From positions 14,798 to 78,797 of the forward strand of contig CAZIKY010000001.1 of NCBI GenBank assembly GCA_964540065.1: a stretch of 64,000 bases of DNA, in the 5' to 3' direction. This DNA is from Candidatus Woesearchaeota archaeon (GTDB lineage: Archaea; Nanobdellota; Nanobdellia; Pacearchaeales; JAHJTO01). The notes under the pieces were generated by a model. The model made no database searches and was not told where the DNA came from. It saw nothing but the letters and a program-made list of their open reading frames with translations. The position numbers and the translations under genes were made by a program. Shown here piece after piece: positions 1-64,000 of the stretch (the first letter of the stretch is position 1; every line of letters begins with the position of its first letter).

Positions 1-2
1 GA

Positions 3-182
3 AACTGCAGAGTTCCTGGAAAGATGAGAAGGAGATTATGGTTGAGAGAGGGGGATATCGTTCTTGTAGAGCCTTGGGAGCACCAAAGCGAGGAAAAAGG
101 CGATGTAATCTTCAAATACACTCCTACCGCAGTCCAATGGCTTAAAAAGAAAGGCTATATTAAAATCGAATCAGAATTCTAA
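3..182 (+). CDS. eif1a: translation initiation factor aIF-1A, 3' portion (5' end outside the window)
   Basis: Frame-3 translation ...VPGKMRRRLWLREGDIVLVEPWEHQSEEKGDVIFKYTPTAVQWLKKKGYIKIESEF* matches the conserved C-terminal OB-fold region of a/eIF-1A (REGDIVxV...GDIIxxY...QVxWL..KGY). Stop TAA at 180-182. Confidence 0.8.
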   Translation, partial: NCRVPGKMRRRLWLREGDIVLVEPWEHQSEEKGDVIFKYTPTAVQWLKKKGYIKIESEF

Positions 183-191
183 TTATTGAAG

Positions 192-911
192 ATGGCAAAT
201 AAAGAGATCTTCAAGACCTACAAAAATGTCTTTGATGAGAAAACAATCAAGGCAATTTGGTGGCTCATTACACACAGAAAATTTGAAGGTTTGGAAAGCC
301 CAATAAAGATTGGCAAAGAATCAAACATTTTCAGCGCATTAACGAACACAAATGAAAGAGTCGCAGTTAAAATCTTTAGGATAAACTCCTCTAATTTCTT
401 CAAGATGTCTAGGTATCTTGCAATGGATCCAAGGTTCAGAAAAGTTAGAAACATAAGAAGTGTAATAATGACCTGGGCAAAAAGGGAATTCATAAACTTA
501 ACACGAGCTTATGAAACCGGAGTAAAAGTTCCAAAGCCTATTGCAATAAGGGATAATGTGATAGTCATGGGTTTTATCGGGACTCAGCCCCCAGAACCAC
601 CTCAAGCAGCTCCTCTTCTGAAGGATAACTGCGAAAATCCGCAGGAGATTTACAATAATCTAATAAAGAATGTCAAAACCCTCTACAAGACTAAACTAGT
701 TCATGGGGATTTGAACGAATTCAATATGATAAATGATGATGGCGATCCAACAATCATCGACCTCTCACATGCTACTCCCATATCTTCTCCGGCAGCAGTT
801 CAGATCCTCGAAAGAGACATAGAAAACCTATGCCGATTCTTCAACAAAAAAGGTCTTAAACTGTCAAAAGAAGAGGTTTTCAAGGAAATAACCAAAAACA
901 GTGAAAATTAA
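192..911 (+). CDS. RIO-type serine protein kinase (Rio2-like catalytic domain; no N-terminal wHTH visible)
   Basis: ORF track 186..911 starts at TTG; the ATG at 192 is the more likely start. Motifs: IGKESNIF (GxGKES P-loop-like), VAVKIFR, catalytic loop LVHGDLNEFNMI, metal-binding IIDLSHA. Conserved archaeal neighbourhood aIF-1A - RIO - KH. Confidence 0.8.
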   Translation: MANKEIFKTYKNVFDEKTIKAIWWLITHRKFEGLESPIKIGKESNIFSALTNTNERVAVKIFRINSSNFFKMSRYLAMDPRFRKVRNIRSVIMTWAKREFINLTRAYETGVKVPKPIAIRDNVIVMGFIGTQPPEPPQAAPLLKDNCENPQEIYNNLIKNVKTLYKTKLVHGDLNEFNMINDDGDPTIIDLSHATPISSPAAVQILERDIENLCRFFNKKGLKLSKEEVFKEITKNSEN

Positions 912-935
912 AAACATTCGATCCCTATAAACAAA

Positions 936-1448
936 ATGGAAATAACTTTCGTTTCTGATGTAAATCGGGTAAAGAAATCAAAAATAGCTATAGAGAAAGC
1001 CATAGATGTCAAGCTCAACATCACCCCTGAAAAGGTTGAAATCAGCGGGGAAGACGGACTTGCAGAGCATATAGCTGTCCAAATAGTTGAGGCAATTGAT
1101 TTTGGATTCAAAACTACTGCTGCATTAAATCTTAAGAACGAGGAATTTATGTTTGAAAAAATAAGCATCAAAGATTATGTAAGGACAAGCAGGCTTCAGA
1201 CAATAAAAGGAAGAATCATAGGCAAGCAGGGAAGGGCGAAAGAGATTATCTCAGAATTAACTGATTGCGACATTGTAATAAAAGATTATTATGTTGGCAT
1301 AATAGGAAGAACCCATGATGTTATTGCAGCTACGAATGCTTTAAAAGATCTAATTCTGGGTCTCCCACATGCAAAAGTATATGCCTACCTGGAGAAAAGC
1401 AGGAGATTAAGGGAAGAAAAGTTCGAAGAAGAAGGCAGTTTGAAGTAA
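936..1448 (+). CDS. KH-domain RNA-binding protein (Dim2/Krr1-like)
   Basis: 170 aa with GXXG KH signature 'IIGKQGRAKEI' and a second KH-like segment. Immediately downstream of the RIO kinase, as is common in archaea. Confidence 0.65.
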   Translation: MEITFVSDVNRVKKSKIAIEKAIDVKLNITPEKVEISGEDGLAEHIAVQIVEAIDFGFKTTAALNLKNEEFMFEKISIKDYVRTSRLQTIKGRIIGKQGRAKEIISELTDCDIVIKDYYVGIIGRTHDVIAATNALKDLILGLPHAKVYAYLEKSRRLREEKFEEEGSLK

Positions 1449-1545
1449 TAAAAAGCTTTTTAATCCCCCTTTATTTAAAATTATTGAAGCCCGATTAGCT
1501 CAATACGGGAGCAAAATATATAAACTTGGAGCCCCTAAGTAAATT

Positions 1546-2316
1546 ATGTACTTAATCCTCAAAAAAGGAGAATTAAGAAAGATAATACGTTACTCTTTAG
1601 ATAAAGCTGGTGGAGTTAAAGCTTTGGTAGATAAAGTAAAAATACCTCCGAGTTCTATCTGGGAATATTATGCCGAGAGCAGGTCTATCAGGGGAGATCG
1701 GCTTAAAAAATTAGAAGAATATAGCGGCATAAAAATTAAAGAAACGGATATTCTTAAAAGCTTTCAAGATAATTGGAGGCAGATAAAAGGGGGAATTAAG
1801 GGAGTCAGGTTAAAGAAAGAAAATGGAACATTTGAAGAACAATTAAAATTTGCTCGCGAGAAGAATTCTGAAAAACTAAGACAATGGCATAAAAAAATGA
1901 AAGCTGAAAGGCCCGAGGAATATTATAAAATACAATATTCGCGATTTAAAAAAATAGGTTTGGACAAATTTACCACATTAAACGGTGAGAAAGTCAGAAA
2001 TTCTTTCGAGAAAGACGTAGCAGACATCCTATTTAAAAAAAGAATTTCTTACAAATATGAACCCTTGGTGGCTGTAGGAAAGAAAGCATTTTTCCCAGAT
2101 TTCTTATTGGATAATAATATTATAATTGAATGCACTATGTGGAGAGGAAGCGACAAAGCCATAAAACTAAGGAACAAAATTAGAAAGTTAGGTAAAAATT
2201 ATAAGGTCTTTGTAGTCATTCCAAAAAATTTATATAGCTACTATAAGATCCTTGATGATAACCTTATCCAAGGTTTAGAAGAGTTTGCCCGAGTAGCTCA
2301 GACTTTTAAATCTTAA
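1546..2316 (+). CDS. hypothetical protein; C-terminal region loosely resembles a PD-(D/E)xK-type nuclease fold
   Basis: 256-aa ORF, K-rich; C-terminal segment '...AFFPDFLLDNNIIIECTMWRG...' has an hhhD...E-like pattern but no clear catalytic Lys. The last ~10 codons overlap tRNA-Asn, which starts at 2287. Confidence 0.45.
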   Translation: MYLILKKGELRKIIRYSLDKAGGVKALVDKVKIPPSSIWEYYAESRSIRGDRLKKLEEYSGIKIKETDILKSFQDNWRQIKGGIKGVRLKKENGTFEEQLKFAREKNSEKLRQWHKKMKAERPEEYYKIQYSRFKKIGLDKFTTLNGEKVRNSFEKDVADILFKKRISYKYEPLVAVGKKAFFPDFLLDNNIIIECTMWRGSDKAIKLRNKIRKLGKNYKVFVVIPKNLYSYYKILDDNLIQGLEEFARVAQTFKS

Positions 2317-2430
2317 GTGATAAAAAGGAGCAACAGGTAGAGCAGCTGACTGTTATAAGTTGTTCGCCGAAGGATTATGGCGGACTTGCTGGAAATCAGC
2401 GGGTCGAAGGTTCGAGTCCTTCCTCGGGCG
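2287..2430 (+). tRNA. tRNA-Asn(GUU): tRNA-Asn (anticodon GUU) with a ~35-nt D-loop insertion and a 39-nt canonical 37/38 intron
   Basis: Acceptor GCCCGAG (2287-2293) pairs perfectly with CTCGGGC (2423-2429), discriminator G2430. D-stem GCTC(2296-2299)/GAGC(2340-2343) encloses a long insertion. Anticodon stem GCTGA(2345-2349)/TCAGC(2396-2400); loop CTGTTA + intron (2356-2394) + A gives CUGUUAA. T-arm GAAGG-TTCGAGT-CCTTC (2406-2422). No encoded CCA. Confidence 0.7.
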
Positions 2431-2445
2431 CTCTTAAAATTTAAA

Positions 2446-2817
2446 ATGAGGAAATTAGAATTATTAGAATGGGACCACGTGCAGGACACATATTATCTCG
2501 GGCCAAAAAATAAAAAGGTCAGAGTAAAACTTCTTGAAGAGCCACTCGTTCTTAAAATTAGAGGCAAAGTTCCTGAAGAAATTTTGTCCGGAGCGATTCA
2601 CGAAAGAGCTCCAAGAAGTGCTGAAGCCTATTTACTAGCGCGAATAGGAGAATCAAGATCTACGAGATATGGGGTAGCTTATTTCAAACTGCCAAAAGGG
2701 AGCCCCGATAAATCCATTAGTTTGTCCATGCAGGACTTATTCAAATTTCTAGGCCGTTCAAAAAAATCTTACCAGAATTACCTAAGAGCAATACAAGATA
2801 CAGAATCGGTTGCTTAG
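2446..2817 (+). CDS. hypothetical protein (start uncertain)
   Basis: ORF track gives 2377..2817, but 2377-2430 lies inside the tRNA-Asn exon/intron. The first ATG after the tRNA is 2446 (MRKLELLEW...). No recognisable domain. Confidence 0.3.
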   Translation: MRKLELLEWDHVQDTYYLGPKNKKVRVKLLEEPLVLKIRGKVPEEILSGAIHERAPRSAEAYLLARIGESRSTRYGVAYFKLPKGSPDKSISLSMQDLFKFLGRSKKSYQNYLRAIQDTESVA

Positions 2818-2819
2818 AA

Positions 2820-2963
2820 CTAGATCCCCATTCTCTGAAGGATCTGGTTTGACATCTTTACTATGTAATTTATCACTTCTTCATCCCTTGCTCCAGGATT
2901 CTCATTCTTATATTTCAAAGCAGTAGATACTGCCGCAACCATCGCCATCTTAACATCAGCCAT
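2820..2963 (-). CDS. small hypothetical protein (47 aa)
   Basis: MADVKMAMVAAVSTALKYKNENPGARDEEVINYIVKMSNQILQRMGI*. GGAGGT Shine-Dalgarno-like motif 8 nt upstream of the ATG (revcomp of 2961-2978). Below the 60-aa cutoff of the ORF track. Confidence 0.35.
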   Translation of the reverse strand: MADVKMAMVAAVSTALKYKNENPGARDEEVINYIVKMSNQILQRMGI

Positions 2964-3054
2964 CTTTTTTACCTCCAAATTTAATTCAAAAACTTTAAGT
3001 GATTTATATATCTTATGCAGAAATTTTTACCAATTTATAGAAGTATCAAAAGAT

Positions 3055-3876
3055 TTACAGTTTTATTCTTTCCCGGTATAAAGCTGCCCTATTAGCCTCT
3101 TCCTTTGTTCTTCCCGGAGAAAACAATCCTTTTATCTTTGAAAGAAGTCTAGGATCGTTATATCTCTCTCCTATCAGGCAAGCAGCTAATTTCTTGTATT
3201 CTACACTGAGGTCATGAGAAGGATCATATAAAGAAGCAGGAGTTGCGTTTGCAAGCGCCTCAAGAACCTTTTCACTTTCTGGAAGAACTGCAAGCACGGG
3301 AACTTCTGAAAGATCTTCTACATCTTTAAGAGTCAGCTCAAAATTTTTACCCCTTCTTTTGTTCAAAACTAAGCCAGTTATAGGAGTATTCTTCTGCTTA
3401 GCAAGTTTTATCGCTCTAACCGTGCAGCTAAGAGTAGGATAATCCGGAGAGGTAACGACAAGAAGTTCATCGCTTGCAAGCATTGTCGCAAGTATCTCTG
3501 AATTTAAAGTCGGCGAAGAATCTATCAAAACAACATCATAATTCTTTTTGAAATCTCTCAATTTTTTCTTCAAAGCATAAACATCTACACTTCCGGAAGA
3601 GACTAAAGATCCCGGCATAAAATGGAAGCCTGCATCGTGAATATATGTGGCCTTTTCGGGCGCAGCCTTGCCCAAGATAACATCATGCACAGTAGATTTT
3701 TCTGGCTTAACAACCCCCAGATGCAATCCAAGGTTCGGTGCAGAAAAATTAGCATCAACAATTAGAACTTTTTTATTAAATTGATTAGCGAGAACTGCCC
3801 CGAGATTTGTAGTGACAGTCGTCTTTCCGACACCGCCTTTAATTGAAATCACTCCGATAGTCTTCGACATTTTCAC
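3055..3876 (-). CDS. ParA/MinD-family P-loop ATPase (deviant Walker A)
   Basis: N-terminus ...IGVISIKGGVGKTTVTTNLGAVLA... (KGGxGKT deviant Walker A), followed by a Walker B-like 'VVLIDSSP'. No CxxC motif, so not an Mrp/ApbC Fe-S carrier. Last gene of the minus-strand cluster that starts with the giant surface-protein gene. Confidence 0.85.
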   Translation of the reverse strand: MKMSKTIGVISIKGGVGKTTVTTNLGAVLANQFNKKVLIVDANFSAPNLGLHLGVVKPEKSTVHDVILGKAAPEKATYIHDAGFHFMPGSLVSSGSVDVYALKKKLRDFKKNYDVVLIDSSPTLNSEILATMLASDELLVVTSPDYPTLSCTVRAIKLAKQKNTPITGLVLNKRRGKNFELTLKDVEDLSEVPVLAVLPESEKVLEALANATPASLYDPSHDLSVEYKKLAACLIGERYNDPRLLSKIKGLFSPGRTKEEANRAALYRERIKL

Positions 3877-3881
3877 CTTCT

Positions 3882-4781
3882 TTATTTGTAAACTTCTTTT
3901 ATTTCGCCGAGCATATAATGCCTGACTGAATTAGTTTTACTCTCCCCTTTCTTATCTAATTTATTGGGTTTTCCCTTTAATAAACCTTTCTCTTCACCGG
4001 GGACTTTCACCGACGGTGAAGGCTTAACAAAAGACAAAATTTTACTTGATCCGTTGGAGTCCATTTTCTTGGCCCCGATTACAAAATTCTTTTCATTTTG
4101 CACTTTTTTGGAAGGCTTATCATAAAGGTCTTTTATTTCTCCAGTTAATTTCTGTGAAGTCGTTTCTTTGTGGGGCTTTATCACTTTCTCAACCTTTGAG
4201 GCAATTTCCATAACCTTAGAAGGCTGAACCGAGGGCTGCTCAGATTTCTGCCTGCTTCTAAGATATTTCTCCTTTTCTTCTTGAACGATCGCAGAAACCC
4301 CTTTGTATTTGTCGGCTGCTAACCATCCTCTCCTTGGAATTGGAACTCCCTCATTCCTCTGTGAAAATGAAACGACTTGGCTCCTTTCACGAGGTTTCAT
4401 TATAGGATCCATTATAGCTGGACCGATTCCTCCAGAATGCTTGACAATCTTAAGCTCTCCAGAAGGCCCTTTTCGCAGATAGCTTCCAAGCTCCTTGTCA
4501 AATTTGCTTCTTTTCTTAAATGCGCCTAAAAGAGACAGAACTTCATTTTTAGAGCGATTTTTGACTCTCGAAATCTTATCTGAGAAAGGCTCTTCGACCC
4601 TAGTTCCGGGCATTATTCCGGAAATCTTTGAATGATTAGACCTCATAAGGTCTTTTTTAATTTCTTTATGTAATGGAGTTACATTTCTGACAACTTTTAA
4701 TTCTCTTCTAACTTCTCTTGGAATAAAATCTGCCTCCCCCTTTTTATTGGAAAAAAGTTTTCCTATAAATGAATTACTCAC
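3882..4781 (-). CDS. soluble basic protein paralogous to the cytoplasmic tail of the giant surface protein
   Basis: 299 aa, no TM. Segment LGSYLRKGPSGELKIVKHSGGIGPAIMDPIMKPRERSQVVSFSQRNEGVPIPRRGWLAADKYKG and C-terminal ...HYMLGEIKEVYK closely match residues near the C-terminus of the 6856-aa protein (...YLKKGPSGELKIVKPSGGIGPAIMDPIMKPRERSQIVSFSQRNEGVPIPRRGWFAADKYKG...EWMLGELKGVYD). DNA 4380-4470 is ~90% identical to 5880-5970. Confidence 0.7.
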   Translation of the reverse strand: MSNSFIGKLFSNKKGEADFIPREVRRELKVVRNVTPLHKEIKKDLMRSNHSKISGIMPGTRVEEPFSDKISRVKNRSKNEVLSLLGAFKKRSKFDKELGSYLRKGPSGELKIVKHSGGIGPAIMDPIMKPRERSQVVSFSQRNEGVPIPRRGWLAADKYKGVSAIVQEEKEKYLRSRQKSEQPSVQPSKVMEIASKVEKVIKPHKETTSQKLTGEIKDLYDKPSKKVQNEKNFVIGAKKMDSNGSSKILSFVKPSPSVKVPGEEKGLLKGKPNKLDKKGESKTNSVRHYMLGEIKEVYK

Positions 4782-4865
4782 AATCTTTCACCTCTTTCTA
4801 ATGTTCTTAGACCTAATGTAAATGAAGGATTTAGGGATATTAAAACCTTATTCTTTTCATGAAAA

Positions 4866-4882
4866 CTATGAATATTCATAGG
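4866..4882. promoter_or_regulatory. palindromic putative operator CTATGAATATTCATAGG upstream of gene 3882..4781
   Basis: Perfect 16-bp palindrome CTATGAATATTCATAG. Related copies sit upstream of two wHTH genes at 5159-5176 and 26306-26319. Confidence 0.5.
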
Positions 4883-4947
4883 AATATACCTCTTAATATT
4901 ATTACCTGTTAAAACCAATTCTGCATTCAGCAATAACCCTTTACCCA

Positions 4948-5142
4948 TCATCTCACAACCCATAAATTCACCCCTGCTTTTTTCATTCTTGTGACTTTTT
5001 CATCAAGTGCGAGCTCTAAAAGATGCTTTTCTGCAGTGTTCCATGAAACGCCAAATTCCTCGGCAATCTCGCTGGTTGTCACTACTTTAACCTTTCCCAC
5101 TTTCTCTATTATTTTCTTTTTTAGTTCACTAATTTGTACCAT
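4948..5142 (-). CDS. small winged-helix DNA-binding protein (paralog 1 of 3)
   Basis: 64 aa MVQISELKKKIIEKVGKVKVVTTSEIAEEFGVSWNTAEKHLLELALDEKVTRMKKAGVNLWVVR; helix-turn-helix plus wing pattern. ~75-80% identical to the proteins at 5227..5424 and 26043..26240. Preceded by a palindrome at 5159-5176. Confidence 0.7.
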   Translation of the reverse strand: MVQISELKKKIIEKVGKVKVVTTSEIAEEFGVSWNTAEKHLLELALDEKVTRMKKAGVNLWVVR

Positions 5143-5158
5143 CTTTTTTGTGAATAAA

Positions 5159-5176
5159 CCTATGAATACTCATAGG
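5159..5176. promoter_or_regulatory. palindromic putative operator CCTATGAATACTCATAGG upstream of wHTH gene 4948..5142
   Basis: Near-perfect palindrome (one central mismatch) in the 84-bp spacer between the two wHTH genes. Confidence 0.5.
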
Positions 5177-5226
5177 ACTATTAATATTAATATAACTATT
5201 AGCAAAACCTAAAATTCCATGCATTT

Positions 5227-5424
5227 TCATTTTACTACCCATAAATTCACCCCTGCTTTTTTCATCCTAGTAATTTTGCTATCAAGTGTAAGTTCAAGCA
5301 AATGCTTCTCTGCAGTGTTCCATGAAACCTTCAATTCTTCAGCGATTTCGCTTGTAGTGACTACTTTGGTCTTTTCAACAAGCTTCATTATTTCCTTTTT
5401 GAAATCACGGCTGTCCATTTTCAT
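5227..5424 (-). CDS. small winged-helix DNA-binding protein (paralog 2 of 3), start overlapping the stop of the giant gene
   Basis: 65 aa MKMDSRDFKKEIMKLVEKTKVVTTSEIAEELKVSWNTAEKHLLELTLDSKITRMKKAGVNLWVVK. ATG (5424-5422 on the minus strand) overlaps the TAA (5426-5424) of the 6856-aa ORF, giving TAATG. Confidence 0.7.
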   Translation of the reverse strand: MKMDSRDFKKEIMKLVEKTKVVTTSEIAEELKVSWNTAEKHLLELTLDSKITRMKKAGVNLWVVK

Positions 5425-8400
5425 TAATCATAAACTCCTTTTAGCTCTCCAAGCATCCACTCCCTTACCGCAGCAGAATTATCCCCTATGCTTTTTTTCT
5501 GAGATTCTTTTTTCTTTGATACCATTTTTACATTAGATTTAGCCGAACCGCTAAAGACCGATCTAATCCTAGTTGCATCTTTAGCCCCAATTACTGCTCT
5601 CTCGACTGGCTTGGAATAAACTGCTTTAATTTCCCCTGCAGTTTTATTAAGAATCGAAACTGGCGCAGGCAATATCTTTTCCAGTCTGAAAGCTTTGTCA
5701 ACTTTAGCTGCAAGTCCACTTATTTTTGACGGCTGCACTGAAAGCTGGATAGCCCGCTCTCTGCTCTTAAGATATCTCTCTCTTTCTTCCCGCACAAGAG
5801 AAGATATTCCCTTATACTTGTCGGCAGCAAACCATCCTCTCCTTGGAATTGGAACTCCCTCATTCCTCTGAGAGAATGAAACGATCTGGCTCCTTTCACG
5901 AGGTTTCATTATAGGATCCATTATTGCCGGACCGATTCCTCCAGAGGGCTTGACAATCTTAAGCTCTCCAGAAGGCCCTTTCTTCAGATATCTTTCAAGA
6001 TCTTTGTCAAGTTTGCTTCTGTCCTTCAAGCCATCCCACAACGAGGTGAATTCTTTCCTGATTCTGGCTCCGCTTCTTCTGAACTTTTCAGAAACCGGAT
6101 CTTCAACAAATGAAGGTTCAACTATAGGAGATAACTTAGAATCTTGCTTCTTGAAGTTAAACTTAAACTCTTTCTCAAACAAAGGAGCTTTCCTTTCAGA
6201 GATCTTTGAAGGGCTTAAAGGTTTATGAGGTTTAATCTTTATTTCTCTGTACTCTTCATTTCTTGAACTGAAGATCTTCTCCCCGATCTCGACAATAGAA
6301 GAAATTATCTGTGTCCTCTTCCTTGAATTCAGATAGCTGTTCAACTCTTTATCAAGATTATTATTTCTCGTACTTAAACTGTAAGGTACTTTTTGCTTTA
6401 CCAGAGACTTATTGCTTAGGCTCTTCTGCAGCTGTTCAAGCTCAAATTGAGATTTGGCAGAGGATAAATCAAGCCATTTTTCAGAGAATTTAGGTTTATT
6501 CTGCTCATTTTTCAAAGGAAGTTCATTAACATGGACATAAGAGCCTGAGCCCAACTGTCCTCTCTCGCCATAGAAAACCGGCCTCTTTACTCTCTCATGA
6601 TAATAATTTGTTTTAAAAGAAATAGTTCTGCTTATAGACTCTCCGAGTCTGTCGAAGTAGTTCTTGAAAGGAACATCATAGTGCTTTCTAATAACCCCGA
6701 AGATCCAGCCGTCAGTCCTTTCTAGATACCTTGTTATTACAAATTCGTCATGCTTTCTTCTTCTCCAAGCTATGATAAGCAGCAAGACTAAGAACAATAT
6801 CAATGCAGTCCACAAAATCATCTCCCAAGGAATCTCTTTCTTCTCCACTACTGGGGCAGGTGTAGGAGTCATACAGACTCCATTCTCGCAGTTCTGGCTC
6901 TTGCAGTCAGAATTAAGGTAGCATCTCTTTCCATTATCGCATCTTTCAGAGCAAGTCTTTCCTCCGCAGTCTACATCGCTTTCATCCTGGTTCAGCTTAT
7001 TATCTTTGCAGAAGCTGACTGGTGCAGCAACTTCACATTCTTCATCCAAGGCAGGCCTGTCATCAGTGGTTCCGCAATTATTCTGGTCACTGCAGAACCT
7101 GCTTCTCAATCCTCCAGAGCATGCGCTCCATTCAGTGCAGATCCAGTCTTCTTCACAAACCGGAGTCACAACAGCGCCTCCGCCACCGCCTCCTCCTCCG
7201 CCACCGGAAGGTGCAGGCGCTGCAGGAAGCACAACTGAGAAAGTTACATTCTTGCTGTCAAGATTTCCGGCACTGTCATTTGCAAATGCAATTAGGGTTG
7301 TCGAACCTTCAGGGAAGGTCACATTTACAGGAGAGGTGTAAGTGATATTTGTTCCATTGAAATTATAGAAAATAGTATTCACCCCAGATCCATTGTCCGT
7401 AGCAGACAGATTAACAAGGATAGACTGGCTGCTGTAAGTGATATTCTCCGGACTGTGTATTGTCACATTTGGTTTTATCGTATCCACTGTAAACACTCTG
7501 GTCGCATTTCCGCTGTTTCCTGCAGTATCGTTAACTGTAGCATTGAGAGTTATCGAACCTTCAGGGAAGGTTACAAAGTGTGTAGTGTTATAAACTGCAA
7601 AAGTTCCATTCCAATTATATCTTACAGTGTCAACAGTTCCATTAGGCCCATTAGTAGTGGTTAGGTTCACAAGGATTGTCGCATTATTGTATGTTTTGTT
7701 CTCAGGGCTTACAATCGTAACTGTAGGAGCAGTCACATCAACAGTAAAGGTCACAGTTGCAGATCCTAAATTGCCTACAGTATCATTAGCATAAGCCTTC
7801 AAAGTTATAGATCCTTCAGTAAAGTTAACTATTACTGGAGAGGTGTAAGTAGTGTTTGTGCCGTTCCAATCAAAGAATATCGTAGAAACTCCTGCTCCAG
7901 AATCTGTAGCGCTTATATTTACTAAAAGAGTCCGATTATTGAAAGTTGCTGTTGTAGGATGTATTATTGTAACAGTTGGTGCGGCCGAGTCTACAAAGAA
8001 CAAAATACTGCTTTCATTTGTATTTCCTGAAGTATCATTTGCAATTACAGTCAGGTTATAAGTTCCATTCTGAGGTGGCAATGTGAAAGTGGTATTGTAC
8101 TTATTGCCTGCAACGTTAGTTAAGTTAAACTCATTCACCGCATTGTCTGGATATCTTATTCTTGCGATTACATTATTAACTGCGATATTGTCCGTTACAT
8201 TTGCAGCCACTTCTATCACAGAAGATAAAGCGAAGAAGCTTCCATTCAAAGGCCTAAGATCAAAGACTACTGGCTTCGTTCCATCAGAAGCATTGAAGAA
8301 AGTTGTTTCACTGTTATTAACACTTCCACTAGAGTCATTCGCGAAGAAGCTTACATTGTATCTTCCGAGAAGCTCAGGTATTGCGAATGAAGCATTGAAC

Positions 8401-11400
8401 TTTCCGCTGCTTGTTGCTGGACCGCTTACATTTGTTAAGGTCAGCTGCTGCACAGTCCCATTAGGGAAAGTTACATTTGCTCTTACAGAGCTTACATTTG
8501 CAAATACAGTTGTAACATTAGCGGCGATTTCAATAACATTCGAAGTATTGAAGCTGCTGTTAGCTACTGGTCTAAGATTTTCAACCTTAGGGATTACACT
8601 TCCGAAAGTTACTGTAAGCTGGGCAAAGTCTGCTCCGAAAGCAGCATCATTTCCGTTAGTTGTAATGGTCACATTTATCTTATACCTTATTTGCACAAGT
8701 TTAGTTGTGCTATTTACGAAATCAACAAAAGATCCTCCTAAAGAGGTTGTAGCATTACCCTCATTGATAATGCTTCCATTATATGTTCCAACCTGCTGGA
8801 AAGCTCCTGCTGTCCAGTTGAATAACTCTATAGCAGTTGAATTCTCAGCTACTCCTCCTGGAGCGGATCCTCCGCATGTGAAAGCCCCAGTAGAATCATC
8901 ATTCAAGCAGTGCTCAAGCAAGAAAGTCATGTTTGTTATATCCGAAGCTGAAGCCCCACTAAGCACCCCGCTTAAATTATATGTCAGGTTAAGATGTGTA
9001 TTAAGATCGTTCTGAGCTCCAGCGCCATTGTTCCTTCTTACTGCAAAGTAAACTTGGTCATTTGCCTGTGTAGCAGCAAATGTATTTACCACTTCACTAT
9101 GTCCCTCTCCGAAAGGATCATAAGATCCTTGATCAGGGGTTCCATTTGTAGGATTTTGCTCGGAGAATCCAGGATCTGTAGCATTGTTAATCGTTATAGT
9201 GTAAGTTTCTCCAGGAGTCAAGTTTCTGACAAAGGAATATCCATCATTGCATGTAGTTGTAGAGATTGTAAAGTTCTCACACTTGTAAAGCACAGTTCCG
9301 TTCGCTACTGCAGTCAGGTTTATTGAAGTGAAGTTCAATCCAGAAGGGTCTATGCCGTATGTCTGGGCAAACAAGCTTGAATCGTTCGTCCTGTTTGCAA
9401 TCTTAATCAAAGCGTAAGGTGAAGTTTCAGAGTACCCAGAGACAATTAAAGAGGAGATAGTCTGATTTGTAAGATTTACTGTTACTGTAAGTATTCCAGA
9501 GGAATTCAAGATGACAACTTGAGCGTTATTTATAGAATCTCCGGCAGGATTTACTACATCAAACGTTCTGTTGCCTTCAACGACTCTTGTGAATATAACT
9601 GTAGTTGCATTATTGACATTATTCAAAGTGTCATTTGCTATAATCCTTACAAGATAAGTGCCCTTCTGATCTAGATCCGAGAAAGTGGTGTTGTATGATG
9701 CACTTATATTGCTTGTCTGAAGATCTGTTGTGCTTCCATTAGGGAAAGTGATTCTAACTAGCACAGTATCTACTCCCGTGCTATCTGTTACCAAAGCAGT
9801 CACGCCAACAGTATCGTTCACCCTAAATGTGCTTCCATTTGTTGGGGAAGTGATTGTAACTGAAGGGTTGTTCAACTCACTTACAATAAAGTGCGTCTTT
9901 TCAGTGTTATTCAAATTATTGCTCGTATCATTTGCAACAATAGTCACATTATACCTTCCTTGAAGATCACTAGGCACGCTAAAGCTGGCATTAAACTTGT
10001 TTCCAGAAGTATTGTTTAGAGTCAAAGTGTTTGTAGCTCCATCTGGATAGGTTATTGTGGCTAAAACAGAACTTACAGCAACATTATCGGTAACATTGGC
10101 TGCAATTTCTATAGTTGAACCTAAATTGAATGTTGAGCCATTCAATGGAACTAAACCGGTAACATTTGGATTGATTACATCTAATGCATTGAAGAAAGTA
10201 GTTGAAGTGCTATTTGCATTATTATTTGTATCATTTGCAATGTAAGTGATATTGTATCTTCCAATCAAACTACTTGGCACAACAAAAGATGTATTGAATT
10301 TGTTGCCAGTAACATTTGTCAAAGTTAATTGCTGCACAGTTCCATTAGGCAAGGTTATATTCACAATCACAGTAACTGGGCCGTCATTATCTGTAGCATT
10401 GGCTGCGATTTCTATAGTTTGAGATAAGTTGAAGCCGCTGCCATTTGTAGGCACTAATCCGAATACAGAAGGCTTGATTGTATCTCCAACAATGAAAGAG
10501 GTAGTTGTAACATTGACATTGTTGTTAGTATCATTAACAATGAAAGTTAAGTTGTATTGTCCTTGAGGTGTGCTTGGTATTGTGAAGCTTGTATTAAACT
10601 TGTCTCCAGTTACATTTGTCAAAGTCAACTGCTGGACAGTTCCGTTAGGTAATGTCACATTCACAAGCACTGTTCCAAGAACGCCATTGTCAGTTGCATT
10701 TACAGCAATCTCAATTACATCAGAGACATTGAAGCTGGATCCATTAGAAGGTATAAATCCAAAGACTGCGGGCTTGGCAGTATCGTTTGCTATAAAGAAT
10801 GTTGTTCCAGTGCCGTTCACGTTTCCAAAGGAGTCGTTTGCTACAAAAGTTAAGTTATATCTTCCCTGAAGAGCGTTAGGTATTATAAAGGAAGTGTTGA
10901 ACTTATCTCCCGTAGTATTTGTCAAAGTAAGAACTTGGACAGTTCCATTAGGCAAAGTCAAGTTGGCCTTCACAGAATTTATCTGTCCGCTGTTTGTAAC
11001 ATTAGCCGATATTTCAACCACATCCGAAACATTGAATTGCGTTCCATTAACGGGCCTTAAGTCGAACACGCTTAAAGGAGTAGTATCTACATTTATTGTT
11101 ACATTTTCGGGGTTATTTACATTTCCGGAAGTGTCATTAACGAATACGCTCACAACAGTTGTTCCTTCAGGGAAGGTTACAAACACTGGAGAAGTGTAAG
11201 TCTGATTTGCAGTTCCGTTAAAGAACAATATTGTACTGACTTGGAAGTTATCTGTAGCAGTTATGTTCACCAGGATAGTCGCATTAGTGAAATTTCCCGC
11301 AGATGGGCTGTTAATTGTTACTTGAGGCCTTGTAATGTCATTGACAGTAAAGTTAGTCTTCTCACTAGAGTTAACATTCCCAAATGTATCGTTAGCGATT

Positions 11401-14400
11401 ATTGTTACATTATAGACTCCTGGAACATTGCTGCTCGAAGTTGCAAAGATAGTCGTATAAGTTGCTCCAGACAAAGCCATTGTTTGATTCTGCACAGTTC
11501 CGTTCGGCAAGGTGAATTGAGCAATCACCTTATCAACAGATGTTGTTGCATCGCTTACTGTAGCCACAATAGTCGTTTCTTGTGTCTGATTGATAGAAGC
11601 TTTAGTTGAAGCTACTCCTGTCACACTTGGAGGCACAGAATCTATGAAGATCGTTACCGATTCTGTATCATTCAAGTTTCCAAAAGTATCATTTGCATAA
11701 ACTCTCATTACAGTTGTTCCTTGAGGGAATGTCACAAAAACTGGAGAGGCGTAAGTTTGATTTGCAGTTCCGTTAAAGAACAATACATTCTCAACCGCAT
11801 TATCATCAACAGCAGTTATGTTGACAAGAAGGGTTGCATTAGTGAAGTTGCCGCTTGCAGGACTTACTATAGTAACGTTAGGATTAACCTCATTTGCCAA
11901 AACGAAGAAAGTTGTACTTGTAGAATTGACATTATTTGTGGTGTCATTTGCAGTAAAGGTTATGTTATAGGTTCCAGGCAAGTTAGGTATGCTGAACGAA
12001 GTGTTAAACTTGCCGCCATTTGCAAGAGGGCCAGACACATTTATCAAAGTAAGCACTTGCAAAGTTCCATTTGGCAATGTTAAGTTAACACGCACATCAC
12101 TAACGGCAATATTATCTGTTACATTAGCCGCAATCTCAATATTTTGAGCCACACTAAATGTACTATTAGCAACAGGTATTAATCCGGAAACAGACGGTTT
12201 CTCACTATCTCCCCCTATGAAAGAAGTCCTAGCAGTGCTATTCACATTATTATTAGTATCATTAGCGATGTAGGTTATATTATATGTTCCCTGTATGCCT
12301 GAAGGCACAATAAATGAATTGTTGAACTTAGGGGTGCTTCCAACCTGAGACAAAGTCAAAACGTTTACAGTTCCATTTGGCAGAGTAACATTAGCTAAAA
12401 CGGCATCTATGACTCCATTGTCCGTAACATTTGCAGCGATTTCGACGACCTGGCTTGTATTAAACACCGAGCCATTTACCGGAAGTAATCCAGAGACTGC
12501 AGGGTTAATTGTATCTCCGACAATGAAGGTCGTAATAGTTGTGCTGTTCAGATTGCCATTTGTATCATTTACTAAGAAAGTCAAATTATATTGCCCTTGA
12601 GGAGTATTCGGAATAGTGAATGAACTATTGAATTTATCTCCTACAACACTTGCTAAAGTAACTAGCTGAGAAGTGCCATTAGAGAAAGTGATATTCGCAA
12701 TAGCTGAACTTATAACGCCATTATCGGTTGCATTTATTGCAATTTCAATCACATCTGAAGCGTTGAAGCTTGTTCCATTTGCAGGGACTGCCCCAAAGAC
12801 TGCAGGTCTAACAGTGTCATTTGAAATGAAGAATGTAGTCTCAGTCGAATTAACATTATTGCTCGTGTCATTAGCAATGAACGTTATATTGTATCTTCCT
12901 TGAGGGGTGTTTGGTAGAGTGAAACTAGCATTATACTTGCTTCCAGTAGCTAAGCTCAAGTTAAGCTGCTGTACCGTTCCATTAGGGAATGTTACATTAG
13001 CTCTCACAGAGCTAACTCCGAAGTTGTCGGTTACGTTTGCAGCTAATTCAACGGTGTCAGAAGCATTGAACTGAGTTCCTGCAACAGGAACTAAACCTAC
13101 AACAAGAGGTTTTGTTGTATCTCCGCCTATGAAGAAAGTTGTTTCCGTGTTATTTACATTGTTATTTGTATCATTTGCAATGAAAGTTACATTATATCTT
13201 CCAGCTATATTTGGTATGCTGAAGGAAGTGTTATACTTGTCTCCCCCAACATTTGTTAAGACAAGGTTATTTGTCGCACCATTAGGATATTTCAACTGGG
13301 CCTTTACAGTATCAACGACTCCATTGTCGGTCACATTTGTCGCGATTTCTATGCTTACAAGAGTAGGGAATGTAGTGTCATTTGGAGGGATAAATCCAAA
13401 GACACTAGGCTTTATCGTATCATTCGCGATAAAGAAGGTAGTTACAGAACTGTTTACATTGTTTTTAGTATCATTCGCGATAAAGGTTAGGTTGTACCTT
13501 CCTTGAGGTGTGTTTGGTATTGTGAAGGAAACATTGAATTTGTTTGCAGCACTGTGATTTGTTATCGCACTTACATTTGTCAAAGTCAGCTGCTGCACAG
13601 TTCCATTAGGGAATGTTACATTTGCTAAAACTGCACTTATGTTTGAAGATAAGTCACTTATATTAGCGGCTATTTCAACAACATCTGAAACATTAAATGT
13701 AGCTCCAGCATTTGGAGATACAATATCGATAGACGGGCCAAAGATATCGCTTACATTGAAGAAAGTTCTTTCAGTGTTGTTAACATTATTGCTGCTGTCA
13801 TTAGCAAAGAAGCTTACATTATACCTTCCGCCAAAGTCAGGTATTGTGAATGAAGCATTATACTTATCTCCCCCTGCGTTAACCAATGCAAACTCTTCAA
13901 ATGCCCCATCTGGATAAGTGACTGTAACTGAAACTGTGCTTACTGCCACATTATCTGTGACGTTTGCAGCTATCTCTATGACGCTAGTAGCTGCAAAGTG
14001 GCTTCCATTAACTGGGATGAGGCTAAATACTCTTGGAGCCAAAGTATCATTTGCATTAAAGAAGCTTGTTACAGAGCTGTTTACATTGTTATTTGTATCA
14101 TTTGCAATGTAAGTCAGATTATATCTTCCAGCAAGATTAGGGACAGTAAAGGAAACATTGAATTTGTCTCCAGTTGCATTTGTCAAAGTAAGCTGTTGCA
14201 CCGTTCCATTTGGCAAGGTTACATTTACAATTGCAGCGCTTATAACTCCGTTGTCTGTTATATTGGCTGCAATCTCTACAATATCTGCGATGTTAAATGA
14301 GCTCCCATTAATAGGCCTAGAATCAAAGACTGCAGGATTTATTGTATCTCCAACAGTAAATACTGTAACTACTGTGCTATTCACATTGTTGTTGCTGTCA

Positions 14401-17400
14401 TTTGCTATAAATGTAACATTATACTGTCCCTGAAGATCATTTGGAATAGTGAATGAAACATTATACCTGGAGCCGTTAGCCAAGCTTAATGTTAAAACAT
14501 TTACGGTTCCATTAGGCAAGGTTACATTTGCAGTAACAGAACTTACTGCGACATTATCTGTAACATTTACTCCAATTTCGATAGTGTCCGAAACATTGAA
14601 AGACGTTCCATTAGCAGGAATCACCCCGGATACTGCCGGAACAAGAGTGTCTGCTACAGTGAAGAAAGTCTTCTCAGAACTGTTTACATTATTGTTAGTA
14701 TCATTTGCAATAATTGTAACATTATAAGTTCCCTGCAATACTGGTATTGTGAATGAAGTGTTGAACTTGTCTGTGCCAGAAATTTGGCTGAGTGTTAGGA
14801 CATTTACAGTTCCATTTGGCAAGGTCACATTTGCAATTACTGCACTTATCACTCCATTGTCGGTTACATTTGCAGAAACTTCAATTATATCAGAAGTGTT
14901 GAAGCTGCTTCCATTTGTAGGCAACAGCTCGAACACGGCTGGCCTAATCGTGTCTCCAACTATAAATGTGGTCGTGGTGCTACTATTTACATTGTTATTT
15001 GTATCATTTGCTATGAAAGTTAAGTTGTACTGTCCTTGAGGTGTGCTTGGTATCGTGAAGCTTGTATTAAACTTGTCTCCAGTTACATTTGTCAAAGTCA
15101 ACTGTTGGACAGTTCCGTTAGGTAATGTCGCATTCACAAGCACTGTTCCAAGAACGCCATTGTCAGTTGCATTTACAGCAATCTCAATTACATCAGAAAC
15201 ATTGAAGCTAGTTCCGTTTGCAGGAACTGCTCCAAAGACTGCAGGATTAATTGTGTCTCCAACAATAAAGTTGGTAGTTATGCTGCTATTCAGGTTATTA
15301 TTGGTGTCATTTACTAAGAAAGTCAAATTATACTGTCCCTGAGGTGTGTTTGGTATTGTGAAGGAAACATTGAATTTATCTCCACCAACACTAGTCAAAG
15401 TCAGCAACTGAGATGTTCCATTAGACAAAGTCAAGTTAGCTATAACTGAACTTATTACTCCATTGTCTGTTGCATTTACTGCAATCTCTATTACATCCGA
15501 AGAGTTGAATGATGTCCCTGCTGCAGGTATGGCTCCAAACGCTGCAGGCTTTACCGTGTCATTAGCAATAAAGAAAGTTGTTTCTGTGGAATTCAAATTA
15601 TTGCTCGAATCGTTAGCAATGAAGGTTATATTGTACCTTCCCTGCAATGCTTGAGGTATCGTAAAGGAAGCATTGAATTTATCTCCCAACACATTTGTCA
15701 AATTCAAGACCTGTACTGTTCCATTAGGAAGAGTCACATTAGCTTTTACTGCACTGACTGCAAAGTCATCTGTAACATTAGCAGATATTTCTACGACATC
15801 TGAAACATTGAATGCCGTGCCATTTACTGGCTTGATATCAAGGACTGAAGGCCTTGCTTGATCTCCTCCTATGAAGAAGGTAGTTTCAGTATTGTTGACA
15901 TTATTGTTCGTGTCATTTGCAATGAAGGTAACATTGAATCTTCCATCAATATCTGGAACAGTGAAAGAAGTATTGAATTTATCACCCCCCACATTGGTTA
16001 AAGTCAAGGTATTGGTTGCTCCATTAGGATATTTGATCTGGGCCCTTACTGTACTTATTACTCCATTATCCGTTACATTAGCTGCGATTTCAATCACATC
16101 AAGACTTCCAAAAGTCGTTCCATTTGGAGGGACAAGTGCAGCAACACTTGGCCTTATAGTGTCATTTGCAGTGAAGAAAGTTGTATTCGTCCCAAGGTTA
16201 TTCAAAGTATCATTCGCTATGAAAGTAATGTTGTACCTTCCCTGCAGAGCATTAGGAATAGTGAATGAGACATTAAACTTGTTTGCAGCACTGTGATTAG
16301 TTATAGCACTTACATTTGTAAGAGTCAACTGCTGGACAGTTCCGTTGGGGAAAGTAACGTTTGCAATAACTGCGCTTAAATTAGAATTTCCGTCAGAGAC
16401 ATTAGCGGATATCTCAATTACATCTGAGACGTTGAATAAAGCTCCATCACTAGGAGAAGTAATTATTATTGATGGGGCAAAGACATCCCCTACTTCAAAG
16501 AAAGTCGTCTCAGTATTGTTGATGTTATTGGATGTATCATTCGCAAAGAAGCTTACATTATACCTTCCGCCAATATTTGGAATACTTAATGAAGCATTGT
16601 ATTTATTCCCTGCAGCATTTACAAGAGTAAGATCGACAGTCGCCCCATCAGGATAAGTTACTGTAGCAGAAACAAAGCTTACTGCCGCGTTATCCGTAAC
16701 ATTAGCGGCAACCTCTATGCTCGTGAGACTAGTAAAGTTAGTTCCAGCAGAAGGGATGAATCCAGATACCTGTGGAGCGGAAGTGTCATTTACTTCAAAG
16801 AAGCTTGTTACTGAGCTGTTTACATTATTATTTGTATCATTGGCAATGTAAGTCAAATTATATCTTCCAGCAAGGTCTGGAATAGTGAAGCTAGCATTGA
16901 ACTTGTCTCCAGAAACATTTGCCAAAGTTAAAGTTTGTAAGGTTCCATTAGGCAAAGTCAAGTTTGCCACCACTGCACTAATCACCCCATTATCAGTCAC
17001 ATTTGCAGATATTTCAATGACATCTGCAACATCAAATTGGCTGCCATTTACCGGTCTGACATCGAAAACTTCGGGCTTTATTGTGTCTCCTGCAACGAAG
17101 AAAGTTGTTTCTGTAGAGTTTACATTATTAGCAGTATCGTTCGCAATATAAGTTATGTTATATTGGCCTTGAGGAGTATTTGGCAGGGTAAAGGAGGTAT
17201 TGAATTTATCTCCCAACACATTTGTCAAATTCAAGACCTGTACTGTTCCATTAGGAAGGGTTACATTGGCCAAGACTTTGCTTATAGCAACATTATCCGT
17301 AACGTTCACAGCCACTTCTATTGTGTCTGAAACGTTGAAGCTGCTGTTTGAAACGGGCCTAAAATCAAAGACTAAAGGACTAGTCGTATCTGCTACATTA

Positions 17401-20400
17401 AATGAAGTCGTTTCAGTAGAATTCACATTCCCTGCAGTGTCATTAGCAATAAACCTCGCAGAATAAGTGCCCTCCAAGCCAGAAGGCAAAGTGAAGGAGG
17501 TATTGAATTTACCCCCATTAATCAAAGGCCCGCTTACATTTGTCAAGGTCAAAACTTGAACAGTCCCATTAGGAAGAGTAATATTAGCACTTACAGAATC
17601 TACTCCTGAGAATTGTTCGGTCAAATTAGCTGCTATTTCAATAGTTGCTGAAGAGGTGAATGAAGAGTTGTTTGCAGGAACCAATCCGGATAATCTTGGG
17701 GCAACAACATCTGTTGCCTCTACAGTGAAATTAACCAAAGAAGCGCTTATTGGCGGGAAGGTTAAAGTTTTAAGAGTAGTATTTACGACAGTGTCATTAG
17801 TCAAATCGAAAGTCCCGCTGGAGTTCGTGAAGTTAACTGTAAATCTCGCTTCTTCATCTCCTTCAGGCAAATAAGTAGAATAATTGGTAAAGACAGTTAT
17901 ATTTCTTATGGATCCAGTTTGCACAAAGATGGTTTCCAAATCAACTCTCCATCTTTTTACAGTAGTCTCATTAAGCGTAAAGGTTTCATTATCTATCAAA
18001 GCATTTTGATATTCTACCCGAGCAGTATTATTTATAGCGCTGCTTCCACCTATAAACTCAGTCCGATAGTTTATGACGTTCCCGGTAAAAACAGTCAAGT
18101 TTTCAAGAGGCATCAAAGACACATTATCTGATGCCCAGAATCCGCCTGTCGAGTTATAAACCCTGGTTTTATTCGCTATGACTCTCTGCCCAAATCTACC
18201 GAGAACTTCTAATGCTTGGAACAGATTTATTCTTCCACTATTAGCAGAGGTATTATTGAGCAAAATTGTATGGTTAACTGTGACGTTAAGCGTTTGATCT
18301 GGCCCTATTGTTAAATTGAAGCTTTCCTGCTTGTTTTCAATTATCTCTGTAATCACGTTAAGGGGTTCTGGATGGTGAATTTCTAGATTAACCTCCTGAT
18401 CAGAATAATTATAGAACAAATTAACCGAAACATTGGTCGTACTTGAAAGGCTCGAGTCTGCATCGCAATGTATATGCATAGATAAGAAATTTGTTTTTCC
18501 AATGGTAACACCATCTAGGGTAGCATTTTGCTCGAACAAAGTAGGGGTCGTTGTTAGGCTGCCTGAAGGCTCTCCACATAGTTCATAGGTGTCTTCTAAA
18601 TTCGATGTGGATAAGTGATAACATAGTTTTGGCTTGCAAACATTGTTCGCGGAAGCAGATAAGTTTGCCCTCATAGTTACTATCCCCTGCATGTTGAAGT
18701 TTCTTAAGAAGCTGCAAGGCACATTAGTATTAGAGCCACAGAAGAAGATTCTCAAGCCATTCACATCAGTTTGATTAGGGGAAATAGACATATTAAAAGT
18801 CTTATTTACATATGAGGTAGAGTTAGGTGCAACTTTAGATAGCCAGGTAGTGGAACTAGATAGATTATTATCTGTTCCTCCAAAGAAGATGTTCCCAGTA
18901 TTAATTATGTAATTAAGCCAGAAAGTGCTTGCGACAGTGCTGCTTGAAGCAGCATTCATTGAAGGAGAACTGCAGCTCAGAGTATAATTAGTTATGTCAA
19001 ATTCTATGGTATTGTCTAGGCTTCCAGAATAATTCCCAGTAGTACTGTTGAAAGTAAGTGTAGTCACAGAATTCGAATTATTTGAGGTAACATTACATGT
19101 CCCATCGACTATAGGGGCAGAATTTATTGGATTAACATAACTTGCCTCAAATAAAATAAACACTTTGACTCCAAAATTTGGATTTTCTTCTGCAGTTGCC
19201 GCGGTTCCCTGGAAGTATTCAGTCTTATCTGTGGAAAGAGTGGCATTTGAAACCCCATCAAAGGTGAAATTTGTTCTTTCGGTGGAATTCAAATTATTGC
19301 TCGTATCATTAGCAATAAATGTTACGTTATATGTCCCTTTAAGATTTGGTATACTGAAAGATTGATTGAACTTATCTGTACCCGTAACTTGATTGAGTGT
19401 TAGTACATTTATCGTTCCATTTGGAAGAGTGACGTTTGCTAAAACAGTGTTTATCTCAAAGTTATCTGTAACATTTGCAGAGATTTCAATTACACTTAGA
19501 TTAGAAGCATTAAATCCGCTTACCGGCCTTAAATCAAACACTAAAGGTCTAACCGTATCTCCGCCTATGAAGAAAGTTGTTTCCGTGTTATTTACATTGT
19601 TATTCGTGTCATTTGCGATGAAAGTTACATTATATCTTCCAGTAACGCTTGGTATTGTGAAGGAAACATTGAATTTATCTCCTCCCACCGAAACCAGTGT
19701 GAGAGTATTTGAAGCTCCGTCAGGATAATCAATTTTAGCTAAAACTTTGTCAATTACTCCATTGTCCGTTACATTTGCGGCGATTTCTATTACACTTAAG
19801 CTAGGGAATGCACTCGAATTAGGCGGAACCAAACTTGCAACTGAAGGCCTAATCGTATCATTGGCTATAAAGAAGGTAGTAACCGTGCTGTTGACATTGT
19901 TCCTAGTATCGTTCGCAATAAAGGTTATATTATATCTCCCTTGAAGATTGTTTGGAATCGTGAAAGAAGTATTAAACTTCCCGCCGTTAGCAAGCGGCCC
20001 AGAGACATTAGTCAGAGTTAAAACATTAACAGTTCCATTTGGAAGTGTAAGATTAGCCGACACAAAACTTACATTGGAATCTGAATCTGTAACATTTGCA
20101 GAAATTTCAACTACATCCGATACATTAAATACTGTCCCGTTAGTAGGTGTAGCATTTATAACTAAAGGTGCAAATGCATCTCCGGCTATGAAGAAAGTAG
20201 TTTCTGTATTGTTTATGTTTCCAATTGTATCCTGCGCAAAGTAGCTTAGATTATATCTTCCTTCGATATTAGGTATAGTGAAGGAAGTGTTGAACTTATC
20301 TCCATTAGGATTAACCAGACTTAAGGTAATCGTGGCCCCGTCTGGGTATGTTACAGTTACATTAGCTGAAATTGAGCTAAGGTCTGTGATATTTGCTGCA

Positions 20401-23400
20401 ATCTCTATTGTTGCATTCGTCAAGAAGTTAGTTCCAGCAGAAGGAATCAAACTAAAGACTAACGGACTTTCATTATCTGTTACTTCAAAGATAATTATTT
20501 CAGTGTTATTTAGGTTATTATTAGTATCGTTCGCGAGGAATCTTACCGTATAAAATCCTCCTTCTCCAGGAGCAGTAAATGAGGCGTTGAATTTATTCCC
20601 CGTAACATTTGCCAATGTCAGCAATTCTGCAGTTCCGTTAGGGAAAGTTATATTCGCAATAACTGTACTGATAACACCATTATCGGTCACATTTGCAGCA
20701 ATTTCTATCGTATCCCCAACAGTAAAGCTTGTCCCATTCAAAGGCTTTAGGCCAAATACTGCGGGCCTAACAGTATCATTTGCAATGAAGAAGGTAGTTT
20801 CAGTAGAGTTTACATTATCTGAAGTATCTGTTGCGATGAACGTGATATTGTATCTTCCCTGAGGAGTATTTGGAAGGGTGAAGCTTCTATTGTACTTGCT
20901 ATTGCCAACATTTGAAAGTGTCAGATTTTGAACTGTTCCATTAGGGAAAGTTACATTAACTGAAACAGCGGCAACTGCTCCATTATCAGTGACATTAGCA
21001 GCAATCTCAATAGTATCTGAAACATTGAATTGAGTCCCATTTACTGGTGTGACGATTATAACATTCGGGGGAGTCGCATCTCCCTGCAGCAAGAAGGTCG
21101 TGGTAGTGCTGTTTACATTATTATTGGTGTCATTAGCAATAAACGTAATGTTATATTGTCCGACCAAAGATGGCACGGTAAAGGAAGTGTTAAACTTCCC
21201 TCCGCCAATAAGGGAGCCGCTTACATTTGTCAAAGTCAAAACGTTTACAGTTCCATTTGGCAGGCTTATGTTTGCCAAAACTGTATCGATGACTCCGTTA
21301 TCAGTCACATTTGCAGCTATCTCAATAACCTGAGAAGCCATAACATTTAGGCCTTCAGGAGGGTGGACTGAAACTACTCTTGGATTTACAGTGTCTCCTG
21401 CAATGAAATTAGTTATAGTCGTAGCATTAGTGTTCCCCGTGGAATCGTTAGCAATGAAAGTTATATTATACTGACCCTGCAATTCGTTAGGAATTGTGAA
21501 GGAAACATTGAATTTGTCAGTCGAATTAAATTGACTTAAAGTCAAGACATTTACTGTGCCATTTGGCAAGGTTAAATTAACTCTCACGGTCTGCAGATCC
21601 AAATTATCCGTTACGTTAGCGGCTATTTCAACAACATCAGATACATTAAAGGATGTCCCATTTTGAGGAGATAATAGTGTAACTGAAGGATTCCTTGTAT
21701 CTCCTGCATTGAAAAATGTCGTTTCAGTGTTATTCACATTATCATCTGTATCATTGGCGAAGAAGGTCAGGTTGTATCTTCCCAAAATATTAGGTATTGT
21801 AAAGCTTGCGTTGAACTTATCTCCGACAGAATTGTTTAAGACAAGAGTGTTTACTGCCCCATCAGGATAAACAATCGTCACAGAGACAAAGGATAAGACT
21901 CCATTATCCGTTACATTAGCTGCGATCTCAATTGTATCAGTCAAACCGAAATCTGTATCTTCAACTGGAACTAAGGAGGAGACCAAAGGAATTTGCGTGT
22001 CTGCCCCTATGAATGTCGTTGTTTCAGTGCTGTTGACGTTTCCCCTAGTATCATTTGCAATTATCCTTACAGTATATTGCCCTATCAAACCAATAGGGAT
22101 TGTAAAGCTGGTATTGTACTTTGTTGTGCTTGTATTTGTCAAAGTTAAAGTCTGCACAGTTCCATTTGGAAGGGTGACATTTGCAAGTACCTGACTCACA
22201 GCTGAAAGGTCATCAGTCACATTCGCAGCTATTTCTAAAGTTTCAAGCAAATTGAATGTCGTACCGTTTGCAGGCACTAATCCGATAACTGATGGAGGAT
22301 CAAAGTCGCCGCTGAAGAAGTGAGTTTTCTCAGTGTTGTTTGTATTTCCATTGGTATCATTTGCAACAATAGTCACATTATATCTTCCGATCAAATTTGG
22401 AACCAAGAAAGAAGTGTTATACTTATCTCCTACAGCGTTAGATAATGTCAAAGTGTTTATGGCCCCATCAGGATATTGAACAAGGGCCCTTACAGTTTGA
22501 ATTACTCCATTATCCGTGACGTTTGCGGCAATTTCTATGGTAGATAGAACCTCAAAGCTTGTTCCTGCAACGGGGATCAGGTCAAATACAGAAGGTCTAA
22601 CCGTATCGTTAGCTATGAAGAAGGTTGTTTCGGTATTGTTTACATTATTATTCGTGTCATTAGCAATGAACGTGATATTGTATCTTCCTTGAGGGGTGTT
22701 TGGCAGAGTAAAAGAAGTGTTGAATCTTGTGTTATTGCTAAGAGGGCCGCTAATATTCGCCAAAGTAAGTAGCTGAGAAGTCCCATTAGGGAAAGTTATA
22801 TTGGCTAATAAAGCGCTTATGACTCCATTATCTGTAACATTGGCTGCAATCTCAATGGTGTCAGAAACATTGAATGGTGTTCCATTTGGTTTAAAGTCAA
22901 AAACTCTTGGGTTAATAGTATCTCCTACAGTAAAGTTGGTCCTTTCAGTAGTATTGAAAGAGTTGCTGGAATCGTTAGCAATGAAGGTTATATTGTAGGT
23001 TCCTTGCAGATCATTTGGTATGTTGAAGGAGGTGTTAAACTTGCCTCCAAGAGAGAGCAGTCCACTCACATTGGTCAAAGTTAGCTGTTGTACCGTTCCA
23101 TTAGGGAAAGTTATATTGGCACGGACAGCACTTACAGCTACATCATCAGTCACATTTGCAGCTATTTCAATTACGTCTGAGGTGTTGAATGAAGTGTTGT
23201 TTACCGGCCTTAAATCAAAAACACTTGGGATCGTCACGTCATTAGCAATGAAGAAAGTTGTTGTTGTAGAATTAACGTTATTGCTTGAATCGTTCGCAAC
23301 AAAAGTAACATTATATCTCCCAGTGATATTGTAAAGAGTAAAGGAATTGTTGAACTTATTAGTTGTGCTGTTATGGCTAACTAAAGCGCTCACATTATTC

Positions 23401-25994
23401 AAAGTCAAGACATTTATTGTCCCGTTAGGCAGGGTAATATTTACAAAGACTGCACCTATGACCCCGTTATCAGAAACATTTGCTGCAATTTCAATAACGC
23501 TTGCAACATTAAATTCCGTTCCATTTACAGGCTTGGCATCAAACACTGAAGGGAAAATATTGTCTACCGCTACAAAGATGATCCTTTCAGTGGAATTAAG
23601 ATTATTGTTCGAGTCGTTAGCAATAATTGTAACGTTGTAGTTTCCTTTTAGGGCATTAGGAATAGTGAAGCTTGTATTGAATTTATTATTTGGACTGCTG
23701 TGATTTGCGAGCGCGCTGACATTGTTCAATGTAAGCAATTGAACAGTTCCATTAGGAAAAGTTACATTTGCACGAACTGCACCGAGCACTCCATTATCGC
23801 TAACATTAGCTGCAATTTCAATGGTCTCTGAAACGTTGAACTGAGTTCCATTTAATGGCCTCAAACCAATTACTCTCGGCCTTATCGTATCGTTAGCGAT
23901 AAAGAAAGTAGTATTTGTTCCAATGTTATTCAAGGTATCATTCGCTATGAAAGAGATATTATATCTTCCTTGCAAACCTGAAGGAACAGTAAATGTTGTG
24001 TTAAACTTACCAGAGCCGCTAAGTGCACTGGTATTAGTCAAGGTCAGCTGCTGAACAGTTCCGTTGGGGAAAGTAACGTTTGCAAGAACCGTTTGTATAA
24101 TTAGGTCTGTAGTAACGTTCGCTGCTATCTCAATAGTGTCAGAAACATTAAACTGAACATTACTTACGGGCCTTAAATCAAAGACTCGCATATTTACTTG
24201 CTCAGTCCTCGTAATCCCAACCCTCATTTGTTTTATCTGGGCAGTCCCGCCATCAAGCGCTCTGAACCTTATCTTAATTGTATGGGCACTCGCATTCAAA
24301 GTTAGGTTTTGTATCGAAGCAAAACTAAGCCATTCTGATCCATCAAGAGGATGCATTGAGATATTGCCATAGGTAACGCCATCAACCTCAAGTACCGCCC
24401 TTATACCATTTGCTTGAGGGGCAGCGGTGGTCTGCCTTATATCTGCTGTTCCAAATATAAGATACTCTCCAGTAAATGTAGGAGTAAATACTGTGGTCAT
24501 TGCATCTTGGAGAGTAGTAGTATTTGTAGTGGACTGGATGTCACTGGTTTGATTATTTGCAAAAATGAACTGATCTTGCTGCCTTATAGCAGTTATTCTC
24601 GTCCGGTTTATTTTCCCGGTATCTCCCGAATTTGCAAAACCCTGCATAGTCAGATTATGGGGCGAAGCAGAAAGGTTCAAAGTTACGCTTGTAAAGTAAA
24701 CTTTTTTGTTGGTTGCAGCTTTTTTGGCATATGTAAAGTTGCTGTATTCTGTTCCATCTACTAAGAATCTAGCATTAGCAAGATCATTAAGTCCATCTGG
24801 AGCAAGCTCGGCAGAGGCCATTATAAGATAAGTTCCGGCAGATGGAGGAGTGAAAGTTAAAGTTTGTACATCTGCAAAAGATCCCACATTTAACGTCTGG
24901 GTAGTATCAGTAGAATTGTAGAAAACCTCATCAGATTTTAATGCAATGAGTCTTGCATTTCTTATAAGTGCTGCAACTGATCCGCTTCCAGATTTCCACT
25001 GTATTGTTGCAGTATGACTGCCAGCGCTTAAGTTTACAGTTTTATGAACTGAGAAAGATTCAAAACCTGTGGCGACAATTGGCCTGTAGATCATCTCTCC
25101 TTCATCAACTCCATCAAGAAGCAGTCTAGCAGAAACTTCGGTATTGGTTGCATCCTCTCTTATTTCTGAGCTTACGATTATTGTGTAATTGCCTGCTTCA
25201 GAGGCAGTGAAGGTCAAAACAGTTTTATTTATATAAGTCGTCGAAGTAGTTGAATTCTCTCCCACGCTTTCTCCGAACTCTCCGAAACCCGGGTCATCCG
25301 GAGTTAAAAGGAAAGTGTATTGCTGTCCAGGAACCAAGCCTGTCTTAAACAAGGTCCAATTTCCAAAGCATGTTTGGGTTGTAAAGTTCCACGCCTTACA
25401 TTTATGCAATTCTGTTCCAACTGCAGTTACGGTAACAGTTGCATTGTCAAAATCAAGCTGAGTCGGGTCTATTGCATAAACCCTTGAAAATCCATTAGTT
25501 GGAGCAACATCATCTATTCCAAGGGCAATTGATCTGCTGACATTTGAAGTCCTCACATTGTAAAGCACAATCCGATTTACTGGACCGCTTGATGGAACGA
25601 TCTCTATTCCATCAGAAGTTTCAGTTATCTGCATAGGAATTTCATTGCCTGCGCTGTCCCTTATTCTAAGCAATTCGCTCAAGGCCCTTACAGTTTCCCT
25701 CAGCTCCTCGATAGACTCTTTCAGAGATTCTGTGCTCTCCCTAAGCCCTTCAATTTCTGCGTTTGTTCTATTGCTTTCAGCAATTTGCGTAACAACTTTC
25801 CCGGTCACGGGGCTTCCAAAATAGCTGAACTCCGGATTTATGTATCCGAGGATCAACAGCGTGAGCAGGCTGGCCAAGAATGCACCGATAAGAATTGCTC
25901 CCACCAGCCTGCTTCCGCTAAGATTTTTGCCCTCTTTTTGTCCGGAATATGAATTTCTTTTTTCTCTTCTGTTATGTTTTCTGTGTCTTGACAT
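5424..25994 (-). CDS. giant membrane-anchored surface protein (6856 aa); putative glycosylated adhesin / S-layer-like protein with a cytoplasmic tail
   Basis: Uninterrupted 20.6-kb ORF. N-terminal basic segment plus hydrophobic anchor (LVGAILIGAFLASLLTLLILG), then a ~600-aa unique region. More than 50 tandem ~96-aa repeats (consensus ...PSVFDLRPVNGTxFNVSDVIEIAANVTDNGVISxVxANVTLPNGTVQxLTLTNVSGDKFNTSFTIPNxLQGxYNITFIANDTNNNVNSTETTFFIANDT...), dense in N-x-S/T sequons. A central ~515-aa Cys-containing unique region and a second repeat type near the C-terminus (VTIxSPxN.TY....LVN...TDNGSGV.TIFYN.NGTN.TYTSPV.VTFPEGS). Then a Pro/Ala stretch, G10 linker, 6-Cys module (CEEDWICTEWSACSGGLRSRFCSDQNNCGT...C...C), TM helix (ILWTALILFLVLLLIIAW, ~6764-6826), and a ~450-aa Lys-rich cytoplasmic tail. 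Confidence 0.9.
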   Translation of the reverse strand: MSRHRKHNRREKRNSYSGQKEGKNLSGSRLVGAILIGAFLASLLTLLILGYINPEFSYFGSPVTGKVVTQIAESNRTNAEIEGLRESTESLKESIEELRETVRALSELLRIRDSAGNEIPMQITETSDGIEIVPSSGPVNRIVLYNVRTSNVSRSIALGIDDVAPTNGFSRVYAIDPTQLDFDNATVTVTAVGTELHKCKAWNFTTQTCFGNWTLFKTGLVPGQQYTFLLTPDDPGFGEFGESVGENSTTSTTYINKTVLTFTASEAGNYTIIVSSEIREDATNTEVSARLLLDGVDEGEMIYRPIVATGFESFSVHKTVNLSAGSHTATIQWKSGSGSVAALIRNARLIALKSDEVFYNSTDTTQTLNVGSFADVQTLTFTPPSAGTYLIMASAELAPDGLNDLANARFLVDGTEYSNFTYAKKAATNKKVYFTSVTLNLSASPHNLTMQGFANSGDTGKINRTRITAIRQQDQFIFANNQTSDIQSTTNTTTLQDAMTTVFTPTFTGEYLIFGTADIRQTTAAPQANGIRAVLEVDGVTYGNISMHPLDGSEWLSFASIQNLTLNASAHTIKIRFRALDGGTAQIKQMRVGITRTEQVNMRVFDLRPVSNVQFNVSDTIEIAANVTTDLIIQTVLANVTFPNGTVQQLTLTNTSALSGSGKFNTTFTVPSGLQGRYNISFIANDTLNNIGTNTTFFIANDTIRPRVIGLRPLNGTQFNVSETIEIAANVSDNGVLGAVRANVTFPNGTVQLLTLNNVSALANHSSPNNKFNTSFTIPNALKGNYNVTIIANDSNNNLNSTERIIFVAVDNIFPSVFDAKPVNGTEFNVASVIEIAANVSDNGVIGAVFVNITLPNGTINVLTLNNVSALVSHNSTTNKFNNSFTLYNITGRYNVTFVANDSSNNVNSTTTTFFIANDVTIPSVFDLRPVNNTSFNTSDVIEIAANVTDDVAVSAVRANITFPNGTVQQLTLTNVSGLLSLGGKFNTSFNIPNDLQGTYNITFIANDSSNSFNTTERTNFTVGDTINPRVFDFKPNGTPFNVSDTIEIAANVTDNGVISALLANITFPNGTSQLLTLANISGPLSNNTRFNTSFTLPNTPQGRYNITFIANDTNNNVNNTETTFFIANDTVRPSVFDLIPVAGTSFEVLSTIEIAANVTDNGVIQTVRALVQYPDGAINTLTLSNAVGDKYNTSFLVPNLIGRYNVTIVANDTNGNTNNTEKTHFFSGDFDPPSVIGLVPANGTTFNLLETLEIAANVTDDLSAVSQVLANVTLPNGTVQTLTLTNTSTTKYNTSFTIPIGLIGQYTVRIIANDTRGNVNSTETTTFIGADTQIPLVSSLVPVEDTDFGLTDTIEIAANVTDNGVLSFVSVTIVYPDGAVNTLVLNNSVGDKFNASFTIPNILGRYNLTFFANDTDDNVNNTETTFFNAGDTRNPSVTLLSPQNGTSFNVSDVVEIAANVTDNLDLQTVRVNLTLPNGTVNVLTLSQFNSTDKFNVSFTIPNELQGQYNITFIANDSTGNTNATTITNFIAGDTVNPRVVSVHPPEGLNVMASQVIEIAANVTDNGVIDTVLANISLPNGTVNVLTLTNVSGSLIGGGKFNTSFTVPSLVGQYNITFIANDTNNNVNSTTTTFLLQGDATPPNVIIVTPVNGTQFNVSDTIEIAANVTDNGAVAAVSVNVTFPNGTVQNLTLSNVGNSKYNRSFTLPNTPQGRYNITFIATDTSDNVNSTETTFFIANDTVRPAVFGLKPLNGTSFTVGDTIEIAANVTDNGVISTVIANITFPNGTAELLTLANVTGNKFNASFTAPGEGGFYTVRFLANDTNNNLNNTEIIIFEVTDNESPLVFSLIPSAGTNFLTNATIEIAANITDLSSISANVTVTYPDGATITLSLVNPNGDKFNTSFTIPNIEGRYNLSYFAQDTIGNINNTETTFFIAGDAFAPLVINATPTNGTVFNVSDVVEISANVTDSDSNVSFVSANLTLPNGTVNVLTLTNVSGPLANGGKFNTSFTIPNNLQGRYNITFIANDTRNNVNSTVTTFFIANDTIRPSVASLVPPNSSAFPSLSVIEIAANVTDNGVIDKVLAKIDYPDGASNTLTLVSVGGDKFNVSFTIPSVTGRYNVTFIANDTNNNVNNTETTFFIGGDTVRPLVFDLRPVSGFNASNLSVIEISANVTDNFEINTVLANVTLPNGTINVLTLNQVTGTDKFNQSFSIPNLKGTYNVTFIANDTSNNLNSTERTNFTFDGVSNATLSTDKTEYFQGTAATAEENPNFGVKVFILFEASYVNPINSAPIVDGTCNVTSNNSNSVTTLTFNSTTGNYSGSLDNTIEFDITNYTLSCSSPSMNAASSSTVASTFWLNYIINTGNIFFGGTDNNLSSSTTWLSKVAPNSTSYVNKTFNMSISPNQTDVNGLRIFFCGSNTNVPCSFLRNFNMQGIVTMRANLSASANNVCKPKLCYHLSTSNLEDTYELCGEPSGSLTTTPTLFEQNATLDGVTIGKTNFLSMHIHCDADSSLSSTTNVSVNLFYNYSDQEVNLEIHHPEPLNVITEIIENKQESFNLTIGPDQTLNVTVNHTILLNNTSANSGRINLFQALEVLGRFGQRVIANKTRVYNSTGGFWASDNVSLMPLENLTVFTGNVINYRTEFIGGSSAINNTARVEYQNALIDNETFTLNETTVKRWRVDLETIFVQTGSIRNITVFTNYSTYLPEGDEEARFTVNFTNSSGTFDLTNDTVVNTTLKTLTFPPISASLVNFTVEATDVVAPRLSGLVPANNSSFTSSATIEIAANLTEQFSGVDSVSANITLPNGTVQVLTLTNVSGPLINGGKFNTSFTLPSGLEGTYSARFIANDTAGNVNSTETTSFNVADTTSPLVFDFRPVSNSSFNVSDTIEVAVNVTDNVAISKVLANVTLPNGTVQVLNLTNVLGDKFNTSFTLPNTPQGQYNITYIANDTANNVNSTETTFFVAGDTIKPEVFDVRPVNGSQFDVADVIEISANVTDNGVISAVVANLTLPNGTLQTLTLANVSGDKFNASFTIPDLAGRYNLTYIANDTNNNVNSSVTSFFEVNDTSAPQVSGFIPSAGTNFTSLTSIEVAANVTDNAAVSFVSATVTYPDGATVDLTLVNAAGNKYNASLSIPNIGGRYNVSFFANDTSNNINNTETTFFEVGDVFAPSIIITSPSDGALFNVSDVIEISANVSDGNSNLSAVIANVTFPNGTVQQLTLTNVSAITNHSAANKFNVSFTIPNALQGRYNITFIANDTLNNLGTNTTFFTANDTIRPSVAALVPPNGTTFGSLDVIEIAANVTDNGVISTVRAQIKYPNGATNTLTLTNVGGDKFNTSFTVPDIDGRFNVTFIANDTNNNVNNTETTFFIGGDQARPSVLDIKPVNGTAFNVSDVVEISANVTDDFAVSAVKANVTLPNGTVQVLNLTNVLGDKFNASFTIPQALQGRYNITFIANDSSNNLNSTETTFFIANDTVKPAAFGAIPAAGTSFNSSDVIEIAVNATDNGVISSVIANLTLSNGTSQLLTLTSVGGDKFNVSFTIPNTPQGQYNLTFLVNDTNNNLNSSITTNFIVGDTINPAVFGAVPANGTSFNVSDVIEIAVNATDNGVLGTVLVNATLPNGTVQQLTLTNVTGDKFNTSFTIPSTPQGQYNLTFIANDTNNNVNSSTTTTFIVGDTIRPAVFELLPTNGSSFNTSDIIEVSANVTDNGVISAVIANVTLPNGTVNVLTLSQISGTDKFNTSFTIPVLQGTYNVTIIANDTNNNVNSSEKTFFTVADTLVPAVSGVIPANGTSFNVSDTIEIGVNVTDNVAVSSVTANVTLPNGTVNVLTLSLANGSRYNVSFTIPNDLQGQYNVTFIANDSNNNVNSTVVTVFTVGDTINPAVFDSRPINGSSFNIADIVEIAANITDNGVISAAIVNVTLPNGTVQQLTLTNATGDKFNVSFTVPNLAGRYNLTYIANDTNNNVNSSVTSFFNANDTLAPRVFSLIPVNGSHFAATSVIEIAANVTDNVAVSTVSVTVTYPDGAFEEFALVNAGGDKYNASFTIPDFGGRYNVSFFANDSSNNVNNTERTFFNVSDIFGPSIDIVSPNAGATFNVSDVVEIAANISDLSSNISAVLANVTFPNGTVQQLTLTNVSAITNHSAANKFNVSFTIPNTPQGRYNLTFIANDTKNNVNSSVTTFFIANDTIKPSVFGFIPPNDTTFPTLVSIEIATNVTDNGVVDTVKAQLKYPNGATNNLVLTNVGGDKYNTSFSIPNIAGRYNVTFIANDTNNNVNNTETTFFIGGDTTKPLVVGLVPVAGTQFNASDTVELAANVTDNFGVSSVRANVTFPNGTVQQLNLSLATGSKYNASFTLPNTPQGRYNITFIANDTSNNVNSTETTFFISNDTVRPAVFGAVPANGTSFNASDVIEIAINATDNGVISSAIANITFSNGTSQLVTLASVVGDKFNSSFTIPNTPQGQYNLTFLVNDTNGNLNSTTITTFIVGDTINPAVSGLLPVNGSVFNTSQVVEIAANVTDNGVIDAVLANVTLPNGTVNVLTLSQVGSTPKFNNSFIVPSGIQGTYNITYIANDTNNNVNSTARTSFIGGDSEKPSVSGLIPVANSTFSVAQNIEIAANVTDNIAVSDVRVNLTLPNGTLQVLTLINVSGPLANGGKFNTSFSIPNLPGTYNITFTANDTTNNVNSTSTTFFVLANEVNPNVTIVSPASGNFTNATLLVNITAVDDNAVENVLFFNGTANQTYASPVFVTFPQGTTVMRVYANDTFGNLNDTESVTIFIDSVPPSVTGVASTKASINQTQETTIVATVSDATTSVDKVIAQFTLPNGTVQNQTMALSGATYTTIFATSSSNVPGVYNVTIIANDTFGNVNSSEKTNFTVNDITRPQVTINSPSAGNFTNATILVNITATDNFQVSTILFFNGTANQTYTSPVFVTFPEGTTVVSVFVNDTSGNVNNPENVTINVDTTPLSVFDLRPVNGTQFNVSDVVEISANVTNSGQINSVKANLTLPNGTVQVLTLTNTTGDKFNTSFIIPNALQGRYNLTFVANDSFGNVNGTGTTFFIANDTAKPAVFGFIPSNGSSFNVSDVIEIAVNATDNGVLGTVLVNVTLPNGTVQQLTLTNVTGDKFNTSFTIPSTPQGQYNLTFIVNDTNNNVNVTTTSFIVGDTIKPSVFGLVPTNGSGFNLSQTIEIAANATDNDGPVTVIVNITLPNGTVQQLTLTNVTGNKFNTSFVVPSSLIGRYNITYIANDTNNNANSTSTTFFNALDVINPNVTGLVPLNGSTFNLGSTIEIAANVTDNVAVSSVLATITYPDGATNTLTLNNTSGNKFNASFSVPSDLQGRYNVTIVANDTSNNLNNTEKTHFIVSELNNPSVTITSPTNGSTFRVNDTVGVTALVTDSTGVDTVLVRITFPNGSTTDLQTSNISASYNTTFSDLDQKGTYLVRIIANDTLNNVNNATTVIFTRVVEGNRTFDVVNPAGDSINNAQVVILNSSGILTVTVNLTNQTISSLIVSGYSETSPYALIKIANRTNDSSLFAQTYGIDPSGLNFTSINLTAVANGTVLYKCENFTISTTTCNDGYSFVRNLTPGETYTITINNATDPGFSEQNPTNGTPDQGSYDPFGEGHSEVVNTFAATQANDQVYFAVRRNNGAGAQNDLNTHLNLTYNLSGVLSGASASDITNMTFLLEHCLNDDSTGAFTCGGSAPGGVAENSTAIELFNWTAGAFQQVGTYNGSIINEGNATTSLGGSFVDFVNSTTKLVQIRYKINVTITTNGNDAAFGADFAQLTVTFGSVIPKVENLRPVANSSFNTSNVIEIAANVTTVFANVSSVRANVTFPNGTVQQLTLTNVSGPATSSGKFNASFAIPELLGRYNVSFFANDSSGSVNNSETTFFNASDGTKPVVFDLRPLNGSFFALSSVIEVAANVTDNIAVNNVIARIRYPDNAVNEFNLTNVAGNKYNTTFTLPPQNGTYNLTVIANDTSGNTNESSILFFVDSAAPTVTIIHPTTATFNNRTLLVNISATDSGAGVSTIFFDWNGTNTTYTSPVIVNFTEGSITLKAYANDTVGNLGSATVTFTVDVTAPTVTIVSPENKTYNNATILVNLTTTNGPNGTVDTVRYNWNGTFAVYNTTHFVTFPEGSITLNATVNDTAGNSGNATRVFTVDTIKPNVTIHSPENITYSSQSILVNLSATDNGSGVNTIFYNFNGTNITYTSPVNVTFPEGSTTLIAFANDSAGNLDSKNVTFSVVLPAAPAPSGGGGGGGGGGAVVTPVCEEDWICTEWSACSGGLRSRFCSDQNNCGTTDDRPALDEECEVAAPVSFCKDNKLNQDESDVDCGGKTCSERCDNGKRCYLNSDCKSQNCENGVCMTPTPAPVVEKKEIPWEMILWTALILFLVLLLIIAWRRRKHDEFVITRYLERTDGWIFGVIRKHYDVPFKNYFDRLGESISRTISFKTNYYHERVKRPVFYGERGQLGSGSYVHVNELPLKNEQNKPKFSEKWLDLSSAKSQFELEQLQKSLSNKSLVKQKVPYSLSTRNNNLDKELNSYLNSRKRTQIISSIVEIGEKIFSSRNEEYREIKIKPHKPLSPSKISERKAPLFEKEFKFNFKKQDSKLSPIVEPSFVEDPVSEKFRRSGARIRKEFTSLWDGLKDRSKLDKDLERYLKKGPSGELKIVKPSGGIGPAIMDPIMKPRERSQIVSFSQRNEGVPIPRRGWFAADKYKGISSLVREERERYLKSRERAIQLSVQPSKISGLAAKVDKAFRLEKILPAPVSILNKTAGEIKAVYSKPVERAVIGAKDATRIRSVFSGSAKSNVKMVSKKKESQKKSIGDNSAAVREWMLGELKGVYD
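7175..7206 (-). repeat. GC-rich GGN codon run encoding a Gly10 linker
   Basis: gcctccgccaccgcctcctcctccgccaccgg in an AT-rich gene encodes ...PAPSGGGGGGGGGGAVV.... An equivalent tract occurs at 49748-49782 in gene 49231..50634. Confidence 0.9.
7990..17700 (-). repeat. tandem array 2 of ~288-bp coding repeats (about 34 Ig-like domain repeats) inside the giant gene
   Basis: Periodic protein repeats, and periodic antisense ORFs in the ORF track of the form ...VSFAMKVTLYLP.... Some copies are near-identical at the DNA level (e.g. 10560-10780 vs 15040-15260). Boundaries approximate. Confidence 0.8.
19250..24190 (-). repeat. tandem array 1 of ~288-bp coding repeats (about 17 Ig-like domain repeats) inside the giant gene
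   Basis: Same repeat family as array 2, separated from it by a ~1.5-kb unique region (about 17700-19250). Boundaries approximate. Confidence 0.75.
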
Positions 25995-26042
25995 TTTTCG
26001 CTTTCTTGTTTCTTGATTTTTGATTAAACTTTTTCTAAAAGT

Positions 26043-26240
26043 TTACTTTACAACCCAGAGATTCACCCCCGCTTTTTTCATTCTAACAATTTTTTGGTCG
26101 AGAGTTAGCTCAAGAAGGTGCTTTTCTGCAGTGTTCCAAGAAATCTTCAGTTCTTCAGCGATCTCGCTAGTAGTGACTACCTTAGTTTTCTCTACTAGCT
26201 TTATGATCTCCTTCTTGAGATCGATCCCTCTCTCTACCAC
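26043..26240 (-). CDS. small winged-helix DNA-binding protein (paralog 3 of 3), 48 bp upstream of the giant gene
   Basis: 65 aa MVERGIDLKKEIIKLVEKTKVVTTSEIAEELKISWNTAEKHLLELTLDQKIVRMKKAGVNLWVVK. Confidence 0.7.
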   Translation of the reverse strand: MVERGIDLKKEIIKLVEKTKVVTTSEIAEELKISWNTAEKHLLELTLDQKIVRMKKAGVNLWVVK

Positions 26241-26305
26241 TTTTCTTTATATCCAGTACTGAACACTCATTGTATGATACATTATAGTATACATTACATC
26301 ATACA

Positions 26306-26319
26306 TATGAATATTCATA
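26306..26319. promoter_or_regulatory. palindromic putative operator TATGAATATTCATA upstream of wHTH gene 26043..26240
   Basis: Same motif as 4866-4882, in the AT-rich divergent intergenic region 26241-26406. Confidence 0.5.
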
Positions 26320-26363
26320 AATAAGGCTAAAGGTAATATATAAACCTTACCTCATACATAAAT

Positions 26364-26428
26364 CGTGTACATATGTACATAAAGAAAATATTTAAATAGT
26401 GTACATGTGTACATAAATAATGTACACT
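26364..26428. promoter_or_regulatory. cluster of TGTACA palindromes (GTGTACATATGTACAT ... GTGTACATGTGTACAT ... TGTACACT) in a divergent promoter region
   Basis: Five TGTACA hexamers within 65 bp between the divergent genes 26043..26240 (-) and 26407..26913 (+). Confidence 0.4.
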
Positions 26429-26913
26429 ATAAAATGATTCCGAAAAAAGAGAGCACAATTGAGAGATCATTCGAAAAATGTCAAAAAACATTCGTTCAGA
26501 TAGACCGGGCAAGTTATTTGACCTATAAAGAAGAAGCTTTGAGCGATTTGGATTCTGCCTACAAAGAGCAAAAAGAAGGAAATGCTAAATGGGCCATAGT
26601 TAAAGCGTATCAAGCATTGTTTCTTCAATGTACTGCAGTCTTAGTAAAAAATTTAGGGATATATTCTAAAGATCATGGTTGCCTACTGATTGCGTTGCTG
26701 AAAAATAATCTTCTTAAAAAAGAAACATTTGAAAAAGTAAAAGGTCTTTTGAATAATAAGGCGACAATTTACGAAGAGATTGATCATATTAGAATTTTTA
26801 GGAACAAAGCATTATATTTCCCAAAGGTTCAAAGTAAAATTGGCCAAGAAGATACTGAAAAAACCCTCAATGAGATAAGAGAAATAATATCTTTAATTGG
26901 AGAGCATTTATGA
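26407..26913 (+). CDS. hypothetical alpha-helical protein; possible HEPN-like partner of the adjacent nucleotidyltransferase
   Basis: 168 aa; its stop overlaps the start of the next gene (ATGA at 26910). No clean Rx4-6H motif is visible, so the HEPN call is tentative. The true start may be the internal Met (MIPKKE...). Confidence 0.4.
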   Translation: MYINNVHYKMIPKKESTIERSFEKCQKTFVQIDRASYLTYKEEALSDLDSAYKEQKEGNAKWAIVKAYQALFLQCTAVLVKNLGIYSKDHGCLLIALLKNNLLKKETFEKVKGLLNNKATIYEEIDHIRIFRNKALYFPKVQSKIGQEDTEKTLNEIREIISLIGEHL

Positions 26914-27524
26914 TAAATCAACTTCTACCACTTTCAAGAAAGAAAATTGAAACTTTAAGATATATCTACGAAAACGACTCTGCACATCTTAGACGAATAT
27001 CCTTAGAACTTGAAATTCACCCATATCAATTGAAGAAGATAATAGACGAATTGGTTTCGAATAAAATTTTGGAGCAGAAAAAAGTAGGGAAAACGATCTT
27101 ACTAAGCCTCAACAGACTATCAGAGAATATAGAACAAGTGTTTTATCTAATAGAAGGTTATAAGCAAGAAAGTGAGAATAAGGTTCTTAAGAATATTATC
27201 AAAAATCTTTGGATTTTTTCAAAAAACTCGGAAATATTAAGTTGTTGCGTGTTTGGTTCTTATGCAAGGAGTGCAGAAACGAAAGAAAGTGATGTAGATG
27301 TATTGTTTATAGTGAAAAATAAAAACATTGGGCAGGATATTATAAAAAAAGTTTCTCAAATAGGAACCCTGCTCCATCTAAAATTTAGCCCCGTAATAAT
27401 GGATGAAAGGGAATTCTTAAGAGCAATTGAGATTAAGGAGCCCACTTTACTTACTATAATAAAACCTTCTCAAAGAATAATCACTTTTGGGATAGAATAT
27501 TTTCTGAAGCAAACTTATTTTTAA
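26910..27524 (+). CDS. winged-helix plus minimal nucleotidyltransferase (MNT) domain protein
   Basis: N-terminal HTH (LRRISLELEIHPYQLKKIIDELVSNKILEQKKVGKTILLSL), then the NTase signature 'CCVFGSYARSAETKESDVDVLFIV' (GS...D.D). Confidence 0.65.
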   Translation: MINQLLPLSRKKIETLRYIYENDSAHLRRISLELEIHPYQLKKIIDELVSNKILEQKKVGKTILLSLNRLSENIEQVFYLIEGYKQESENKVLKNIIKNLWIFSKNSEILSCCVFGSYARSAETKESDVDVLFIVKNKNIGQDIIKKVSQIGTLLHLKFSPVIMDEREFLRAIEIKEPTLLTIIKPSQRIITFGIEYFLKQTYF

Positions 27525-28708
27525 TATAAAAACTGGTAAGCTATCCCCGCTACAAACACTGCTATAAGAACTGCGGCCCCAAGCCAGTTCAAAGGAACAC
27601 TGTATTCCGGCTTTCTCTGGCTTCTTTTCTTAGCATATAGGGCAGTAAGAACAAGGATTATTCCTTCAATCCCTCCAGCTACTGCCCCGGTAAGACCTAT
27701 AACCCCTATAAAAGATCTGGCCCCTAAGCTAAAAAGTAAAAGGGGAACAATCCAAGTTAAGAACCAGGAAACCCCCCAAGGCAGCCCATAATCATATCTC
27801 AACATCCACTTCATTGCCAGCCCCAAAAGCAGGAATGAAGATGCCATCGAAAATATTGCAAAAAGATTTCCAAGAAAGATCATTCTTTGCCCAATTAGCT
27901 GCCCCAAACCAATCGTACTTATTTCAGTAGTTGAAATTCCCGTAGACCCGACAACCACGAAAGTAAAAAGAGCATAGAGCAGGATTACAGAAGCGCTTCC
28001 GATGAAAATCGCTTTCTTGAGTTTTTTAGGATCTTTGACAAGCTCCGCCCTCATCTCAGGAATGGCAGATGCCCCCACAAAGGCGAAGAAGATTACACCA
28101 TAAGGCAAGAAAGCATTCGCCAGATCATAGCCTTTCAGGTTTTCAAATTCTACATGAGGTGCCCCAAAGATTATGATTAAGATCATTAAAACAACCATCA
28201 CTCCTGCAAGAATGAGCTCGGATCTGGCAATGAAATCTAGGTTGAAGAAAAGCATAGCAGAAAACAGGGCAAAGAAGATAAAACTCCATATGAGTGGGGT
28301 GCCCCCTAAGATTGCAGATAAAGCCTCTCCCTCTCCAATTGTATATGCGATCAAAGCCCCATAAATCCCAAAAACAGTTGTCAAGGTTAAAATCTCTTTC
28401 CACCACTTTCCAAGATAAATTCCAGCATATCCTGCAAGCATATGGTTATCCTTGGTCCTCAAAGAAATCTCTCCGACATAAAGGTTCATCAGAAGGATTA
28501 TCGCGCCGAGAATCAGAATGTTAAGGATTCCAAAGATGAAACCCGACTTAGCAACAACATAAGGGATTCCAAGAACCCCTGCCCCTATTACTGTCCCGAT
28601 AAGAAGGGCAAATGATTCTATAAATCTCGACCTCTTTTCAAACATTATTAAAAGAATATCTCGGCTGTTATAAACATAACGCTGTTCATCGACGTCCAAT
28701 AGACTCAC
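27521..28708 (-). CDS. polytopic membrane permease, APC-superfamily-like (putative amino-acid transporter)
   Basis: 395 aa with about 11 hydrophobic helices and Gly-rich TM segments (GTVIGAGVLGIPY...). Family assignment from overall architecture only. Confidence 0.5.
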   Translation of the reverse strand: MSLLDVDEQRYVYNSRDILLIMFEKRSRFIESFALLIGTVIGAGVLGIPYVVAKSGFIFGILNILILGAIILLMNLYVGEISLRTKDNHMLAGYAGIYLGKWWKEILTLTTVFGIYGALIAYTIGEGEALSAILGGTPLIWSFIFFALFSAMLFFNLDFIARSELILAGVMVVLMILIIIFGAPHVEFENLKGYDLANAFLPYGVIFFAFVGASAIPEMRAELVKDPKKLKKAIFIGSASVILLYALFTFVVVGSTGISTTEISTIGLGQLIGQRMIFLGNLFAIFSMASSFLLLGLAMKWMLRYDYGLPWGVSWFLTWIVPLLLFSLGARSFIGVIGLTGAVAGGIEGIILVLTALYAKKRSQRKPEYSVPLNWLGAAVLIAVFVAGIAYQFLY

Positions 28709-28740
28709 ATTTTTAAATCAAACAAACTTCCTTAGATTGT

Positions 28741-28831
28741 GGGCCCATCGTCTAACGGATAGGACAAACGGCTTCGGAGAACATAATTTCGGAGAGACCG
28801 TTTAATTGGGGTTCGAATCCTCATGGGCTCA
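28741..28831 (+). tRNA. tRNA-Arg(UCG): tRNA-Arg (anticodon UCG) with a ~19-nt canonical intron
   Basis: Acceptor GGGCCCA / TGGGCTC, discriminator A. D-arm GTCT-AACGGATA-GGAC. Anticodon stem AACGG/CCGTT enclosing CTTCGG + intron (AGAACATAATTTCGGAGAG) + A. T-arm TGGGG-TTCGAAT-CCTCA. The motif TTCGGAGA is duplicated across the intron boundary. Confidence 0.75.
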
Positions 28832-29542
28832 TCAAACTTCTATGGCTCGTTTAGTATCGATCTCTATCCCTTTATTTGTTATGCCCATAGGAAAGGTCTT
28901 CTCGGGGATCTTAGTGCTCCTCATCTTAAGAACTTCCAATCCCCTAAATCTCACACCTTTCTTTTTAGTGTGGTAAAGAATAATTATGCTGTCCACTTCA
29001 AAACCTAGTTCGGAATCTGCCGAGATGCTGTCTTTTTCTATAGCCTGCGAAGTCAAGAGCGCAGTGCATCCCCACTGATTAATTAACTCAAAGAGAGCAA
29101 GCGCAGCCTCTTTCCTCATAAGCTCGCTCTGATAAAGCAACGCAAAGGAGCTTATGCTGTCTATAACGATTCTTGTCGCTTTAATGTCCTCTATTATTTC
29201 TTCGATTTCTCCGCCACCCTCGGTTATAAGCCTCTTAACCTGCTCAGGGGTATATTCCAAAAATACGAACTTCCCTTTCTTTTCATAACTTTCAAAATCC
29301 CAACCAAAGGGGACAAGATCGCTGTATGCTTTTTTCTTTTTTTCTTCAAAGGTAACATAAATGCAGCTTTCACCGTTTTTCAATCCCTCCATAAGGAATT
29401 GAAAGGATAATATTGTCTTTCCAGATCCAGCACCTCCAGCAACGAGGTTCACAGAATTTTTCTTAAAACCTCCGATTAATTTGTCTAGGTTGACTACTCC
29501 AGTTTTAGCCCGATTGTTTTTTGAGGTTTTTTTAATTGCCAT
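28832..29542 (-). CDS. KaiC/RadA-like RecA-superfamily ATPase (COG0467-type, single domain)
   Basis: GVVNLDKLIGGFKKNSVNLVAGGAGSGKTILSFQFLMEG...CIYVTFEE (Walker A), RIVIDSIS (Walker B), and the C-terminal ...RGLEVLKMRSTKIPEKTFPMGITNKGIEI typical of KaiC-like proteins. Confidence 0.85.
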   Translation of the reverse strand: MAIKKTSKNNRAKTGVVNLDKLIGGFKKNSVNLVAGGAGSGKTILSFQFLMEGLKNGESCIYVTFEEKKKKAYSDLVPFGWDFESYEKKGKFVFLEYTPEQVKRLITEGGGEIEEIIEDIKATRIVIDSISSFALLYQSELMRKEAALALFELINQWGCTALLTSQAIEKDSISADSELGFEVDSIIILYHTKKKGVRFRGLEVLKMRSTKIPEKTFPMGITNKGIEIDTKRAIEV

Positions 29543-29585
29543 ATAAATAAAATTTAAGCAGTGTTTTTTAAAGTTTTAGGCCGAT

Positions 29586-30116
29586 CTAGATGCTCATTAT
29601 TGCGTCTGCAAACATAGAAATATCTGCAAGAAGGTCTTTTCTTTTTTCACGCGCAAAAAGATATACTGATTTAGTATCTTTTTTATGGAGTTGGGTTATT
29701 AAGGAATGCAAAAACTGCATCACTTTCGTTTCATCATTGTACAAAAGGATGCTTGAGATGTTATCAATAAGCAAAAATTTTATTTTCTCTTTTCTGAATG
29801 TGCGATTTAAAACAGAGGCAAGTTCGATCAGAGAAGTGGGAGAAGTTAAATGGATATTCCCGTTTCCAGTTTCAAAGTGTTTTTTCGGAAAGCAGTCTAT
29901 GATGATATACTTAGAAGAATCTATGCCTTCTTCACCCAATTTTTTAGCAAGCAATTCGGCAGGTTGGGTAAAAGAGACTAAAAGAATTTTTTTAAATTTG
30001 TCTGAAGCAGAACTGCATAAGTTCAAAACAGCTTTAGGACAAGATTTAGCCTCGCATACTGCAACAATATTTTGGTTTTTCTTGAGATGATCAATGACTT
30101 TTTTTCCGTCCCCCAT
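29586..30116 (-). CDS. degenerate KaiC-like protein lacking a P-loop (putative pseudo-ATPase partner)
   Basis: 176 aa. Retains the KaiC-like layout (ILLVSFTQPAELL..., IIIDCF, LLIDNISSIL, ...DLLADISMFADAIMSI) but no GxxxxGK[TS]. Confidence 0.45.
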   Translation of the reverse strand: MGDGKKVIDHLKKNQNIVAVCEAKSCPKAVLNLCSSASDKFKKILLVSFTQPAELLAKKLGEEGIDSSKYIIIDCFPKKHFETGNGNIHLTSPTSLIELASVLNRTFRKEKIKFLLIDNISSILLYNDETKVMQFLHSLITQLHKKDTKSVYLFAREKRKDLLADISMFADAIMSI

Positions 30117-30117
30117 A

Positions 30118-30495
30118 TTAATCTTCTCCTAAAATCTTTCTTACCTTGCCCTTAAATCCCTTTAAGTCTGCTATGGGTTTCTGGAAATATTCTTCCGGCT
30201 TCAGCTTGGCAATAATTTCTTTTCCGGGATGGCTTAGTCTCACAACAGTTAAAAGCGCTACCTTCTGGCTCTTGAGTTTTGGATCCTTTCTTATTTTTTC
30301 TAAAACTGCCCTTCCAGACATCTTGGGCATTATAATATCAAGCAAGACTAGATCAAATTTGGCCTTTTTCAAGGCATCTATTGCACTCTTTCCATCAGGG
30401 GCTTCTGAAACTTTGTAGCCCATACTTTCAAGAACCATCCTAGTAGAATCACGGATCTCTTTATCATCATCTACAACAAGTATGCTTTTCACCAT
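30118..30495 (-). CDS. response regulator, receiver domain only (CheY-like)
   Basis: ILVVDDDKEIRDSTRMVLESMGYKV...FDLVLLDIIMPKMSG...KVALLT; phospho-acceptor Asp in LLDI; 125 aa. Confidence 0.9.
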   Translation of the reverse strand: MVKSILVVDDDKEIRDSTRMVLESMGYKVSEAPDGKSAIDALKKAKFDLVLLDIIMPKMSGRAVLEKIRKDPKLKSQKVALLTVVRLSHPGKEIIAKLKPEEYFQKPIADLKGFKGKVRKILGED

Positions 30496-30582
30496 ATTAC
30501 ACCCTTTTGATTATAAATTTAAATAAATTCTCCTGCTATTTAAATTCTTCCAGACTCTGCCATTTTAGGTAAGAGAAGAGAA

Positions 30583-32091
30583 TCACTTTTTAGACGGGAG
30601 ATAGAAGTAAAAAGTGGAGCCCTTACCCGGCTTGCTTTCCAGCCATATCTTTCCTTTATGCTGCTCGACTATTCCCTTGCATATAGACAATCCAAGACCT
30701 ATCCCTTTGACGGCTTTTGTACGAGGCATCTTAGCCTGGAAAAATGGAGAGAACAAGTTCCTTTGATCTTCTTTAGATATGCCGATACCCGTATCTGCGA
30801 TTTTGAAAGTTATGCCCTTTTCATCTCTTCCATAATCAAGAGTGATACTCCCGCCACTAGAAGTAAACTTAAAGGCATTATCTATTAGGTTGATAAAAAC
30901 CTGCTCGATCCTCCTTGGATCACAAGAAACCACCAAGTTGTCAGGAATATTGTTTACTAAGGAGATCTTATTTTTGTCAGCAATAGGCAGGTATTTTTTC
31001 ACGACCTCTTTAACCATCTTTCCCACATCAGAACCTTTAATCTCCAATGAAATGCCTTTGATGTGGATCCTTGATGCCAAGAGGATGTCTTCTATAAGGC
31101 TGTTAAGGCGTTGCATGTTCCTCAAGATAGTATTGAGGCTCTCTTTTTGTTTGTCCGAAACCTTTCCAAAATCTCCTTCCTTCATCATCTGGGTCTGGAT
31201 CATAATCGGAGTTAATGGAGTTTTTAGTTCATGCGAGGTCCTAAACAAAATCTGCTCACGGGCTTTGTCTACCTGCTTGCCTATTTCAACTTCCCGTTTA
31301 AGTTTAGACAACTCTTCTCTGGCCTCTTCGATCTTTTCAAGTGCAGCCACCCCTTTGTTAAACGCTTCTCCAAGATCCTGGAACTCGTTTCCAGTCTTAA
31401 GCTTCACCCTCGACTTAAAGTCCCCTCCTTCAACTTTTTTATTCGCCTTTATAAGAGTTTCAATAGGCTCGGTTATCTCCCTTAAAGTCCTTAATGACGC
31501 CGCCATTGTGACTGCCAATAATATAGCCATCAGAGAAAAGAACAGGTTCCGATTAAGCTTCTGTTGACTTGTCACCTGCAAAAGTGTCCGATCATGGAGC
31601 TCGTTTGAAAGGTCGACGATTAACTGCGAAGTCGCCAGCAATTCTTCGGTCTTTTTTTCTTCAAAATTTAACGCAAGATCTATTTCCTCTTTAGGCGCCT
31701 TTTCTCTGATAAGCTTATGAAGATTTTCATGTGACGATGCCCATTCATTAAACAAGTTGCCGAAAATAAGATAGCCAACCCTTATCTCCCTTACAAAATC
31801 AGATTCCCTCTCTTCCTCTTCTACCCTCTGCAAAACAGATAATCCGGAATCGTATACTGGCTGCCATCGATTTTTTAATCCGTTGAGCCATTCATCGGTA
31901 TGTGTTGAGGCGCCAGGATCTCTTACAATGAGGTTAAGCTCAAATACCAGGTTCCTGGTGCTCTCTGCTAACAACAGCTTCGCGTCTTCTTTAGCGATGA
32001 GATTAAAGACAACCGCTTGCGAGATCATAAGGGTGCCAATTAAGATTATGGAAGTTAAAATGCTAGTGTTAAGTGTAGTTTTTATCTTCAT
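30583..32091 (-). CDS. sensor histidine kinase (two TM helices, extracytoplasmic sensor domain, HAMP, HisKA, HATPase_c)
   Basis: H-box 'TSHELKTPLTPI', N-box '...LIDNAFKFT', G-boxes 'DTGIGI' and 'GIGLGLSICKGIVEQHKGKIWLES'. TM1 near the N-terminus, TM2 'LFFSLMAILLAVTMAASL'. Confidence 0.9.
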   Translation of the reverse strand: MKIKTTLNTSILTSIILIGTLMISQAVVFNLIAKEDAKLLLAESTRNLVFELNLIVRDPGASTHTDEWLNGLKNRWQPVYDSGLSVLQRVEEEERESDFVREIRVGYLIFGNLFNEWASSHENLHKLIREKAPKEEIDLALNFEEKKTEELLATSQLIVDLSNELHDRTLLQVTSQQKLNRNLFFSLMAILLAVTMAASLRTLREITEPIETLIKANKKVEGGDFKSRVKLKTGNEFQDLGEAFNKGVAALEKIEEAREELSKLKREVEIGKQVDKAREQILFRTSHELKTPLTPIMIQTQMMKEGDFGKVSDKQKESLNTILRNMQRLNSLIEDILLASRIHIKGISLEIKGSDVGKMVKEVVKKYLPIADKNKISLVNNIPDNLVVSCDPRRIEQVFINLIDNAFKFTSSGGSITLDYGRDEKGITFKIADTGIGISKEDQRNLFSPFFQAKMPRTKAVKGIGLGLSICKGIVEQHKGKIWLESKPGKGSTFYFYLPSKK

Positions 32092-33035
32092 TTCTTATGC
32101 AAGCTAGGGATTGTTATTTTAAGCATTTTTTTCATAATCTCTGGATCAAAATAAAGAATCAGGAAGAATATTGCAACAAGAGTCAAAAGAGATGGGATCA
32201 CAAACTTAAGCATTCTCAGTCTGAAAATTTCCATTTCTGCCGCTTCTACTTGCTCCCTTACGCTTGCTTCATGGAACCTATTTCTAAATTTATTCCATGG
32301 ATGTATTCTTTCCCCAGTCGTTAAGTTATAATAATAAGCAGTTGTGCGATCTTCATATTTTATCATCCTGCCGGTTATGGGCTCAACCCATAATTGCAGA
32401 TTGACATCCAAGTTTATTCCCCTTTCTTCGGGCACGCCAGGAAGATGCCCCAGATTTTCAGTTTGGTCAGCTTTATAATTCGTTTCGTATCGATAAACTC
32501 TAAGGCCTTTAACTTCAGCTTCCTCTTTTAATTCCATATTAGCAGGATTATTATAATTTACATGCCAATAAGTAAAGTTCCGGCCTTTCTCAGGGTTTCG
32601 CGGAGCAAAAAGGTATCCTTCCCGATCCCTGTCGCCGTATCCCGGAACATGCTCTCCGGTTCGCGGATCTATTCCGTACAACCTTTCAACTGAAAAGATC
32701 TTCTCTCCAGTAAATCTTTTGACATCAAAAGTATTTTTGATAATCAAAATCCCATCTTTTTTATCAACGACTTCATAGAAGAAATCTGTATCTGAAAAGA
32801 ATTCTCCTCCGAAATCCAGCTTTGATTCATCATAAAAATTATCTATCGAAAAGATTTCTGCATTGTAAGAAAAGTCGTCAGGTATTTTTTCAATATTCGG
32901 AGAGATGTAGAATATCCAAACAGGAACCATGAGCAGCAAGATTATTGCAACAAAGAGTAAATTTTTGTTGCTTCTCTTACTCCCCAAGCCTTCATTCTTG
33001 CCTTTAAACATGTTTACCCCTCTCTTTGCAACCAT
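32088..33035 (-). CDS. hypothetical membrane protein (N-terminal and C-terminal TM helices flanking an extracytoplasmic domain)
   Basis: 315 aa. TM near residues 25-47 and at the C-terminus (FVIPSLLTLVAIFFLILYF). Start overlaps the HK stop (32088-32091). Confidence 0.5.
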   Translation of the reverse strand: MVAKRGVNMFKGKNEGLGSKRSNKNLLFVAIILLLMVPVWIFYISPNIEKIPDDFSYNAEIFSIDNFYDESKLDFGGEFFSDTDFFYEVVDKKDGILIIKNTFDVKRFTGEKIFSVERLYGIDPRTGEHVPGYGDRDREGYLFAPRNPEKGRNFTYWHVNYNNPANMELKEEAEVKGLRVYRYETNYKADQTENLGHLPGVPEERGINLDVNLQLWVEPITGRMIKYEDRTTAYYYNLTTGERIHPWNKFRNRFHEASVREQVEAAEMEIFRLRMLKFVIPSLLTLVAIFFLILYFDPEIMKKMLKITIPSLHKK

Positions 33036-33075
33036 TTATAATAAAAGGAGAAGGCAATTTATAAACTTGCCCAAA

Positions 33076-34044
33076 TCAGAAGCCGGAAAAGATCCCGCCG
33101 AATGCTAATCTTACAAGGAAAAACAGCCCTAGGCTCAGCAAGATTAGCACGGGGATATACTTCACCCCTTCAGTGCCCCTTCCTTTGCTTATCAATCCAA
33201 TGATTATCCCTCCGAAGATATCTAGCATTACAATTACTGAAATGATATATCCTAAAATAAATCCTTCAGATATTACTGGCACTCCAAAGGTCAGAGGAAG
33301 AGCTACACCTGAAGGTATCTCTATCTGAGAAAGCTGAGTTATAACCACTTTAGAAAGCAGCGCAGAAAGCGCAAAGATTATCGGCGTAGCAAAAACTAGC
33401 GCCGAAAGAATAAAGATAGAGTACATTAAAACTGAAGCCCTAATTCTTTCTTCCATCTGTGCCTGATTCCTAAGATTCTGTGCAGTTTGAGTCAGAAGCA
33501 GGGCCAATTTCCCTCCGCTCCTCATTCCATAAACTATAAGCGAAGCTGTCCTGCTAAGCTTCTCACTTCTTACCCTTTTAGTCATGTCAAGAATAGCATA
33601 CTCAAAACTTTTTCCAGTAGCTATCTCCCTTCCTACAATAGAAAGTTCAGTTGCGAGGGGGCCAAGTTCATGCCTGACACTTGTAAGCACCGCTTTTTCA
33701 ACAGGCAGACCTGCCTTCAAATTAGAGGCTATAAGCTGAAGCGCATCTGGCAGAACTTCCTCGATAAACTTAGCTTTTTTATCTGCCCTAAAGATCAGAT
33801 AAAAGTAAAGCGCTCCTTGCAAAAGAACCGAGGTCACAAGAAAAACAATTGCAGAATAGAGTAAGGTATATCCGAAGAATAAATTCAGCACAAAAGAAAG
33901 TAACAAACCAGTTGAAAGGCTGAAAAAGATCATAAAACCGACAAAATAATCTTTGTCGACTTTCATGTCAGAATACTTCATAAGATTAGAAACATTATTC
34001 CTGAATGCTGGAGGATAGAACTTAGCTATTATTTTGTATACCAT
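33076..34044 (-). CDS. type II secretion system F-domain membrane protein (TadB/FlaJ-half-like)
   Basis: T2SSF-like segment ...LPDALQLIASNLKAGLPVEKAV...GKSFEYAILDMTKRVRSEKLSRTASLIVYGMRSGGKL... plus TM helices. Overlaps the upstream gene at 34044-34046. Confidence 0.75.
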   Translation of the reverse strand: MVYKIIAKFYPPAFRNNVSNLMKYSDMKVDKDYFVGFMIFFSLSTGLLLSFVLNLFFGYTLLYSAIVFLVTSVLLQGALYFYLIFRADKKAKFIEEVLPDALQLIASNLKAGLPVEKAVLTSVRHELGPLATELSIVGREIATGKSFEYAILDMTKRVRSEKLSRTASLIVYGMRSGGKLALLLTQTAQNLRNQAQMEERIRASVLMYSIFILSALVFATPIIFALSALLSKVVITQLSQIEIPSGVALPLTFGVPVISEGFILGYIISVIVMLDIFGGIIIGLISKGRGTEGVKYIPVLILLSLGLFFLVRLAFGGIFSGF

Positions 34045-34045
34045 T

Positions 34046-34885
34046 TTACAGCAGACTAGGCCTCCTTGAACTTACCATCCCTATGAACATTATCTGTAGG
34101 AATAAGAAAACAAAATATGCCCCGTAAAATACTCCCCTTGCAGCTTCCGCGGAGATATTAACGAAAGAAAGGAAGATGACCAAGAAAGTTACGCTTAATG
34201 CCGGAAGAATAACTGCAATAAGCATGTAAAACATAGCCAGAGGAGTTAATCTGCTTCCATAATTCTGAATTTGGATTATCTGCTCTTCCGTGAGGGCTCT
34301 ATTTGTTTCTTCAATAACTGCTGAAATGTCTGCCCCGCCGCGCATCCCATTAATTATCTGCCATATCGCTCTTCTGAAGAATTTTGAGGGATTCCTTTCA
34401 GCCAAATCCTCCAAGGCTTTTATCTCGGGTTTTCCCGAGTTTATTTCTTTGACGGTTTTTTTCAATTCCTTTGAAATTTCCCCATAATCTGCCCTTGAGA
34501 TATTCACGAGCACTTCAAAAAGAGTTATCCCAGAGTTTATCTGCACATGTATACTCTGAAGGGCTGCAGAAAGATTCCTATCTAAGTTTCTAACCCTAAA
34601 AACTGCCTTTAAATTTGGCGAAAACATCTTTTGAAAAAATACAACTATTGAAAGAAGAAATGCAGTAAGCAAAGCCCACGAATATCCATTGTTTTCAAAA
34701 ATCAAGAGCACAAAAAAGAGCGCTAAAAGTGAAAAGGCAAAGAAAAACGAAGCGATCATCAGCGCTTCGGCAATATATTCTACTTCATCTTTTTCTATTC
34801 CGGCCTGAATGAGTTTGAGCTTTAAGTTAGGAAAAAACCTTCTAAGAAGATTTGCTGTCCCAAGGAAAGAATTGATTAAAGCCAT
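34046..34885 (-). CDS. type II secretion system F-domain membrane protein (TadC/FlaJ-half-like)
   Basis: ...LSAALQSIHVQINSGITLFEVL...KPEIKALEDLAERNPSKFFRRAIWQIINGMRGGADISAVIEE... plus TM helices. Together with 33076..34044 this looks like a split FlaJ. Confidence 0.75.
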   Translation of the reverse strand: MALINSFLGTANLLRRFFPNLKLKLIQAGIEKDEVEYIAEALMIASFFFAFSLLALFFVLLIFENNGYSWALLTAFLLSIVVFFQKMFSPNLKAVFRVRNLDRNLSAALQSIHVQINSGITLFEVLVNISRADYGEISKELKKTVKEINSGKPEIKALEDLAERNPSKFFRRAIWQIINGMRGGADISAVIEETNRALTEEQIIQIQNYGSRLTPLAMFYMLIAVILPALSVTFLVIFLSFVNISAEAARGVFYGAYFVFLFLQIMFIGMVSSRRPSLL

Positions 34886-34930
34886 TTTATTTACTTAAAT
34901 TATTATTTCTGAAGAAGTCCCCTCATCATC

Positions 34931-36376
34931 TTATCTTTTGGTATAATAATCTTTGATCGCTTTACCTACTTCTTCTATACTTCTGATATTCTTTTTGACT
35001 AAATTATCGAGTATCTTCTGTTTCTCTTCAAGATCTTTGTTTATTTCCCTCATGTCCATCCCAGTCACTCTGCTAAGATTATCGAAAAAAACTTGGCTCT
35101 TTGCATGAGGCAGGATCTTGTCAGTTCCCGGATGATACCTGTAAAGAATATTAGGGGTTATTTTAGTGCCTCCTTCTTCTTCGGTCTCGATGAACTCTCC
35201 AAGCTGGTAAATTCTTCTCACTCCCTTTCTCCTGTCTCTGAACATGACAACTCCAAGATGAACTGCTTTAAGCTGATTTGGGGGGACTGAAATCGGAGGA
35301 TTGACCAATCTCGTAACAGTATCTGCGATGGTGTCTGCATGCACGGTGGCATAAACGGAATGTCCCGTATGCATTGCTTCAAATAAAACTTCCGCCTCCT
35401 CCTTTCTTCTTATCTCTCCGAGAATTATTCTGTCCGGCCTCATTCTAAGACTGTTTACAAGCAGATCTATCATCCCGACTTCTCCTTTGCCTTCCGGGTT
35501 AGGAAGTCTTGTAACAAGCGGAGCCCAATAGAGGAAAGAAGGCAATTGAAGCTCTCTTGTCTGCTCAATAGTGATTATCCTGTGGTTCGGAGGAATGAAT
35601 GGCATCATTACATTCAGCAAGGAAGTTTTTCCAGAGGCAGTTCCACCAGAAACCAGAACGTTCATTTCGTACTGCACCGCAAGCCATAAGAGCGAAGCAA
35701 TCTCTGTAGTCAGAGTTTTATTCTTAATCAAGTCTACTATTGTCCAAGGATCTCTTGCAAACTTTCTGATAGTTATTGTATTTCCCTTAGTACTTATGGG
35801 ATAAAGAACGGCATTTGCTCTGTCTCCAGTAACTATGTGTGCATCAAGAAGAGGATTCAAAGTAGTAATCTGCCTTCCAGCACGCCTTGCAATAATATTT
35901 GAATAATTGACTATCTGCTCTTCACTTTCCGGAGTGATATTGGTCTCAAGCCAGCCATAAGACTTATGGTAAACCCTTATCGGTTCCTTTGATGAAGAGA
36001 TTACAACTTCCTCGAGAGCCGTATCGCCCAAAATAAATTCTATATCCCCCAACCCAAGCATGTCATTTATCAAAATCCCTATAAGAATATTTTTGGAGCT
36101 TTCATCAAGCCTCATTTCTTTTTCAAGGATCTCCGCGGCTGTAAACCTAAATCTTTCCTTAGATTTTTCAATCACGTTTGGATCCAAGATTTCTGTGGGC
36201 CCGAGAGCAACCTCTGTAATAAGCTTTTTTCTTATCTCTGAAAGGAAAGCATGAGTTGCAGGAGAAATTTTTGGAGGATAAAGCTTATAGAAAAAAGCTT
36301 TCTTTCCTTCTCCTTCAATCACAACATCTACTTTAATGCCTTCTGATTCGACTTTGTACTTTTCAATTATCACCAT
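34931..36376 (-). CDS. FlaI/TadA/VirB11-family secretion ATPase (type IV pilus assembly ATPase)
   Basis: Walker A 'VLVSGGTASGKTSLLNVMM'; Asp/His boxes 'RPDRIILGEIRRKEEAEVLFEAMHTGHSVYATVHADT'. 481 aa with an N-terminal domain typical of archaeal FlaI-like ATPases. Confidence 0.85.
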   Translation of the reverse strand: MVIIEKYKVESEGIKVDVVIEGEGKKAFFYKLYPPKISPATHAFLSEIRKKLITEVALGPTEILDPNVIEKSKERFRFTAAEILEKEMRLDESSKNILIGILINDMLGLGDIEFILGDTALEEVVISSSKEPIRVYHKSYGWLETNITPESEEQIVNYSNIIARRAGRQITTLNPLLDAHIVTGDRANAVLYPISTKGNTITIRKFARDPWTIVDLIKNKTLTTEIASLLWLAVQYEMNVLVSGGTASGKTSLLNVMMPFIPPNHRIITIEQTRELQLPSFLYWAPLVTRLPNPEGKGEVGMIDLLVNSLRMRPDRIILGEIRRKEEAEVLFEAMHTGHSVYATVHADTIADTVTRLVNPPISVPPNQLKAVHLGVVMFRDRRKGVRRIYQLGEFIETEEEGGTKITPNILYRYHPGTDKILPHAKSQVFFDNLSRVTGMDMREINKDLEEKQKILDNLVKKNIRSIEEVGKAIKDYYTKR

Positions 36377-36396
36377 CTTATTACTATTTGAATAAA

Positions 36397-37338
36397 CTAC
36401 TTCTCTTTTGGAGATTTTTCTTTTTCACCGCCTTTCTTTTCCTTTCCAAGGACAAGCTCCACTTCCCCAAAAGGCGGATATCGAATATATGCAAAATCAT
36501 TATCTTCCATTATTCTTGCCCACTCTTCTGCTTTCTCCCTGGAAATGTCAAATGTTCCCGCAATCTCGCTTAGCTTCATCTTGCCGAGTTTCTGGAGTAA
36601 ACTCAGTAATCTGTCGAGGTCTGTTTCTATCTTGGCTCCAGTTTGGGGTGGAACCTGGATAAACTTTGTTATTTTTTCTGCGCTTACTCTCCTCTTCATC
36701 AGAGTCGGAGTGAGTGTAGCGATGAGCATAGCGACGATAGAAAGAACGAATGCCAGAATATTCACTTCAATGATTGAAGCGACGTTTAATGTAAGGATAA
36801 ATGGCCAGGCCATAAGGTATATGGCATATTTTCTTTCTTCTGGGGCCAAAGTTTGCCTATAGCACAAAAAGTCCAGGACCAATATAAGCATAGCAATGGC
36901 ATAAGAAAAGAAATCTTTTTTTAGCAAAGCTAAAATTGAGAGAAGCAAACTAAGAAACATAAATCCCAAGTAAACTTTGCTATATCTCTTAAGCTCCTTT
37001 TCCCTAAACTTATATGCCCTCTCAACTGGAGGAGTCATAACTTTCGGCTTTTGTTCTAAAATTCTTTTAAGTGAAATCGGGGCAGCTTTGGTTTTGGCTT
37101 TGGCCTTCTCTTCTTTCTTGCTCTTTTTGAGTTTCTTCTTGGCCCGTTTAAACTTAGATTTAATGGAATCCCTTGCAGAAACAAAATAATCCGTAAGATG
37201 GTGGGCAGGCTTTGAAACTTCCCGGGTTATCTGTGCCTTGGCTGAAGGTTTCCTGCTTTTGCCGCCAAAAAGCCTAAAAGCCTCTCTTTCAAACTTGCGC
37301 TGCTTCCTCTTTTCTTCTATTTCATCAAATATACCCAT
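36397..37338 (-). CDS. membrane protein with N-terminal basic disordered region, ~4 TM helices and a C-terminal winged-helix-like domain
   Basis: 313 aa. KKAK-rich N-terminus, TM helices (YLGFMFLSLLLSILALL, YAIAMLILVLDFL, ...), and a C-terminal ...DLDRLLSLLQKLGKMKLSEIAGTFDISREKAEEWARIMEDNDFAYI... resembling a wHTH. Sits between the pilin-like genes and the FlaI-like ATPase. Confidence 0.5.
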   Translation of the reverse strand: MGIFDEIEEKRKQRKFEREAFRLFGGKSRKPSAKAQITREVSKPAHHLTDYFVSARDSIKSKFKRAKKKLKKSKKEEKAKAKTKAAPISLKRILEQKPKVMTPPVERAYKFREKELKRYSKVYLGFMFLSLLLSILALLKKDFFSYAIAMLILVLDFLCYRQTLAPEERKYAIYLMAWPFILTLNVASIIEVNILAFVLSIVAMLIATLTPTLMKRRVSAEKITKFIQVPPQTGAKIETDLDRLLSLLQKLGKMKLSEIAGTFDISREKAEEWARIMEDNDFAYIRYPPFGEVELVLGKEKKGGEKEKSPKEK

Positions 37339-37446
37339 CGGTAAACGAAATTCTGCGAATAATTGCGCAGAAATACACCCCTTTTAAACTAAATAATCTA
37401 AAATATATAATCTCGTCGCGTTTATAAACCTTAATCAGTCCGTCGT

Positions 37447-38337
37447 CTACTCTTCAGAGATGCTTATTCCAGACACCCTTTCCGTATCAGAAATGCTTAC
37501 ATTAATTGCTCCCTTGAAAAGGTCTATTTTTACCTTCTCAGATGTAGGGCTCAAGCGGATAATTTTGGTAGTCACATCAATTTCATTGTCATTGTTCGTC
37601 CATATTTCCAGCAGATTATCCTTCAAGTCAATCATTACCTTATTCCCTCCAACAAAAAATATCTGGACCTGATGATTTCTGGAAGGATCGACATAGGATT
37701 GCTCAACAAAATTGTTTCCCAGATCATCGCTTGCGACAACTCTAAATAAAAAGCTTCCGGGCTGCCTAAAGTTAGACTGCACTTTGTCTATAGTGGTTGT
37801 CCCGCTGTCAACCGTAACTTCATAGCCGCTGGAATTCACACCTTCTTCAGATACGCTAAGAGTAACTTGCCCCGTAGCCCATGAACGGGAATATGTGAAA
37901 TTATACGGCTGGACAACAAGCGGGAGCTCCTTATCTTTAAGCAGGCTAACATCAAGTTTAACATGCTCATCCTCAGATTCAACAAAAGTTTTGAATTTGT
38001 CTATCTTCTCGCTAAATTCCTCGCCCCAGTCATTTTTGTTCCTAGAGATCTTTTCATTAAAGCTTACATTTACATATCCGTCTGGATCACGGACTATCTC
38101 TATGTTCAAGTCATAATAGAAAAGGATGATCTTTTTTATGCTTAATTCAACAGAGTTTGAAAGGTCATAGACTCTACTTGCTAAAGTATTCTCTCCGGTG
38201 CTTACTCCCGTTTCCACAAATAGGGCTAGAATCAAAAGAGAAATTAAAAAGTAAGCGCTTAAGGTAAAAAAGAATCCCTTCTTTCCAGCCAATATTCTTT
38301 TCCCCTTCATTCTTTTCCATACCCTCATTTTTTCCAT
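37447..38337 (-). CDS. pilin-like protein with class III signal peptide (large C-terminal domain)
   Basis: N-terminus ...GKKG|FFFTLSAYFLISLLILALFV: basic residues, Gly, then a hydrophobic helix, typical of archaeal prepilin-peptidase substrates. Confidence 0.6.
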   Translation of the reverse strand: MEKMRVWKRMKGKRILAGKKGFFFTLSAYFLISLLILALFVETGVSTGENTLASRVYDLSNSVELSIKKIILFYYDLNIEIVRDPDGYVNVSFNEKISRNKNDWGEEFSEKIDKFKTFVESEDEHVKLDVSLLKDKELPLVVQPYNFTYSRSWATGQVTLSVSEEGVNSSGYEVTVDSGTTTIDKVQSNFRQPGSFLFRVVASDDLGNNFVEQSYVDPSRNHQVQIFFVGGNKVMIDLKDNLLEIWTNNDNEIDVTTKIIRLSPTSEKVKIDLFKGAINVSISDTERVSGISISEE

Positions 38338-38780
38338 GTCCAGTAAGTAATAACGCCGAAGGCTACAATTTCTTCCTCGCTTTCAGCAACAAAAAACCTT
38401 TTCCCTGTCCCGACAAAATCGTTACTGCTGGCATTCCCTCCAAATGCCAAACTGACTTTTTGCTCAAGATTTACATCTGAGTAGGTAAGATTAAATCGCA
38501 TGTTATCAGAAGTCAAAGTATCCAAAACTTCTTCAACATCTTCTGGAATCTCATCTAGGCCATCCAAATCAATCCCTGTAATCACGCCGTTATTTTCCAA
38601 GGCCCTTACAACATCACTCCCCTGCCGAGTAAGATATGTTTTCACAATCTGGTTATCAGCTTTTGAATAATGCAGGAAAAGAGAAGCAAAAAGTAGAAGT
38701 AAAAGGACAACAGCAAATAAAGCGTCTAGGCTAAAGATAAAACCTTTCTTTCCCGTCCTGTGAATTTTGAAAAATTTCAT
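38325..38780 (-). CDS. pilin-like protein with class III signal peptide
   Basis: ...TGKKG|FIFSLDALFAVVLLLLLFASLFL. Confidence 0.6.
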   Translation of the reverse strand: MKFFKIHRTGKKGFIFSLDALFAVVLLLLLFASLFLHYSKADNQIVKTYLTRQGSDVVRALENNGVITGIDLDGLDEIPEDVEEVLDTLTSDNMRFNLTYSDVNLEQKVSLAFGGNASSNDFVGTGKRFFVAESEEEIVAFGVITYWTWKK

Positions 38781-38781
38781 T

Positions 38782-39279
38782 TTATCTCCATAAAGTGAAT
38801 CTTAGCTTTGAATTTGAGCCATTGAAAAATACTATCCTCTCAATAGTGGCTGCCCTCGCTCCAGAAGGAACGCTCCCGCAGGTGACAGCTCCGCTCAAGT
38901 TAAAATAAAAGGGATAGTCTATATTCAGCAAACGGGAGATGTCACTTTCAGGAATGGAACAGAACTCTTGAGCCTTCTCAAAAGAGATGATCCGGTCTTC
39001 AGAAGCAAGCCCAAAAGCAATAACATTGCTGCTATCCCAATTTGAAGGCTTCCCGGGAGTTTTAATTAAGATCTCGCTTATTTCCAAAGCTTGTAGCGCC
39101 ATTTCATTGTACTCCGAATTTTGAAAGAAATTGGCATTATTGGAGTTTATTACAGAGAAAAGAGTCACAAGTAGAAAGGCAAAAATAGACAACGCAATTA
39201 AAAGATCTAGCGAAACGATCTGCCCTTTTGCACCCATAAAACTCTTGCCCCAATCATCTTCTTCTCGCATTCTTCCCAT
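38782..39279 (-). CDS. pilin-like protein with class III signal peptide
   Basis: ...GAKGQ|IVSLDLLIALSIFAFLLVTLF. Confidence 0.6.
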   Translation of the reverse strand: MGRMREEDDWGKSFMGAKGQIVSLDLLIALSIFAFLLVTLFSVINSNNANFFQNSEYNEMALQALEISEILIKTPGKPSNWDSSNVIAFGLASEDRIISFEKAQEFCSIPESDISRLLNIDYPFYFNLSGAVTCGSVPSGARAATIERIVFFNGSNSKLRFTLWR

Positions 39280-39281
39280 CT

Positions 39282-39644
39282 TCAGACAATTGACACTTGA
39301 CCTCCAAGATTTTTTATGACTATGTTGCCTTTAAGACCGGAGACAGAAATATTTGTAAAAATACTACAGCTAACATCCTCCATTTTCATAAGCCCATTAC
39401 TTGCCGTTAAATTGTAATTGCTAAAAGTCCTAGCAGAAGTTCCATCTCCAGACAGATAAACATCAGAAATCAAGGCAGAAATGCGAACACATTCAGTTTT
39501 CTTTTCAAAGTAATCCTTTTCTTCGGCCACTCCGGCCTGCCTCTGAAGATAAAATAAGAGATATACGAGGAGTAATAAAACTAAAAAGCTGACTGCGATC
39601 AAAAATTCGTAGCTAATCTGTGATTTGGATGACATTGTTTTCAT
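39282..39644 (-). CDS. pilin-like protein with class III signal peptide
   Basis: ...SSKSQ|ISYEFLIAVSFLVLLLLVYLLFY. Confidence 0.6.
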   Translation of the reverse strand: MKTMSSKSQISYEFLIAVSFLVLLLLVYLLFYLQRQAGVAEEKDYFEKKTECVRISALISDVYLSGDGTSARTFSNYNLTASNGLMKMEDVSCSIFTNISVSGLKGNIVIKNLGGQVSIV

Positions 39645-40026
39645 TTTTTATCAGGATATTGGAAGTTCCTTGAGAAATGCTTATGCTCCCATTTATTGTT
39701 GCTTTAGTGACTGCAACAAAATCTGAAACTGAGCCGAAAATTCTCATCTTCATGGCAACTTCTTTTCCCTGCAGAGTTATGCTCTCAACACCTCCCGGGA
39801 TAACAATCGAAAGAGTATCCTGTGATCCCGGTCCAAGAAAATAAACAAAATCGGCAGTTTCTGCTATCCTGTTTATCATATCATTTGCTTGGTTAAGCCG
39901 AAGATTGTTATTTAGGTTAGTAAGTGAATAATAAAAAACAGGTAGTAAGGCCACTAGAACAAAGCCCATTATAATTAAATATTCTGCAGAGATCTGCCCC
40001 TTTTTATTAAAATCATTACGAACCAT
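39613..40026 (-). CDS. pilin-like protein with class III signal peptide
   Basis: ...NKKGQ|ISAEYLIIMGFVLVALLPVFYY (QxSxEYLI pattern). Confidence 0.65.
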   Translation of the reverse strand: MVRNDFNKKGQISAEYLIIMGFVLVALLPVFYYSLTNLNNNLRLNQANDMINRIAETADFVYFLGPGSQDTLSIVIPGGVESITLQGKEVAMKMRIFGSVSDFVAVTKATINGSISISQGTSNILIKNENNVIQITD

Positions 40027-40140
40027 TTAACAACCCCTTTTATAGAGGATAAGAAGTAAGATTTATATACTTAATCTCGCACACTAATATAGATTGTTTA
40101 TATTCATAGATAATCAAACTTTTTAAAAGGAGGGTTAAAA

Positions 40141-40587
40141 ATGACAAAAAGAGGACAGGCAGCCTTGGAGTTTTTGATGACTTACGGCTGGGCAATTTTA
40201 GTAGTTCTGGTCGCTATAGGGGCATTAGCTTACTTCGGCGTACTTAAACCAACTACCTTTTTGCCGGAAAAATGCGTAATCGCTGCAGGAAGCGGTTTGT
40301 TCTGCGATGACTATAGTGCATCTGGAACAGATCTTACCTTAAGGGTTAAAAATATCCTACCCGACGCAGTTAACGTCACAAGTATAGCTGTGACCGCAAC
40401 TGGAGAGACATGTACTACATGGACTGGGGGAACTTCTATAAACACGGATGAAACTGCAGACTTTACAGTTACCTGTGGAACTCTAGCAAGCGGGGATAAG
40501 TTGACCGGAGATCTAGCTATTGGTTATTCAAGAGCTGGAGGCTTAGCAAGAACCACTACAGGACAGATAGTCACAACATCTGCCTAA
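40141..40587 (+). CDS. type IV pilin-like protein (class III signal peptide), probable major pilin, divergent from the minor-pilin operon
   Basis: MTKRGQ|AALEFLMTYGWAILVVLVAIGALAYFG: canonical archaeal pilin/archaellin-type N-terminus. GGAGG 7 nt upstream of the ATG; T-rich tract downstream. Confidence 0.75.
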   Translation: MTKRGQAALEFLMTYGWAILVVLVAIGALAYFGVLKPTTFLPEKCVIAAGSGLFCDDYSASGTDLTLRVKNILPDAVNVTSIAVTATGETCTTWTGGTSINTDETADFTVTCGTLASGDKLTGDLAIGYSRAGGLARTTTGQIVTTSA

Positions 40588-40593
40588 TAAAAA

Positions 40594-40650
40594 GTTTGTT
40601 TTATTTTTTTATTTTTAGTCTTTTTCTATTTCTTTTCTTTTTAAGAATTA
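40594..40650 (+). terminator. oligo-T-rich putative archaeal terminator after the pilin gene
   Basis: ttttatttttttatttttagtctttttctatttcttttcttttt directly after the stop at 40587. Confidence 0.4.
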
Positions 40651-40673
40651 GACGTAAGTCTCAAAGAATTAGA

Positions 40674-41714
40674 TCAGGCCTCTACGGCCTCAGAAGAATA
40701 AGCTTCTCCCATAGGCCTCAAAGACCCATACCCATTTGAAATGAATCCATGGTCTTTATCTTTAGGCGGGCCATTTCTATTGTTTGTCGCAACGGTCATG
40801 TTTGCTTTATTTGAGAGCAAGTCGGCAAGGTTTTGATAAAGCCCTTTCCTGCGCGCAGCATTTTTCCTCCACTCGTGATCTGCCCCAAGCATTTTTATGC
40901 TGTTTGCAATGGCTTTGTAAGGCTCATTTAAACGCGACTGCATATACTTAAAAGGATATCCATTTGCAGCCGCCTCCTTCAAAAAATACAACTTCTTGGC
41001 AAACCCCATATGCTCTGCTCTTTTCTTCAATAAATCCTTGCGCTTTTGCTTTTCAGCAGATCTTTTGTTGAATTCTATCCTATTCCTCAAGTCAATAACA
41101 CTTTTGAAATCTTCATTGCACTTCACTACCCTGTCAAAAATATTCTTAAGATTGCCGACAGAGTATTTGCCCCGAGGATCAATCTCTTCGAAATCTATCC
41201 CTTCTCCAAAGCGTTCAAGAATATCAGTTAATTCTTCGGCAGTATACCTGCTTAAGTGAAAAGAAAGATAGCGGTCGGCAATTTTCTTGTAATACTCTCT
41301 TGGAAAGCCCTTGAAAGAAAGATCATTTATATCTAAAACCGGAAGGGAAAAAGCGCTTTCCCTTCTGTACAAAACTCCGCTGCTTCTTGAAGCCAAATGA
41401 TGCTTCGGAAAATATCTTACTTTGGGCTCTTTTTCAGGAGAAAAAGCTTTCAAAACTTCTCCGCGCTTCTCGCGTTCAGACCATCTTGCCTCAAATTGAA
41501 TATACCACGCCCTATCAGACATCATCATTCTCTCTTCCTTCTGCCTGATCCTAAATTGTTTATTATTTTCGCGCCATCTTTTTTGGAGGCCTTCTCTTTT
41601 GAGGAGAGATTTAATTTTAGAAGAAGAAAGCCTTAATTTTTCACTGGCTTTCTCCAAAGGAGTGCCGTAATAAGCTACTTCAAGAACCGCGATATCTAAA
41701 TCTTTCTTCTTCAT
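40674..41714 (-). CDS. hypothetical protein with an N-terminal HTH-like segment
   Basis: 346 aa. N-terminus LDIAVLEVAYYGTPLEKASEKLRLSSSKIKSLLKREG resembles a sigma-70 region-4 / LuxR-type HTH. Remainder uncharacterised. Confidence 0.45.
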   Translation of the reverse strand: MKKKDLDIAVLEVAYYGTPLEKASEKLRLSSSKIKSLLKREGLQKRWRENNKQFRIRQKEERMMMSDRAWYIQFEARWSEREKRGEVLKAFSPEKEPKVRYFPKHHLASRSSGVLYRRESAFSLPVLDINDLSFKGFPREYYKKIADRYLSFHLSRYTAEELTDILERFGEGIDFEEIDPRGKYSVGNLKNIFDRVVKCNEDFKSVIDLRNRIEFNKRSAEKQKRKDLLKKRAEHMGFAKKLYFLKEAAANGYPFKYMQSRLNEPYKAIANSIKMLGADHEWRKNAARRKGLYQNLADLLSNKANMTVATNNRNGPPKDKDHGFISNGYGSLRPMGEAYSSEAVEA

Positions 41715-41826
41715 CTTTATTATTCCGTTTTCAATTCACAGCAAAAACGGCGAACCTTTAAAAAGGTAACTGAGAAATCATCAAACATCCCACAATATTT
41801 ATAAGACTCGGAAGACTGCGTCAATA

Positions 41827-43287
41827 ATGGTCAAAGAAGCTAAACAAAAAGAGGAGAAGAAAGGAATTACTGTAAAAAAGGAGGAGAACTTTTCCGAATG
41901 GTATCAGGATCTTATCCTTAAATCTGAGCTTGCAGATTATTCGAGCGTCTCCGGATGCATTGTCTTCAGGCCAAGATCTTACGCTGTTTGGGAGAAAGTC
42001 CAAAAAGTAATTGATGCAGAATTCAAAAAGATAGGAATCCAGAACACATACTTCCCATTATTTATCCCAGAATCTTTGCTTTCAAGAGAGCAGGAGCATG
42101 TTAAGGGATTCGTTCCAGAAGTGGCATGGGTAACCCATGCCGGAGAAACCAAGCTTAATGAAAGGCTTGCAGTCCGGCCAACGTCAGAAGCAATTATGTA
42201 CGAATCTTACTCAAAATGGGTAAGGAGTTGGAAAGATCTTCCGCTTAAATTAAACCAATGGAATTCAGTGGTGCGCTGGGAGTTCAAGCATGCAGTCCCA
42301 TTCTTAAGAACAAGAGAATTTTTGTGGAATGAGGGCCACAATGTTTATTCTAATGAGCAAGACTTGGAAAAAGATAGAAAAGATATCCTGAAAATCTACG
42401 CTGATTTCCTCAAAGATTACATGGCCTTGCCATCACTGGTCGGGAAGAAGACTGACAGGGAAAAGTTCGCAGGAGCTAAAGCGACATACTCTATAGAATT
42501 AATTCTTCCAAATGGAAAGGCGATACAAGGCCCGGATTTCCATGATGACGGGCAAAACTTTGCTAAGGCCTACAACATAAAATTTCTAAACAAAGACAGC
42601 AAAGAAGAGTATGCATATCAAGCAACATATGCTATAACTACAAGAATGCTTGGAGTAATGTTTGCGATACATTCGGATGATAAAGGACTTGTTCTCCCGC
42701 CGAAACTAGCAGATAACCAAGTAGTAATCATTCCCATCCTTTTCGATGAAAGTAAAAAAGCAGTTCTAAAAAAAGCTGGGGAAATAAGAAAAACACTCTC
42801 CGATCTTAATCCGCATCTCGATGACAGAGAAGGCTACAGCCCTGGTTGGAAATACAGTGAATGGGAGCTTAAAGGAGTTCCATTAAGAATAGAGCTTGGG
42901 CCAAAAGACCTAGAGAAGAATCAAGTAATGATTGCAAGAAGAGATAATGGGGAGAAGATTGCAGTCAAGATAAAAGATTTGTCAAAGAAAGTGCCTCAAA
43001 TGCTTGAAGACATGCAGAAAAATCTGTACAAAAAAGCTGAGAAATTAATAGAAGAGGGCCTTGTAGAAATAAAAACCATGCCTGAGCTGCAAAAGGCTGT
43101 ACAAAATAAAAAGATCGCTCTTGCTCCGTTTTGTGGAGATCCCGAATGCGAAGAGAAAGTCAGAGAAAAGAATGAAGGAGTCAAATCTCTGAATAGCCCT
43201 CTAAATCAGAAGCCTTTGAAAGGAAAGAAATGTTTCTCATGCGGGAAAACCGCGGAATTTATGGTTTATTTCGGAAAAAGCTACTGA
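41827..43287 (+). CDS. proS: prolyl-tRNA synthetase, archaeal/eukaryotic type
   Basis: 486 aa. Class II aaRS motifs (...FRPRSYAVWE..., ...WNSVVRWEFK...PFLRTREFLWNEGH...). C-terminal Zn-binding extension with ...CGDPECEEK...CFSCGK... and terminal ...YFGKSY, typical of archaeal ProRS. Confidence 0.9.
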   Translation: MVKEAKQKEEKKGITVKKEENFSEWYQDLILKSELADYSSVSGCIVFRPRSYAVWEKVQKVIDAEFKKIGIQNTYFPLFIPESLLSREQEHVKGFVPEVAWVTHAGETKLNERLAVRPTSEAIMYESYSKWVRSWKDLPLKLNQWNSVVRWEFKHAVPFLRTREFLWNEGHNVYSNEQDLEKDRKDILKIYADFLKDYMALPSLVGKKTDREKFAGAKATYSIELILPNGKAIQGPDFHDDGQNFAKAYNIKFLNKDSKEEYAYQATYAITTRMLGVMFAIHSDDKGLVLPPKLADNQVVIIPILFDESKKAVLKKAGEIRKTLSDLNPHLDDREGYSPGWKYSEWELKGVPLRIELGPKDLEKNQVMIARRDNGEKIAVKIKDLSKKVPQMLEDMQKNLYKKAEKLIEEGLVEIKTMPELQKAVQNKKIALAPFCGDPECEEKVREKNEGVKSLNSPLNQKPLKGKKCFSCGKTAEFMVYFGKSY

Positions 43288-43295
43288 TAATTTTC

Positions 43296-44618
43296 TTACT
43301 TAGGCTTTAAATGGCCCCATTTTTCAAGAGCCTGTTTTAATTCAACATTAGAACCTGATTTAGAATATTCTTCTAGGCTGATTTTTTTCATATGAGCTTC
43401 AATTGCCTGCATTGCAGCTTTGGCCCCAGCCCTTGTACCCTTAGGATGTCCATGAATTCCTCCTGAAACAAGCAGCCCTATATTCGTTCCGAGCGCATCC
43501 AAAATATCCGGGATTATTCCAGGATGAACCCCTCCCGAAGAAACAGGAAGCGTAGGTTTTATGTGTCCCCAGTTTTGTTCAAGATAATGACGCTCTTTTC
43601 CGATCGTTTTTTCTTCTCTCAACACTTTAGAAGTTATCTCTCTCTCAATATCCGTAACTTCATGCTTGCCTCCAACAAGTTTCCCGACAACAGTCCCGAC
43701 ATGGATTTGGTCAACCCCAATAAGCCTCATAAGTTTAGCCAAGAAAAGCATGGTTATCCCATGCTTTGGATTCCTGTCAAAAGAAGCATGCATTGCCCTA
43801 TGTGCATGAATTGCTAAACCATAATCATCACAGACCTCCCTAAGAGTTTGAACCGAAGCAGCTCCGGCAGTTACAACATCAATCATGCAATATTCCCATC
43901 CTAAATCGCGAAGGAATTTTGCTCTTTTCTTCATCAGCTCAGTCTCCCCAGTTATATTCCATAAAGCAGACTTTCTCTCTCCAGTAAGTTTCTCAGCTTT
44001 ATCCCTCAACCTTGTGGCAAGAACCACTCTTTTCTCAAAATTGTTGAAAGAAGTTGAAGTCAAATTCTCATCATCTTTCAAAAGATCAAAACCTCCCATC
44101 CAGGTTTCAAAACCAATGTTGGCCTGCTCTTCCGCGCTCCAGCCGATCTTAGGCTTGGGAACAGATCCAGTAATCGGCCTTTTATTTACTTTAAGCATTT
44201 TTCTTAGTCCGCTGATGCCGTACTGCGGCCCCTTAAAACTTTTAACATAACTTTTAGGGAAAGAAGCATCAACCAACCTCAGATTTTCTATAGCTTTCAT
44301 TCCAAAAATGTTTCCTGCAATTCCGCTAAGAAGCTGCGGGGCATTACCTTTCTCCCATAATTCAATCGGATAAGAGATCTTGACAAAATTTCCATCTATT
44401 TCATAAGCAGTGGCCATGACCTTCTTTATTCTTGCAGGAAGTTTGGCAAGAGTTGTCCAAGTCCCGGCGGAACTTTCAGAAGCGATTCTTCCAGCAGCTT
44501 CTTTTATTGAAATGCCTTTTGCAGGCTCAAAGTAGAAAAGAACATTTATGTCTTCTTTAGAGGGTTTATATTTAAGGTTTACAAAATCAGTATACCACTC
44601 AAGTTTAGGGTTATCCAT
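43296..44618 (-). CDS. rbcL: ribulose-1,5-bisphosphate carboxylase large-subunit homolog, form III (archaeal type)
   Basis: 440 aa. N-terminus MDNPKLEWYTDFVNLKYKPSKEDINVLFYFEP...; GGFDLLKDDENL (GGxDxxKDDE active-site motif); IHAHRAMHA; C-terminal ...GGVHPG... loop-6-like region. Confidence 0.9.
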   Translation of the reverse strand: MDNPKLEWYTDFVNLKYKPSKEDINVLFYFEPAKGISIKEAAGRIASESSAGTWTTLAKLPARIKKVMATAYEIDGNFVKISYPIELWEKGNAPQLLSGIAGNIFGMKAIENLRLVDASFPKSYVKSFKGPQYGISGLRKMLKVNKRPITGSVPKPKIGWSAEEQANIGFETWMGGFDLLKDDENLTSTSFNNFEKRVVLATRLRDKAEKLTGERKSALWNITGETELMKKRAKFLRDLGWEYCMIDVVTAGAASVQTLREVCDDYGLAIHAHRAMHASFDRNPKHGITMLFLAKLMRLIGVDQIHVGTVVGKLVGGKHEVTDIEREITSKVLREEKTIGKERHYLEQNWGHIKPTLPVSSGGVHPGIIPDILDALGTNIGLLVSGGIHGHPKGTRAGAKAAMQAIEAHMKKISLEEYSKSGSNVELKQALEKWGHLKPK

Positions 44619-44689
44619 CTTCCTCTTTTCCTGTCAAACCAACATCAAACAGATATAAAAGCTTATCGAATTTAGATTGCTGATTAATA

Positions 44690-45715
44690 TCAAGCATAAC
44701 TTTCAACAATTTCCCTGAATCTCTCAAGGTCTTGCTCTCTTATTGAAGCTCCGCATGCTTGCGGATGTCCTCCCCCATTCCCGTGGATCTCTTCAAGAGC
44801 TTTGGCAACTATAACCCTAAGATCTTTGCCTTCCGGACCGCTCATAGAGATATTAACCCTATCCCCTTTCACAAAGGCTACAACAACGATTTTCTTCTGC
44901 CCATTAAGATAAAAAAGTTCATTGCATATTCCTCTAGAAAGAGCCATTGCCCCAGAATATTTGAAGAAAACGATCTTGCCATAAGCCTGAGAGGTTGCTT
45001 TCTTAAGAATTTTTTGGTGGAATTTGTTAAGCTTATCGTATCTTCTCCTTATGGGCTCAAATTTCTTGTCAAGAAGAATTTCGTAAGGGCTTTTAACATC
45101 AAAAAGCAGATAGAGCATCTTCATTACATTGGTGGTAGTATCCTTCATTCCATGCCCAAGGATAAAAACTAATTTTCCAAGATCGCTGTTAAATGTTATC
45201 TCTGCAGGATCTTTAGTTTTTGGCACAATATCTGGATATTCTTTTGCAACTTTATCAAAAAATTCAGGCACATGCCAATCGGCGATACAACCGATTAAGG
45301 CCAGCCAGTCATCTTTCTGCGTAGCTTTCCAGCAAATGTAAGAGGTAGGCCTACTCAGAGAATCTATTCCTTTCAAAGGATTATAGTAAAAAACATTCTC
45401 GGGATTCTGCGGAGGATGATGGTCTATCCAAATGACTGGAAGATTATGCTGTCTTGCATATTCAAGAAAACCTTTTGAGACTAAAGGTTTATCCAAAATA
45501 AAGATTTTATCAGGATTCAGCTCTTCTATCCTGCGTATATAGCCCTCATCAAGCTCTGGAAAAGATTTTATCGGCACTCCTTTGCCCCTTCCGATAAATC
45601 TTCTAAGAACCAGGAAACTGATAAGCCCATCAACATCGTTATCAAAAAAGAAAAGCGGATTTTGGCTGGACTCCAGGTGTTCTTTTATTTCAGAAAATTG
45701 TTCTTCATTCAACAT
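44690..45715 (-). CDS. DHH/DHHA1-family phosphoesterase (NrnA-like nanoRNase / pAp phosphatase)
   Basis: DHH motif in ...PVIWIDHHPPQNP...; DHHA1 motif ...HGNGGGHPQACGASI... near the C-terminus. 341 aa fits NrnA-like proteins and is too short for archaeal GAN/RecJ. Confidence 0.7.
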   Translation of the reverse strand: MLNEEQFSEIKEHLESSQNPLFFFDNDVDGLISFLVLRRFIGRGKGVPIKSFPELDEGYIRRIEELNPDKIFILDKPLVSKGFLEYARQHNLPVIWIDHHPPQNPENVFYYNPLKGIDSLSRPTSYICWKATQKDDWLALIGCIADWHVPEFFDKVAKEYPDIVPKTKDPAEITFNSDLGKLVFILGHGMKDTTTNVMKMLYLLFDVKSPYEILLDKKFEPIRRRYDKLNKFHQKILKKATSQAYGKIVFFKYSGAMALSRGICNELFYLNGQKKIVVVAFVKGDRVNISMSGPEGKDLRVIVAKALEEIHGNGGGHPQACGASIREQDLERFREIVESYA

Positions 45716-45798
45716 TTTACAATAACAATCAACGGCCTTAAAAAACGGCAGGACTTTTTATATTATGCTAAAATCTAGAAACTAGAAGAACTAGAACC

Positions 45799-46335
45799 TT
45801 AGTGCTTCTGCTTTCTTCCCTTAACAAGAAGGCCCCTGGATTTTCTTCCAGCGCTTGTCAATCCCCTAAATGCTCTTCCCTTATTTTTGCTTGAAGAAAC
45901 CCAGTTGATTTTTGGATCAGCCTTTATTTGGGGATGATTTGGATCTACAAGAATGACTTCGTAATAAGCATATTTCCCATCTTCTCCAACCCAGTAGCTG
46001 TTTAAGACTTCAAGATTTTGATATTTTCTTGCAGCTCTTTGTTCTGCAACTCCCTGATAATTCATATGTAATGTAAGCCTATTGGTCTTCCTTTTGCTTC
46101 TTCTCCCTACATTCACAACGGGCCTTCTTCTTCCTCCCCTCATAAGCCTTACACGAAGAACAACAAATCCTGGCTTGGCGCTGTATCCAAGAGCTTTAGC
46201 TCTGTCAAGCCTCAAGGGTCTTTCGACTCTCTCAACAGCATTGCTTCTTCTCCAAGCAATCATCCTTGATCTTAAAACACTTATATCCGGCTTTTTCCAA
46301 GCTTCGCGAAGATAGTGCATTAATCCATTAGCCAT
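45799..46335 (-). CDS. rpl15e: ribosomal protein L15e
   Basis: MANGLMHYLREAWKKPD...RSRMIAWRR... matches the conserved L15e N-terminus; 178 aa, very basic. Confidence 0.85.
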   Translation of the reverse strand: MANGLMHYLREAWKKPDISVLRSRMIAWRRSNAVERVERPLRLDRAKALGYSAKPGFVVLRVRLMRGGRRRPVVNVGRRSKRKTNRLTLHMNYQGVAEQRAARKYQNLEVLNSYWVGEDGKYAYYEVILVDPNHPQIKADPKINWVSSSKNKGRAFRGLTSAGRKSRGLLVKGRKQKH

Positions 46336-46368
46336 ATTTTAGACTGCATTTGACCGTTTTTAAACGTT

Positions 46369-46614
46369 TTGATGCTGTCAAAACCATTATGTGGAAAAGT
46401 ATTTAATGCCTCTAACCTCAATAAAAATATGAATAAATGGCTTGAATTACTTTTGGGCTTAGTGCTTGTAATCGCACCAATTGTAGTTGCTTTGGCTTAT
46501 CCTGCATCGTGGGGAGCAGCAACTCTTTCCTTCATCATGGGGGGATTGGTGGTTTTCGTAGCACTTATCGGCTTGATGTTTATAATGCTAGGCATTAGCG
46601 ACATAACAGCTTAA
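46369..46614 (+). CDS. small two-TM membrane protein (hypothetical)
   Basis: 81 aa with two hydrophobic helices (LLLGLVLVIAPIVVALAY; GGLVVFVALIGLMFIMLGI). Confidence 0.4.
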   Translation: MMLSKPLCGKVFNASNLNKNMNKWLELLLGLVLVIAPIVVALAYPASWGAATLSFIMGGLVVFVALIGLMFIMLGISDITA

Positions 46615-46681
46615 TTTGCCTGATCGATTCTTTAAGATAGTTTAACAGGAATTTTATTAGATTTTACTTTATCTTAGTTGC

Positions 46682-47329
46682 TTATTTTCTAAAACCGTCG
46701 TAATATTTTCTTATGGCTTCAGCTTTCTGTTTATACTTAGTTCTTAGATAGAAAGCATAAATCAAACCAGTAACAAGTCCTCCCAAATGGGCAGTATTCC
46801 CTATTGGAAGGCCGGCAGCTACAGAAATTGCCCAAAGGCCGAACATAATAAAAATAACTCCAAGCCACATAGGCATTGCGATTGGGATAAACATTATGTA
46901 AACAGGAAGCCTCGGAGTAAGAACTGCAAGCATCCCCGCCAATCCGAAAATTGCCCCGCTTGCTCCGACAGCCGGAACATTAAGTTCTCCAGTGATATAG
47001 CTCTCGATAATAAAGAACAATGCAGCGACTATCCCAGAAACAAAATAAATCCCCAAAAATCTATTCTTTCCGATAAGCCTCTCCAAAAATCCCCCCAAAA
47101 AAAAGAGAGACATCATGTTTGCAAAGATATGCAAAACCCCTCCGTGCATAAACATGCTCGTGATTATAGTCCAGAGATACTTTCCAGAAAGAACATTCGC
47201 GGGAACCAAAGCAAAAAATTCTAGAAGATTAGGATAAAAAGCTATCAGTGGAAATACGATAAAGAAAAAAGCTGCATTTATCATGACAATAGTCAGGGTA
47301 ATACTTAACTTGCTTTGCCTTCTAATCAT
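46682..47329 (-). CDS. rhomboid-family intramembrane serine protease
   Basis: Six TM helices; catalytic GxSG in 'VGASGAIFGLAG' and catalytic His in 'AHLGGLVTGLIYAF'. Confidence 0.85.
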   Translation of the reverse strand: MIRRQSKLSITLTIVMINAAFFFIVFPLIAFYPNLLEFFALVPANVLSGKYLWTIITSMFMHGGVLHIFANMMSLFFLGGFLERLIGKNRFLGIYFVSGIVAALFFIIESYITGELNVPAVGASGAIFGLAGMLAVLTPRLPVYIMFIPIAMPMWLGVIFIMFGLWAISVAAGLPIGNTAHLGGLVTGLIYAFYLRTKYKQKAEAIRKYYDGFRK

Positions 47330-48093
47330 CTTCGCTTCTTTCCCTTAGATTTTTTAGTTTTTGTTTTAGCTCCGGATTTTTTCCCGGATTTCTTCTTGCC
47401 CTTTTGGGCCGACTCTGCGGCCCTGAGCCTCTTCAGCTTCTTGGCCCTTTTGGCTCTCTCAGCCTTCTTCAGGGCCTTCTCTTTCTTCTCCTTGCGTATC
47501 TCTTTTTTCTCCCTTACTTCACTTAGCTTATCCAATTCAACCTGTATAGTGGAGATCTCCGCGTTCGCAGCATTTATCTTGGACTTTAACTCCTCTATCT
47601 CTTTTTCGTAATTTTGAGGTTGAAGAAGCTGCCCGCATTCTTGGCATATAAAATCATGGAGCAGGGCATTTTCTTCGCTGGTCTCAATGTCTCCATTCGG
47701 ACAGACATAAAACCCTTTCGTCTGCCTGCTATGAAGGAGGTGCTCATAGTTCTTTATTTCCTTCTTCTTAAGATCGACAAAATTGCTGAGAGCTTTAGCC
47801 ACATCTATTGTCCAAGAATAAATGTACCACCCTTTCTTCTCATCTTTCTTTCTTACAGAAGAAACAATGCTATGGGCAGACAGTTTATACAAAATATTCC
47901 TTGTCTGGTTGATGGTCAGCTTTAGTTTTTCGGCTATCTTGAACTCATTTATTGGTTTATCTCCTGCAATTATATCTACAATAGGCTCTGAAGACTCTCC
48001 TGCGAACCTTCCAACGAGCTCCTTGAGCAGCGAAATCTGCTCTTTAGAAACTTGGTTCCCACTACTTTTCCCTTTCTTACTTTCTTTCGGCAT
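47326..48093 (-). CDS. tfe: transcription factor E (TFE-alpha / TFIIE-alpha homolog) with a Lys-rich C-terminal extension
   Basis: N-terminal winged helix (...ISLLKELVGRFAGESSEPIVDIIAGDKPINEFKIAEKLKL...), zinc ribbon 'YVCPNGDIETSEENALLHDFICQECGQLL', then a coiled and basic tail. Stop overlaps the rhomboid start. Confidence 0.6.
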   Translation of the reverse strand: MPKESKKGKSSGNQVSKEQISLLKELVGRFAGESSEPIVDIIAGDKPINEFKIAEKLKLTINQTRNILYKLSAHSIVSSVRKKDEKKGWYIYSWTIDVAKALSNFVDLKKKEIKNYEHLLHSRQTKGFYVCPNGDIETSEENALLHDFICQECGQLLQPQNYEKEIEELKSKINAANAEISTIQVELDKLSEVREKKEIRKEKKEKALKKAERAKRAKKLKRLRAAESAQKGKKKSGKKSGAKTKTKKSKGKKRR

Positions 48094-48268
48094 CCACGAT
48101 TCCCCTTATATAGTAGTTAAAAGGGGCTCATCTCTTAAATAAATACTTTTTCATTAACTGTAACTACTCTATAATGTATCATAACTTTTATATAACGCCT
48201 AAAGGCTTTATAAATAAAGGATGAATTATTAATGCAACTGGCCAGTAACTGCCGATTATTATCTTAAA

Positions 48269-48793
48269 ATGGGTCTTTTTGGAAAGAAAAAAGAGGTTAA
48301 AGAATTGAGGCTTCCTGAATCGCCTTTGACATTCCCTGAACTGCCCAAGGAAATGCCCGAAGACGAAGAAATGGATATGATGAGCTCGAAACCAAATCTC
48401 CCTAATTTACCTTTGCTCAAAGCATCAGACTCACTTCCAGGGGTTCCAAGCCTTCCAGAACTCCCCACAATAGAGTTTCCAAGAAAGAATTCTCTGTCTC
48501 CTCAAAGCCCTCCAAGACTAAGTATCCCTAAAAGGATAGCAGAATTAACCGAGAAAAAGGTCGAAATGGGAAGGAAAGAGCCGGTATTCGTCAAGATCGA
48601 CAGATTCAAAGATGCCATGTCAAGTTTTGAAACGATTAAAAAGAAATTGAACGAAACTTCTTCGCTTCTTGAAAAGATAAAGGAAGGCAGAAAGGAAGAG
48701 GAAGAAGAGCTAAATAGGTGGACTGAAGAGCTTGAATCTATAAAAAACAAAATTTCTGTAATCGATAAAAAAATTTTCAGCAGTTTAGAATAA
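48269..48793 (+). CDS. hypothetical charged/coiled-coil protein (paralog of 48807..49211)
   Basis: 174 aa. Pro-rich N-terminal half with LP[EN]LP repeats; C-terminal 'VFVKIDRFKDAMSSFETIKKKLNE...' shared with the next gene ('VFIKMDREDALESRKGLLEISESAIKLQ'). Confidence 0.45.
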   Translation: MGLFGKKKEVKELRLPESPLTFPELPKEMPEDEEMDMMSSKPNLPNLPLLKASDSLPGVPSLPELPTIEFPRKNSLSPQSPPRLSIPKRIAELTEKKVEMGRKEPVFVKIDRFKDAMSSFETIKKKLNETSSLLEKIKEGRKEEEEELNRWTEELESIKNKISVIDKKIFSSLE

Positions 48794-48806
48794 GTTTTCT
48801 GTAAAA

Positions 48807-49211
48807 ATGAGATCTAAAGATGAATCAAAGAGCAGAAATGGGAACAATAACGTTTTCATTAAAATGGATCGCGAAGATGCTCTCGAATCAAGAAAGGGAC
48901 TTCTTGAGATCTCCGAATCTGCAATAAAACTCCAGCTCGTCAGCAAAAAGGTAAGAGAGGTAAGCAAGAAAGAACTCAAAGACCGGAAAGATCTTAAAAA
49001 ATCTATGAAAGAAATAGCTTCAGAGATATCAAAAATAGAAAACGATTTTCCCAACGTGGAAGATTTTGACCTTAAATCTATAAAGAAAAGTGCCCATCGT
49101 GCAAGTTTCGAGGAAGAGGGCAAAAAACCACATCATGGCGATGAGAAATTAAAAGATGAGCTTCTCGAAATCAGAAGAAAGCTCGAAGGCTTAGAAGACA
49201 TGAGAATCTAA
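48807..49211 (+). CDS. hypothetical charged/coiled-coil protein (paralog of 48269..48793)
   Basis: 134 aa, Lys/Glu-rich; shares the VF[VI]K[IM]DR... segment with the preceding gene. Confidence 0.45.
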   Translation: MRSKDESKSRNGNNNVFIKMDREDALESRKGLLEISESAIKLQLVSKKVREVSKKELKDRKDLKKSMKEIASEISKIENDFPNVEDFDLKSIKKSAHRASFEEEGKKPHHGDEKLKDELLEIRRKLEGLEDMRI

Positions 49212-49230
49212 AAGTTTAGCTCCTTTTCAC

Positions 49231-50634
49231 TTATTTTTTCAGATTAATTATCTTATTATAAAGCTTGATCGCATGGTGATGCACCTTTCCAAATTCTTTC
49301 TTTGATAAGACGTGCCCATACTTCTCCATTCTGCTTTTCAGCTCAGAATATTCAGCTGAAGCCTTCTTGTAATCTCCTTTTGAAGCATAGTCTTCTCCCC
49401 GAGAGATGATCTCCAAGGCCTCTCTATAGGGCTTCTTGCTTCCAATAAATGCTTTCACAATCATGTAAATCAAGATTATGATTATCAATCCGAAAATAAA
49501 GGCAAATACTATAAGCAAGTTGCCCACTTTGCCTTCAGAAACGCATATTCTTTCTTCCCAAGGTTTATCCTCTTCAGTTCCGCATTCATTAACATCTTGG
49601 CATAATCTTGTTTGTTTAAATCCAACACATTCAGACCATGGAGAGCATTCCCACTTTTCCTTGCAGATTATTTCCGGAGCCAATTCTATTTCTTCTTCAG
49701 AGATATTCGTCTCCTCTTCTTCTACAGGAGTGATATTGATTATTCTGCCTCCACCTCCACCGCCGCCACCGCCTCCACCGCCAGTATCCGGCGCAGGAGT
49801 TGCCGGATTTTCAGCAGCAGAGTAAACAGTGAAATGAGTGACATTAAATGTTAAAGTTCCTCCGGAATAATTTACTCTCGTGCAAACAGAAGAAGAGCAA
49901 GTTACCCCGTTCCTTAGAATTATTGGATCAGTAAAGGTTAGCCCAGATAAAGTAAGCTGCGCTTTCTTGTTTAGATTAGGCAGGTTTCCAACATCAACTT
50001 CTATTCGATTGAAAGATAGGTTAACATTACTGTCAAAATCAACTAAATTGTCTTGGGGATTAAAATCATCAGTAACATTCACTGTATCTATAAACTGAAT
50101 TTTACCGTGCCTGGTATCCTCAAAGGTAAGATTTGAAATGTTGCCCAGCTCTTCTAAAGTAAAATCATTTAGATTGGTAGAATTCCCCTTAAATTCCCCG
50201 GCGAAACTGCTGAAATTAATTGTCAGCCGGGTTGTATTCACTGTAAAGGTTATATTCTGAGCATCGACGCCAAAGCTGTTATTTGCATAAATAAATAGGG
50301 TATGATTTCCGGATGAAGCATTGAACCTAGCCGTTGTTTGGCTGCCGGGAAAGGTAAAATTCTCACCATTATCTACATTGAACCACCAATAATCTATGCC
50401 CAATAAAATAAGCTCGATTGGCAGAGAGTCATTAACCAAATAAGTCCCGCTGGTAGGCTTAACAATCGCAAATGCTGGAATTCCTGCTCCAACTTCAATG
50501 GAAACTGCCAAAGAAGCTTGAGTAGCCTTTCCCGTAACCTCTTTCGCGTAAACAGAGCCAGATACTGAAAGTAAAATTATCAGAACAGCTAAAAGCAGTA
50601 TAAAAGCAAAAGACCTCTTTTCCATCATAAACAA
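49231..50634 (-). CDS. secreted, membrane-anchored surface protein sharing the poly-Gly / 6-Cys stalk module of the giant protein
   Basis: Signal peptide (MFMMEKRSFAFILLLAVLIILLSVSGSVYA), sequon-rich ectodomain, ...PATPAPDTGGGGGGGGGGGG..., Cys module CKEKWECSPWSECVGFKQTRLCQDVNECGTEEDKPWEERIC, TM (LLIVFAFIFGLIIIILIYMIV), 85-aa cytoplasmic tail. Confidence 0.75.
   Translation of the reverse strand: MFMMEKRSFAFILLLAVLIILLSVSGSVYAKEVTGKATQASLAVSIEVGAGIPAFAIVKPTSGTYLVNDSLPIELILLGIDYWWFNVDNGENFTFPGSQTTARFNASSGNHTLFIYANNSFGVDAQNITFTVNTTRLTINFSSFAGEFKGNSTNLNDFTLEELGNISNLTFEDTRHGKIQFIDTVNVTDDFNPQDNLVDFDSNVNLSFNRIEVDVGNLPNLNKKAQLTLSGLTFTDPIILRNGVTCSSSVCTRVNYSGGTLTFNVTHFTVYSAAENPATPAPDTGGGGGGGGGGGGRIINITPVEEEETNISEEEIELAPEIICKEKWECSPWSECVGFKQTRLCQDVNECGTEEDKPWEERICVSEGKVGNLLIVFAFIFGLIIIILIYMIVKAFIGSKKPYREALEIISRGEDYASKGDYKKASAEYSELKSRMEKYGHVLSKKEFGKVHHHAIKLYNKIINLKK
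49748..49782 (-). repeat. GC-rich GGN codon run encoding a Gly12 linker
   Basis: cctccacctccaccgccgccaccgcctccaccgcc encodes ...DTGGGGGGGGGGGGRII... in gene 49231..50634. Parallel to the tract at 7175-7206. Confidence 0.9.
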
Positions 50635-50698
50635 AGCTCTGGAAGATATTTAAAAGTTATTAGCCTCGCTTAAAGATATAGGAATAAGATAAATAAAC

Positions 50699-51262
50699 TT
50701 ACTTCTTCTTTTTTCTAAGATACCTTAATATTGCCCACAAGACAATTATCAAGGCAATTACAACTGCAAAGAAAGCTGTAAGATTCTCTCTTGAAGGTGC
50801 GGGCTGTTCTTGAGCAGACTTATCAACAACCCTTACTGGGAAGCTGATATCAAGTGCAGAGCCAAAAGCGATCCCATTACCACTGTCACGGGTTACAGTT
50901 CTCAAAGACAAAGTTACAGAGTATTCTGAACCAATAGGGGCATTTTCTGGAATCTCTATCAAAACTTGCGCATAATTACTTGAGCTACCAGCAGCCAGAA
51001 GATATTCTTTATTTTCCGTACTTGCAATTTCTCCACCGTTAGTTACGGAAAGCTGAACTGTGACATCTTCCTCTCCTGCGACATTCTGAAGATTTACTGG
51101 AAGGCTTAAAGATTCTCCAGGAGCTAAAAGCAAGGGATTATTTCTCGAAGGCCCTAATGAAACCCCCAGGGCGCTTGCAAATGAAGATAAACTTACTAAA
51201 ACAACAAAAGATATTGCAAGGAAGGTTATTCCCTTTTTTCCATCCATTTTATTTTGTACCAT
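50699..51262 (-). CDS. secreted protein with a C-terminal TM anchor and KKKK tail
   Basis: N-terminal signal/anchor (ITFLAISFVVLVSLSSFASA); C-terminal ...LTAFFAVVIALIIVLWAILRYLRKKKK. Confidence 0.55.
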   Translation of the reverse strand: MVQNKMDGKKGITFLAISFVVLVSLSSFASALGVSLGPSRNNPLLLAPGESLSLPVNLQNVAGEEDVTVQLSVTNGGEIASTENKEYLLAAGSSSNYAQVLIEIPENAPIGSEYSVTLSLRTVTRDSGNGIAFGSALDISFPVRVVDKSAQEQPAPSRENLTAFFAVVIALIIVLWAILRYLRKKKK

Positions 51263-51289
51263 TTTATCTTTTTATATCTTTATTTATCC

Positions 51290-52333
51290 TTAAAAAGTTG
51301 CTTTAAGTGTCCAAGCCCCTTCAGCGGAAGTGGTGTAATTCTGCCTTGGCAATGAAGGGACTAAGTTAACGCAATATCTGTTTGTAATGAATTGATTTGG
51401 ATTGCCTGCATCAGTCTGCACCTTCGGCAAAAATCCATATGAGGCAGTTGAATTGGCAGTCACTATGAAATCATAATTTATCAATTGTGTACCTTGACAT
51501 ACATTATTTAAACCAGTGGCATTTGTTTGAGCTCCGGTTGAATTGGCGGTTGCAGAGGTGAAATTACCTGCATAAAGGACAAAGCCTGTTAAGACGTTAC
51601 CTACAAGATTGGTTGAGTTCAGCTCGACTGTTAACGCTTGAGTATTTCCAGTATTGTTAATCGTGTTGTTGTTATCAGAAGTTACGTTTGCAACCCCTAC
51701 AGTCAAATTAGATAATGTAATGGATAAAGGTGCCACGGTTACTGCCGTAAGACTGTTAATAGACTGGTTCTGCGAGCTATTTTCTCCGCGAGCTCCTGCA
51801 AAAATATCCTTAGTTGTGGCATTCACTTTCCAGCTATTAGTTTCATTGCTTGCACAGTCGAAATACTGGAAAGTTACAGTGCAGGTGAAACTTAAAGTAT
51901 TCGAGGTTGCAGAAGGGACGCTTTGGTTAGTACATAAAGCTCCCCTGTTTCTTGATTCCCCATTGCAATTAGTATAAGAGACATTAAGGAAAGTTTGAGT
52001 CAGGTTGATGTCTGTAGCCCCATCAAGATCAAAGACAGTAACATTGTAGCTTCTAGAAGTTGTAGTACCCTCAGCTAGATCTATTGTAGAATTAACGTTT
52101 GAGCATGCGAGGAAACTTCCAGTGCTATTTGAACACAAAACTGTCCTTACTTCAGGAGCAGTATTCGAAGTTACAGTTGCTGTAACATTTGTCCCTGCGC
52201 TGGTTGCTCTTCCAGTAAAAAGATCGAAAAAACCTGCAGAAGCAAGTGGAGCTAAAGAAAGTGTAATTAGTATGATTCCAAGAATTAATGCTTTTTTAGA
52301 CTGCATCTTTCCCTCTTTTGATTTTATAAACAA
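51290..52333 (-). CDS. secreted sequon-rich Cys-containing protein (hypothetical)
   Basis: Signal peptide (ALILGIILITLSLAPLASA), many N-x-S/T sequons, several Cys; no C-terminal anchor. Confidence 0.5.
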   Translation of the reverse strand: MFIKSKEGKMQSKKALILGIILITLSLAPLASAGFFDLFTGRATSAGTNVTATVTSNTAPEVRTVLCSNSTGSFLACSNVNSTIDLAEGTTTSRSYNVTVFDLDGATDINLTQTFLNVSYTNCNGESRNRGALCTNQSVPSATSNTLSFTCTVTFQYFDCASNETNSWKVNATTKDIFAGARGENSSQNQSINSLTAVTVAPLSITLSNLTVGVANVTSDNNNTINNTGNTQALTVELNSTNLVGNVLTGFVLYAGNFTSATANSTGAQTNATGLNNVCQGTQLINYDFIVTANSTASYGFLPKVQTDAGNPNQFITNRYCVNLVPSLPRQNYTTSAEGAWTLKATF

Positions 52334-52400
52334 ACTGCCGGGGTTTATAAACTCTTCTTCAAAAGGTTAATGGAGCAAGAGTGGTAAATTTACTTATATC

Positions 52401-54170
52401 TTAGATTTTTTTCCTGGCCCGGACATAGACTGTATAAATATTTCTAGGATCCTTGCCCATCATCCTTGCAATCTCTGAGTTCGTAAGTCCTTTCTCTCTA
52501 AGATGCAGGATAATTGTTTCTAAGATGCTCTTTTCTCTTCCTTCAAAGACCTTCAGGGGAATCCCTAAAGATTCAGAGATCACAAGTTCAGTTCCCCTCT
52601 TACTTGCAATGTTATATTCATTCCATATAGTCCTGTCATCCCTATTCAGCAAGCTGGCTATTTCACTGAACTTCTTTCCACGATTCTCCTTTAAGTACTT
52701 AACAAGGATTTCTGCAGGGCCCAATCCCTTTGTGGAGAAGATAGAGATAGGAACAGATAATTCTTCTTCGAGAGCTTCTTGTTCCCCAGATTCTGATTCT
52801 TTAATCAAAGAAGCAATTTCTTCTACGCTTATATCAAACTTCTCCTTAAGCTCATCATTCAAATCTTTTAGGCTTATTCCATGCCTTTTCTTCAGCTCGC
52901 TTTCAAAGAAGCCTAAGTTATCTCCCTTTTCATCTTTCTTGCCTTTCTTTTTCTTTCTTCCAAGAGAGAATGCTGCAAGCAAAGTAGATATCTCAATAAA
53001 CCAAGGATTTCCATTGGTTGAGTAATCTTGTCTTTTCAAAAGAGGAACTTCTGGAATGCAATAATAGATCATTCCAAGACCTTGGCCTGCAGAATTATTG
53101 CCTCTAGCAATAAACAAGCCAGTGACATCGACATTAGTGTTATTTATCAGTCGGTCTCCAGCACATTCAACTGGAGGACTTGTACTTGTAGAATTGCTGA
53201 CGGTGAAATTTCCAGAGCTTATCGTGAAGGAAGAATCTATGCTTCCAACAAGATCAATTGCTTTCACCTTTACTGCGGTGAAATTTACATTTCCAGTATT
53301 GTTCACCGTGGTGAAATTATTAGCAGTCGAATTTATCGCGCTGCTGTTGATTGTCCACTCAATTCTTGAAGGAGAGATAGTCATTGCAGTAAGAGAATTG
53401 TATGTGAAGTTTGTGCTAGAATTGTATCCAGTATTTCCTTGAATATCGCTCACAGAAACATTTACGATCCATGTTCCAGGAGCATCAAAGTACCACATAT
53501 TCACTGAACAGGAGAAATTAACTCTGTTGACATCAATGCTCCCCTCACTAGTGCAGCTTCCAGTTCGAGTGGTCTCTCCTCCCATGCTGAATCTTGCAAT
53601 CGCGCTTTGAGCATCCAAGTCTATGTCGTCATCAAAGGCGACGAATGAGAAATTTACGGATCTGTAGGTTCCTTCTATAGGGTCAACTGCAGATATTACA
53701 CTTACCGATTCGATTATAGGGGTATTGTTCGCTAAAGCAAACCATCCAACATTCAGGCTATATGAAGTAGAAGAACCAGAGCTTCCGCCTTGCTGATAAG
53801 TTCCGGTGAACCTCGAACTGAAACTCGTGCTAAGGCTAGTGTTCTTTCCGGCAAGACCTATGTGATGAGATTCTACCGCATAGGAAGAGGATCCGGAAAC
53901 ATTGAAGTTGCTCCCCCCAGCAACCAATCCAGTTATATCAAAAGATCCAAACTCGACAAAAGAAATCAAAGAAATTGCCATGGAAAAAACAATGAAGATC
54001 CCGAAGGAAAGAAGGACTTTTTTCTTCCTGGAAAATTCCTTGTTCTGCTCTTCCCTTTGTTCCCTGGCCGCTTCAACTCTTTTGAAGTAGAGTTTCTGGT
54101 AATCAGAATAGGTGTCCCAATTGGTGCCGTATTTCTGACTACCAGTTTGCGCAAACTCTATCTTCCCCAT
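52401..54170 (-). CDS. membrane protein with a sequon-rich ectodomain and tandem C-terminal cytoplasmic HTH domains (putative transmembrane one-component regulator)
   Basis: N-terminal cytoplasmic segment plus TM (VLLSFGIFIVFSMAISLISFV), ~330-aa ectodomain, second hydrophobic segment (FIEISTLLAAFSLG) followed by KKKKGKK. Two HTH-like units: ...KKFSEIASLLNRDDRTIWNEYNIASKRG... and ...LTNSEIARMMGKDPRNIYTVYVRARKKI (sigma-70 region-4 / LuxR-like pattern). Confidence 0.6.
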   Translation of the reverse strand: MGKIEFAQTGSQKYGTNWDTYSDYQKLYFKRVEAAREQREEQNKEFSRKKKVLLSFGIFIVFSMAISLISFVEFGSFDITGLVAGGSNFNVSGSSSYAVESHHIGLAGKNTSLSTSFSSRFTGTYQQGGSSGSSTSYSLNVGWFALANNTPIIESVSVISAVDPIEGTYRSVNFSFVAFDDDIDLDAQSAIARFSMGGETTRTGSCTSEGSIDVNRVNFSCSVNMWYFDAPGTWIVNVSVSDIQGNTGYNSSTNFTYNSLTAMTISPSRIEWTINSSAINSTANNFTTVNNTGNVNFTAVKVKAIDLVGSIDSSFTISSGNFTVSNSTSTSPPVECAGDRLINNTNVDVTGLFIARGNNSAGQGLGMIYYCIPEVPLLKRQDYSTNGNPWFIEISTLLAAFSLGRKKKKGKKDEKGDNLGFFESELKKRHGISLKDLNDELKEKFDISVEEIASLIKESESGEQEALEEELSVPISIFSTKGLGPAEILVKYLKENRGKKFSEIASLLNRDDRTIWNEYNIASKRGTELVISESLGIPLKVFEGREKSILETIILHLREKGLTNSEIARMMGKDPRNIYTVYVRARKKI

Positions 54171-54185
54171 ATTAAGTACTTAATT

Positions 54186-54254
54186 ACTTAATATGTATGA
54201 TTTTATACTTAAAAACGTTCCTATTTTAGGTATAAAATACTTAATTTGTATGAT
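54186..54254. promoter_or_regulatory. 17-bp direct repeat TACTTAAT(A/T)TGTATGAT x2 in the promoter region of gene 52401..54170
   Basis: Copies at 54186-54202 and 54238-54254 with one mismatch, 52 bp apart, 16-84 bp upstream of the start codon at 54170. Confidence 0.4.
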
Positions 54255-54312
54255 AAATCAAATTAAGGAAAAAGTGGTTAAAATACGGGGAAAAACTAGA
54301 AAATAAGGAGTC

Positions 54313-54591
54313 TTACTGCTGCGGTTGCTGTTGAGGAAGCCTAAGGCATTCTACTGCAATAAGATTAAGGGTAACATTATTTGCAGTTAAAGGAACTGCC
54401 TGGCAAGTTGCTGCTTGCTGCATTATTTCGACAACTGCGCTTTCAAAACCATACTGGGCGCCCGCTTGGACTAAACCAAGCTGCTGCTTGCTTTTGACAT
54501 TTTTGTAAACACCATAACCGGTATAAGATAAAGATAAAACTAAAAGAACAGCTAATACCCAAATAACAACCCTTTGTTTATCTCTCTCCAT
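54313..54591 (-). CDS. small N-terminally anchored protein with Gln-rich C-terminus (hypothetical)
   Basis: 92 aa. TM VVIWVLAVLLVLSLSYTGYG; ends ...PQQQPQQ. Between the fibre gene and the HTH-membrane gene. Confidence 0.4.
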   Translation of the reverse strand: MERDKQRVVIWVLAVLLVLSLSYTGYGVYKNVKSKQQLGLVQAGAQYGFESAVVEIMQQAATCQAVPLTANNVTLNLIAVECLRLPQQQPQQ

Positions 54592-54633
54592 TTTGCTAAT
54601 TTTAGTTGTAATTACCTATTTAAATATTTTAGC

Positions 54634-57600
54634 CTAATAAAACAAACCGATAAATCTCTGCCATAATCCTCTGAAGTTAAACCCTTCACCCAATTTGCCT
54701 ACTGCTTGGCCAGTTATAGTTAAAGCAGGCTCTTCCTCTGAAGCATTTTCTGGAGCAGAGATATTTTCTTCAACAGGCTCGGTTAATGGCAATTCTTCAG
54801 TTAAATTCTCCGGGATATTTACGATCTCTTCTGTAGGCTCTTCAGGCAGGATAGTTTCATTGGAGGATTCAGGAACTTCTGAAGAAGGTTCTTCTACCGG
54901 GGCAGATGCCTCTTCCTCTTCTTTAGGTTTTTCATCCTTAGGGACTTTCTCTGGAACTTCAACTATCAGCTCCTCTTTTGGAATGTTTCCTGGCTTCTTC
55001 TGAATGCTAGGAAGGTCAGCATTGTTAAAAGATGCTTGCCAAGTAAACACAACGTTATTAGTTTGTGCTCCGCTTATTACAACAGAGAATCCGGAGGCAT
55101 CCACATCCTTCACTCCATAAAAGAAATTAGGCAAGCCAACAGGGGTAACAGTTACTATTGGAGCTTCATTAAACTTCTCTCCAAACTCAATCCTAGCCTC
55201 AACAAATCCTGGAGAGATTTCTATCTGTCCCGCAAGGCTTTGTTTAGTTCCATTCTGAAGAGAAGGCAAAGTTGAAGCAGCATTGTTTCCAGAAGATAAA
55301 GCTTCAACTTGGGCTTGAAGCTCCTGTATCGCCTTAAGAAGCTTCCATGGGTTTGGCTGCTCTACAAACAATATTCCGCCCTCTTCATGCACTAATTCGG
55401 GAGCAACTTCTTCAACTTCTTGTGCAATAACTCCTGTAGTCTCCTTCCCAGAAACCTTTACAGTATAATCTCGGACTTTTATCTTCTTGAATTCTTCAAG
55501 AGCAGATTTTGCATCTTTAATATCTCTCTTCAATTCTTCATCGGAAGAACATGAGGTAACAAGAGATCCGGAATCTGGATCCAAATCACATGTTCCGTCG
55601 CTATCCTGTATTCTTACCGTAGCTCCTTCTCCCGCTTGTTGCACATGCAGTCTCACTCCCGGAGCTGTTGTTCCTATGCCTACATTATTCGTTGTGTTTT
55701 GTATCAGCATTGCATTAGTTCCATGCGGCATAAAAACAATGTTTCCAGCATTGCCGTTATTAAGAGTCTCTATAAATGCTCCTTTATTTGTGCTATCATC
55801 TCTGAATCCAATTCTTAATACCTCAGCAGTTTGAAGTGCGCTTGCATTGAATGATATTGCAGAGTTTATTCCTCCAGCACCTCCATTCCCAATAATCCTG
55901 ACTGGAGAGTTATCGCTCGATTGTACAGTAAGTCTGTTCGAAGGAGATGTAGTTCCTATGCCTATATTACCACTGCTTCCAGGCATTATAACAAAGTCAT
56001 TCTGCAGGTTCAGATCTAGTCTTCCGCTGAGATCACGGGTAAAGTTAGAGGCCCCATTATAGAATAATAATTTGGCAGCATTAGATGAAATGGCTAAAGA
56101 CGAGCCAGCAACATCTAGGCTTCCATCAGTCTTTATAGTCGCAGTAGTAGAACGATAAAGATTTGCAGAGCTGTCAGTTCCAAACTGCAAACCATCAGTA
56201 GATGCGCTTGGGCTTCCGCCATGTATCTGAAGCAGAGCATTAGGGGAGGAGGACCCTATTCCGACATTCCCGCTGCTCTGATTCCAAAACATTATAGGGG
56301 TTGCCCCTCCATTTTTCAAAAACACAATGTTATATGTAGGAAGCATAGAATCTGGATTTAGATAGAACCATTTATTTGTTGTGTCTATTCCAAATTCTGC
56401 GGCTTGTCCACCATCAGCAGAAGTTGATAGTCTTAATATATCTCCAGATGCAGTGGTTTTGATTTCTAGCTGATCATCTGGGGTGGATGTTCCAATTCCT
56501 ACTTTCCTAGTTGCTCCTGCAACTACAAACGCAGGAGTTGAGAAATTTGTGGTTCCATTGCCCACAGAGGGAGTAATCTCGAACCCATTGTCAACATTCT
56601 GCTGCGCTCCGACCAAGAAATTATATTTTAACCCGGTATCATGGGTAAATCGAATATATCTTGCATCATTACCTGTAATTTGAACATGTGGGGCGCTGCC
56701 TTTTAATTCCAAAAGTGCACTAGGGGTAGTCGTTCCAATCCCAACATTCCCGCTGCTTGTAGCAAGCAGCGTCTGTCCTGAAACATTCAATGTTGATGTT
56801 ACAACATTTGAAGGGTTGAAAGTTTCGGCATAAAGTGTTCCTGTGATATTTGCATTTCCTGCGACATGAAGGAGCTGATTAGGGGAAGTTGTTCCTATCC
56901 CCAACTTCCCACTCGAAGTGAAGCGGAACCTCTCGTTGTTGGAGCCGTCGCTCAACTGAAGAATATAATTCGCTTCTGTCGAAGCTGTACCAGCAAATAC
57001 CTCAAGCCCAAATCCATCAGCTGCATTTGTATTCCTAACGAATGCAACTGTGCTTGCTGGCGCAGATTTTGAAACTGTAAACGTGCCGCCGACGTTCAGA
57101 TTGCTTGTGATATTAGCATCTCCGACAACGTTCAGCTTATTTGACGGTTCTGCTGTGCCTATTCCGACATCTCCAGTGTTTCTGACGAAGAAACCAGTTC
57201 CCGCTCCAGTATAGACTGCTAAACCAAATCCAGATTCAGAACCTAGATTCTCTATTGAAAGACCATAAGCACCAGAATTTGTATTAAGTATTTTTGCAGT
57301 CCAGTCTGCAACGCTTGTGTTTACAACAAATTTAAATCCAGGACTAGCTGTCCCGATTCCAACATTTCCCGCGTCTGTAATTCTAAAAAGATTAGTGTTT
57401 GAAGAAATAAGATCGATATTAAAACCGCTAGTATCTCTCTCTAGCCTTAGGGATCCGCCTTCATCTTTATCTTCTAAAGTCAAATGGCCGCTCGTAGCGT
57501 TTATATGAAAGATACCTGTAGGATTTGCAGTCCCGATCCCCACATTTCCGCTGCTTCCAGCAATTACTAAGGCATTGTCTGGGGCATTTCTTGAAACTAG

Positions 57601-60600
57601 AAGCTTATGTCCAGTGGTTCCAGCGTTGCTCCCCAGACCTACATAAGTCCCATTATTAAAGACATACCCTATATTATCCGAATCACCCAATGCATCAAGC
57701 CTTATCACTGCTGAACCAGAAGAATTTATATGCAATGGCTGTCCTGGAGAAGTAGTCCCTATTCCAACGTTTCCATTATCTTTAATCATCATTCTGACAC
57801 TTGGAGAAAGGAACCAGTAAAAGTCATTTCCGCCAGTATCATCCACATCATCTATGCCCGTAGTCCAAACATTGCTTTCACCCGAAGCAAATTGAATATA
57901 TGTGTTATTGCCCGTATTCTCTAATCTGAGAGCGTCTTGATTTGAAAAGGCGCCTTTTATGTGTAGTTTAGAGGATGGTGAGGTTGTCCCTATACCGATA
58001 TTCCCTCCATTATCTGCCAAGAAAATATTATTGGGAGTTGCTCTTATATACAAGTTCCCGCCTTGGGCGGCTATTTCTGGATCAGTTGCCCCCAAAGTTA
58101 AATTTTGAGAATTTGCAGGGTTAGTTATCTTGATCCCATAAGCATCTCCTCCCTGATTTATCGTAAGCCTATGATTTGAAAATGGAGCCGCAGTTCCAAT
58201 CCCAACCCTTCCGCTGCTTGTTGCAAGCAGCGTCTGACCAGAAACATTCAAAGTAGAAGTCACGACATTTGAAGGGTTGAAAGTTTCGGCATAAAGAGTT
58301 CCAGTAACATTAGCATTGCCAGCCACTTCTAACAATTGTGAAGGTGTTGTGGTATTTATCCCAATTTTATTTCCCTTAACATTCAGTCCGGTCCCTATCG
58401 CCTGCCCGCTTTCAACCAAAAATCCTGCTCCCCCAGAAGTTCCAATAACTAGAGCATTATTCGTTCCGTCATAGAACTGTATTCTTGGGCTTCCAGTTCC
58501 TTGGAAGTTTGCAAGGACTTCATTCCCTCCACGGACATCCAAGTTATAGGAAGGATCCGCTGTCTTAATTCCTACTTTTCCAGCGGTCTTATTCACATAA
58601 AGAGTGTTATTAAGATTAACATCCCCTACAACAGTTAAAAGATGTGAAGGAGTAGTTGTTCCGATACCGACATTGCCTGATGTATCTATTGCTAATCTAA
58701 CTGCCGAAGCATCACTGCCAACAGTGGAATCCATTATTTCGAAATTGTCATTTCTAGCCCCTACTGTTTGGATAGTGTAATGTCGGGCATCATTTTGAAT
58801 TCTGATGTGAGGATTGCTGTTTGTAAAGGAATTATTTAATAGAAGCATAGAAGCAGTTCCTAAAGCATCACTGGTTATATGGACTCTATAATCCTCTGGA
58901 CTAGTAGTCCCAATGCCTACGTTTCCCTTATAAGAAAGCGTAAGAACATCTGTAGGGCTATTAGATTGTAAGTTTCTAAATCTCACTTTTGAGTCAGTAG
59001 TATTCACATCCAAACCTATGCCAAATGCAGTATCACTATTAGTGGCTATAGAAAATAAATCATCTATCGTTCCAGCAGTATTTCCATAATCTGCCCTCAT
59101 AATCCAATATATATTTCCGCCCTGAGAAGCTGCTCCAGATACATGCAACGGCGCAGAAGGACTTGCCGTTCCGATTCCTACCCTTCCAGAAGAGTCTATC
59201 CTCATTCTTTCATTAAGCCCATTTGTTGAAAAGGTTATCGCTTTGTTGCCTGCATCAAATTCTATCGCCCCTAGATTATCAGCAGTAGAATTTCCGAATA
59301 GTATCCTTGGATCAAAAGCTGTATCATTCACCAAAAACCTTAGTACCGCATTATTGCTTGCAGTATTTTCAATCCTTAGTTCTGTTTGGTCAGTGTTTGA
59401 TAGGTGCAGTTTTGTTCCAGAGTTTGGACTTGAGGTCCCTATGCCTACATTAGTTTCAACTAACAACCCATCAGAGGGGGCAGTTGTAGAGGGGGCAAAA
59501 CCAATATTGACTCCTCCGTTAACCGTAAGCTTGCTCCCAGTAGCACTAGAAGGTCCTGCAGCGATGTCTCCGATGATCACATCTCCATCAGCCGCGCTCA
59601 TGAAAAGCGTTTGAAATCCTGAAGTTTTGAAGCTAAATCCATTCTCCTGCCATTGGTTATCCACTAAGAATGTAGAATTGATTATTGCTTGGTCTGACCT
59701 TATAATGCTTACACCATCAAGAGTAGAAGCGTTAATAGTTAATTTATTTGAAGGGTTTGTCGTTCCGATCCCAACGTTGCCATTTGTGAATAAGGTTTTA
59801 GCAGATCTTATCTTCAAGTCTGCAAATGCGTTATCTGCATCATTGACTGCATCTATGGCTACTGCCCCTAAATGATCTCTTACGACTAAATTTTCATTTG
59901 TTGCAACCTTTACGTTAAATTTATCTAAGGGAGAAGTCGTTCCAATTCCAACATTCCCGCTGCTCGTCGCAAGCAGCGTCTGCCCAGAAACATTGAGAGT
60001 GCTTGAAACCAAGCCATTTGGCGTAAAGGTCCCTGCATAAAGTGTTCCAGTTATGTTTGCATCTCCAAGGACATTTAATTTGTTTGCAGGAGTGGCAGTT
60101 CCCAAACCTATGCCTACGTTGCCGTTATCACCTATTCTTAAAATTCTCGTTCCCCCATAAGCAATCGATAGCGCATTGCCGTCAGCGATGAATGTGTAAG
60201 GAAATGCCTGCCCCGTATCATTAATAACTAATGCAGGCCCATCATTTCCAGCAATGACCAAAGCGTTGTCTGATCCTAAAACAGTTCCAGGTGCAGTAGT
60301 TCCAATGCCTACCTTGCCTGTGCTGCTGATGTGCAATCTGCTTGCTGAGGCAGATTCGTCATAAATGTCAAACTCATCATTTACAACCCTTCCCAAGCCT
60401 ACAGACCAATTTCCTAAGGGAGTGTTTATCCTTAGGCCCGCAACACTATTTCCGTCAGTCTGGGTGATTATTTGTTGTGTTGACGACCCTGAGATATGCA
60501 AATGGCTTTGGGGGTTGGTAGTTCCCATTCCCACATTACCGGACTGATCAATTGTCAAGAATTGGTCTGCCCCGCCACCATCTCCCCGTATATAGAATTT

Positions 60601-63600
60601 GAATGAATCATCGTCATCGCTTCCTATAGACCATTTTCCAGTACCATCATTATTTAAGGATAATTGCGGATCTCCAGTGCCTGCAGCATTTATCAATGTT
60701 GATACGAATCCGGATCCATTTATTTCAAGTTCTGTAGAAGGAGTTGTTGTACCGATACCGACATTCCCGGTAACATTTTGTATAAAGATTCTTGTTGAGG
60801 CACCTTCTGCGATTTCAAATGCATCTGTTGCAACATTCACTCTTGGACCTACTGCCCATTTACTCGTTCCGGCGTTGTTTAACCATCTTAGTCCTCCGCC
60901 ATAAGTTGCATCCGCATTATTTTGTATTTTCAACAAAGGAGAGCTCCCATTAACCAAAATATTCCCCCCATTTACTTCAAGTTTCTCTGAAGGGCTTGTA
61001 GTGCTTATCCCTAACTTCCCCTGATACTGAGATATCCCTGCAACAAAGGAGCCTGTCCCCGCATCATAAAGTGTCCAGCCGCCATTTGCAAGATTATTTA
61101 GGGCAAATCTTTTAGCTCCGCTTCGATTTGATACTGCGAGAGCAGTAGATCCATCATCATTGCTGATCTGAAGCCCATAGTTTATTAGGGCGGCATCTGT
61201 GCTGCCGATTGTGACTTTTCCGTTAGAGGTTGCTAAATGGGTTGTGCTTGAGGTATTTAGATTATTAGTGGAAATTGTTGATGGGCTAAACGTTCCAGCA
61301 TAAAGTGTTCCAGTTACATTTACCGACCCATCATCTCTTAAAATTAGCCTATATTGGCCATCATCGATATTGTAAAAATAAAGTCCATTTGCAGTAGAGT
61401 CGCTACCTATTGCCCAATCCTCTTGGGCAGGATCATTGAGTACAATTTCATTTTGATAATAAATTTGTCCAGTAATATTGGTGTCTCCAAGAACATTTAA
61501 TGCATTGGCGGGGTTGGCAGTCCCTATTCCCACCTTGCCGTTTCCCTGGGCAATAAAAACCGTAGATGAAGAAGCATTAATGATTTTTACTAAGTCAGTT
61601 ATGGCGGTATTTAATCCTTGTAAATACAGCCCCCTCGTGCTAGAAGTGATAATATCAAGGGTAATATCATCAGCATCCGTAGAATTTATTCTTACGCCTT
61701 TTCCATCACTAGTTTGCAGTATTTCTAATCTAGCGGAAGGGCTCGTTGTTCCAATCCCCACATTCTGACTATTGGTCTTCAAAGTGAGTGAAGCAGCGCC
61801 AAAGGATCCCCCGGCATCTTGGGTTGCAAACTCTACTCTTGAGTTAGCCTCATCAACCGCAATATCCAGGCTAGTCGGCGAGGCAGTATCTGAAGAAAAT
61901 CTTGCTCCGGCGCCAACAGAATGTAAGACTCTTAAAGGAGAAGTTGTTCCGATCCCAACATTGCCCCCAGGAGTAATCCTCATCCGCTCATTTGCTCCAC
62001 TGTTAAGACTTGCATTGGTGGCAAAAACGATTGGAGATTCTGAGCCCCCAATCAAGTTCAATCCTGCTTCTCCAATAACAAATCCGCTGTTGTTTGCGGC
62101 AAAGAAAGAATTTGTTGAAGAAAATGTCCCTAGCTGAGTGAAATAAGTTGGATTATAAACTGCGATTGCGTTTCGAGTATCGGAGCTAGAAGTAAATTTT
62201 GATAGAACACCACTAGTTGGAGTACCTACGACTTCTAACTTATTGGACGGACTCGATGTTCCCAATCCAATATCGCCATCTGATTGGATCACCAATGGAG
62301 CAGTTAACCCGGATCTTTCCAAAGCAAAACTTCCATTACCTATTCCAGTAAAGCCATCTCCAACAACTATATCCCAATATCCTGCATTAGTATTCGTATT
62401 ATTGATTCTTATCCCTGCACGATTGTCTGCCTCAGATCCTTGAACTTGTAATAAACGCGTTGGACTAGCCGTTCCTATGCCAACATTCCCCCCACTCGTC
62501 GCAAGCAATGTTTGTCCCGTAGTGTTTAAAGTGCCGGTCACTAAATTATTTGGGCTGAACGTTCCTGCATAAAGGTTTCCAGTAACGTTTGCATTACCTG
62601 CAACGTGAAGAAGTTGACTTGGAGAAGTCGTATTTATTCCGACCTTACCTGAAGAGTCAATGAAGATTCTAGAGGCTTCTGATCCTCCATCCCAAGTGTC
62701 TATCTGAAAAGATACAGCACCAGTCCCAGAATCACGGGTAATTGCCCTAAGCCTAACATTTGAAGTTCCGCTTACACTGGCACCGCCGTCTGTTAGGAAT
62801 GCAACTTGTGCTTCATTCCCTATTGCTGCTCCAGCCGGATTGTCTATTGCAAAGACTGGGCCTAAAGCGCCGCTTGCAGATTGAGAAACATGGAGTATGT
62901 CTTCGGGGCTTGTAGTCCCGATTCCCACATTCCCTGAACTATCAATCCTTAAACGAGGGATTCCAGTTGTTTGAAAATCCAAGCTATCTCCGGAGCTTGC
63001 AGGGCCAAATTGCGTATCCCCTGTACCCGTAATAATCCACTGAGAAGTGCCGGCTCCAGATCCTGTCCTTTGCAATCTTAACTCTGAATCTGCAGAATCC
63101 CTTATCAAATGCAGAAGAGCTTCAGGCCCTGAAGTTCCTATCCCGACATTTCCTCCTGCAGCATTAAAGAAAGTAGTTCCATTGCCGAGTATCTGTGCGC
63201 TGACAATTCCATTATTATACCACTGCTGAAATACCCTGTCATTGCTTCCGTCCCTTCCAATTCTAGTTAGAAGATTGGACGTAGCGGTGTTGTAAAGGGC
63301 AATGCCCCGGTCATTTGCATTTGTATAAACAGTCAAGGGATAATCTGTCGGAGTTTCTGAGCCAATTGAAACATATTGTGCCACAGTCAAGTTATTTGTA
63401 ATGTTAACATTCCCAGTAAATCTAAGATAACCATCAACAATATTATCTATCATTTCATTAAATGAAAAAGTTATCTTTTGTCCGATTGTCAGGTTTGTGT
63501 TTGGATTGATATCCTCTTCAGCTATGTCTCCCAGCGGAGCATAGAAGAACTGCCTGTCAACATTGCTGCTCGTGAGGTTTGTGAAGTTGACATCTTCGCC

Positions 63601-63966
63601 GTTTATTCTGTAATCCATCCAATATTTTTTTCCAAATTCAAGTGAAAGAGGATTAGAACCATTTTCTCCAAGCATGACATTCCACTGCCCGTTAGAAATT
63701 CCGTTTGGAAAAGTTTCGTCATAAATTAAACTGCCTCCGGATGGAGAATCGTAGACTAAAACCCTCAAACTGCCAGTCGAAAGCAGGGAGCCGGACGTCT
63801 TGTTACGGACATCCGTCCCCTGGTTCGACAAAGAGACGTTCAGAGACGCTAAGGTTAGAGAAGATGAAAATAAAATGAGGAGTAAGACTGCCGAAACCAA
63901 GACGTAGGCTTTTCGATTGAAATTAAAAAGATCATTTCTCATTTTGCAACTTCTTAAGATTTTCAA
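54634..63966 (-). CDS. giant secreted fibre protein (3110 aa): tail-fibre-like repeat protein with a C-terminal Peptidase_S74 intramolecular-chaperone domain and an H-type-lectin-like module
   Basis: N-terminal signal/anchor (AYVLVSAVLLLILFSSSLTLASL). About 33 repeats of [ST]GNVGIGT[TA][ST]P. S74 / CIMCD signature '...SSDEELKRDIKDAKSALEEFKKIKVRDYTVKVSGKETTGVIAQEVEEVAPELVHEEGGILFVEQPNPWKLLKAIQELQAQVEAL' (about 55290-55560). Then '...VEARIEFGEKFNEAPIVTVTPVGLPNFFYGVKDVDASGFSVVISGAQTNNVVFTWQAS' (H-type-lectin-like, tentative), an acidic PE-rich tail, and C-terminal ...GLWQRFIGLFY. Confidence 0.85.
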   Translation of the reverse strand: MKILRSCKMRNDLFNFNRKAYVLVSAVLLLILFSSSLTLASLNVSLSNQGTDVRNKTSGSLLSTGSLRVLVYDSPSGGSLIYDETFPNGISNGQWNVMLGENGSNPLSLEFGKKYWMDYRINGEDVNFTNLTSSNVDRQFFYAPLGDIAEEDINPNTNLTIGQKITFSFNEMIDNIVDGYLRFTGNVNITNNLTVAQYVSIGSETPTDYPLTVYTNANDRGIALYNTATSNLLTRIGRDGSNDRVFQQWYNNGIVSAQILGNGTTFFNAAGGNVGIGTSGPEALLHLIRDSADSELRLQRTGSGAGTSQWIITGTGDTQFGPASSGDSLDFQTTGIPRLRIDSSGNVGIGTTSPEDILHVSQSASGALGPVFAIDNPAGAAIGNEAQVAFLTDGGASVSGTSNVRLRAITRDSGTGAVSFQIDTWDGGSEASRIFIDSSGKVGINTTSPSQLLHVAGNANVTGNLYAGTFSPNNLVTGTLNTTGQTLLATSGGNVGIGTASPTRLLQVQGSEADNRAGIRINNTNTNAGYWDIVVGDGFTGIGNGSFALERSGLTAPLVIQSDGDIGLGTSSPSNKLEVVGTPTSGVLSKFTSSSDTRNAIAVYNPTYFTQLGTFSSTNSFFAANNSGFVIGEAGLNLIGGSESPIVFATNASLNSGANERMRITPGGNVGIGTTSPLRVLHSVGAGARFSSDTASPTSLDIAVDEANSRVEFATQDAGGSFGAASLTLKTNSQNVGIGTTSPSARLEILQTSDGKGVRINSTDADDITLDIITSSTRGLYLQGLNTAITDLVKIINASSSTVFIAQGNGKVGIGTANPANALNVLGDTNITGQIYYQNEIVLNDPAQEDWAIGSDSTANGLYFYNIDDGQYRLILRDDGSVNVTGTLYAGTFSPSTISTNNLNTSSTTHLATSNGKVTIGSTDAALINYGLQISNDDGSTALAVSNRSGAKRFALNNLANGGWTLYDAGTGSFVAGISQYQGKLGISTTSPSEKLEVNGGNILVNGSSPLLKIQNNADATYGGGLRWLNNAGTSKWAVGPRVNVATDAFEIAEGASTRIFIQNVTGNVGIGTTTPSTELEINGSGFVSTLINAAGTGDPQLSLNNDGTGKWSIGSDDDDSFKFYIRGDGGGADQFLTIDQSGNVGMGTTNPQSHLHISGSSTQQIITQTDGNSVAGLRINTPLGNWSVGLGRVVNDEFDIYDESASASRLHISSTGKVGIGTTAPGTVLGSDNALVIAGNDGPALVINDTGQAFPYTFIADGNALSIAYGGTRILRIGDNGNVGIGLGTATPANKLNVLGDANITGTLYAGTFTPNGLVSSTLNVSGQTLLATSSGNVGIGTTSPLDKFNVKVATNENLVVRDHLGAVAIDAVNDADNAFADLKIRSAKTLFTNGNVGIGTTNPSNKLTINASTLDGVSIIRSDQAIINSTFLVDNQWQENGFSFKTSGFQTLFMSAADGDVIIGDIAAGPSSATGSKLTVNGGVNIGFAPSTTAPSDGLLVETNVGIGTSSPNSGTKLHLSNTDQTELRIENTASNNAVLRFLVNDTAFDPRILFGNSTADNLGAIEFDAGNKAITFSTNGLNERMRIDSSGRVGIGTASPSAPLHVSGAASQGGNIYWIMRADYGNTAGTIDDLFSIATNSDTAFGIGLDVNTTDSKVRFRNLQSNSPTDVLTLSYKGNVGIGTTSPEDYRVHITSDALGTASMLLLNNSFTNSNPHIRIQNDARHYTIQTVGARNDNFEIMDSTVGSDASAVRLAIDTSGNVGIGTTTPSHLLTVVGDVNLNNTLYVNKTAGKVGIKTADPSYNLDVRGGNEVLANFQGTGSPRIQFYDGTNNALVIGTSGGAGFLVESGQAIGTGLNVKGNKIGINTTTPSQLLEVAGNANVTGTLYAETFNPSNVVTSTLNVSGQTLLATSSGRVGIGTAAPFSNHRLTINQGGDAYGIKITNPANSQNLTLGATDPEIAAQGGNLYIRATPNNIFLADNGGNIGIGTTSPSSKLHIKGAFSNQDALRLENTGNNTYIQFASGESNVWTTGIDDVDDTGGNDFYWFLSPSVRMMIKDNGNVGIGTTSPGQPLHINSSGSAVIRLDALGDSDNIGYVFNNGTYVGLGSNAGTTGHKLLVSRNAPDNALVIAGSSGNVGIGTANPTGIFHINATSGHLTLEDKDEGGSLRLERDTSGFNIDLISSNTNLFRITDAGNVGIGTASPGFKFVVNTSVADWTAKILNTNSGAYGLSIENLGSESGFGLAVYTGAGTGFFVRNTGDVGIGTAEPSNKLNVVGDANITSNLNVGGTFTVSKSAPASTVAFVRNTNAADGFGLEVFAGTASTEANYILQLSDGSNNERFRFTSSGKLGIGTTSPNQLLHVAGNANITGTLYAETFNPSNVVTSTLNVSGQTLLATSSGNVGIGTTTPSALLELKGSAPHVQITGNDARYIRFTHDTGLKYNFLVGAQQNVDNGFEITPSVGNGTTNFSTPAFVVAGATRKVGIGTSTPDDQLEIKTTASGDILRLSTSADGGQAAEFGIDTTNKWFYLNPDSMLPTYNIVFLKNGGATPIMFWNQSSGNVGIGSSSPNALLQIHGGSPSASTDGLQFGTDSSANLYRSTTATIKTDGSLDVAGSSLAISSNAAKLLFYNGASNFTRDLSGRLDLNLQNDFVIMPGSSGNIGIGTTSPSNRLTVQSSDNSPVRIIGNGGAGGINSAISFNASALQTAEVLRIGFRDDSTNKGAFIETLNNGNAGNIVFMPHGTNAMLIQNTTNNVGIGTTAPGVRLHVQQAGEGATVRIQDSDGTCDLDPDSGSLVTSCSSDEELKRDIKDAKSALEEFKKIKVRDYTVKVSGKETTGVIAQEVEEVAPELVHEEGGILFVEQPNPWKLLKAIQELQAQVEALSSGNNAASTLPSLQNGTKQSLAGQIEISPGFVEARIEFGEKFNEAPIVTVTPVGLPNFFYGVKDVDASGFSVVISGAQTNNVVFTWQASFNNADLPSIQKKPGNIPKEELIVEVPEKVPKDEKPKEEEEASAPVEEPSSEVPESSNETILPEEPTEEIVNIPENLTEELPLTEPVEENISAPENASEEEPALTITGQAVGKLGEGFNFRGLWQRFIGLFY
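55866..63165 (-). repeat. array of about 33 degenerate ~80-100-aa fibre repeats centred on GNVGIGTTSP, including several near-identical ~120-bp DNA copies
   Basis: Protein periodicity. DNA 56740-56860 matches 58200-58320, and 59940-60060 matches 62480-62600 (segment ...GTLYAETFNPSNVVTSTLNVSGQTLLATSSGNVGIGTTSP recurs four times). Boundaries approximate. Confidence 0.8.
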
Positions 63967-64000
63967 TAACTAGGCTCTTGACGAATTCGGTTTTCTTTAT

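What the first reader, a model, noticed from the sequence alone, without database searches (positions are those of the whole stretch)
54634..63966. Archaeal chromosomal gene for a 3110-aa phage-tail-fibre-like protein with a Peptidase_S74 auto-chaperone and an extra H-type-lectin-like module after it
Seen: ~33 'GNVGIGTTSP'-centred repeats, typical of fibrous beta-structure in tail fibres, followed by the unmistakable S74 / CIMCD motif set (SSDEELKRDI ... GVIAQEVEEVAPELV ... AIQELQAQVEAL). Established knowledge: in phage endosialidases and tail fibres this C-terminal domain drives trimerisation and is then auto-cleaved at the conserved Ser. Here ~330 residues follow it instead of the protein ending: a beta-rich module resembling an H-type lectin (tentative), a Pro/Glu-rich acidic tail and an aromatic C-terminus. 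No phage structural, integrase or terminase genes are nearby. The gene heads a cluster of host secreted proteins, so it looks like a domesticated fibre used as a cellular adhesin. If cleavage occurs, the lectin-like fragment would be released or would re-associate.
Basis: partly seen in the sequence, partly recalled or inferred. Interest (0 to 1): 0.75.

Follow-up and report, generated by a model that had tools for sequence, protein, structure and literature searches.

The report
Archaeal surface fibre with embedded self-cleaving chaperone
An uncultivated archaeon carries a chromosomal gene for a very long, exported, phage-tail-fibre-like surface protein. Its self-cleaving folding domain is not at the very end but opens a conserved tail cassette containing a lectin-fold domain, and that cassette recurs in thousands of giant proteins of ultrasmall archaea and bacteria.

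Summary
ORF 54634..63966(-) is real; the likely start is ATG 63942, giving 3102 aa. It has a Sec-type signal peptide and 34 'VGIGTxxP' capping-loop repeats. Pfam Peptidase_S74 scores 42.7 bits against a cutoff of 22, and the SDxxxK dyad is intact (S2800/K2805).

After the S74 helix come four elements:
- a 96-aa acidic Pro/Glu stalk
- a conserved 30-aa 'ITG..G...aromatic' terminal peptide

The 54 kb downstream are archaeal housekeeping and type-IV-pilus genes. No neighbour tested against PHROGs gave a structural-protein hit. The region upstream of the gene is not visible.

The same cassette occurs in Woesearchaeota, Pacearchaeota and Nanoarchaeia MAGs, fused to unrelated passengers. The lectin-fold module matches 2473 protein clusters, mostly near the C-termini of large to giant proteins, and 79 of the best 139 have S74 directly upstream. 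GenBank phages and IMG/VR contain the S74 part only.

The closest known relatives are the Bdellovibrio MAT S74 fibres. My reading is a cellular trimeric adhesin fibre whose auto-chaperone belongs to a larger tether/lectin cassette. Cleavage, trimerisation and binding are inferred, not shown. I rate it a new variant of a known kind.

The parts
54634..63942 (-). Whole gene: 3102 codons from ATG 63942, plus the stop codon at 54634-54636. The mechanical ORF starts at TTG 63966.
   Evidence: The identical 3102-aa product is in the public collection.
63844..63942 (-). Sec-type signal peptide, aa 1-33: MRNDLFNFNRKAYVLVSAVLLLILFSSSLTLA|SL
   Evidence: Read directly from the sequence. It has a basic n-region, an 18-aa hydrophobic core and a TLA motif. 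Relative P0008 has the same layout. No signal-peptide predictor was available.
63163..63843 (-). Conserved N-terminal domain (aa 34-~260) with no Pfam match. It is a candidate cell-proximal docking domain.
   Evidence: 14 homologues, including a protein named Candidatus Pacearchaeota, at E 3e-58 to 3e-20. It is shared with the 628-aa relative P0008. Pfam finds nothing.
55591..63162 (-). Fibre shaft, aa 261-2784: 34 'VGIGTxxP...L' capping-loop modules. A roughly 57-aa landmark segment recurs 4-5 times, every 421-844 aa.
   Evidence: phmmer hits the Bdellovibrio fibres 8OND (4.7e-7) and 8OJN (1.9e-6). PHROG tail-fibre families phrog_9942 (6e-100) and phrog_18345 (6e-94) match. The motif equals the MAT capping-loop consensus V-G-G/N-pi-x-x-P-x-x-x-L (PMC10769870).
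55528..55590 (-). The only two cysteines of the protein (C2785, C2798), followed by the catalytic SDxxxK motif (S2800-D2801...K2805). The predicted self-cleavage site is S2800|D2801.
   Evidence: Both Cys are at least 90% conserved in 46 relatives. Among the 203 S74 domains gathered, at non-gap positions S is 190/190, D 179/190 and K 194/194.
55297..55545 (-). Peptidase_S74 intramolecular chaperone domain plus its C-terminal helix (aa 2800-2882).
   Evidence: Pfam PF13884, 42.7/46.2 bits against a cutoff of 22. AF2 pLDDT is mostly 80-94 over this span, with a helix at residues 183-206 of the 420-aa model. Weak PDB sequence hits to a phage tail fibre (8JOV) and MYRF (7DC3).
55015..55245 (-). 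Post-S74 beta-sandwich module with an H-type-lectin / phage RBP-tip fold (aa 2900-2976).
54727..55014 (-). Acidic Pro/Glu-rich low-complexity stalk (aa 2977-3072).
   Evidence: 29 D+E against 7 K+R, 16 Pro, pI 4.05. AF2 pLDDT is below 50. Relatives have an equivalent acidic, Asn-rich or Ser/Thr-rich segment.
54637..54726 (-). Conserved C-terminal peptide, LTITGQAVGKLGEGFNFRGLWQRFIGLFY. The family consensus is P-I-T-G-G-V-I-G-T-N-x-x-x-x-[IF]-F-x-[KR]-F-[VI]-x-[FW]-[IV]-x-x-L-F.
   Evidence: Found at the C-terminus of 19 distinct family proteins, 313-5336 aa long. It also occurs in L002, L003 and L004. No NCBIfam sorting-signal model matches. An unbiased metagenome scan finds the ITGGVIGTN core next to transmembrane segments in other proteins.
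54313..54591 (-). 92-aa single-TM protein gene 42 nt downstream of the stop codon. It is a possible partner gene.
   Evidence: Homologues lie directly downstream of fibre genes in L004 (46% identity, E 1e-17) and L003 (58%, E 1e-17). None is present in L091, L092 or L094.

Best explanation
The gene encodes a cellular, Sec-exported, trimeric beta-helical surface fibre of an uncultivated, probably DPANN-type archaeon. Each mature chain is about 285 kDa. It is built like the Bdellovibrio MAT fibres and like phage tail fibres.

Shown:
- a signal peptide
- a family-conserved N-terminal domain
- 34 capping-loop shaft modules
- an S74 auto-chaperone with an intact Ser-Lys dyad
- a conserved C-terminal cassette downstream of it: coiled-coil helix, H-type-lectin-fold beta-sandwich, acidic Pro/Glu stalk, and a 30-aa 'ITG..G..aromatic' peptide
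- the same cassette on unrelated passengers in other DPANN genomes
- a chromosomal, non-viral context

Inferred:
1. After export, three chains are brought together at their C-termini. The terminal peptide holds them at the envelope, and the acidic stalk acts as a spacer.
2. S74 nucleates the trimer and templates folding of the shaft.
3. Ser2800/Lys2805 then cut the chain after S2800. This separates the fibre from a 33-kDa fragment that stays behind as a stalked trimeric lectin-fold head, or is shed.
4. The fibre stays on the cell through its conserved N-terminal domain and serves to bind partner or host cells or surfaces.
For: - Domain calls: S74 at 42.7 bits against a cutoff of 22. SDxxxK is present and invariant at non-gap positions in the 203 S74 domains gathered.
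- Shaft: the repeats match solved MAT fibres 8OND and 8OJN and PHROG tail-fibre families. The capping-loop consensus and S74 self-cleavage were shown experimentally for Bd3182 (PMC10769870).
- Export: an N-terminal signal peptide is present here and in P0008. This fits a surface protein, not a virion part assembled in the cytoplasm.
- Context: archaeal housekeeping and pilus genes, with no PHROG structural hits among the seven neighbours tested. Relatives in Woesearchaeota, Pacearchaeota and Nanoarchaeia MAGs sit next to tRNA synthetases, a GTPase and ribosomal proteins.
- The cassette is a unit. The same S74, module, linker and ITGG peptide follow FG-GAP + LVIVD repeats in L003, and the same S74, module and linker (no ITGG peptide) follow other repeats in L005. 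The module sits a median 34 aa after S74 in 79 of 139 top representatives.
- The module has the fold of trimeric lectins and phage RBP tips. That fits its position on a trimeric S74 helix.
- Other surface proteins in this window use C-terminal anchors. This makes a C-terminal tether plausible.
Against: - No experiment or multimer model was run, so trimerisation and cleavage are unproven here.
- The C-terminal peptide is too short and too polar for a canonical TM helix (mean hydrophobicity 0.24, hydrophobic moment 0.35). It matches no known sorting signal. Its tether role is therefore a guess.
- If the C-terminus is the only anchor, cleavage would release the fibre rather than leave it attached.
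- A lectin-fold head after the cleavage site could equally mean the protein is not cleaved and the head is the business end.
- The phylum of the source organism is not established. All window proteins looked up are singletons without names.
Confidence: 0.55

Rival explanations
1. Uncleaved tip-lectin model. S74 acts only as a trimerisation clamp. The lectin-fold head stays covalently attached and is the distal receptor-binding tip. The acidic tail and terminal peptide modulate or cap it.
For: The module's nearest structural neighbours are C-terminal receptor-binding or trimerisation domains of tailspikes, pyocin fibres and H-type lectins. In MAT fibres the C-terminus is the distal, adhesive end (PMC10769870).
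Against: The catalytic Ser, Asp and Lys are strictly kept in this protein and across the 203 relatives gathered, which is hard to explain without catalysis. A 96-aa disordered acidic tail plus a conserved hydrophobic peptide beyond a 'tip' is not what known fibre tips look like.
Confidence: 0.2
2. MYRF-like release model. The C-terminal peptide is the only envelope anchor. Trimerisation-dependent S74 cleavage sheds the whole fibre (or, in relatives, the propeller passengers) from the cell as a secreted trimer. A stalked lectin is left behind.
For: S74 followed by a membrane-anchoring region and release of the N-terminal trimer is the established logic of MYRF. A weak sequence hit to MYRF ICA (7DC3) includes the upstream 'GRVGINT' stalk. 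The cassette carries diverse passengers. The ITGGVIGTN core sits next to true TM segments in other proteins.
Against: The terminal peptide of this protein is not a predicted TM. The family-conserved N-terminal domain suggests a second attachment point. A 285-kDa-per-chain fibre released into the medium has no obvious use.
Confidence: 0.15
3. Ordinary viral, prophage or tailocin (eCIS) tail-fibre gene that happens to lie in the chromosome.
For: Strong PHROG tail-fibre matches for the shaft and S74. 129 GenBank phages and more than 415 IMG/VR contigs encode related S74 domains. The region upstream of the gene is unseen.
Against: 54 kb downstream is cellular, and the seven neighbours tested gave no PHROG structural hit. 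The protein has a Sec-type signal peptide. Phage and IMG/VR matches stop at the end of S74 and are at most 49% identical. The module profile finds nothing in IMG/VR. Relatives also sit among housekeeping genes.
Confidence: 0.05
4. Assembly artefact or decaying pseudogene inflated by repeat mis-joins.
For: A second assembly of the same run breaks inside the repeat region.
Against: The 9.3-kb frame is uninterrupted. There are no near-identical long DNA repeats. The last 2.2 kb of the gene and the genes downstream are reproduced exactly by the independent assembly. Relatives of 2180-5336 aa have the same layout.
Confidence: 0.03

Closest known systems
Bdellovibrio bacteriovorus MAT (mosaic adhesive trimer) fibres, S74 subgroup (e.g. 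Bd3182; structures 8OND, 8OJN; Caulton et al. 2024, PMC10769870)
   Same: Both are cellular, signal-peptide-bearing surface fibres. Both have a conserved N-terminal domain, long beta-helical shafts with the V-G-G/N-pi-x-x-P-x-x-x-L capping loop, and an S74 auto-chaperone with SDxxxK. Direct sequence hits link the shaft modules. Both organisms live by contact with other cells; for the archaeon this is inferred.
   Different: The host is archaeal. The protein is three times longer (3102 aa against about 1000). In MAT fibres the S74 is terminal. Here it is followed by a lectin-fold module, an acidic stalk and a conserved terminal peptide. No similarity of the N-terminal domains has been shown.
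Phage C-terminal intramolecular chaperone domains (K1F endosialidase CIMCD, 3GW6; T5 pb1 L-shaped tail fibre, 4UW8)
   Same: Same Pfam family (PF13884). Same Ser-Lys dyad five residues apart. Same position directly after a triple-beta-helix stalk.
   Different: Phage versions end the protein, and the proteins lack signal peptides. Phage sequence matches here stop at the S74 helix.
MYRF (myelin regulatory factor) ICA domain, 7DC3 / 5H5P
   Same: S74 is internal and followed by further regions. Cleavage depends on trimerisation and separates an N-terminal trimer from a C-terminal membrane-associated part. The upstream 'GRVGINT..P' stalk motif is shared.
   Different: MYRF is a eukaryotic ER membrane transcription factor with a bona fide TM helix. 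Here the passenger is extracellular and the terminal peptide is not a canonical TM.
Phage tailspikes and pyocin fibres with C-terminal lectin-like beta-sandwiches (Pam1 tailspike 7EEA, LKA1 gp49 4RU4, R2 pyocin fibre 6CL6), and H-type lectins (HPA 2CCV, SLL-2 3WMP, discoidin I 2W94)
   Different: In those proteins the domain belongs to the mature protein and no S74 precedes it. Sequence similarity to PF09458 is below threshold, and no PDB sequence hit was found. Sugar-binding residues were not assessed.
eCIS / tailocin tail fibres carrying S74 or H-lectin receptor-binding domains (PMC12923769)
   Same: The same domain vocabulary (S74, H-lectin / SLL lectins) is used at fibre ends.
   Different: Those domains are described as alternative modules, not in tandem. 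No sheath, tube or baseplate genes are present here.

Membership tests
Peptidase_S74 / CIMCD (PF13884) | Profile match above Pfam's gathering score | tested here: met
   42.7 bits (full protein) and 46.2 bits (last 420 aa) against a cutoff of 22, covering the whole model 1-58.
Peptidase_S74 / CIMCD (PF13884) | Catalytic SDxxxK (Ser nucleophile, Lys five residues downstream) | tested here: met
   S2800-D-E-E-L-K2805. At non-gap positions in the 203 S74 domains gathered, S is 190/190 and K 194/194. Motif definition from PMC10769870.
Peptidase_S74 / CIMCD (PF13884) | Directly preceded by a triple-beta-helix-type stalk | tested here: met
   The last VGIGTTAP capping loop is at aa 2754, 46 aa before the cleavage Ser. 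The shaft matches solved beta-helical MAT fibres. This is a sequence-level inference only.
Peptidase_S74 / CIMCD (PF13884) | Domain forms the extreme C-terminus of the protein | tested here: not met
   220 aa follow the S74 helix. Most bacterial and phage relatives have 4-40 trailing residues.
Peptidase_S74 / CIMCD (PF13884) | Trimerisation-dependent autoproteolysis and release | not testable with these tools
   Only monomer AF2 models were possible. Protein expression or a multimer model is needed.
H-type lectin (PF09458) | Profile match above Pfam's gathering score (24 bits) | tested here: not met
   12.0 bits on the 420-aa tail and 17.2 bits on the module alone. 10 of 11 family members hit, best E 5e-5. 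CPR relatives score 17-19 bits. The PDB profile search finds no lectin.
H-type lectin (PF09458) | Six-stranded beta-sandwich fold of HPA, discoidin and SLL-2 | tested here: met
H-type lectin (PF09458) | Inter-protomer GalNAc/Gal binding site residues and trimeric assembly | not tested
   No residue-level structural alignment or multimer model was available.
Bdellovibrio-type MAT fibre superfamily | Signal peptide plus shaft of beta-helix modules with the capping-loop motif | tested here: met
Bdellovibrio-type MAT fibre superfamily | The conserved ~130-aa MAT N-terminal domain | tested here: inconclusive
   A conserved N-terminal domain exists. It gave no Pfam hit, and the whole-protein PDB search gave no hit in that region. 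No MAT N-terminal sequence was available for comparison.
Phage, prophage or eCIS tail fibre | Embedded among virion or contractile-tail structural genes | tested here: not met
   None in the 54 kb downstream. The upstream side is not visible.
Known archaeal or bacterial C-terminal sorting signals (PGF-CTERM, PEF-CTERM, GlyGly-CTERM, etc.) | Match to an NCBIfam/TIGRFAM sorting-signal model; motif + TM helix + basic cluster | tested here: not met
   No NCBIfam hit at E<1 other than noise. There is no 20-aa hydrophobic helix and no terminal basic cluster.

The most novel reading that the evidence does not exclude
The S74, lectin-fold head, acidic stalk and ITGG-peptide unit is an undescribed, self-cleaving 'assemble, tether and release' cassette. 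It is shared by ultrasmall symbionts of both domains (DPANN archaea and CPR/Patescibacteria). It works for any passenger: beta-helix fibres, FG-GAP/LVIVD propellers, LamG. In logic it resembles MYRF, and in role an autotransporter. The terminal peptide is a new juxtamembrane anchoring or sorting signal. Cleavage leaves a stalked trimeric lectin on the cell, so one gene yields two surface adhesins.
Probability: 0.2. Interest if true: 0.8.

Novelty: new variant of a known kind. Interest (0 to 1): 0.6.

Why it matters
DPANN archaea and CPR bacteria are thought to live attached to other cells, yet the molecules that make contact are almost unknown. This gene gives a concrete candidate with a testable mechanism. 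It is a fibre probably as long as the cell itself, built on the same plan that Bdellovibrio uses to recognise prey and phages use to recognise hosts.

The S74 auto-chaperone is here only the first part of a conserved C-terminal cassette. The lectin-fold module of that cassette matches 2473 protein clusters (at 50% identity), and the best matches lie near the C-termini of proteins of up to about 5500 aa. Current family models miss the module, so these proteins are annotated 'hypothetical' or 'tail fiber domain-containing'.

Defining the cassette would improve annotation of many giant genes. It would add an archaeal case to the phage / Bdellovibrio / MYRF series of S74 uses. It would also supply a handle (S2800A, the 33-kDa fragment, the lectin head) for biochemical work on organisms that cannot be cultured.

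Tried and rejected
- Scanning GTDB genome contigs with the whole protein found nothing, so the source genome and the region upstream of the gene could not be retrieved. An exact look-up of the gene's contig also failed. Neighbouring genes led only to short Logan contigs.
- The word-indexed homologue search with the module profile returned only two fragments. The exhaustive representative search was needed instead.
- I guessed that CPR proteins carrying the module without S74 use a Peptidase_G2 auto-chaperone, because of a 'DLAE.F' motif. Pfam finds no such domain in them. Only a neighbouring Woesearchaeota ORF ending in 'ADYAEWFE' gives a sub-threshold G2 hit (19.9 bits against 25). This stays a lead.
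- A PDB sequence search with the 66-sequence module profile gave no lectin or tailspike hit. The H-lectin link therefore rests on fold and on sub-threshold Pfam scores.
- The afdb50 library was unavailable.
- NCBIfam gave nothing for the C-terminal peptide.
- I tested whether the ITGG peptide is a general sorting signal. Within the loci in hand it occurs only on cassette proteins. An unbiased metagenome scan for ITGGVIGTN gave 11 loci with mixed contexts, roughly three of them probably chance. The result is inconclusive.
- Literature searches for S74 with archaea or DPANN, and for H-type lectin with intramolecular chaperone, found no description of this architecture.
- The organism's phylum could not be named. 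All window proteins looked up are unnamed singletons.
Full report
**1. The observation**

The ORF listing gives a single open frame 54634..63966 on the minus strand, 3110 codons from a TTG. Eight codons in lies an ATG at 63942. The resulting 3102-aa sequence is exactly what the public protein collection holds, from an NCBI contig of 210,746 bp. I number from that ATG.

- The N-terminus, MRNDLFNFNRK-AYVLVSAVLLLILFSSSL-TLA|SL, reads as a Sec-type signal peptide.
- I count 34 'V/I-G-I-G-T-x-x-P' motifs, spaced 32-109 aa apart (median 75). Twenty-one match a strict pattern that never occurred in 200 shuffles.
- A landmark segment of about 57 aa ('NVTGTLYA.TF.P...V..TLN..GQTLLATSSG') recurs 4-5 times at 68-89% DNA identity. 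The shaft therefore grew by old block duplications and holds no long perfect repeats.
- An independent Logan assembly of run SRR5011273 reproduces window 46934-56833 without a mismatch, so the last 732 aa are secure. That assembly breaks in the repeats.

**2. Domain content**

*S74.* Pfam finds Peptidase_S74 at aa 2800-2852, covering the full model, at 42.7 bits (cutoff 22). The catalytic SDxxxK motif, as defined in PMC10769870, is S2800-D-E-E-L-K2805. In the 203 S74 domains I gathered, Ser and Lys are invariant wherever aligned. The only two cysteines of the protein, C2785 and C2798, sit just before it and are conserved in relatives.

[quoted passage not shown] The repeat is the MAT 'capping loop' V-G-G/N-pi-x-x-P-x-x-x-L. 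PHROGs assigns the shaft to tail-fibre families (6e-100 and 6e-94).

*The region after S74:*
- A helix follows directly (residues 183-206 of the 420-aa model, pLDDT about 82-90).
- A 77-aa module occupies aa 2900-2976.
- A 96-aa acidic Pro/Glu stretch follows (pI 4.05, pLDDT below 50).
- A 30-aa terminal peptide ends the protein.

*The module.* It is a six-strand beta-sandwich (module-only model, pLDDT 88.2).
- Foldseek on the longer model puts H-type lectins on top.
- BFVD returns 25 phage proteins at E<=1e-3, many named 'H-type lectin domain', tail fibre or 'gp53-like C-terminal domain'.
- At sequence level PF09458 is consistently found but below threshold: 12-17 bits here, 10 of 11 relatives, best E 5e-5. 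A PDB profile search finds no lectin.

Membership of the Pfam family is not established, and sugar-binding residues were not assessed.

**3. Context**

The 54 kb downstream of the gene encode:
- a 92-aa TM protein and four further secreted or membrane proteins
- TFIIE-alpha, a rhomboid, ribosomal L15e, a DHH phosphoesterase, RuBisCO and ProRS
- a type-IV-pilus/archaellum-like locus (T2SSE ATPase, two T2SSF proteins, a class-III-signal pilin, KaiC-like ATPases)
- a histidine kinase with response regulator, and a HEPN/nucleotidyltransferase pair
- a second giant surface protein of 6856 aa

None of the seven neighbours tested against PHROGs gives a structural-protein hit. The window ends 34 nt upstream of the ORF, and I could not retrieve the rest of the contig. 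That is the main gap.

**4. Relatives**

The C-terminal 420 aa retrieve 181 proteins. Eleven of the 120 listed share the whole tail: Cys loop, S74, helix, module, low-complexity linker and, in most, a terminal 'P-I-T-G-G-V-I-G-T-N....F..F' peptide.

- P0008 (628 aa) also shares the signal peptide and N-terminal domain. It is a short version of the same protein.
- A further 14 proteins, including one named Candidatus Pacearchaeota, share the N-terminal domain.
- In GTDB genomes the cassette occurs in Woesearchaeota, Pacearchaeota, Nanoarchaeia and an unclassified archaeon.
- The passenger differs between genomes. In L003 it is LVIVD plus eight FG-GAP repeats. In L005 it is another repeat type. 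In P0147 it is a LamG domain.
- Neighbours of these genes are tRNA synthetases, a GTPase and ribosomal proteins.

An exhaustive profile search with the module alone finds 2473 clusters (50% identity) at E<=1e-3 and 598 at E<=1e-10. In the best 150, the module lies a median 101 aa before the C-terminus of proteins of up to 5544 aa. Of the best 139 new hits:
- 79 have S74 a median 34 aa upstream
- 19 are N-terminally truncated
- 41 have another, unassigned domain instead; the three of these looked up that carry names are all Patescibacteria

By contrast, 129 GenBank phages and more than 415 IMG/VR contigs match only the S74 part, at no more than 49% identity. Those matches end with or just after the S74 helix (query residue about 200-238 of 420), short of covering the module. 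The module profile finds nothing in IMG/VR.

Many bacterial S74 proteins in the hit list end 4-40 aa after S74, the classical arrangement. Some CPR proteins carry other post-S74 extensions.

**5. How it most likely works**

Established knowledge: S74 domains nucleate trimers, template the upstream triple beta-helix, and then cut themselves off with a Ser-Lys dyad. This is known for phage K1F and T5, and was demonstrated for the cellular fibre Bd3182 (PMC10769870). In MYRF the same domain is internal and releases a trimer from a membrane anchor.

The sequence here shows an exported protein with that machinery intact, a conserved N-terminal domain, and a conserved cassette after S74. I infer the following sequence of events:
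1. The chains are exported through Sec.
2. The terminal peptide and the acidic stalk keep the last-emerging C-termini together at the envelope.
3. S74 trimerises them and the shaft folds.
4. The chain is cut after S2800.

This would give a mature fibre of about 285 kDa per chain, held by its N-terminal domain, and a 33-kDa fragment that forms a stalked, trimeric, lectin-fold head. By proportion to the ~550-A model of the 922-aa Bd3182, the fibre would be on the order of 0.15-0.2 micrometres long. That length is my extrapolation. An adhesin role follows from the analogy with MAT fibres and from the contact-dependent lifestyle of DPANN archaea. It is not shown.

The rivals are:
- no cleavage, with the lectin head as the tip
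- MYRF-like shedding of the whole fibre
- a viral or tailocin fibre
- an assembly artefact

The strict conservation of S, D and K argues against the first. The conserved N-terminal domain argues, weakly, against the second. The signal peptide, the context and the absence of the cassette from viral collections argue against the third. The independent assembly and full-length relatives argue against the fourth.

**6. The terminal peptide**

Nineteen distinct family proteins end in the ITGG peptide. It matches no NCBIfam sorting signal and is not a canonical TM.

An unbiased scan of JGI metagenomes for ITGGVIGTN returned 11 loci:
- one S74 cassette
- three 555-aa ORFs in which an acidic linker, the motif and a hydrophobic helix lie mid-protein
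- one protein where the motif directly precedes a true C-terminal TM helix and a basic tail
- one where the motif follows an N-terminal TM
- two small proteins with the motif between two TMs
- about three probable chance hits

The motif thus tends to sit next to membrane segments. This fits a juxtamembrane or anchoring role, but the sample is too small to prove it.

**7. Comparison and novelty**

The protein is a member of Peptidase_S74 by profile and catalytic motif, but it fails the 'terminal domain' feature. It works like, and is sequence-related to, the MAT S74 fibres. It is archaeal, three times longer, and carries the extra cassette.

The lectin-fold module and S74 are both known fibre-end modules; in eCIS fibres they appear as alternatives (PMC12923769). 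I found no description of them in tandem, of S74 fibres in DPANN archaea, or of the ITGG peptide. I rate it a new variant of a known kind, of moderate to high interest. The interest lies mainly in how widespread the cassette is among giant proteins of ultrasmall archaea and bacteria, and in how directly the mechanism can be tested.

Noticed in passing
window 54313-54591 (-); L004 1676-1930; L003 1789-1962: A 92-aa protein (one TM, then a conserved ~55-aa 'QQGAQYGYE..A...V.QQA..CQ.VPL......T.N.IAV.CL' domain with two Cys) is encoded right after the giant gene. Homologues sit right after a Pacearchaeota S74-cassette gene and after a Woesearchaeota fibre-like ORF (E ~1e-17). They are absent after three other family genes. 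It may be a fibre partner or assembly factor.
   Followed up: partly
L003 3-1784 (+): A Woesearchaeota ORF next to the S74-cassette gene ends in '...ADYAEWFEKENE...'. It gives a sub-threshold Peptidase_G2 (IMC autoproteolytic domain) hit of 19.9 bits against a cutoff of 25. DPANN fibres may use both known classes of auto-chaperone.
   Followed up: partly
proteins P0147, P0168, P0169, P0189, P0192, P0201, P0222, P0254, P0264: In 41 of the 139 top hits the lectin-fold module follows not S74 but an unassigned ~200-aa domain ('...DLAE.F...GD.L.SS...G.AMK...'). The named examples are giant Patescibacteria proteins of up to 5544 aa. Pfam finds nothing in that domain.
   Followed up: partly
window 5424-25994 (-): A second giant gene (6856 aa). 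It has an N-terminal TM, dozens of ~100-aa Ig-like repeats dense in N-x-S/T sequons, a Gly run, a Cys-rich 'C..W.C..WS.C.....R.C.D.N.CGT' motif, a TM helix and a ~600-aa basic cytoplasmic tail.
   Followed up: no
window 49231-50634 (-); window 5424-25994 (-); L091 3760-4731; L092 3097-3921: The same Gly-run + Cys-rich 'C..W.C..W..C....R.C...N.CGT' motif, followed by a TM anchor, recurs in otherwise different secreted proteins. These include the genes immediately downstream of two S74-cassette homologues. It looks like a shared membrane-proximal module of DPANN surface proteins.
   Followed up: no
window 52401-54170 (-): A 589-aa protein with a cytoplasmic N-terminus, a TM, a ~350-aa Asn/Ser/Thr-rich extracellular part, a second TM and a cytoplasmic C-terminal HTH (Sigma70_r4_2, 31.3 bits). 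It may be a membrane-spanning one-component regulator next to the fibre gene.
   Followed up: no
L097 / L100 / L105; L099; L102; L095 / L103: The core 'ITGGVIGTN' of the cassette's terminal peptide also occurs in unrelated ORFs, always beside hydrophobic segments. It is found mid-protein after an acidic linker, directly before a C-terminal TM and basic tail, after an N-terminal TM, and between two TMs.
   Followed up: partly
window 32088-40026 (-) and 28832-30116 (-): An archaeal type-IV-pilus/archaellum-like locus: T2SSE ATPase, two T2SSF membrane proteins, a class-III-signal pilin, several small unassigned ORFs and KaiC-like ATPases. It is flanked by a histidine kinase and a response regulator, about 15 kb from the fibre gene.
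   Followed up: no
window 26407-27524 (+): A HEPN domain protein and a nucleotidyltransferase (Polbeta/NTP_transf_2) are encoded by overlapping genes. This is a typical HEPN-MNT toxin-antitoxin pair.
   Followed up: no
window 46682-47329 (-): A rhomboid-family intramembrane protease gene (108 bits) lies about 7 kb from the fibre gene. This matters only if the terminal 'TGG' peptide turns out to be a processed sorting signal. No link has been shown.
   Followed up: no
L003 7775-11089; L005 8192-10978; L094 2774-5887: The S74 cassette is fused to non-fibrous passengers, such as LVIVD + FG-GAP propeller repeats and 'W.SVTYGNG.FVAV' repeats. Only one or two capping loops precede S74 in these proteins. 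This is unexpected for a chaperone thought to template triple beta-helices. In L094 the gene upstream of the cassette gene is a LamG protein.
   Followed up: partly
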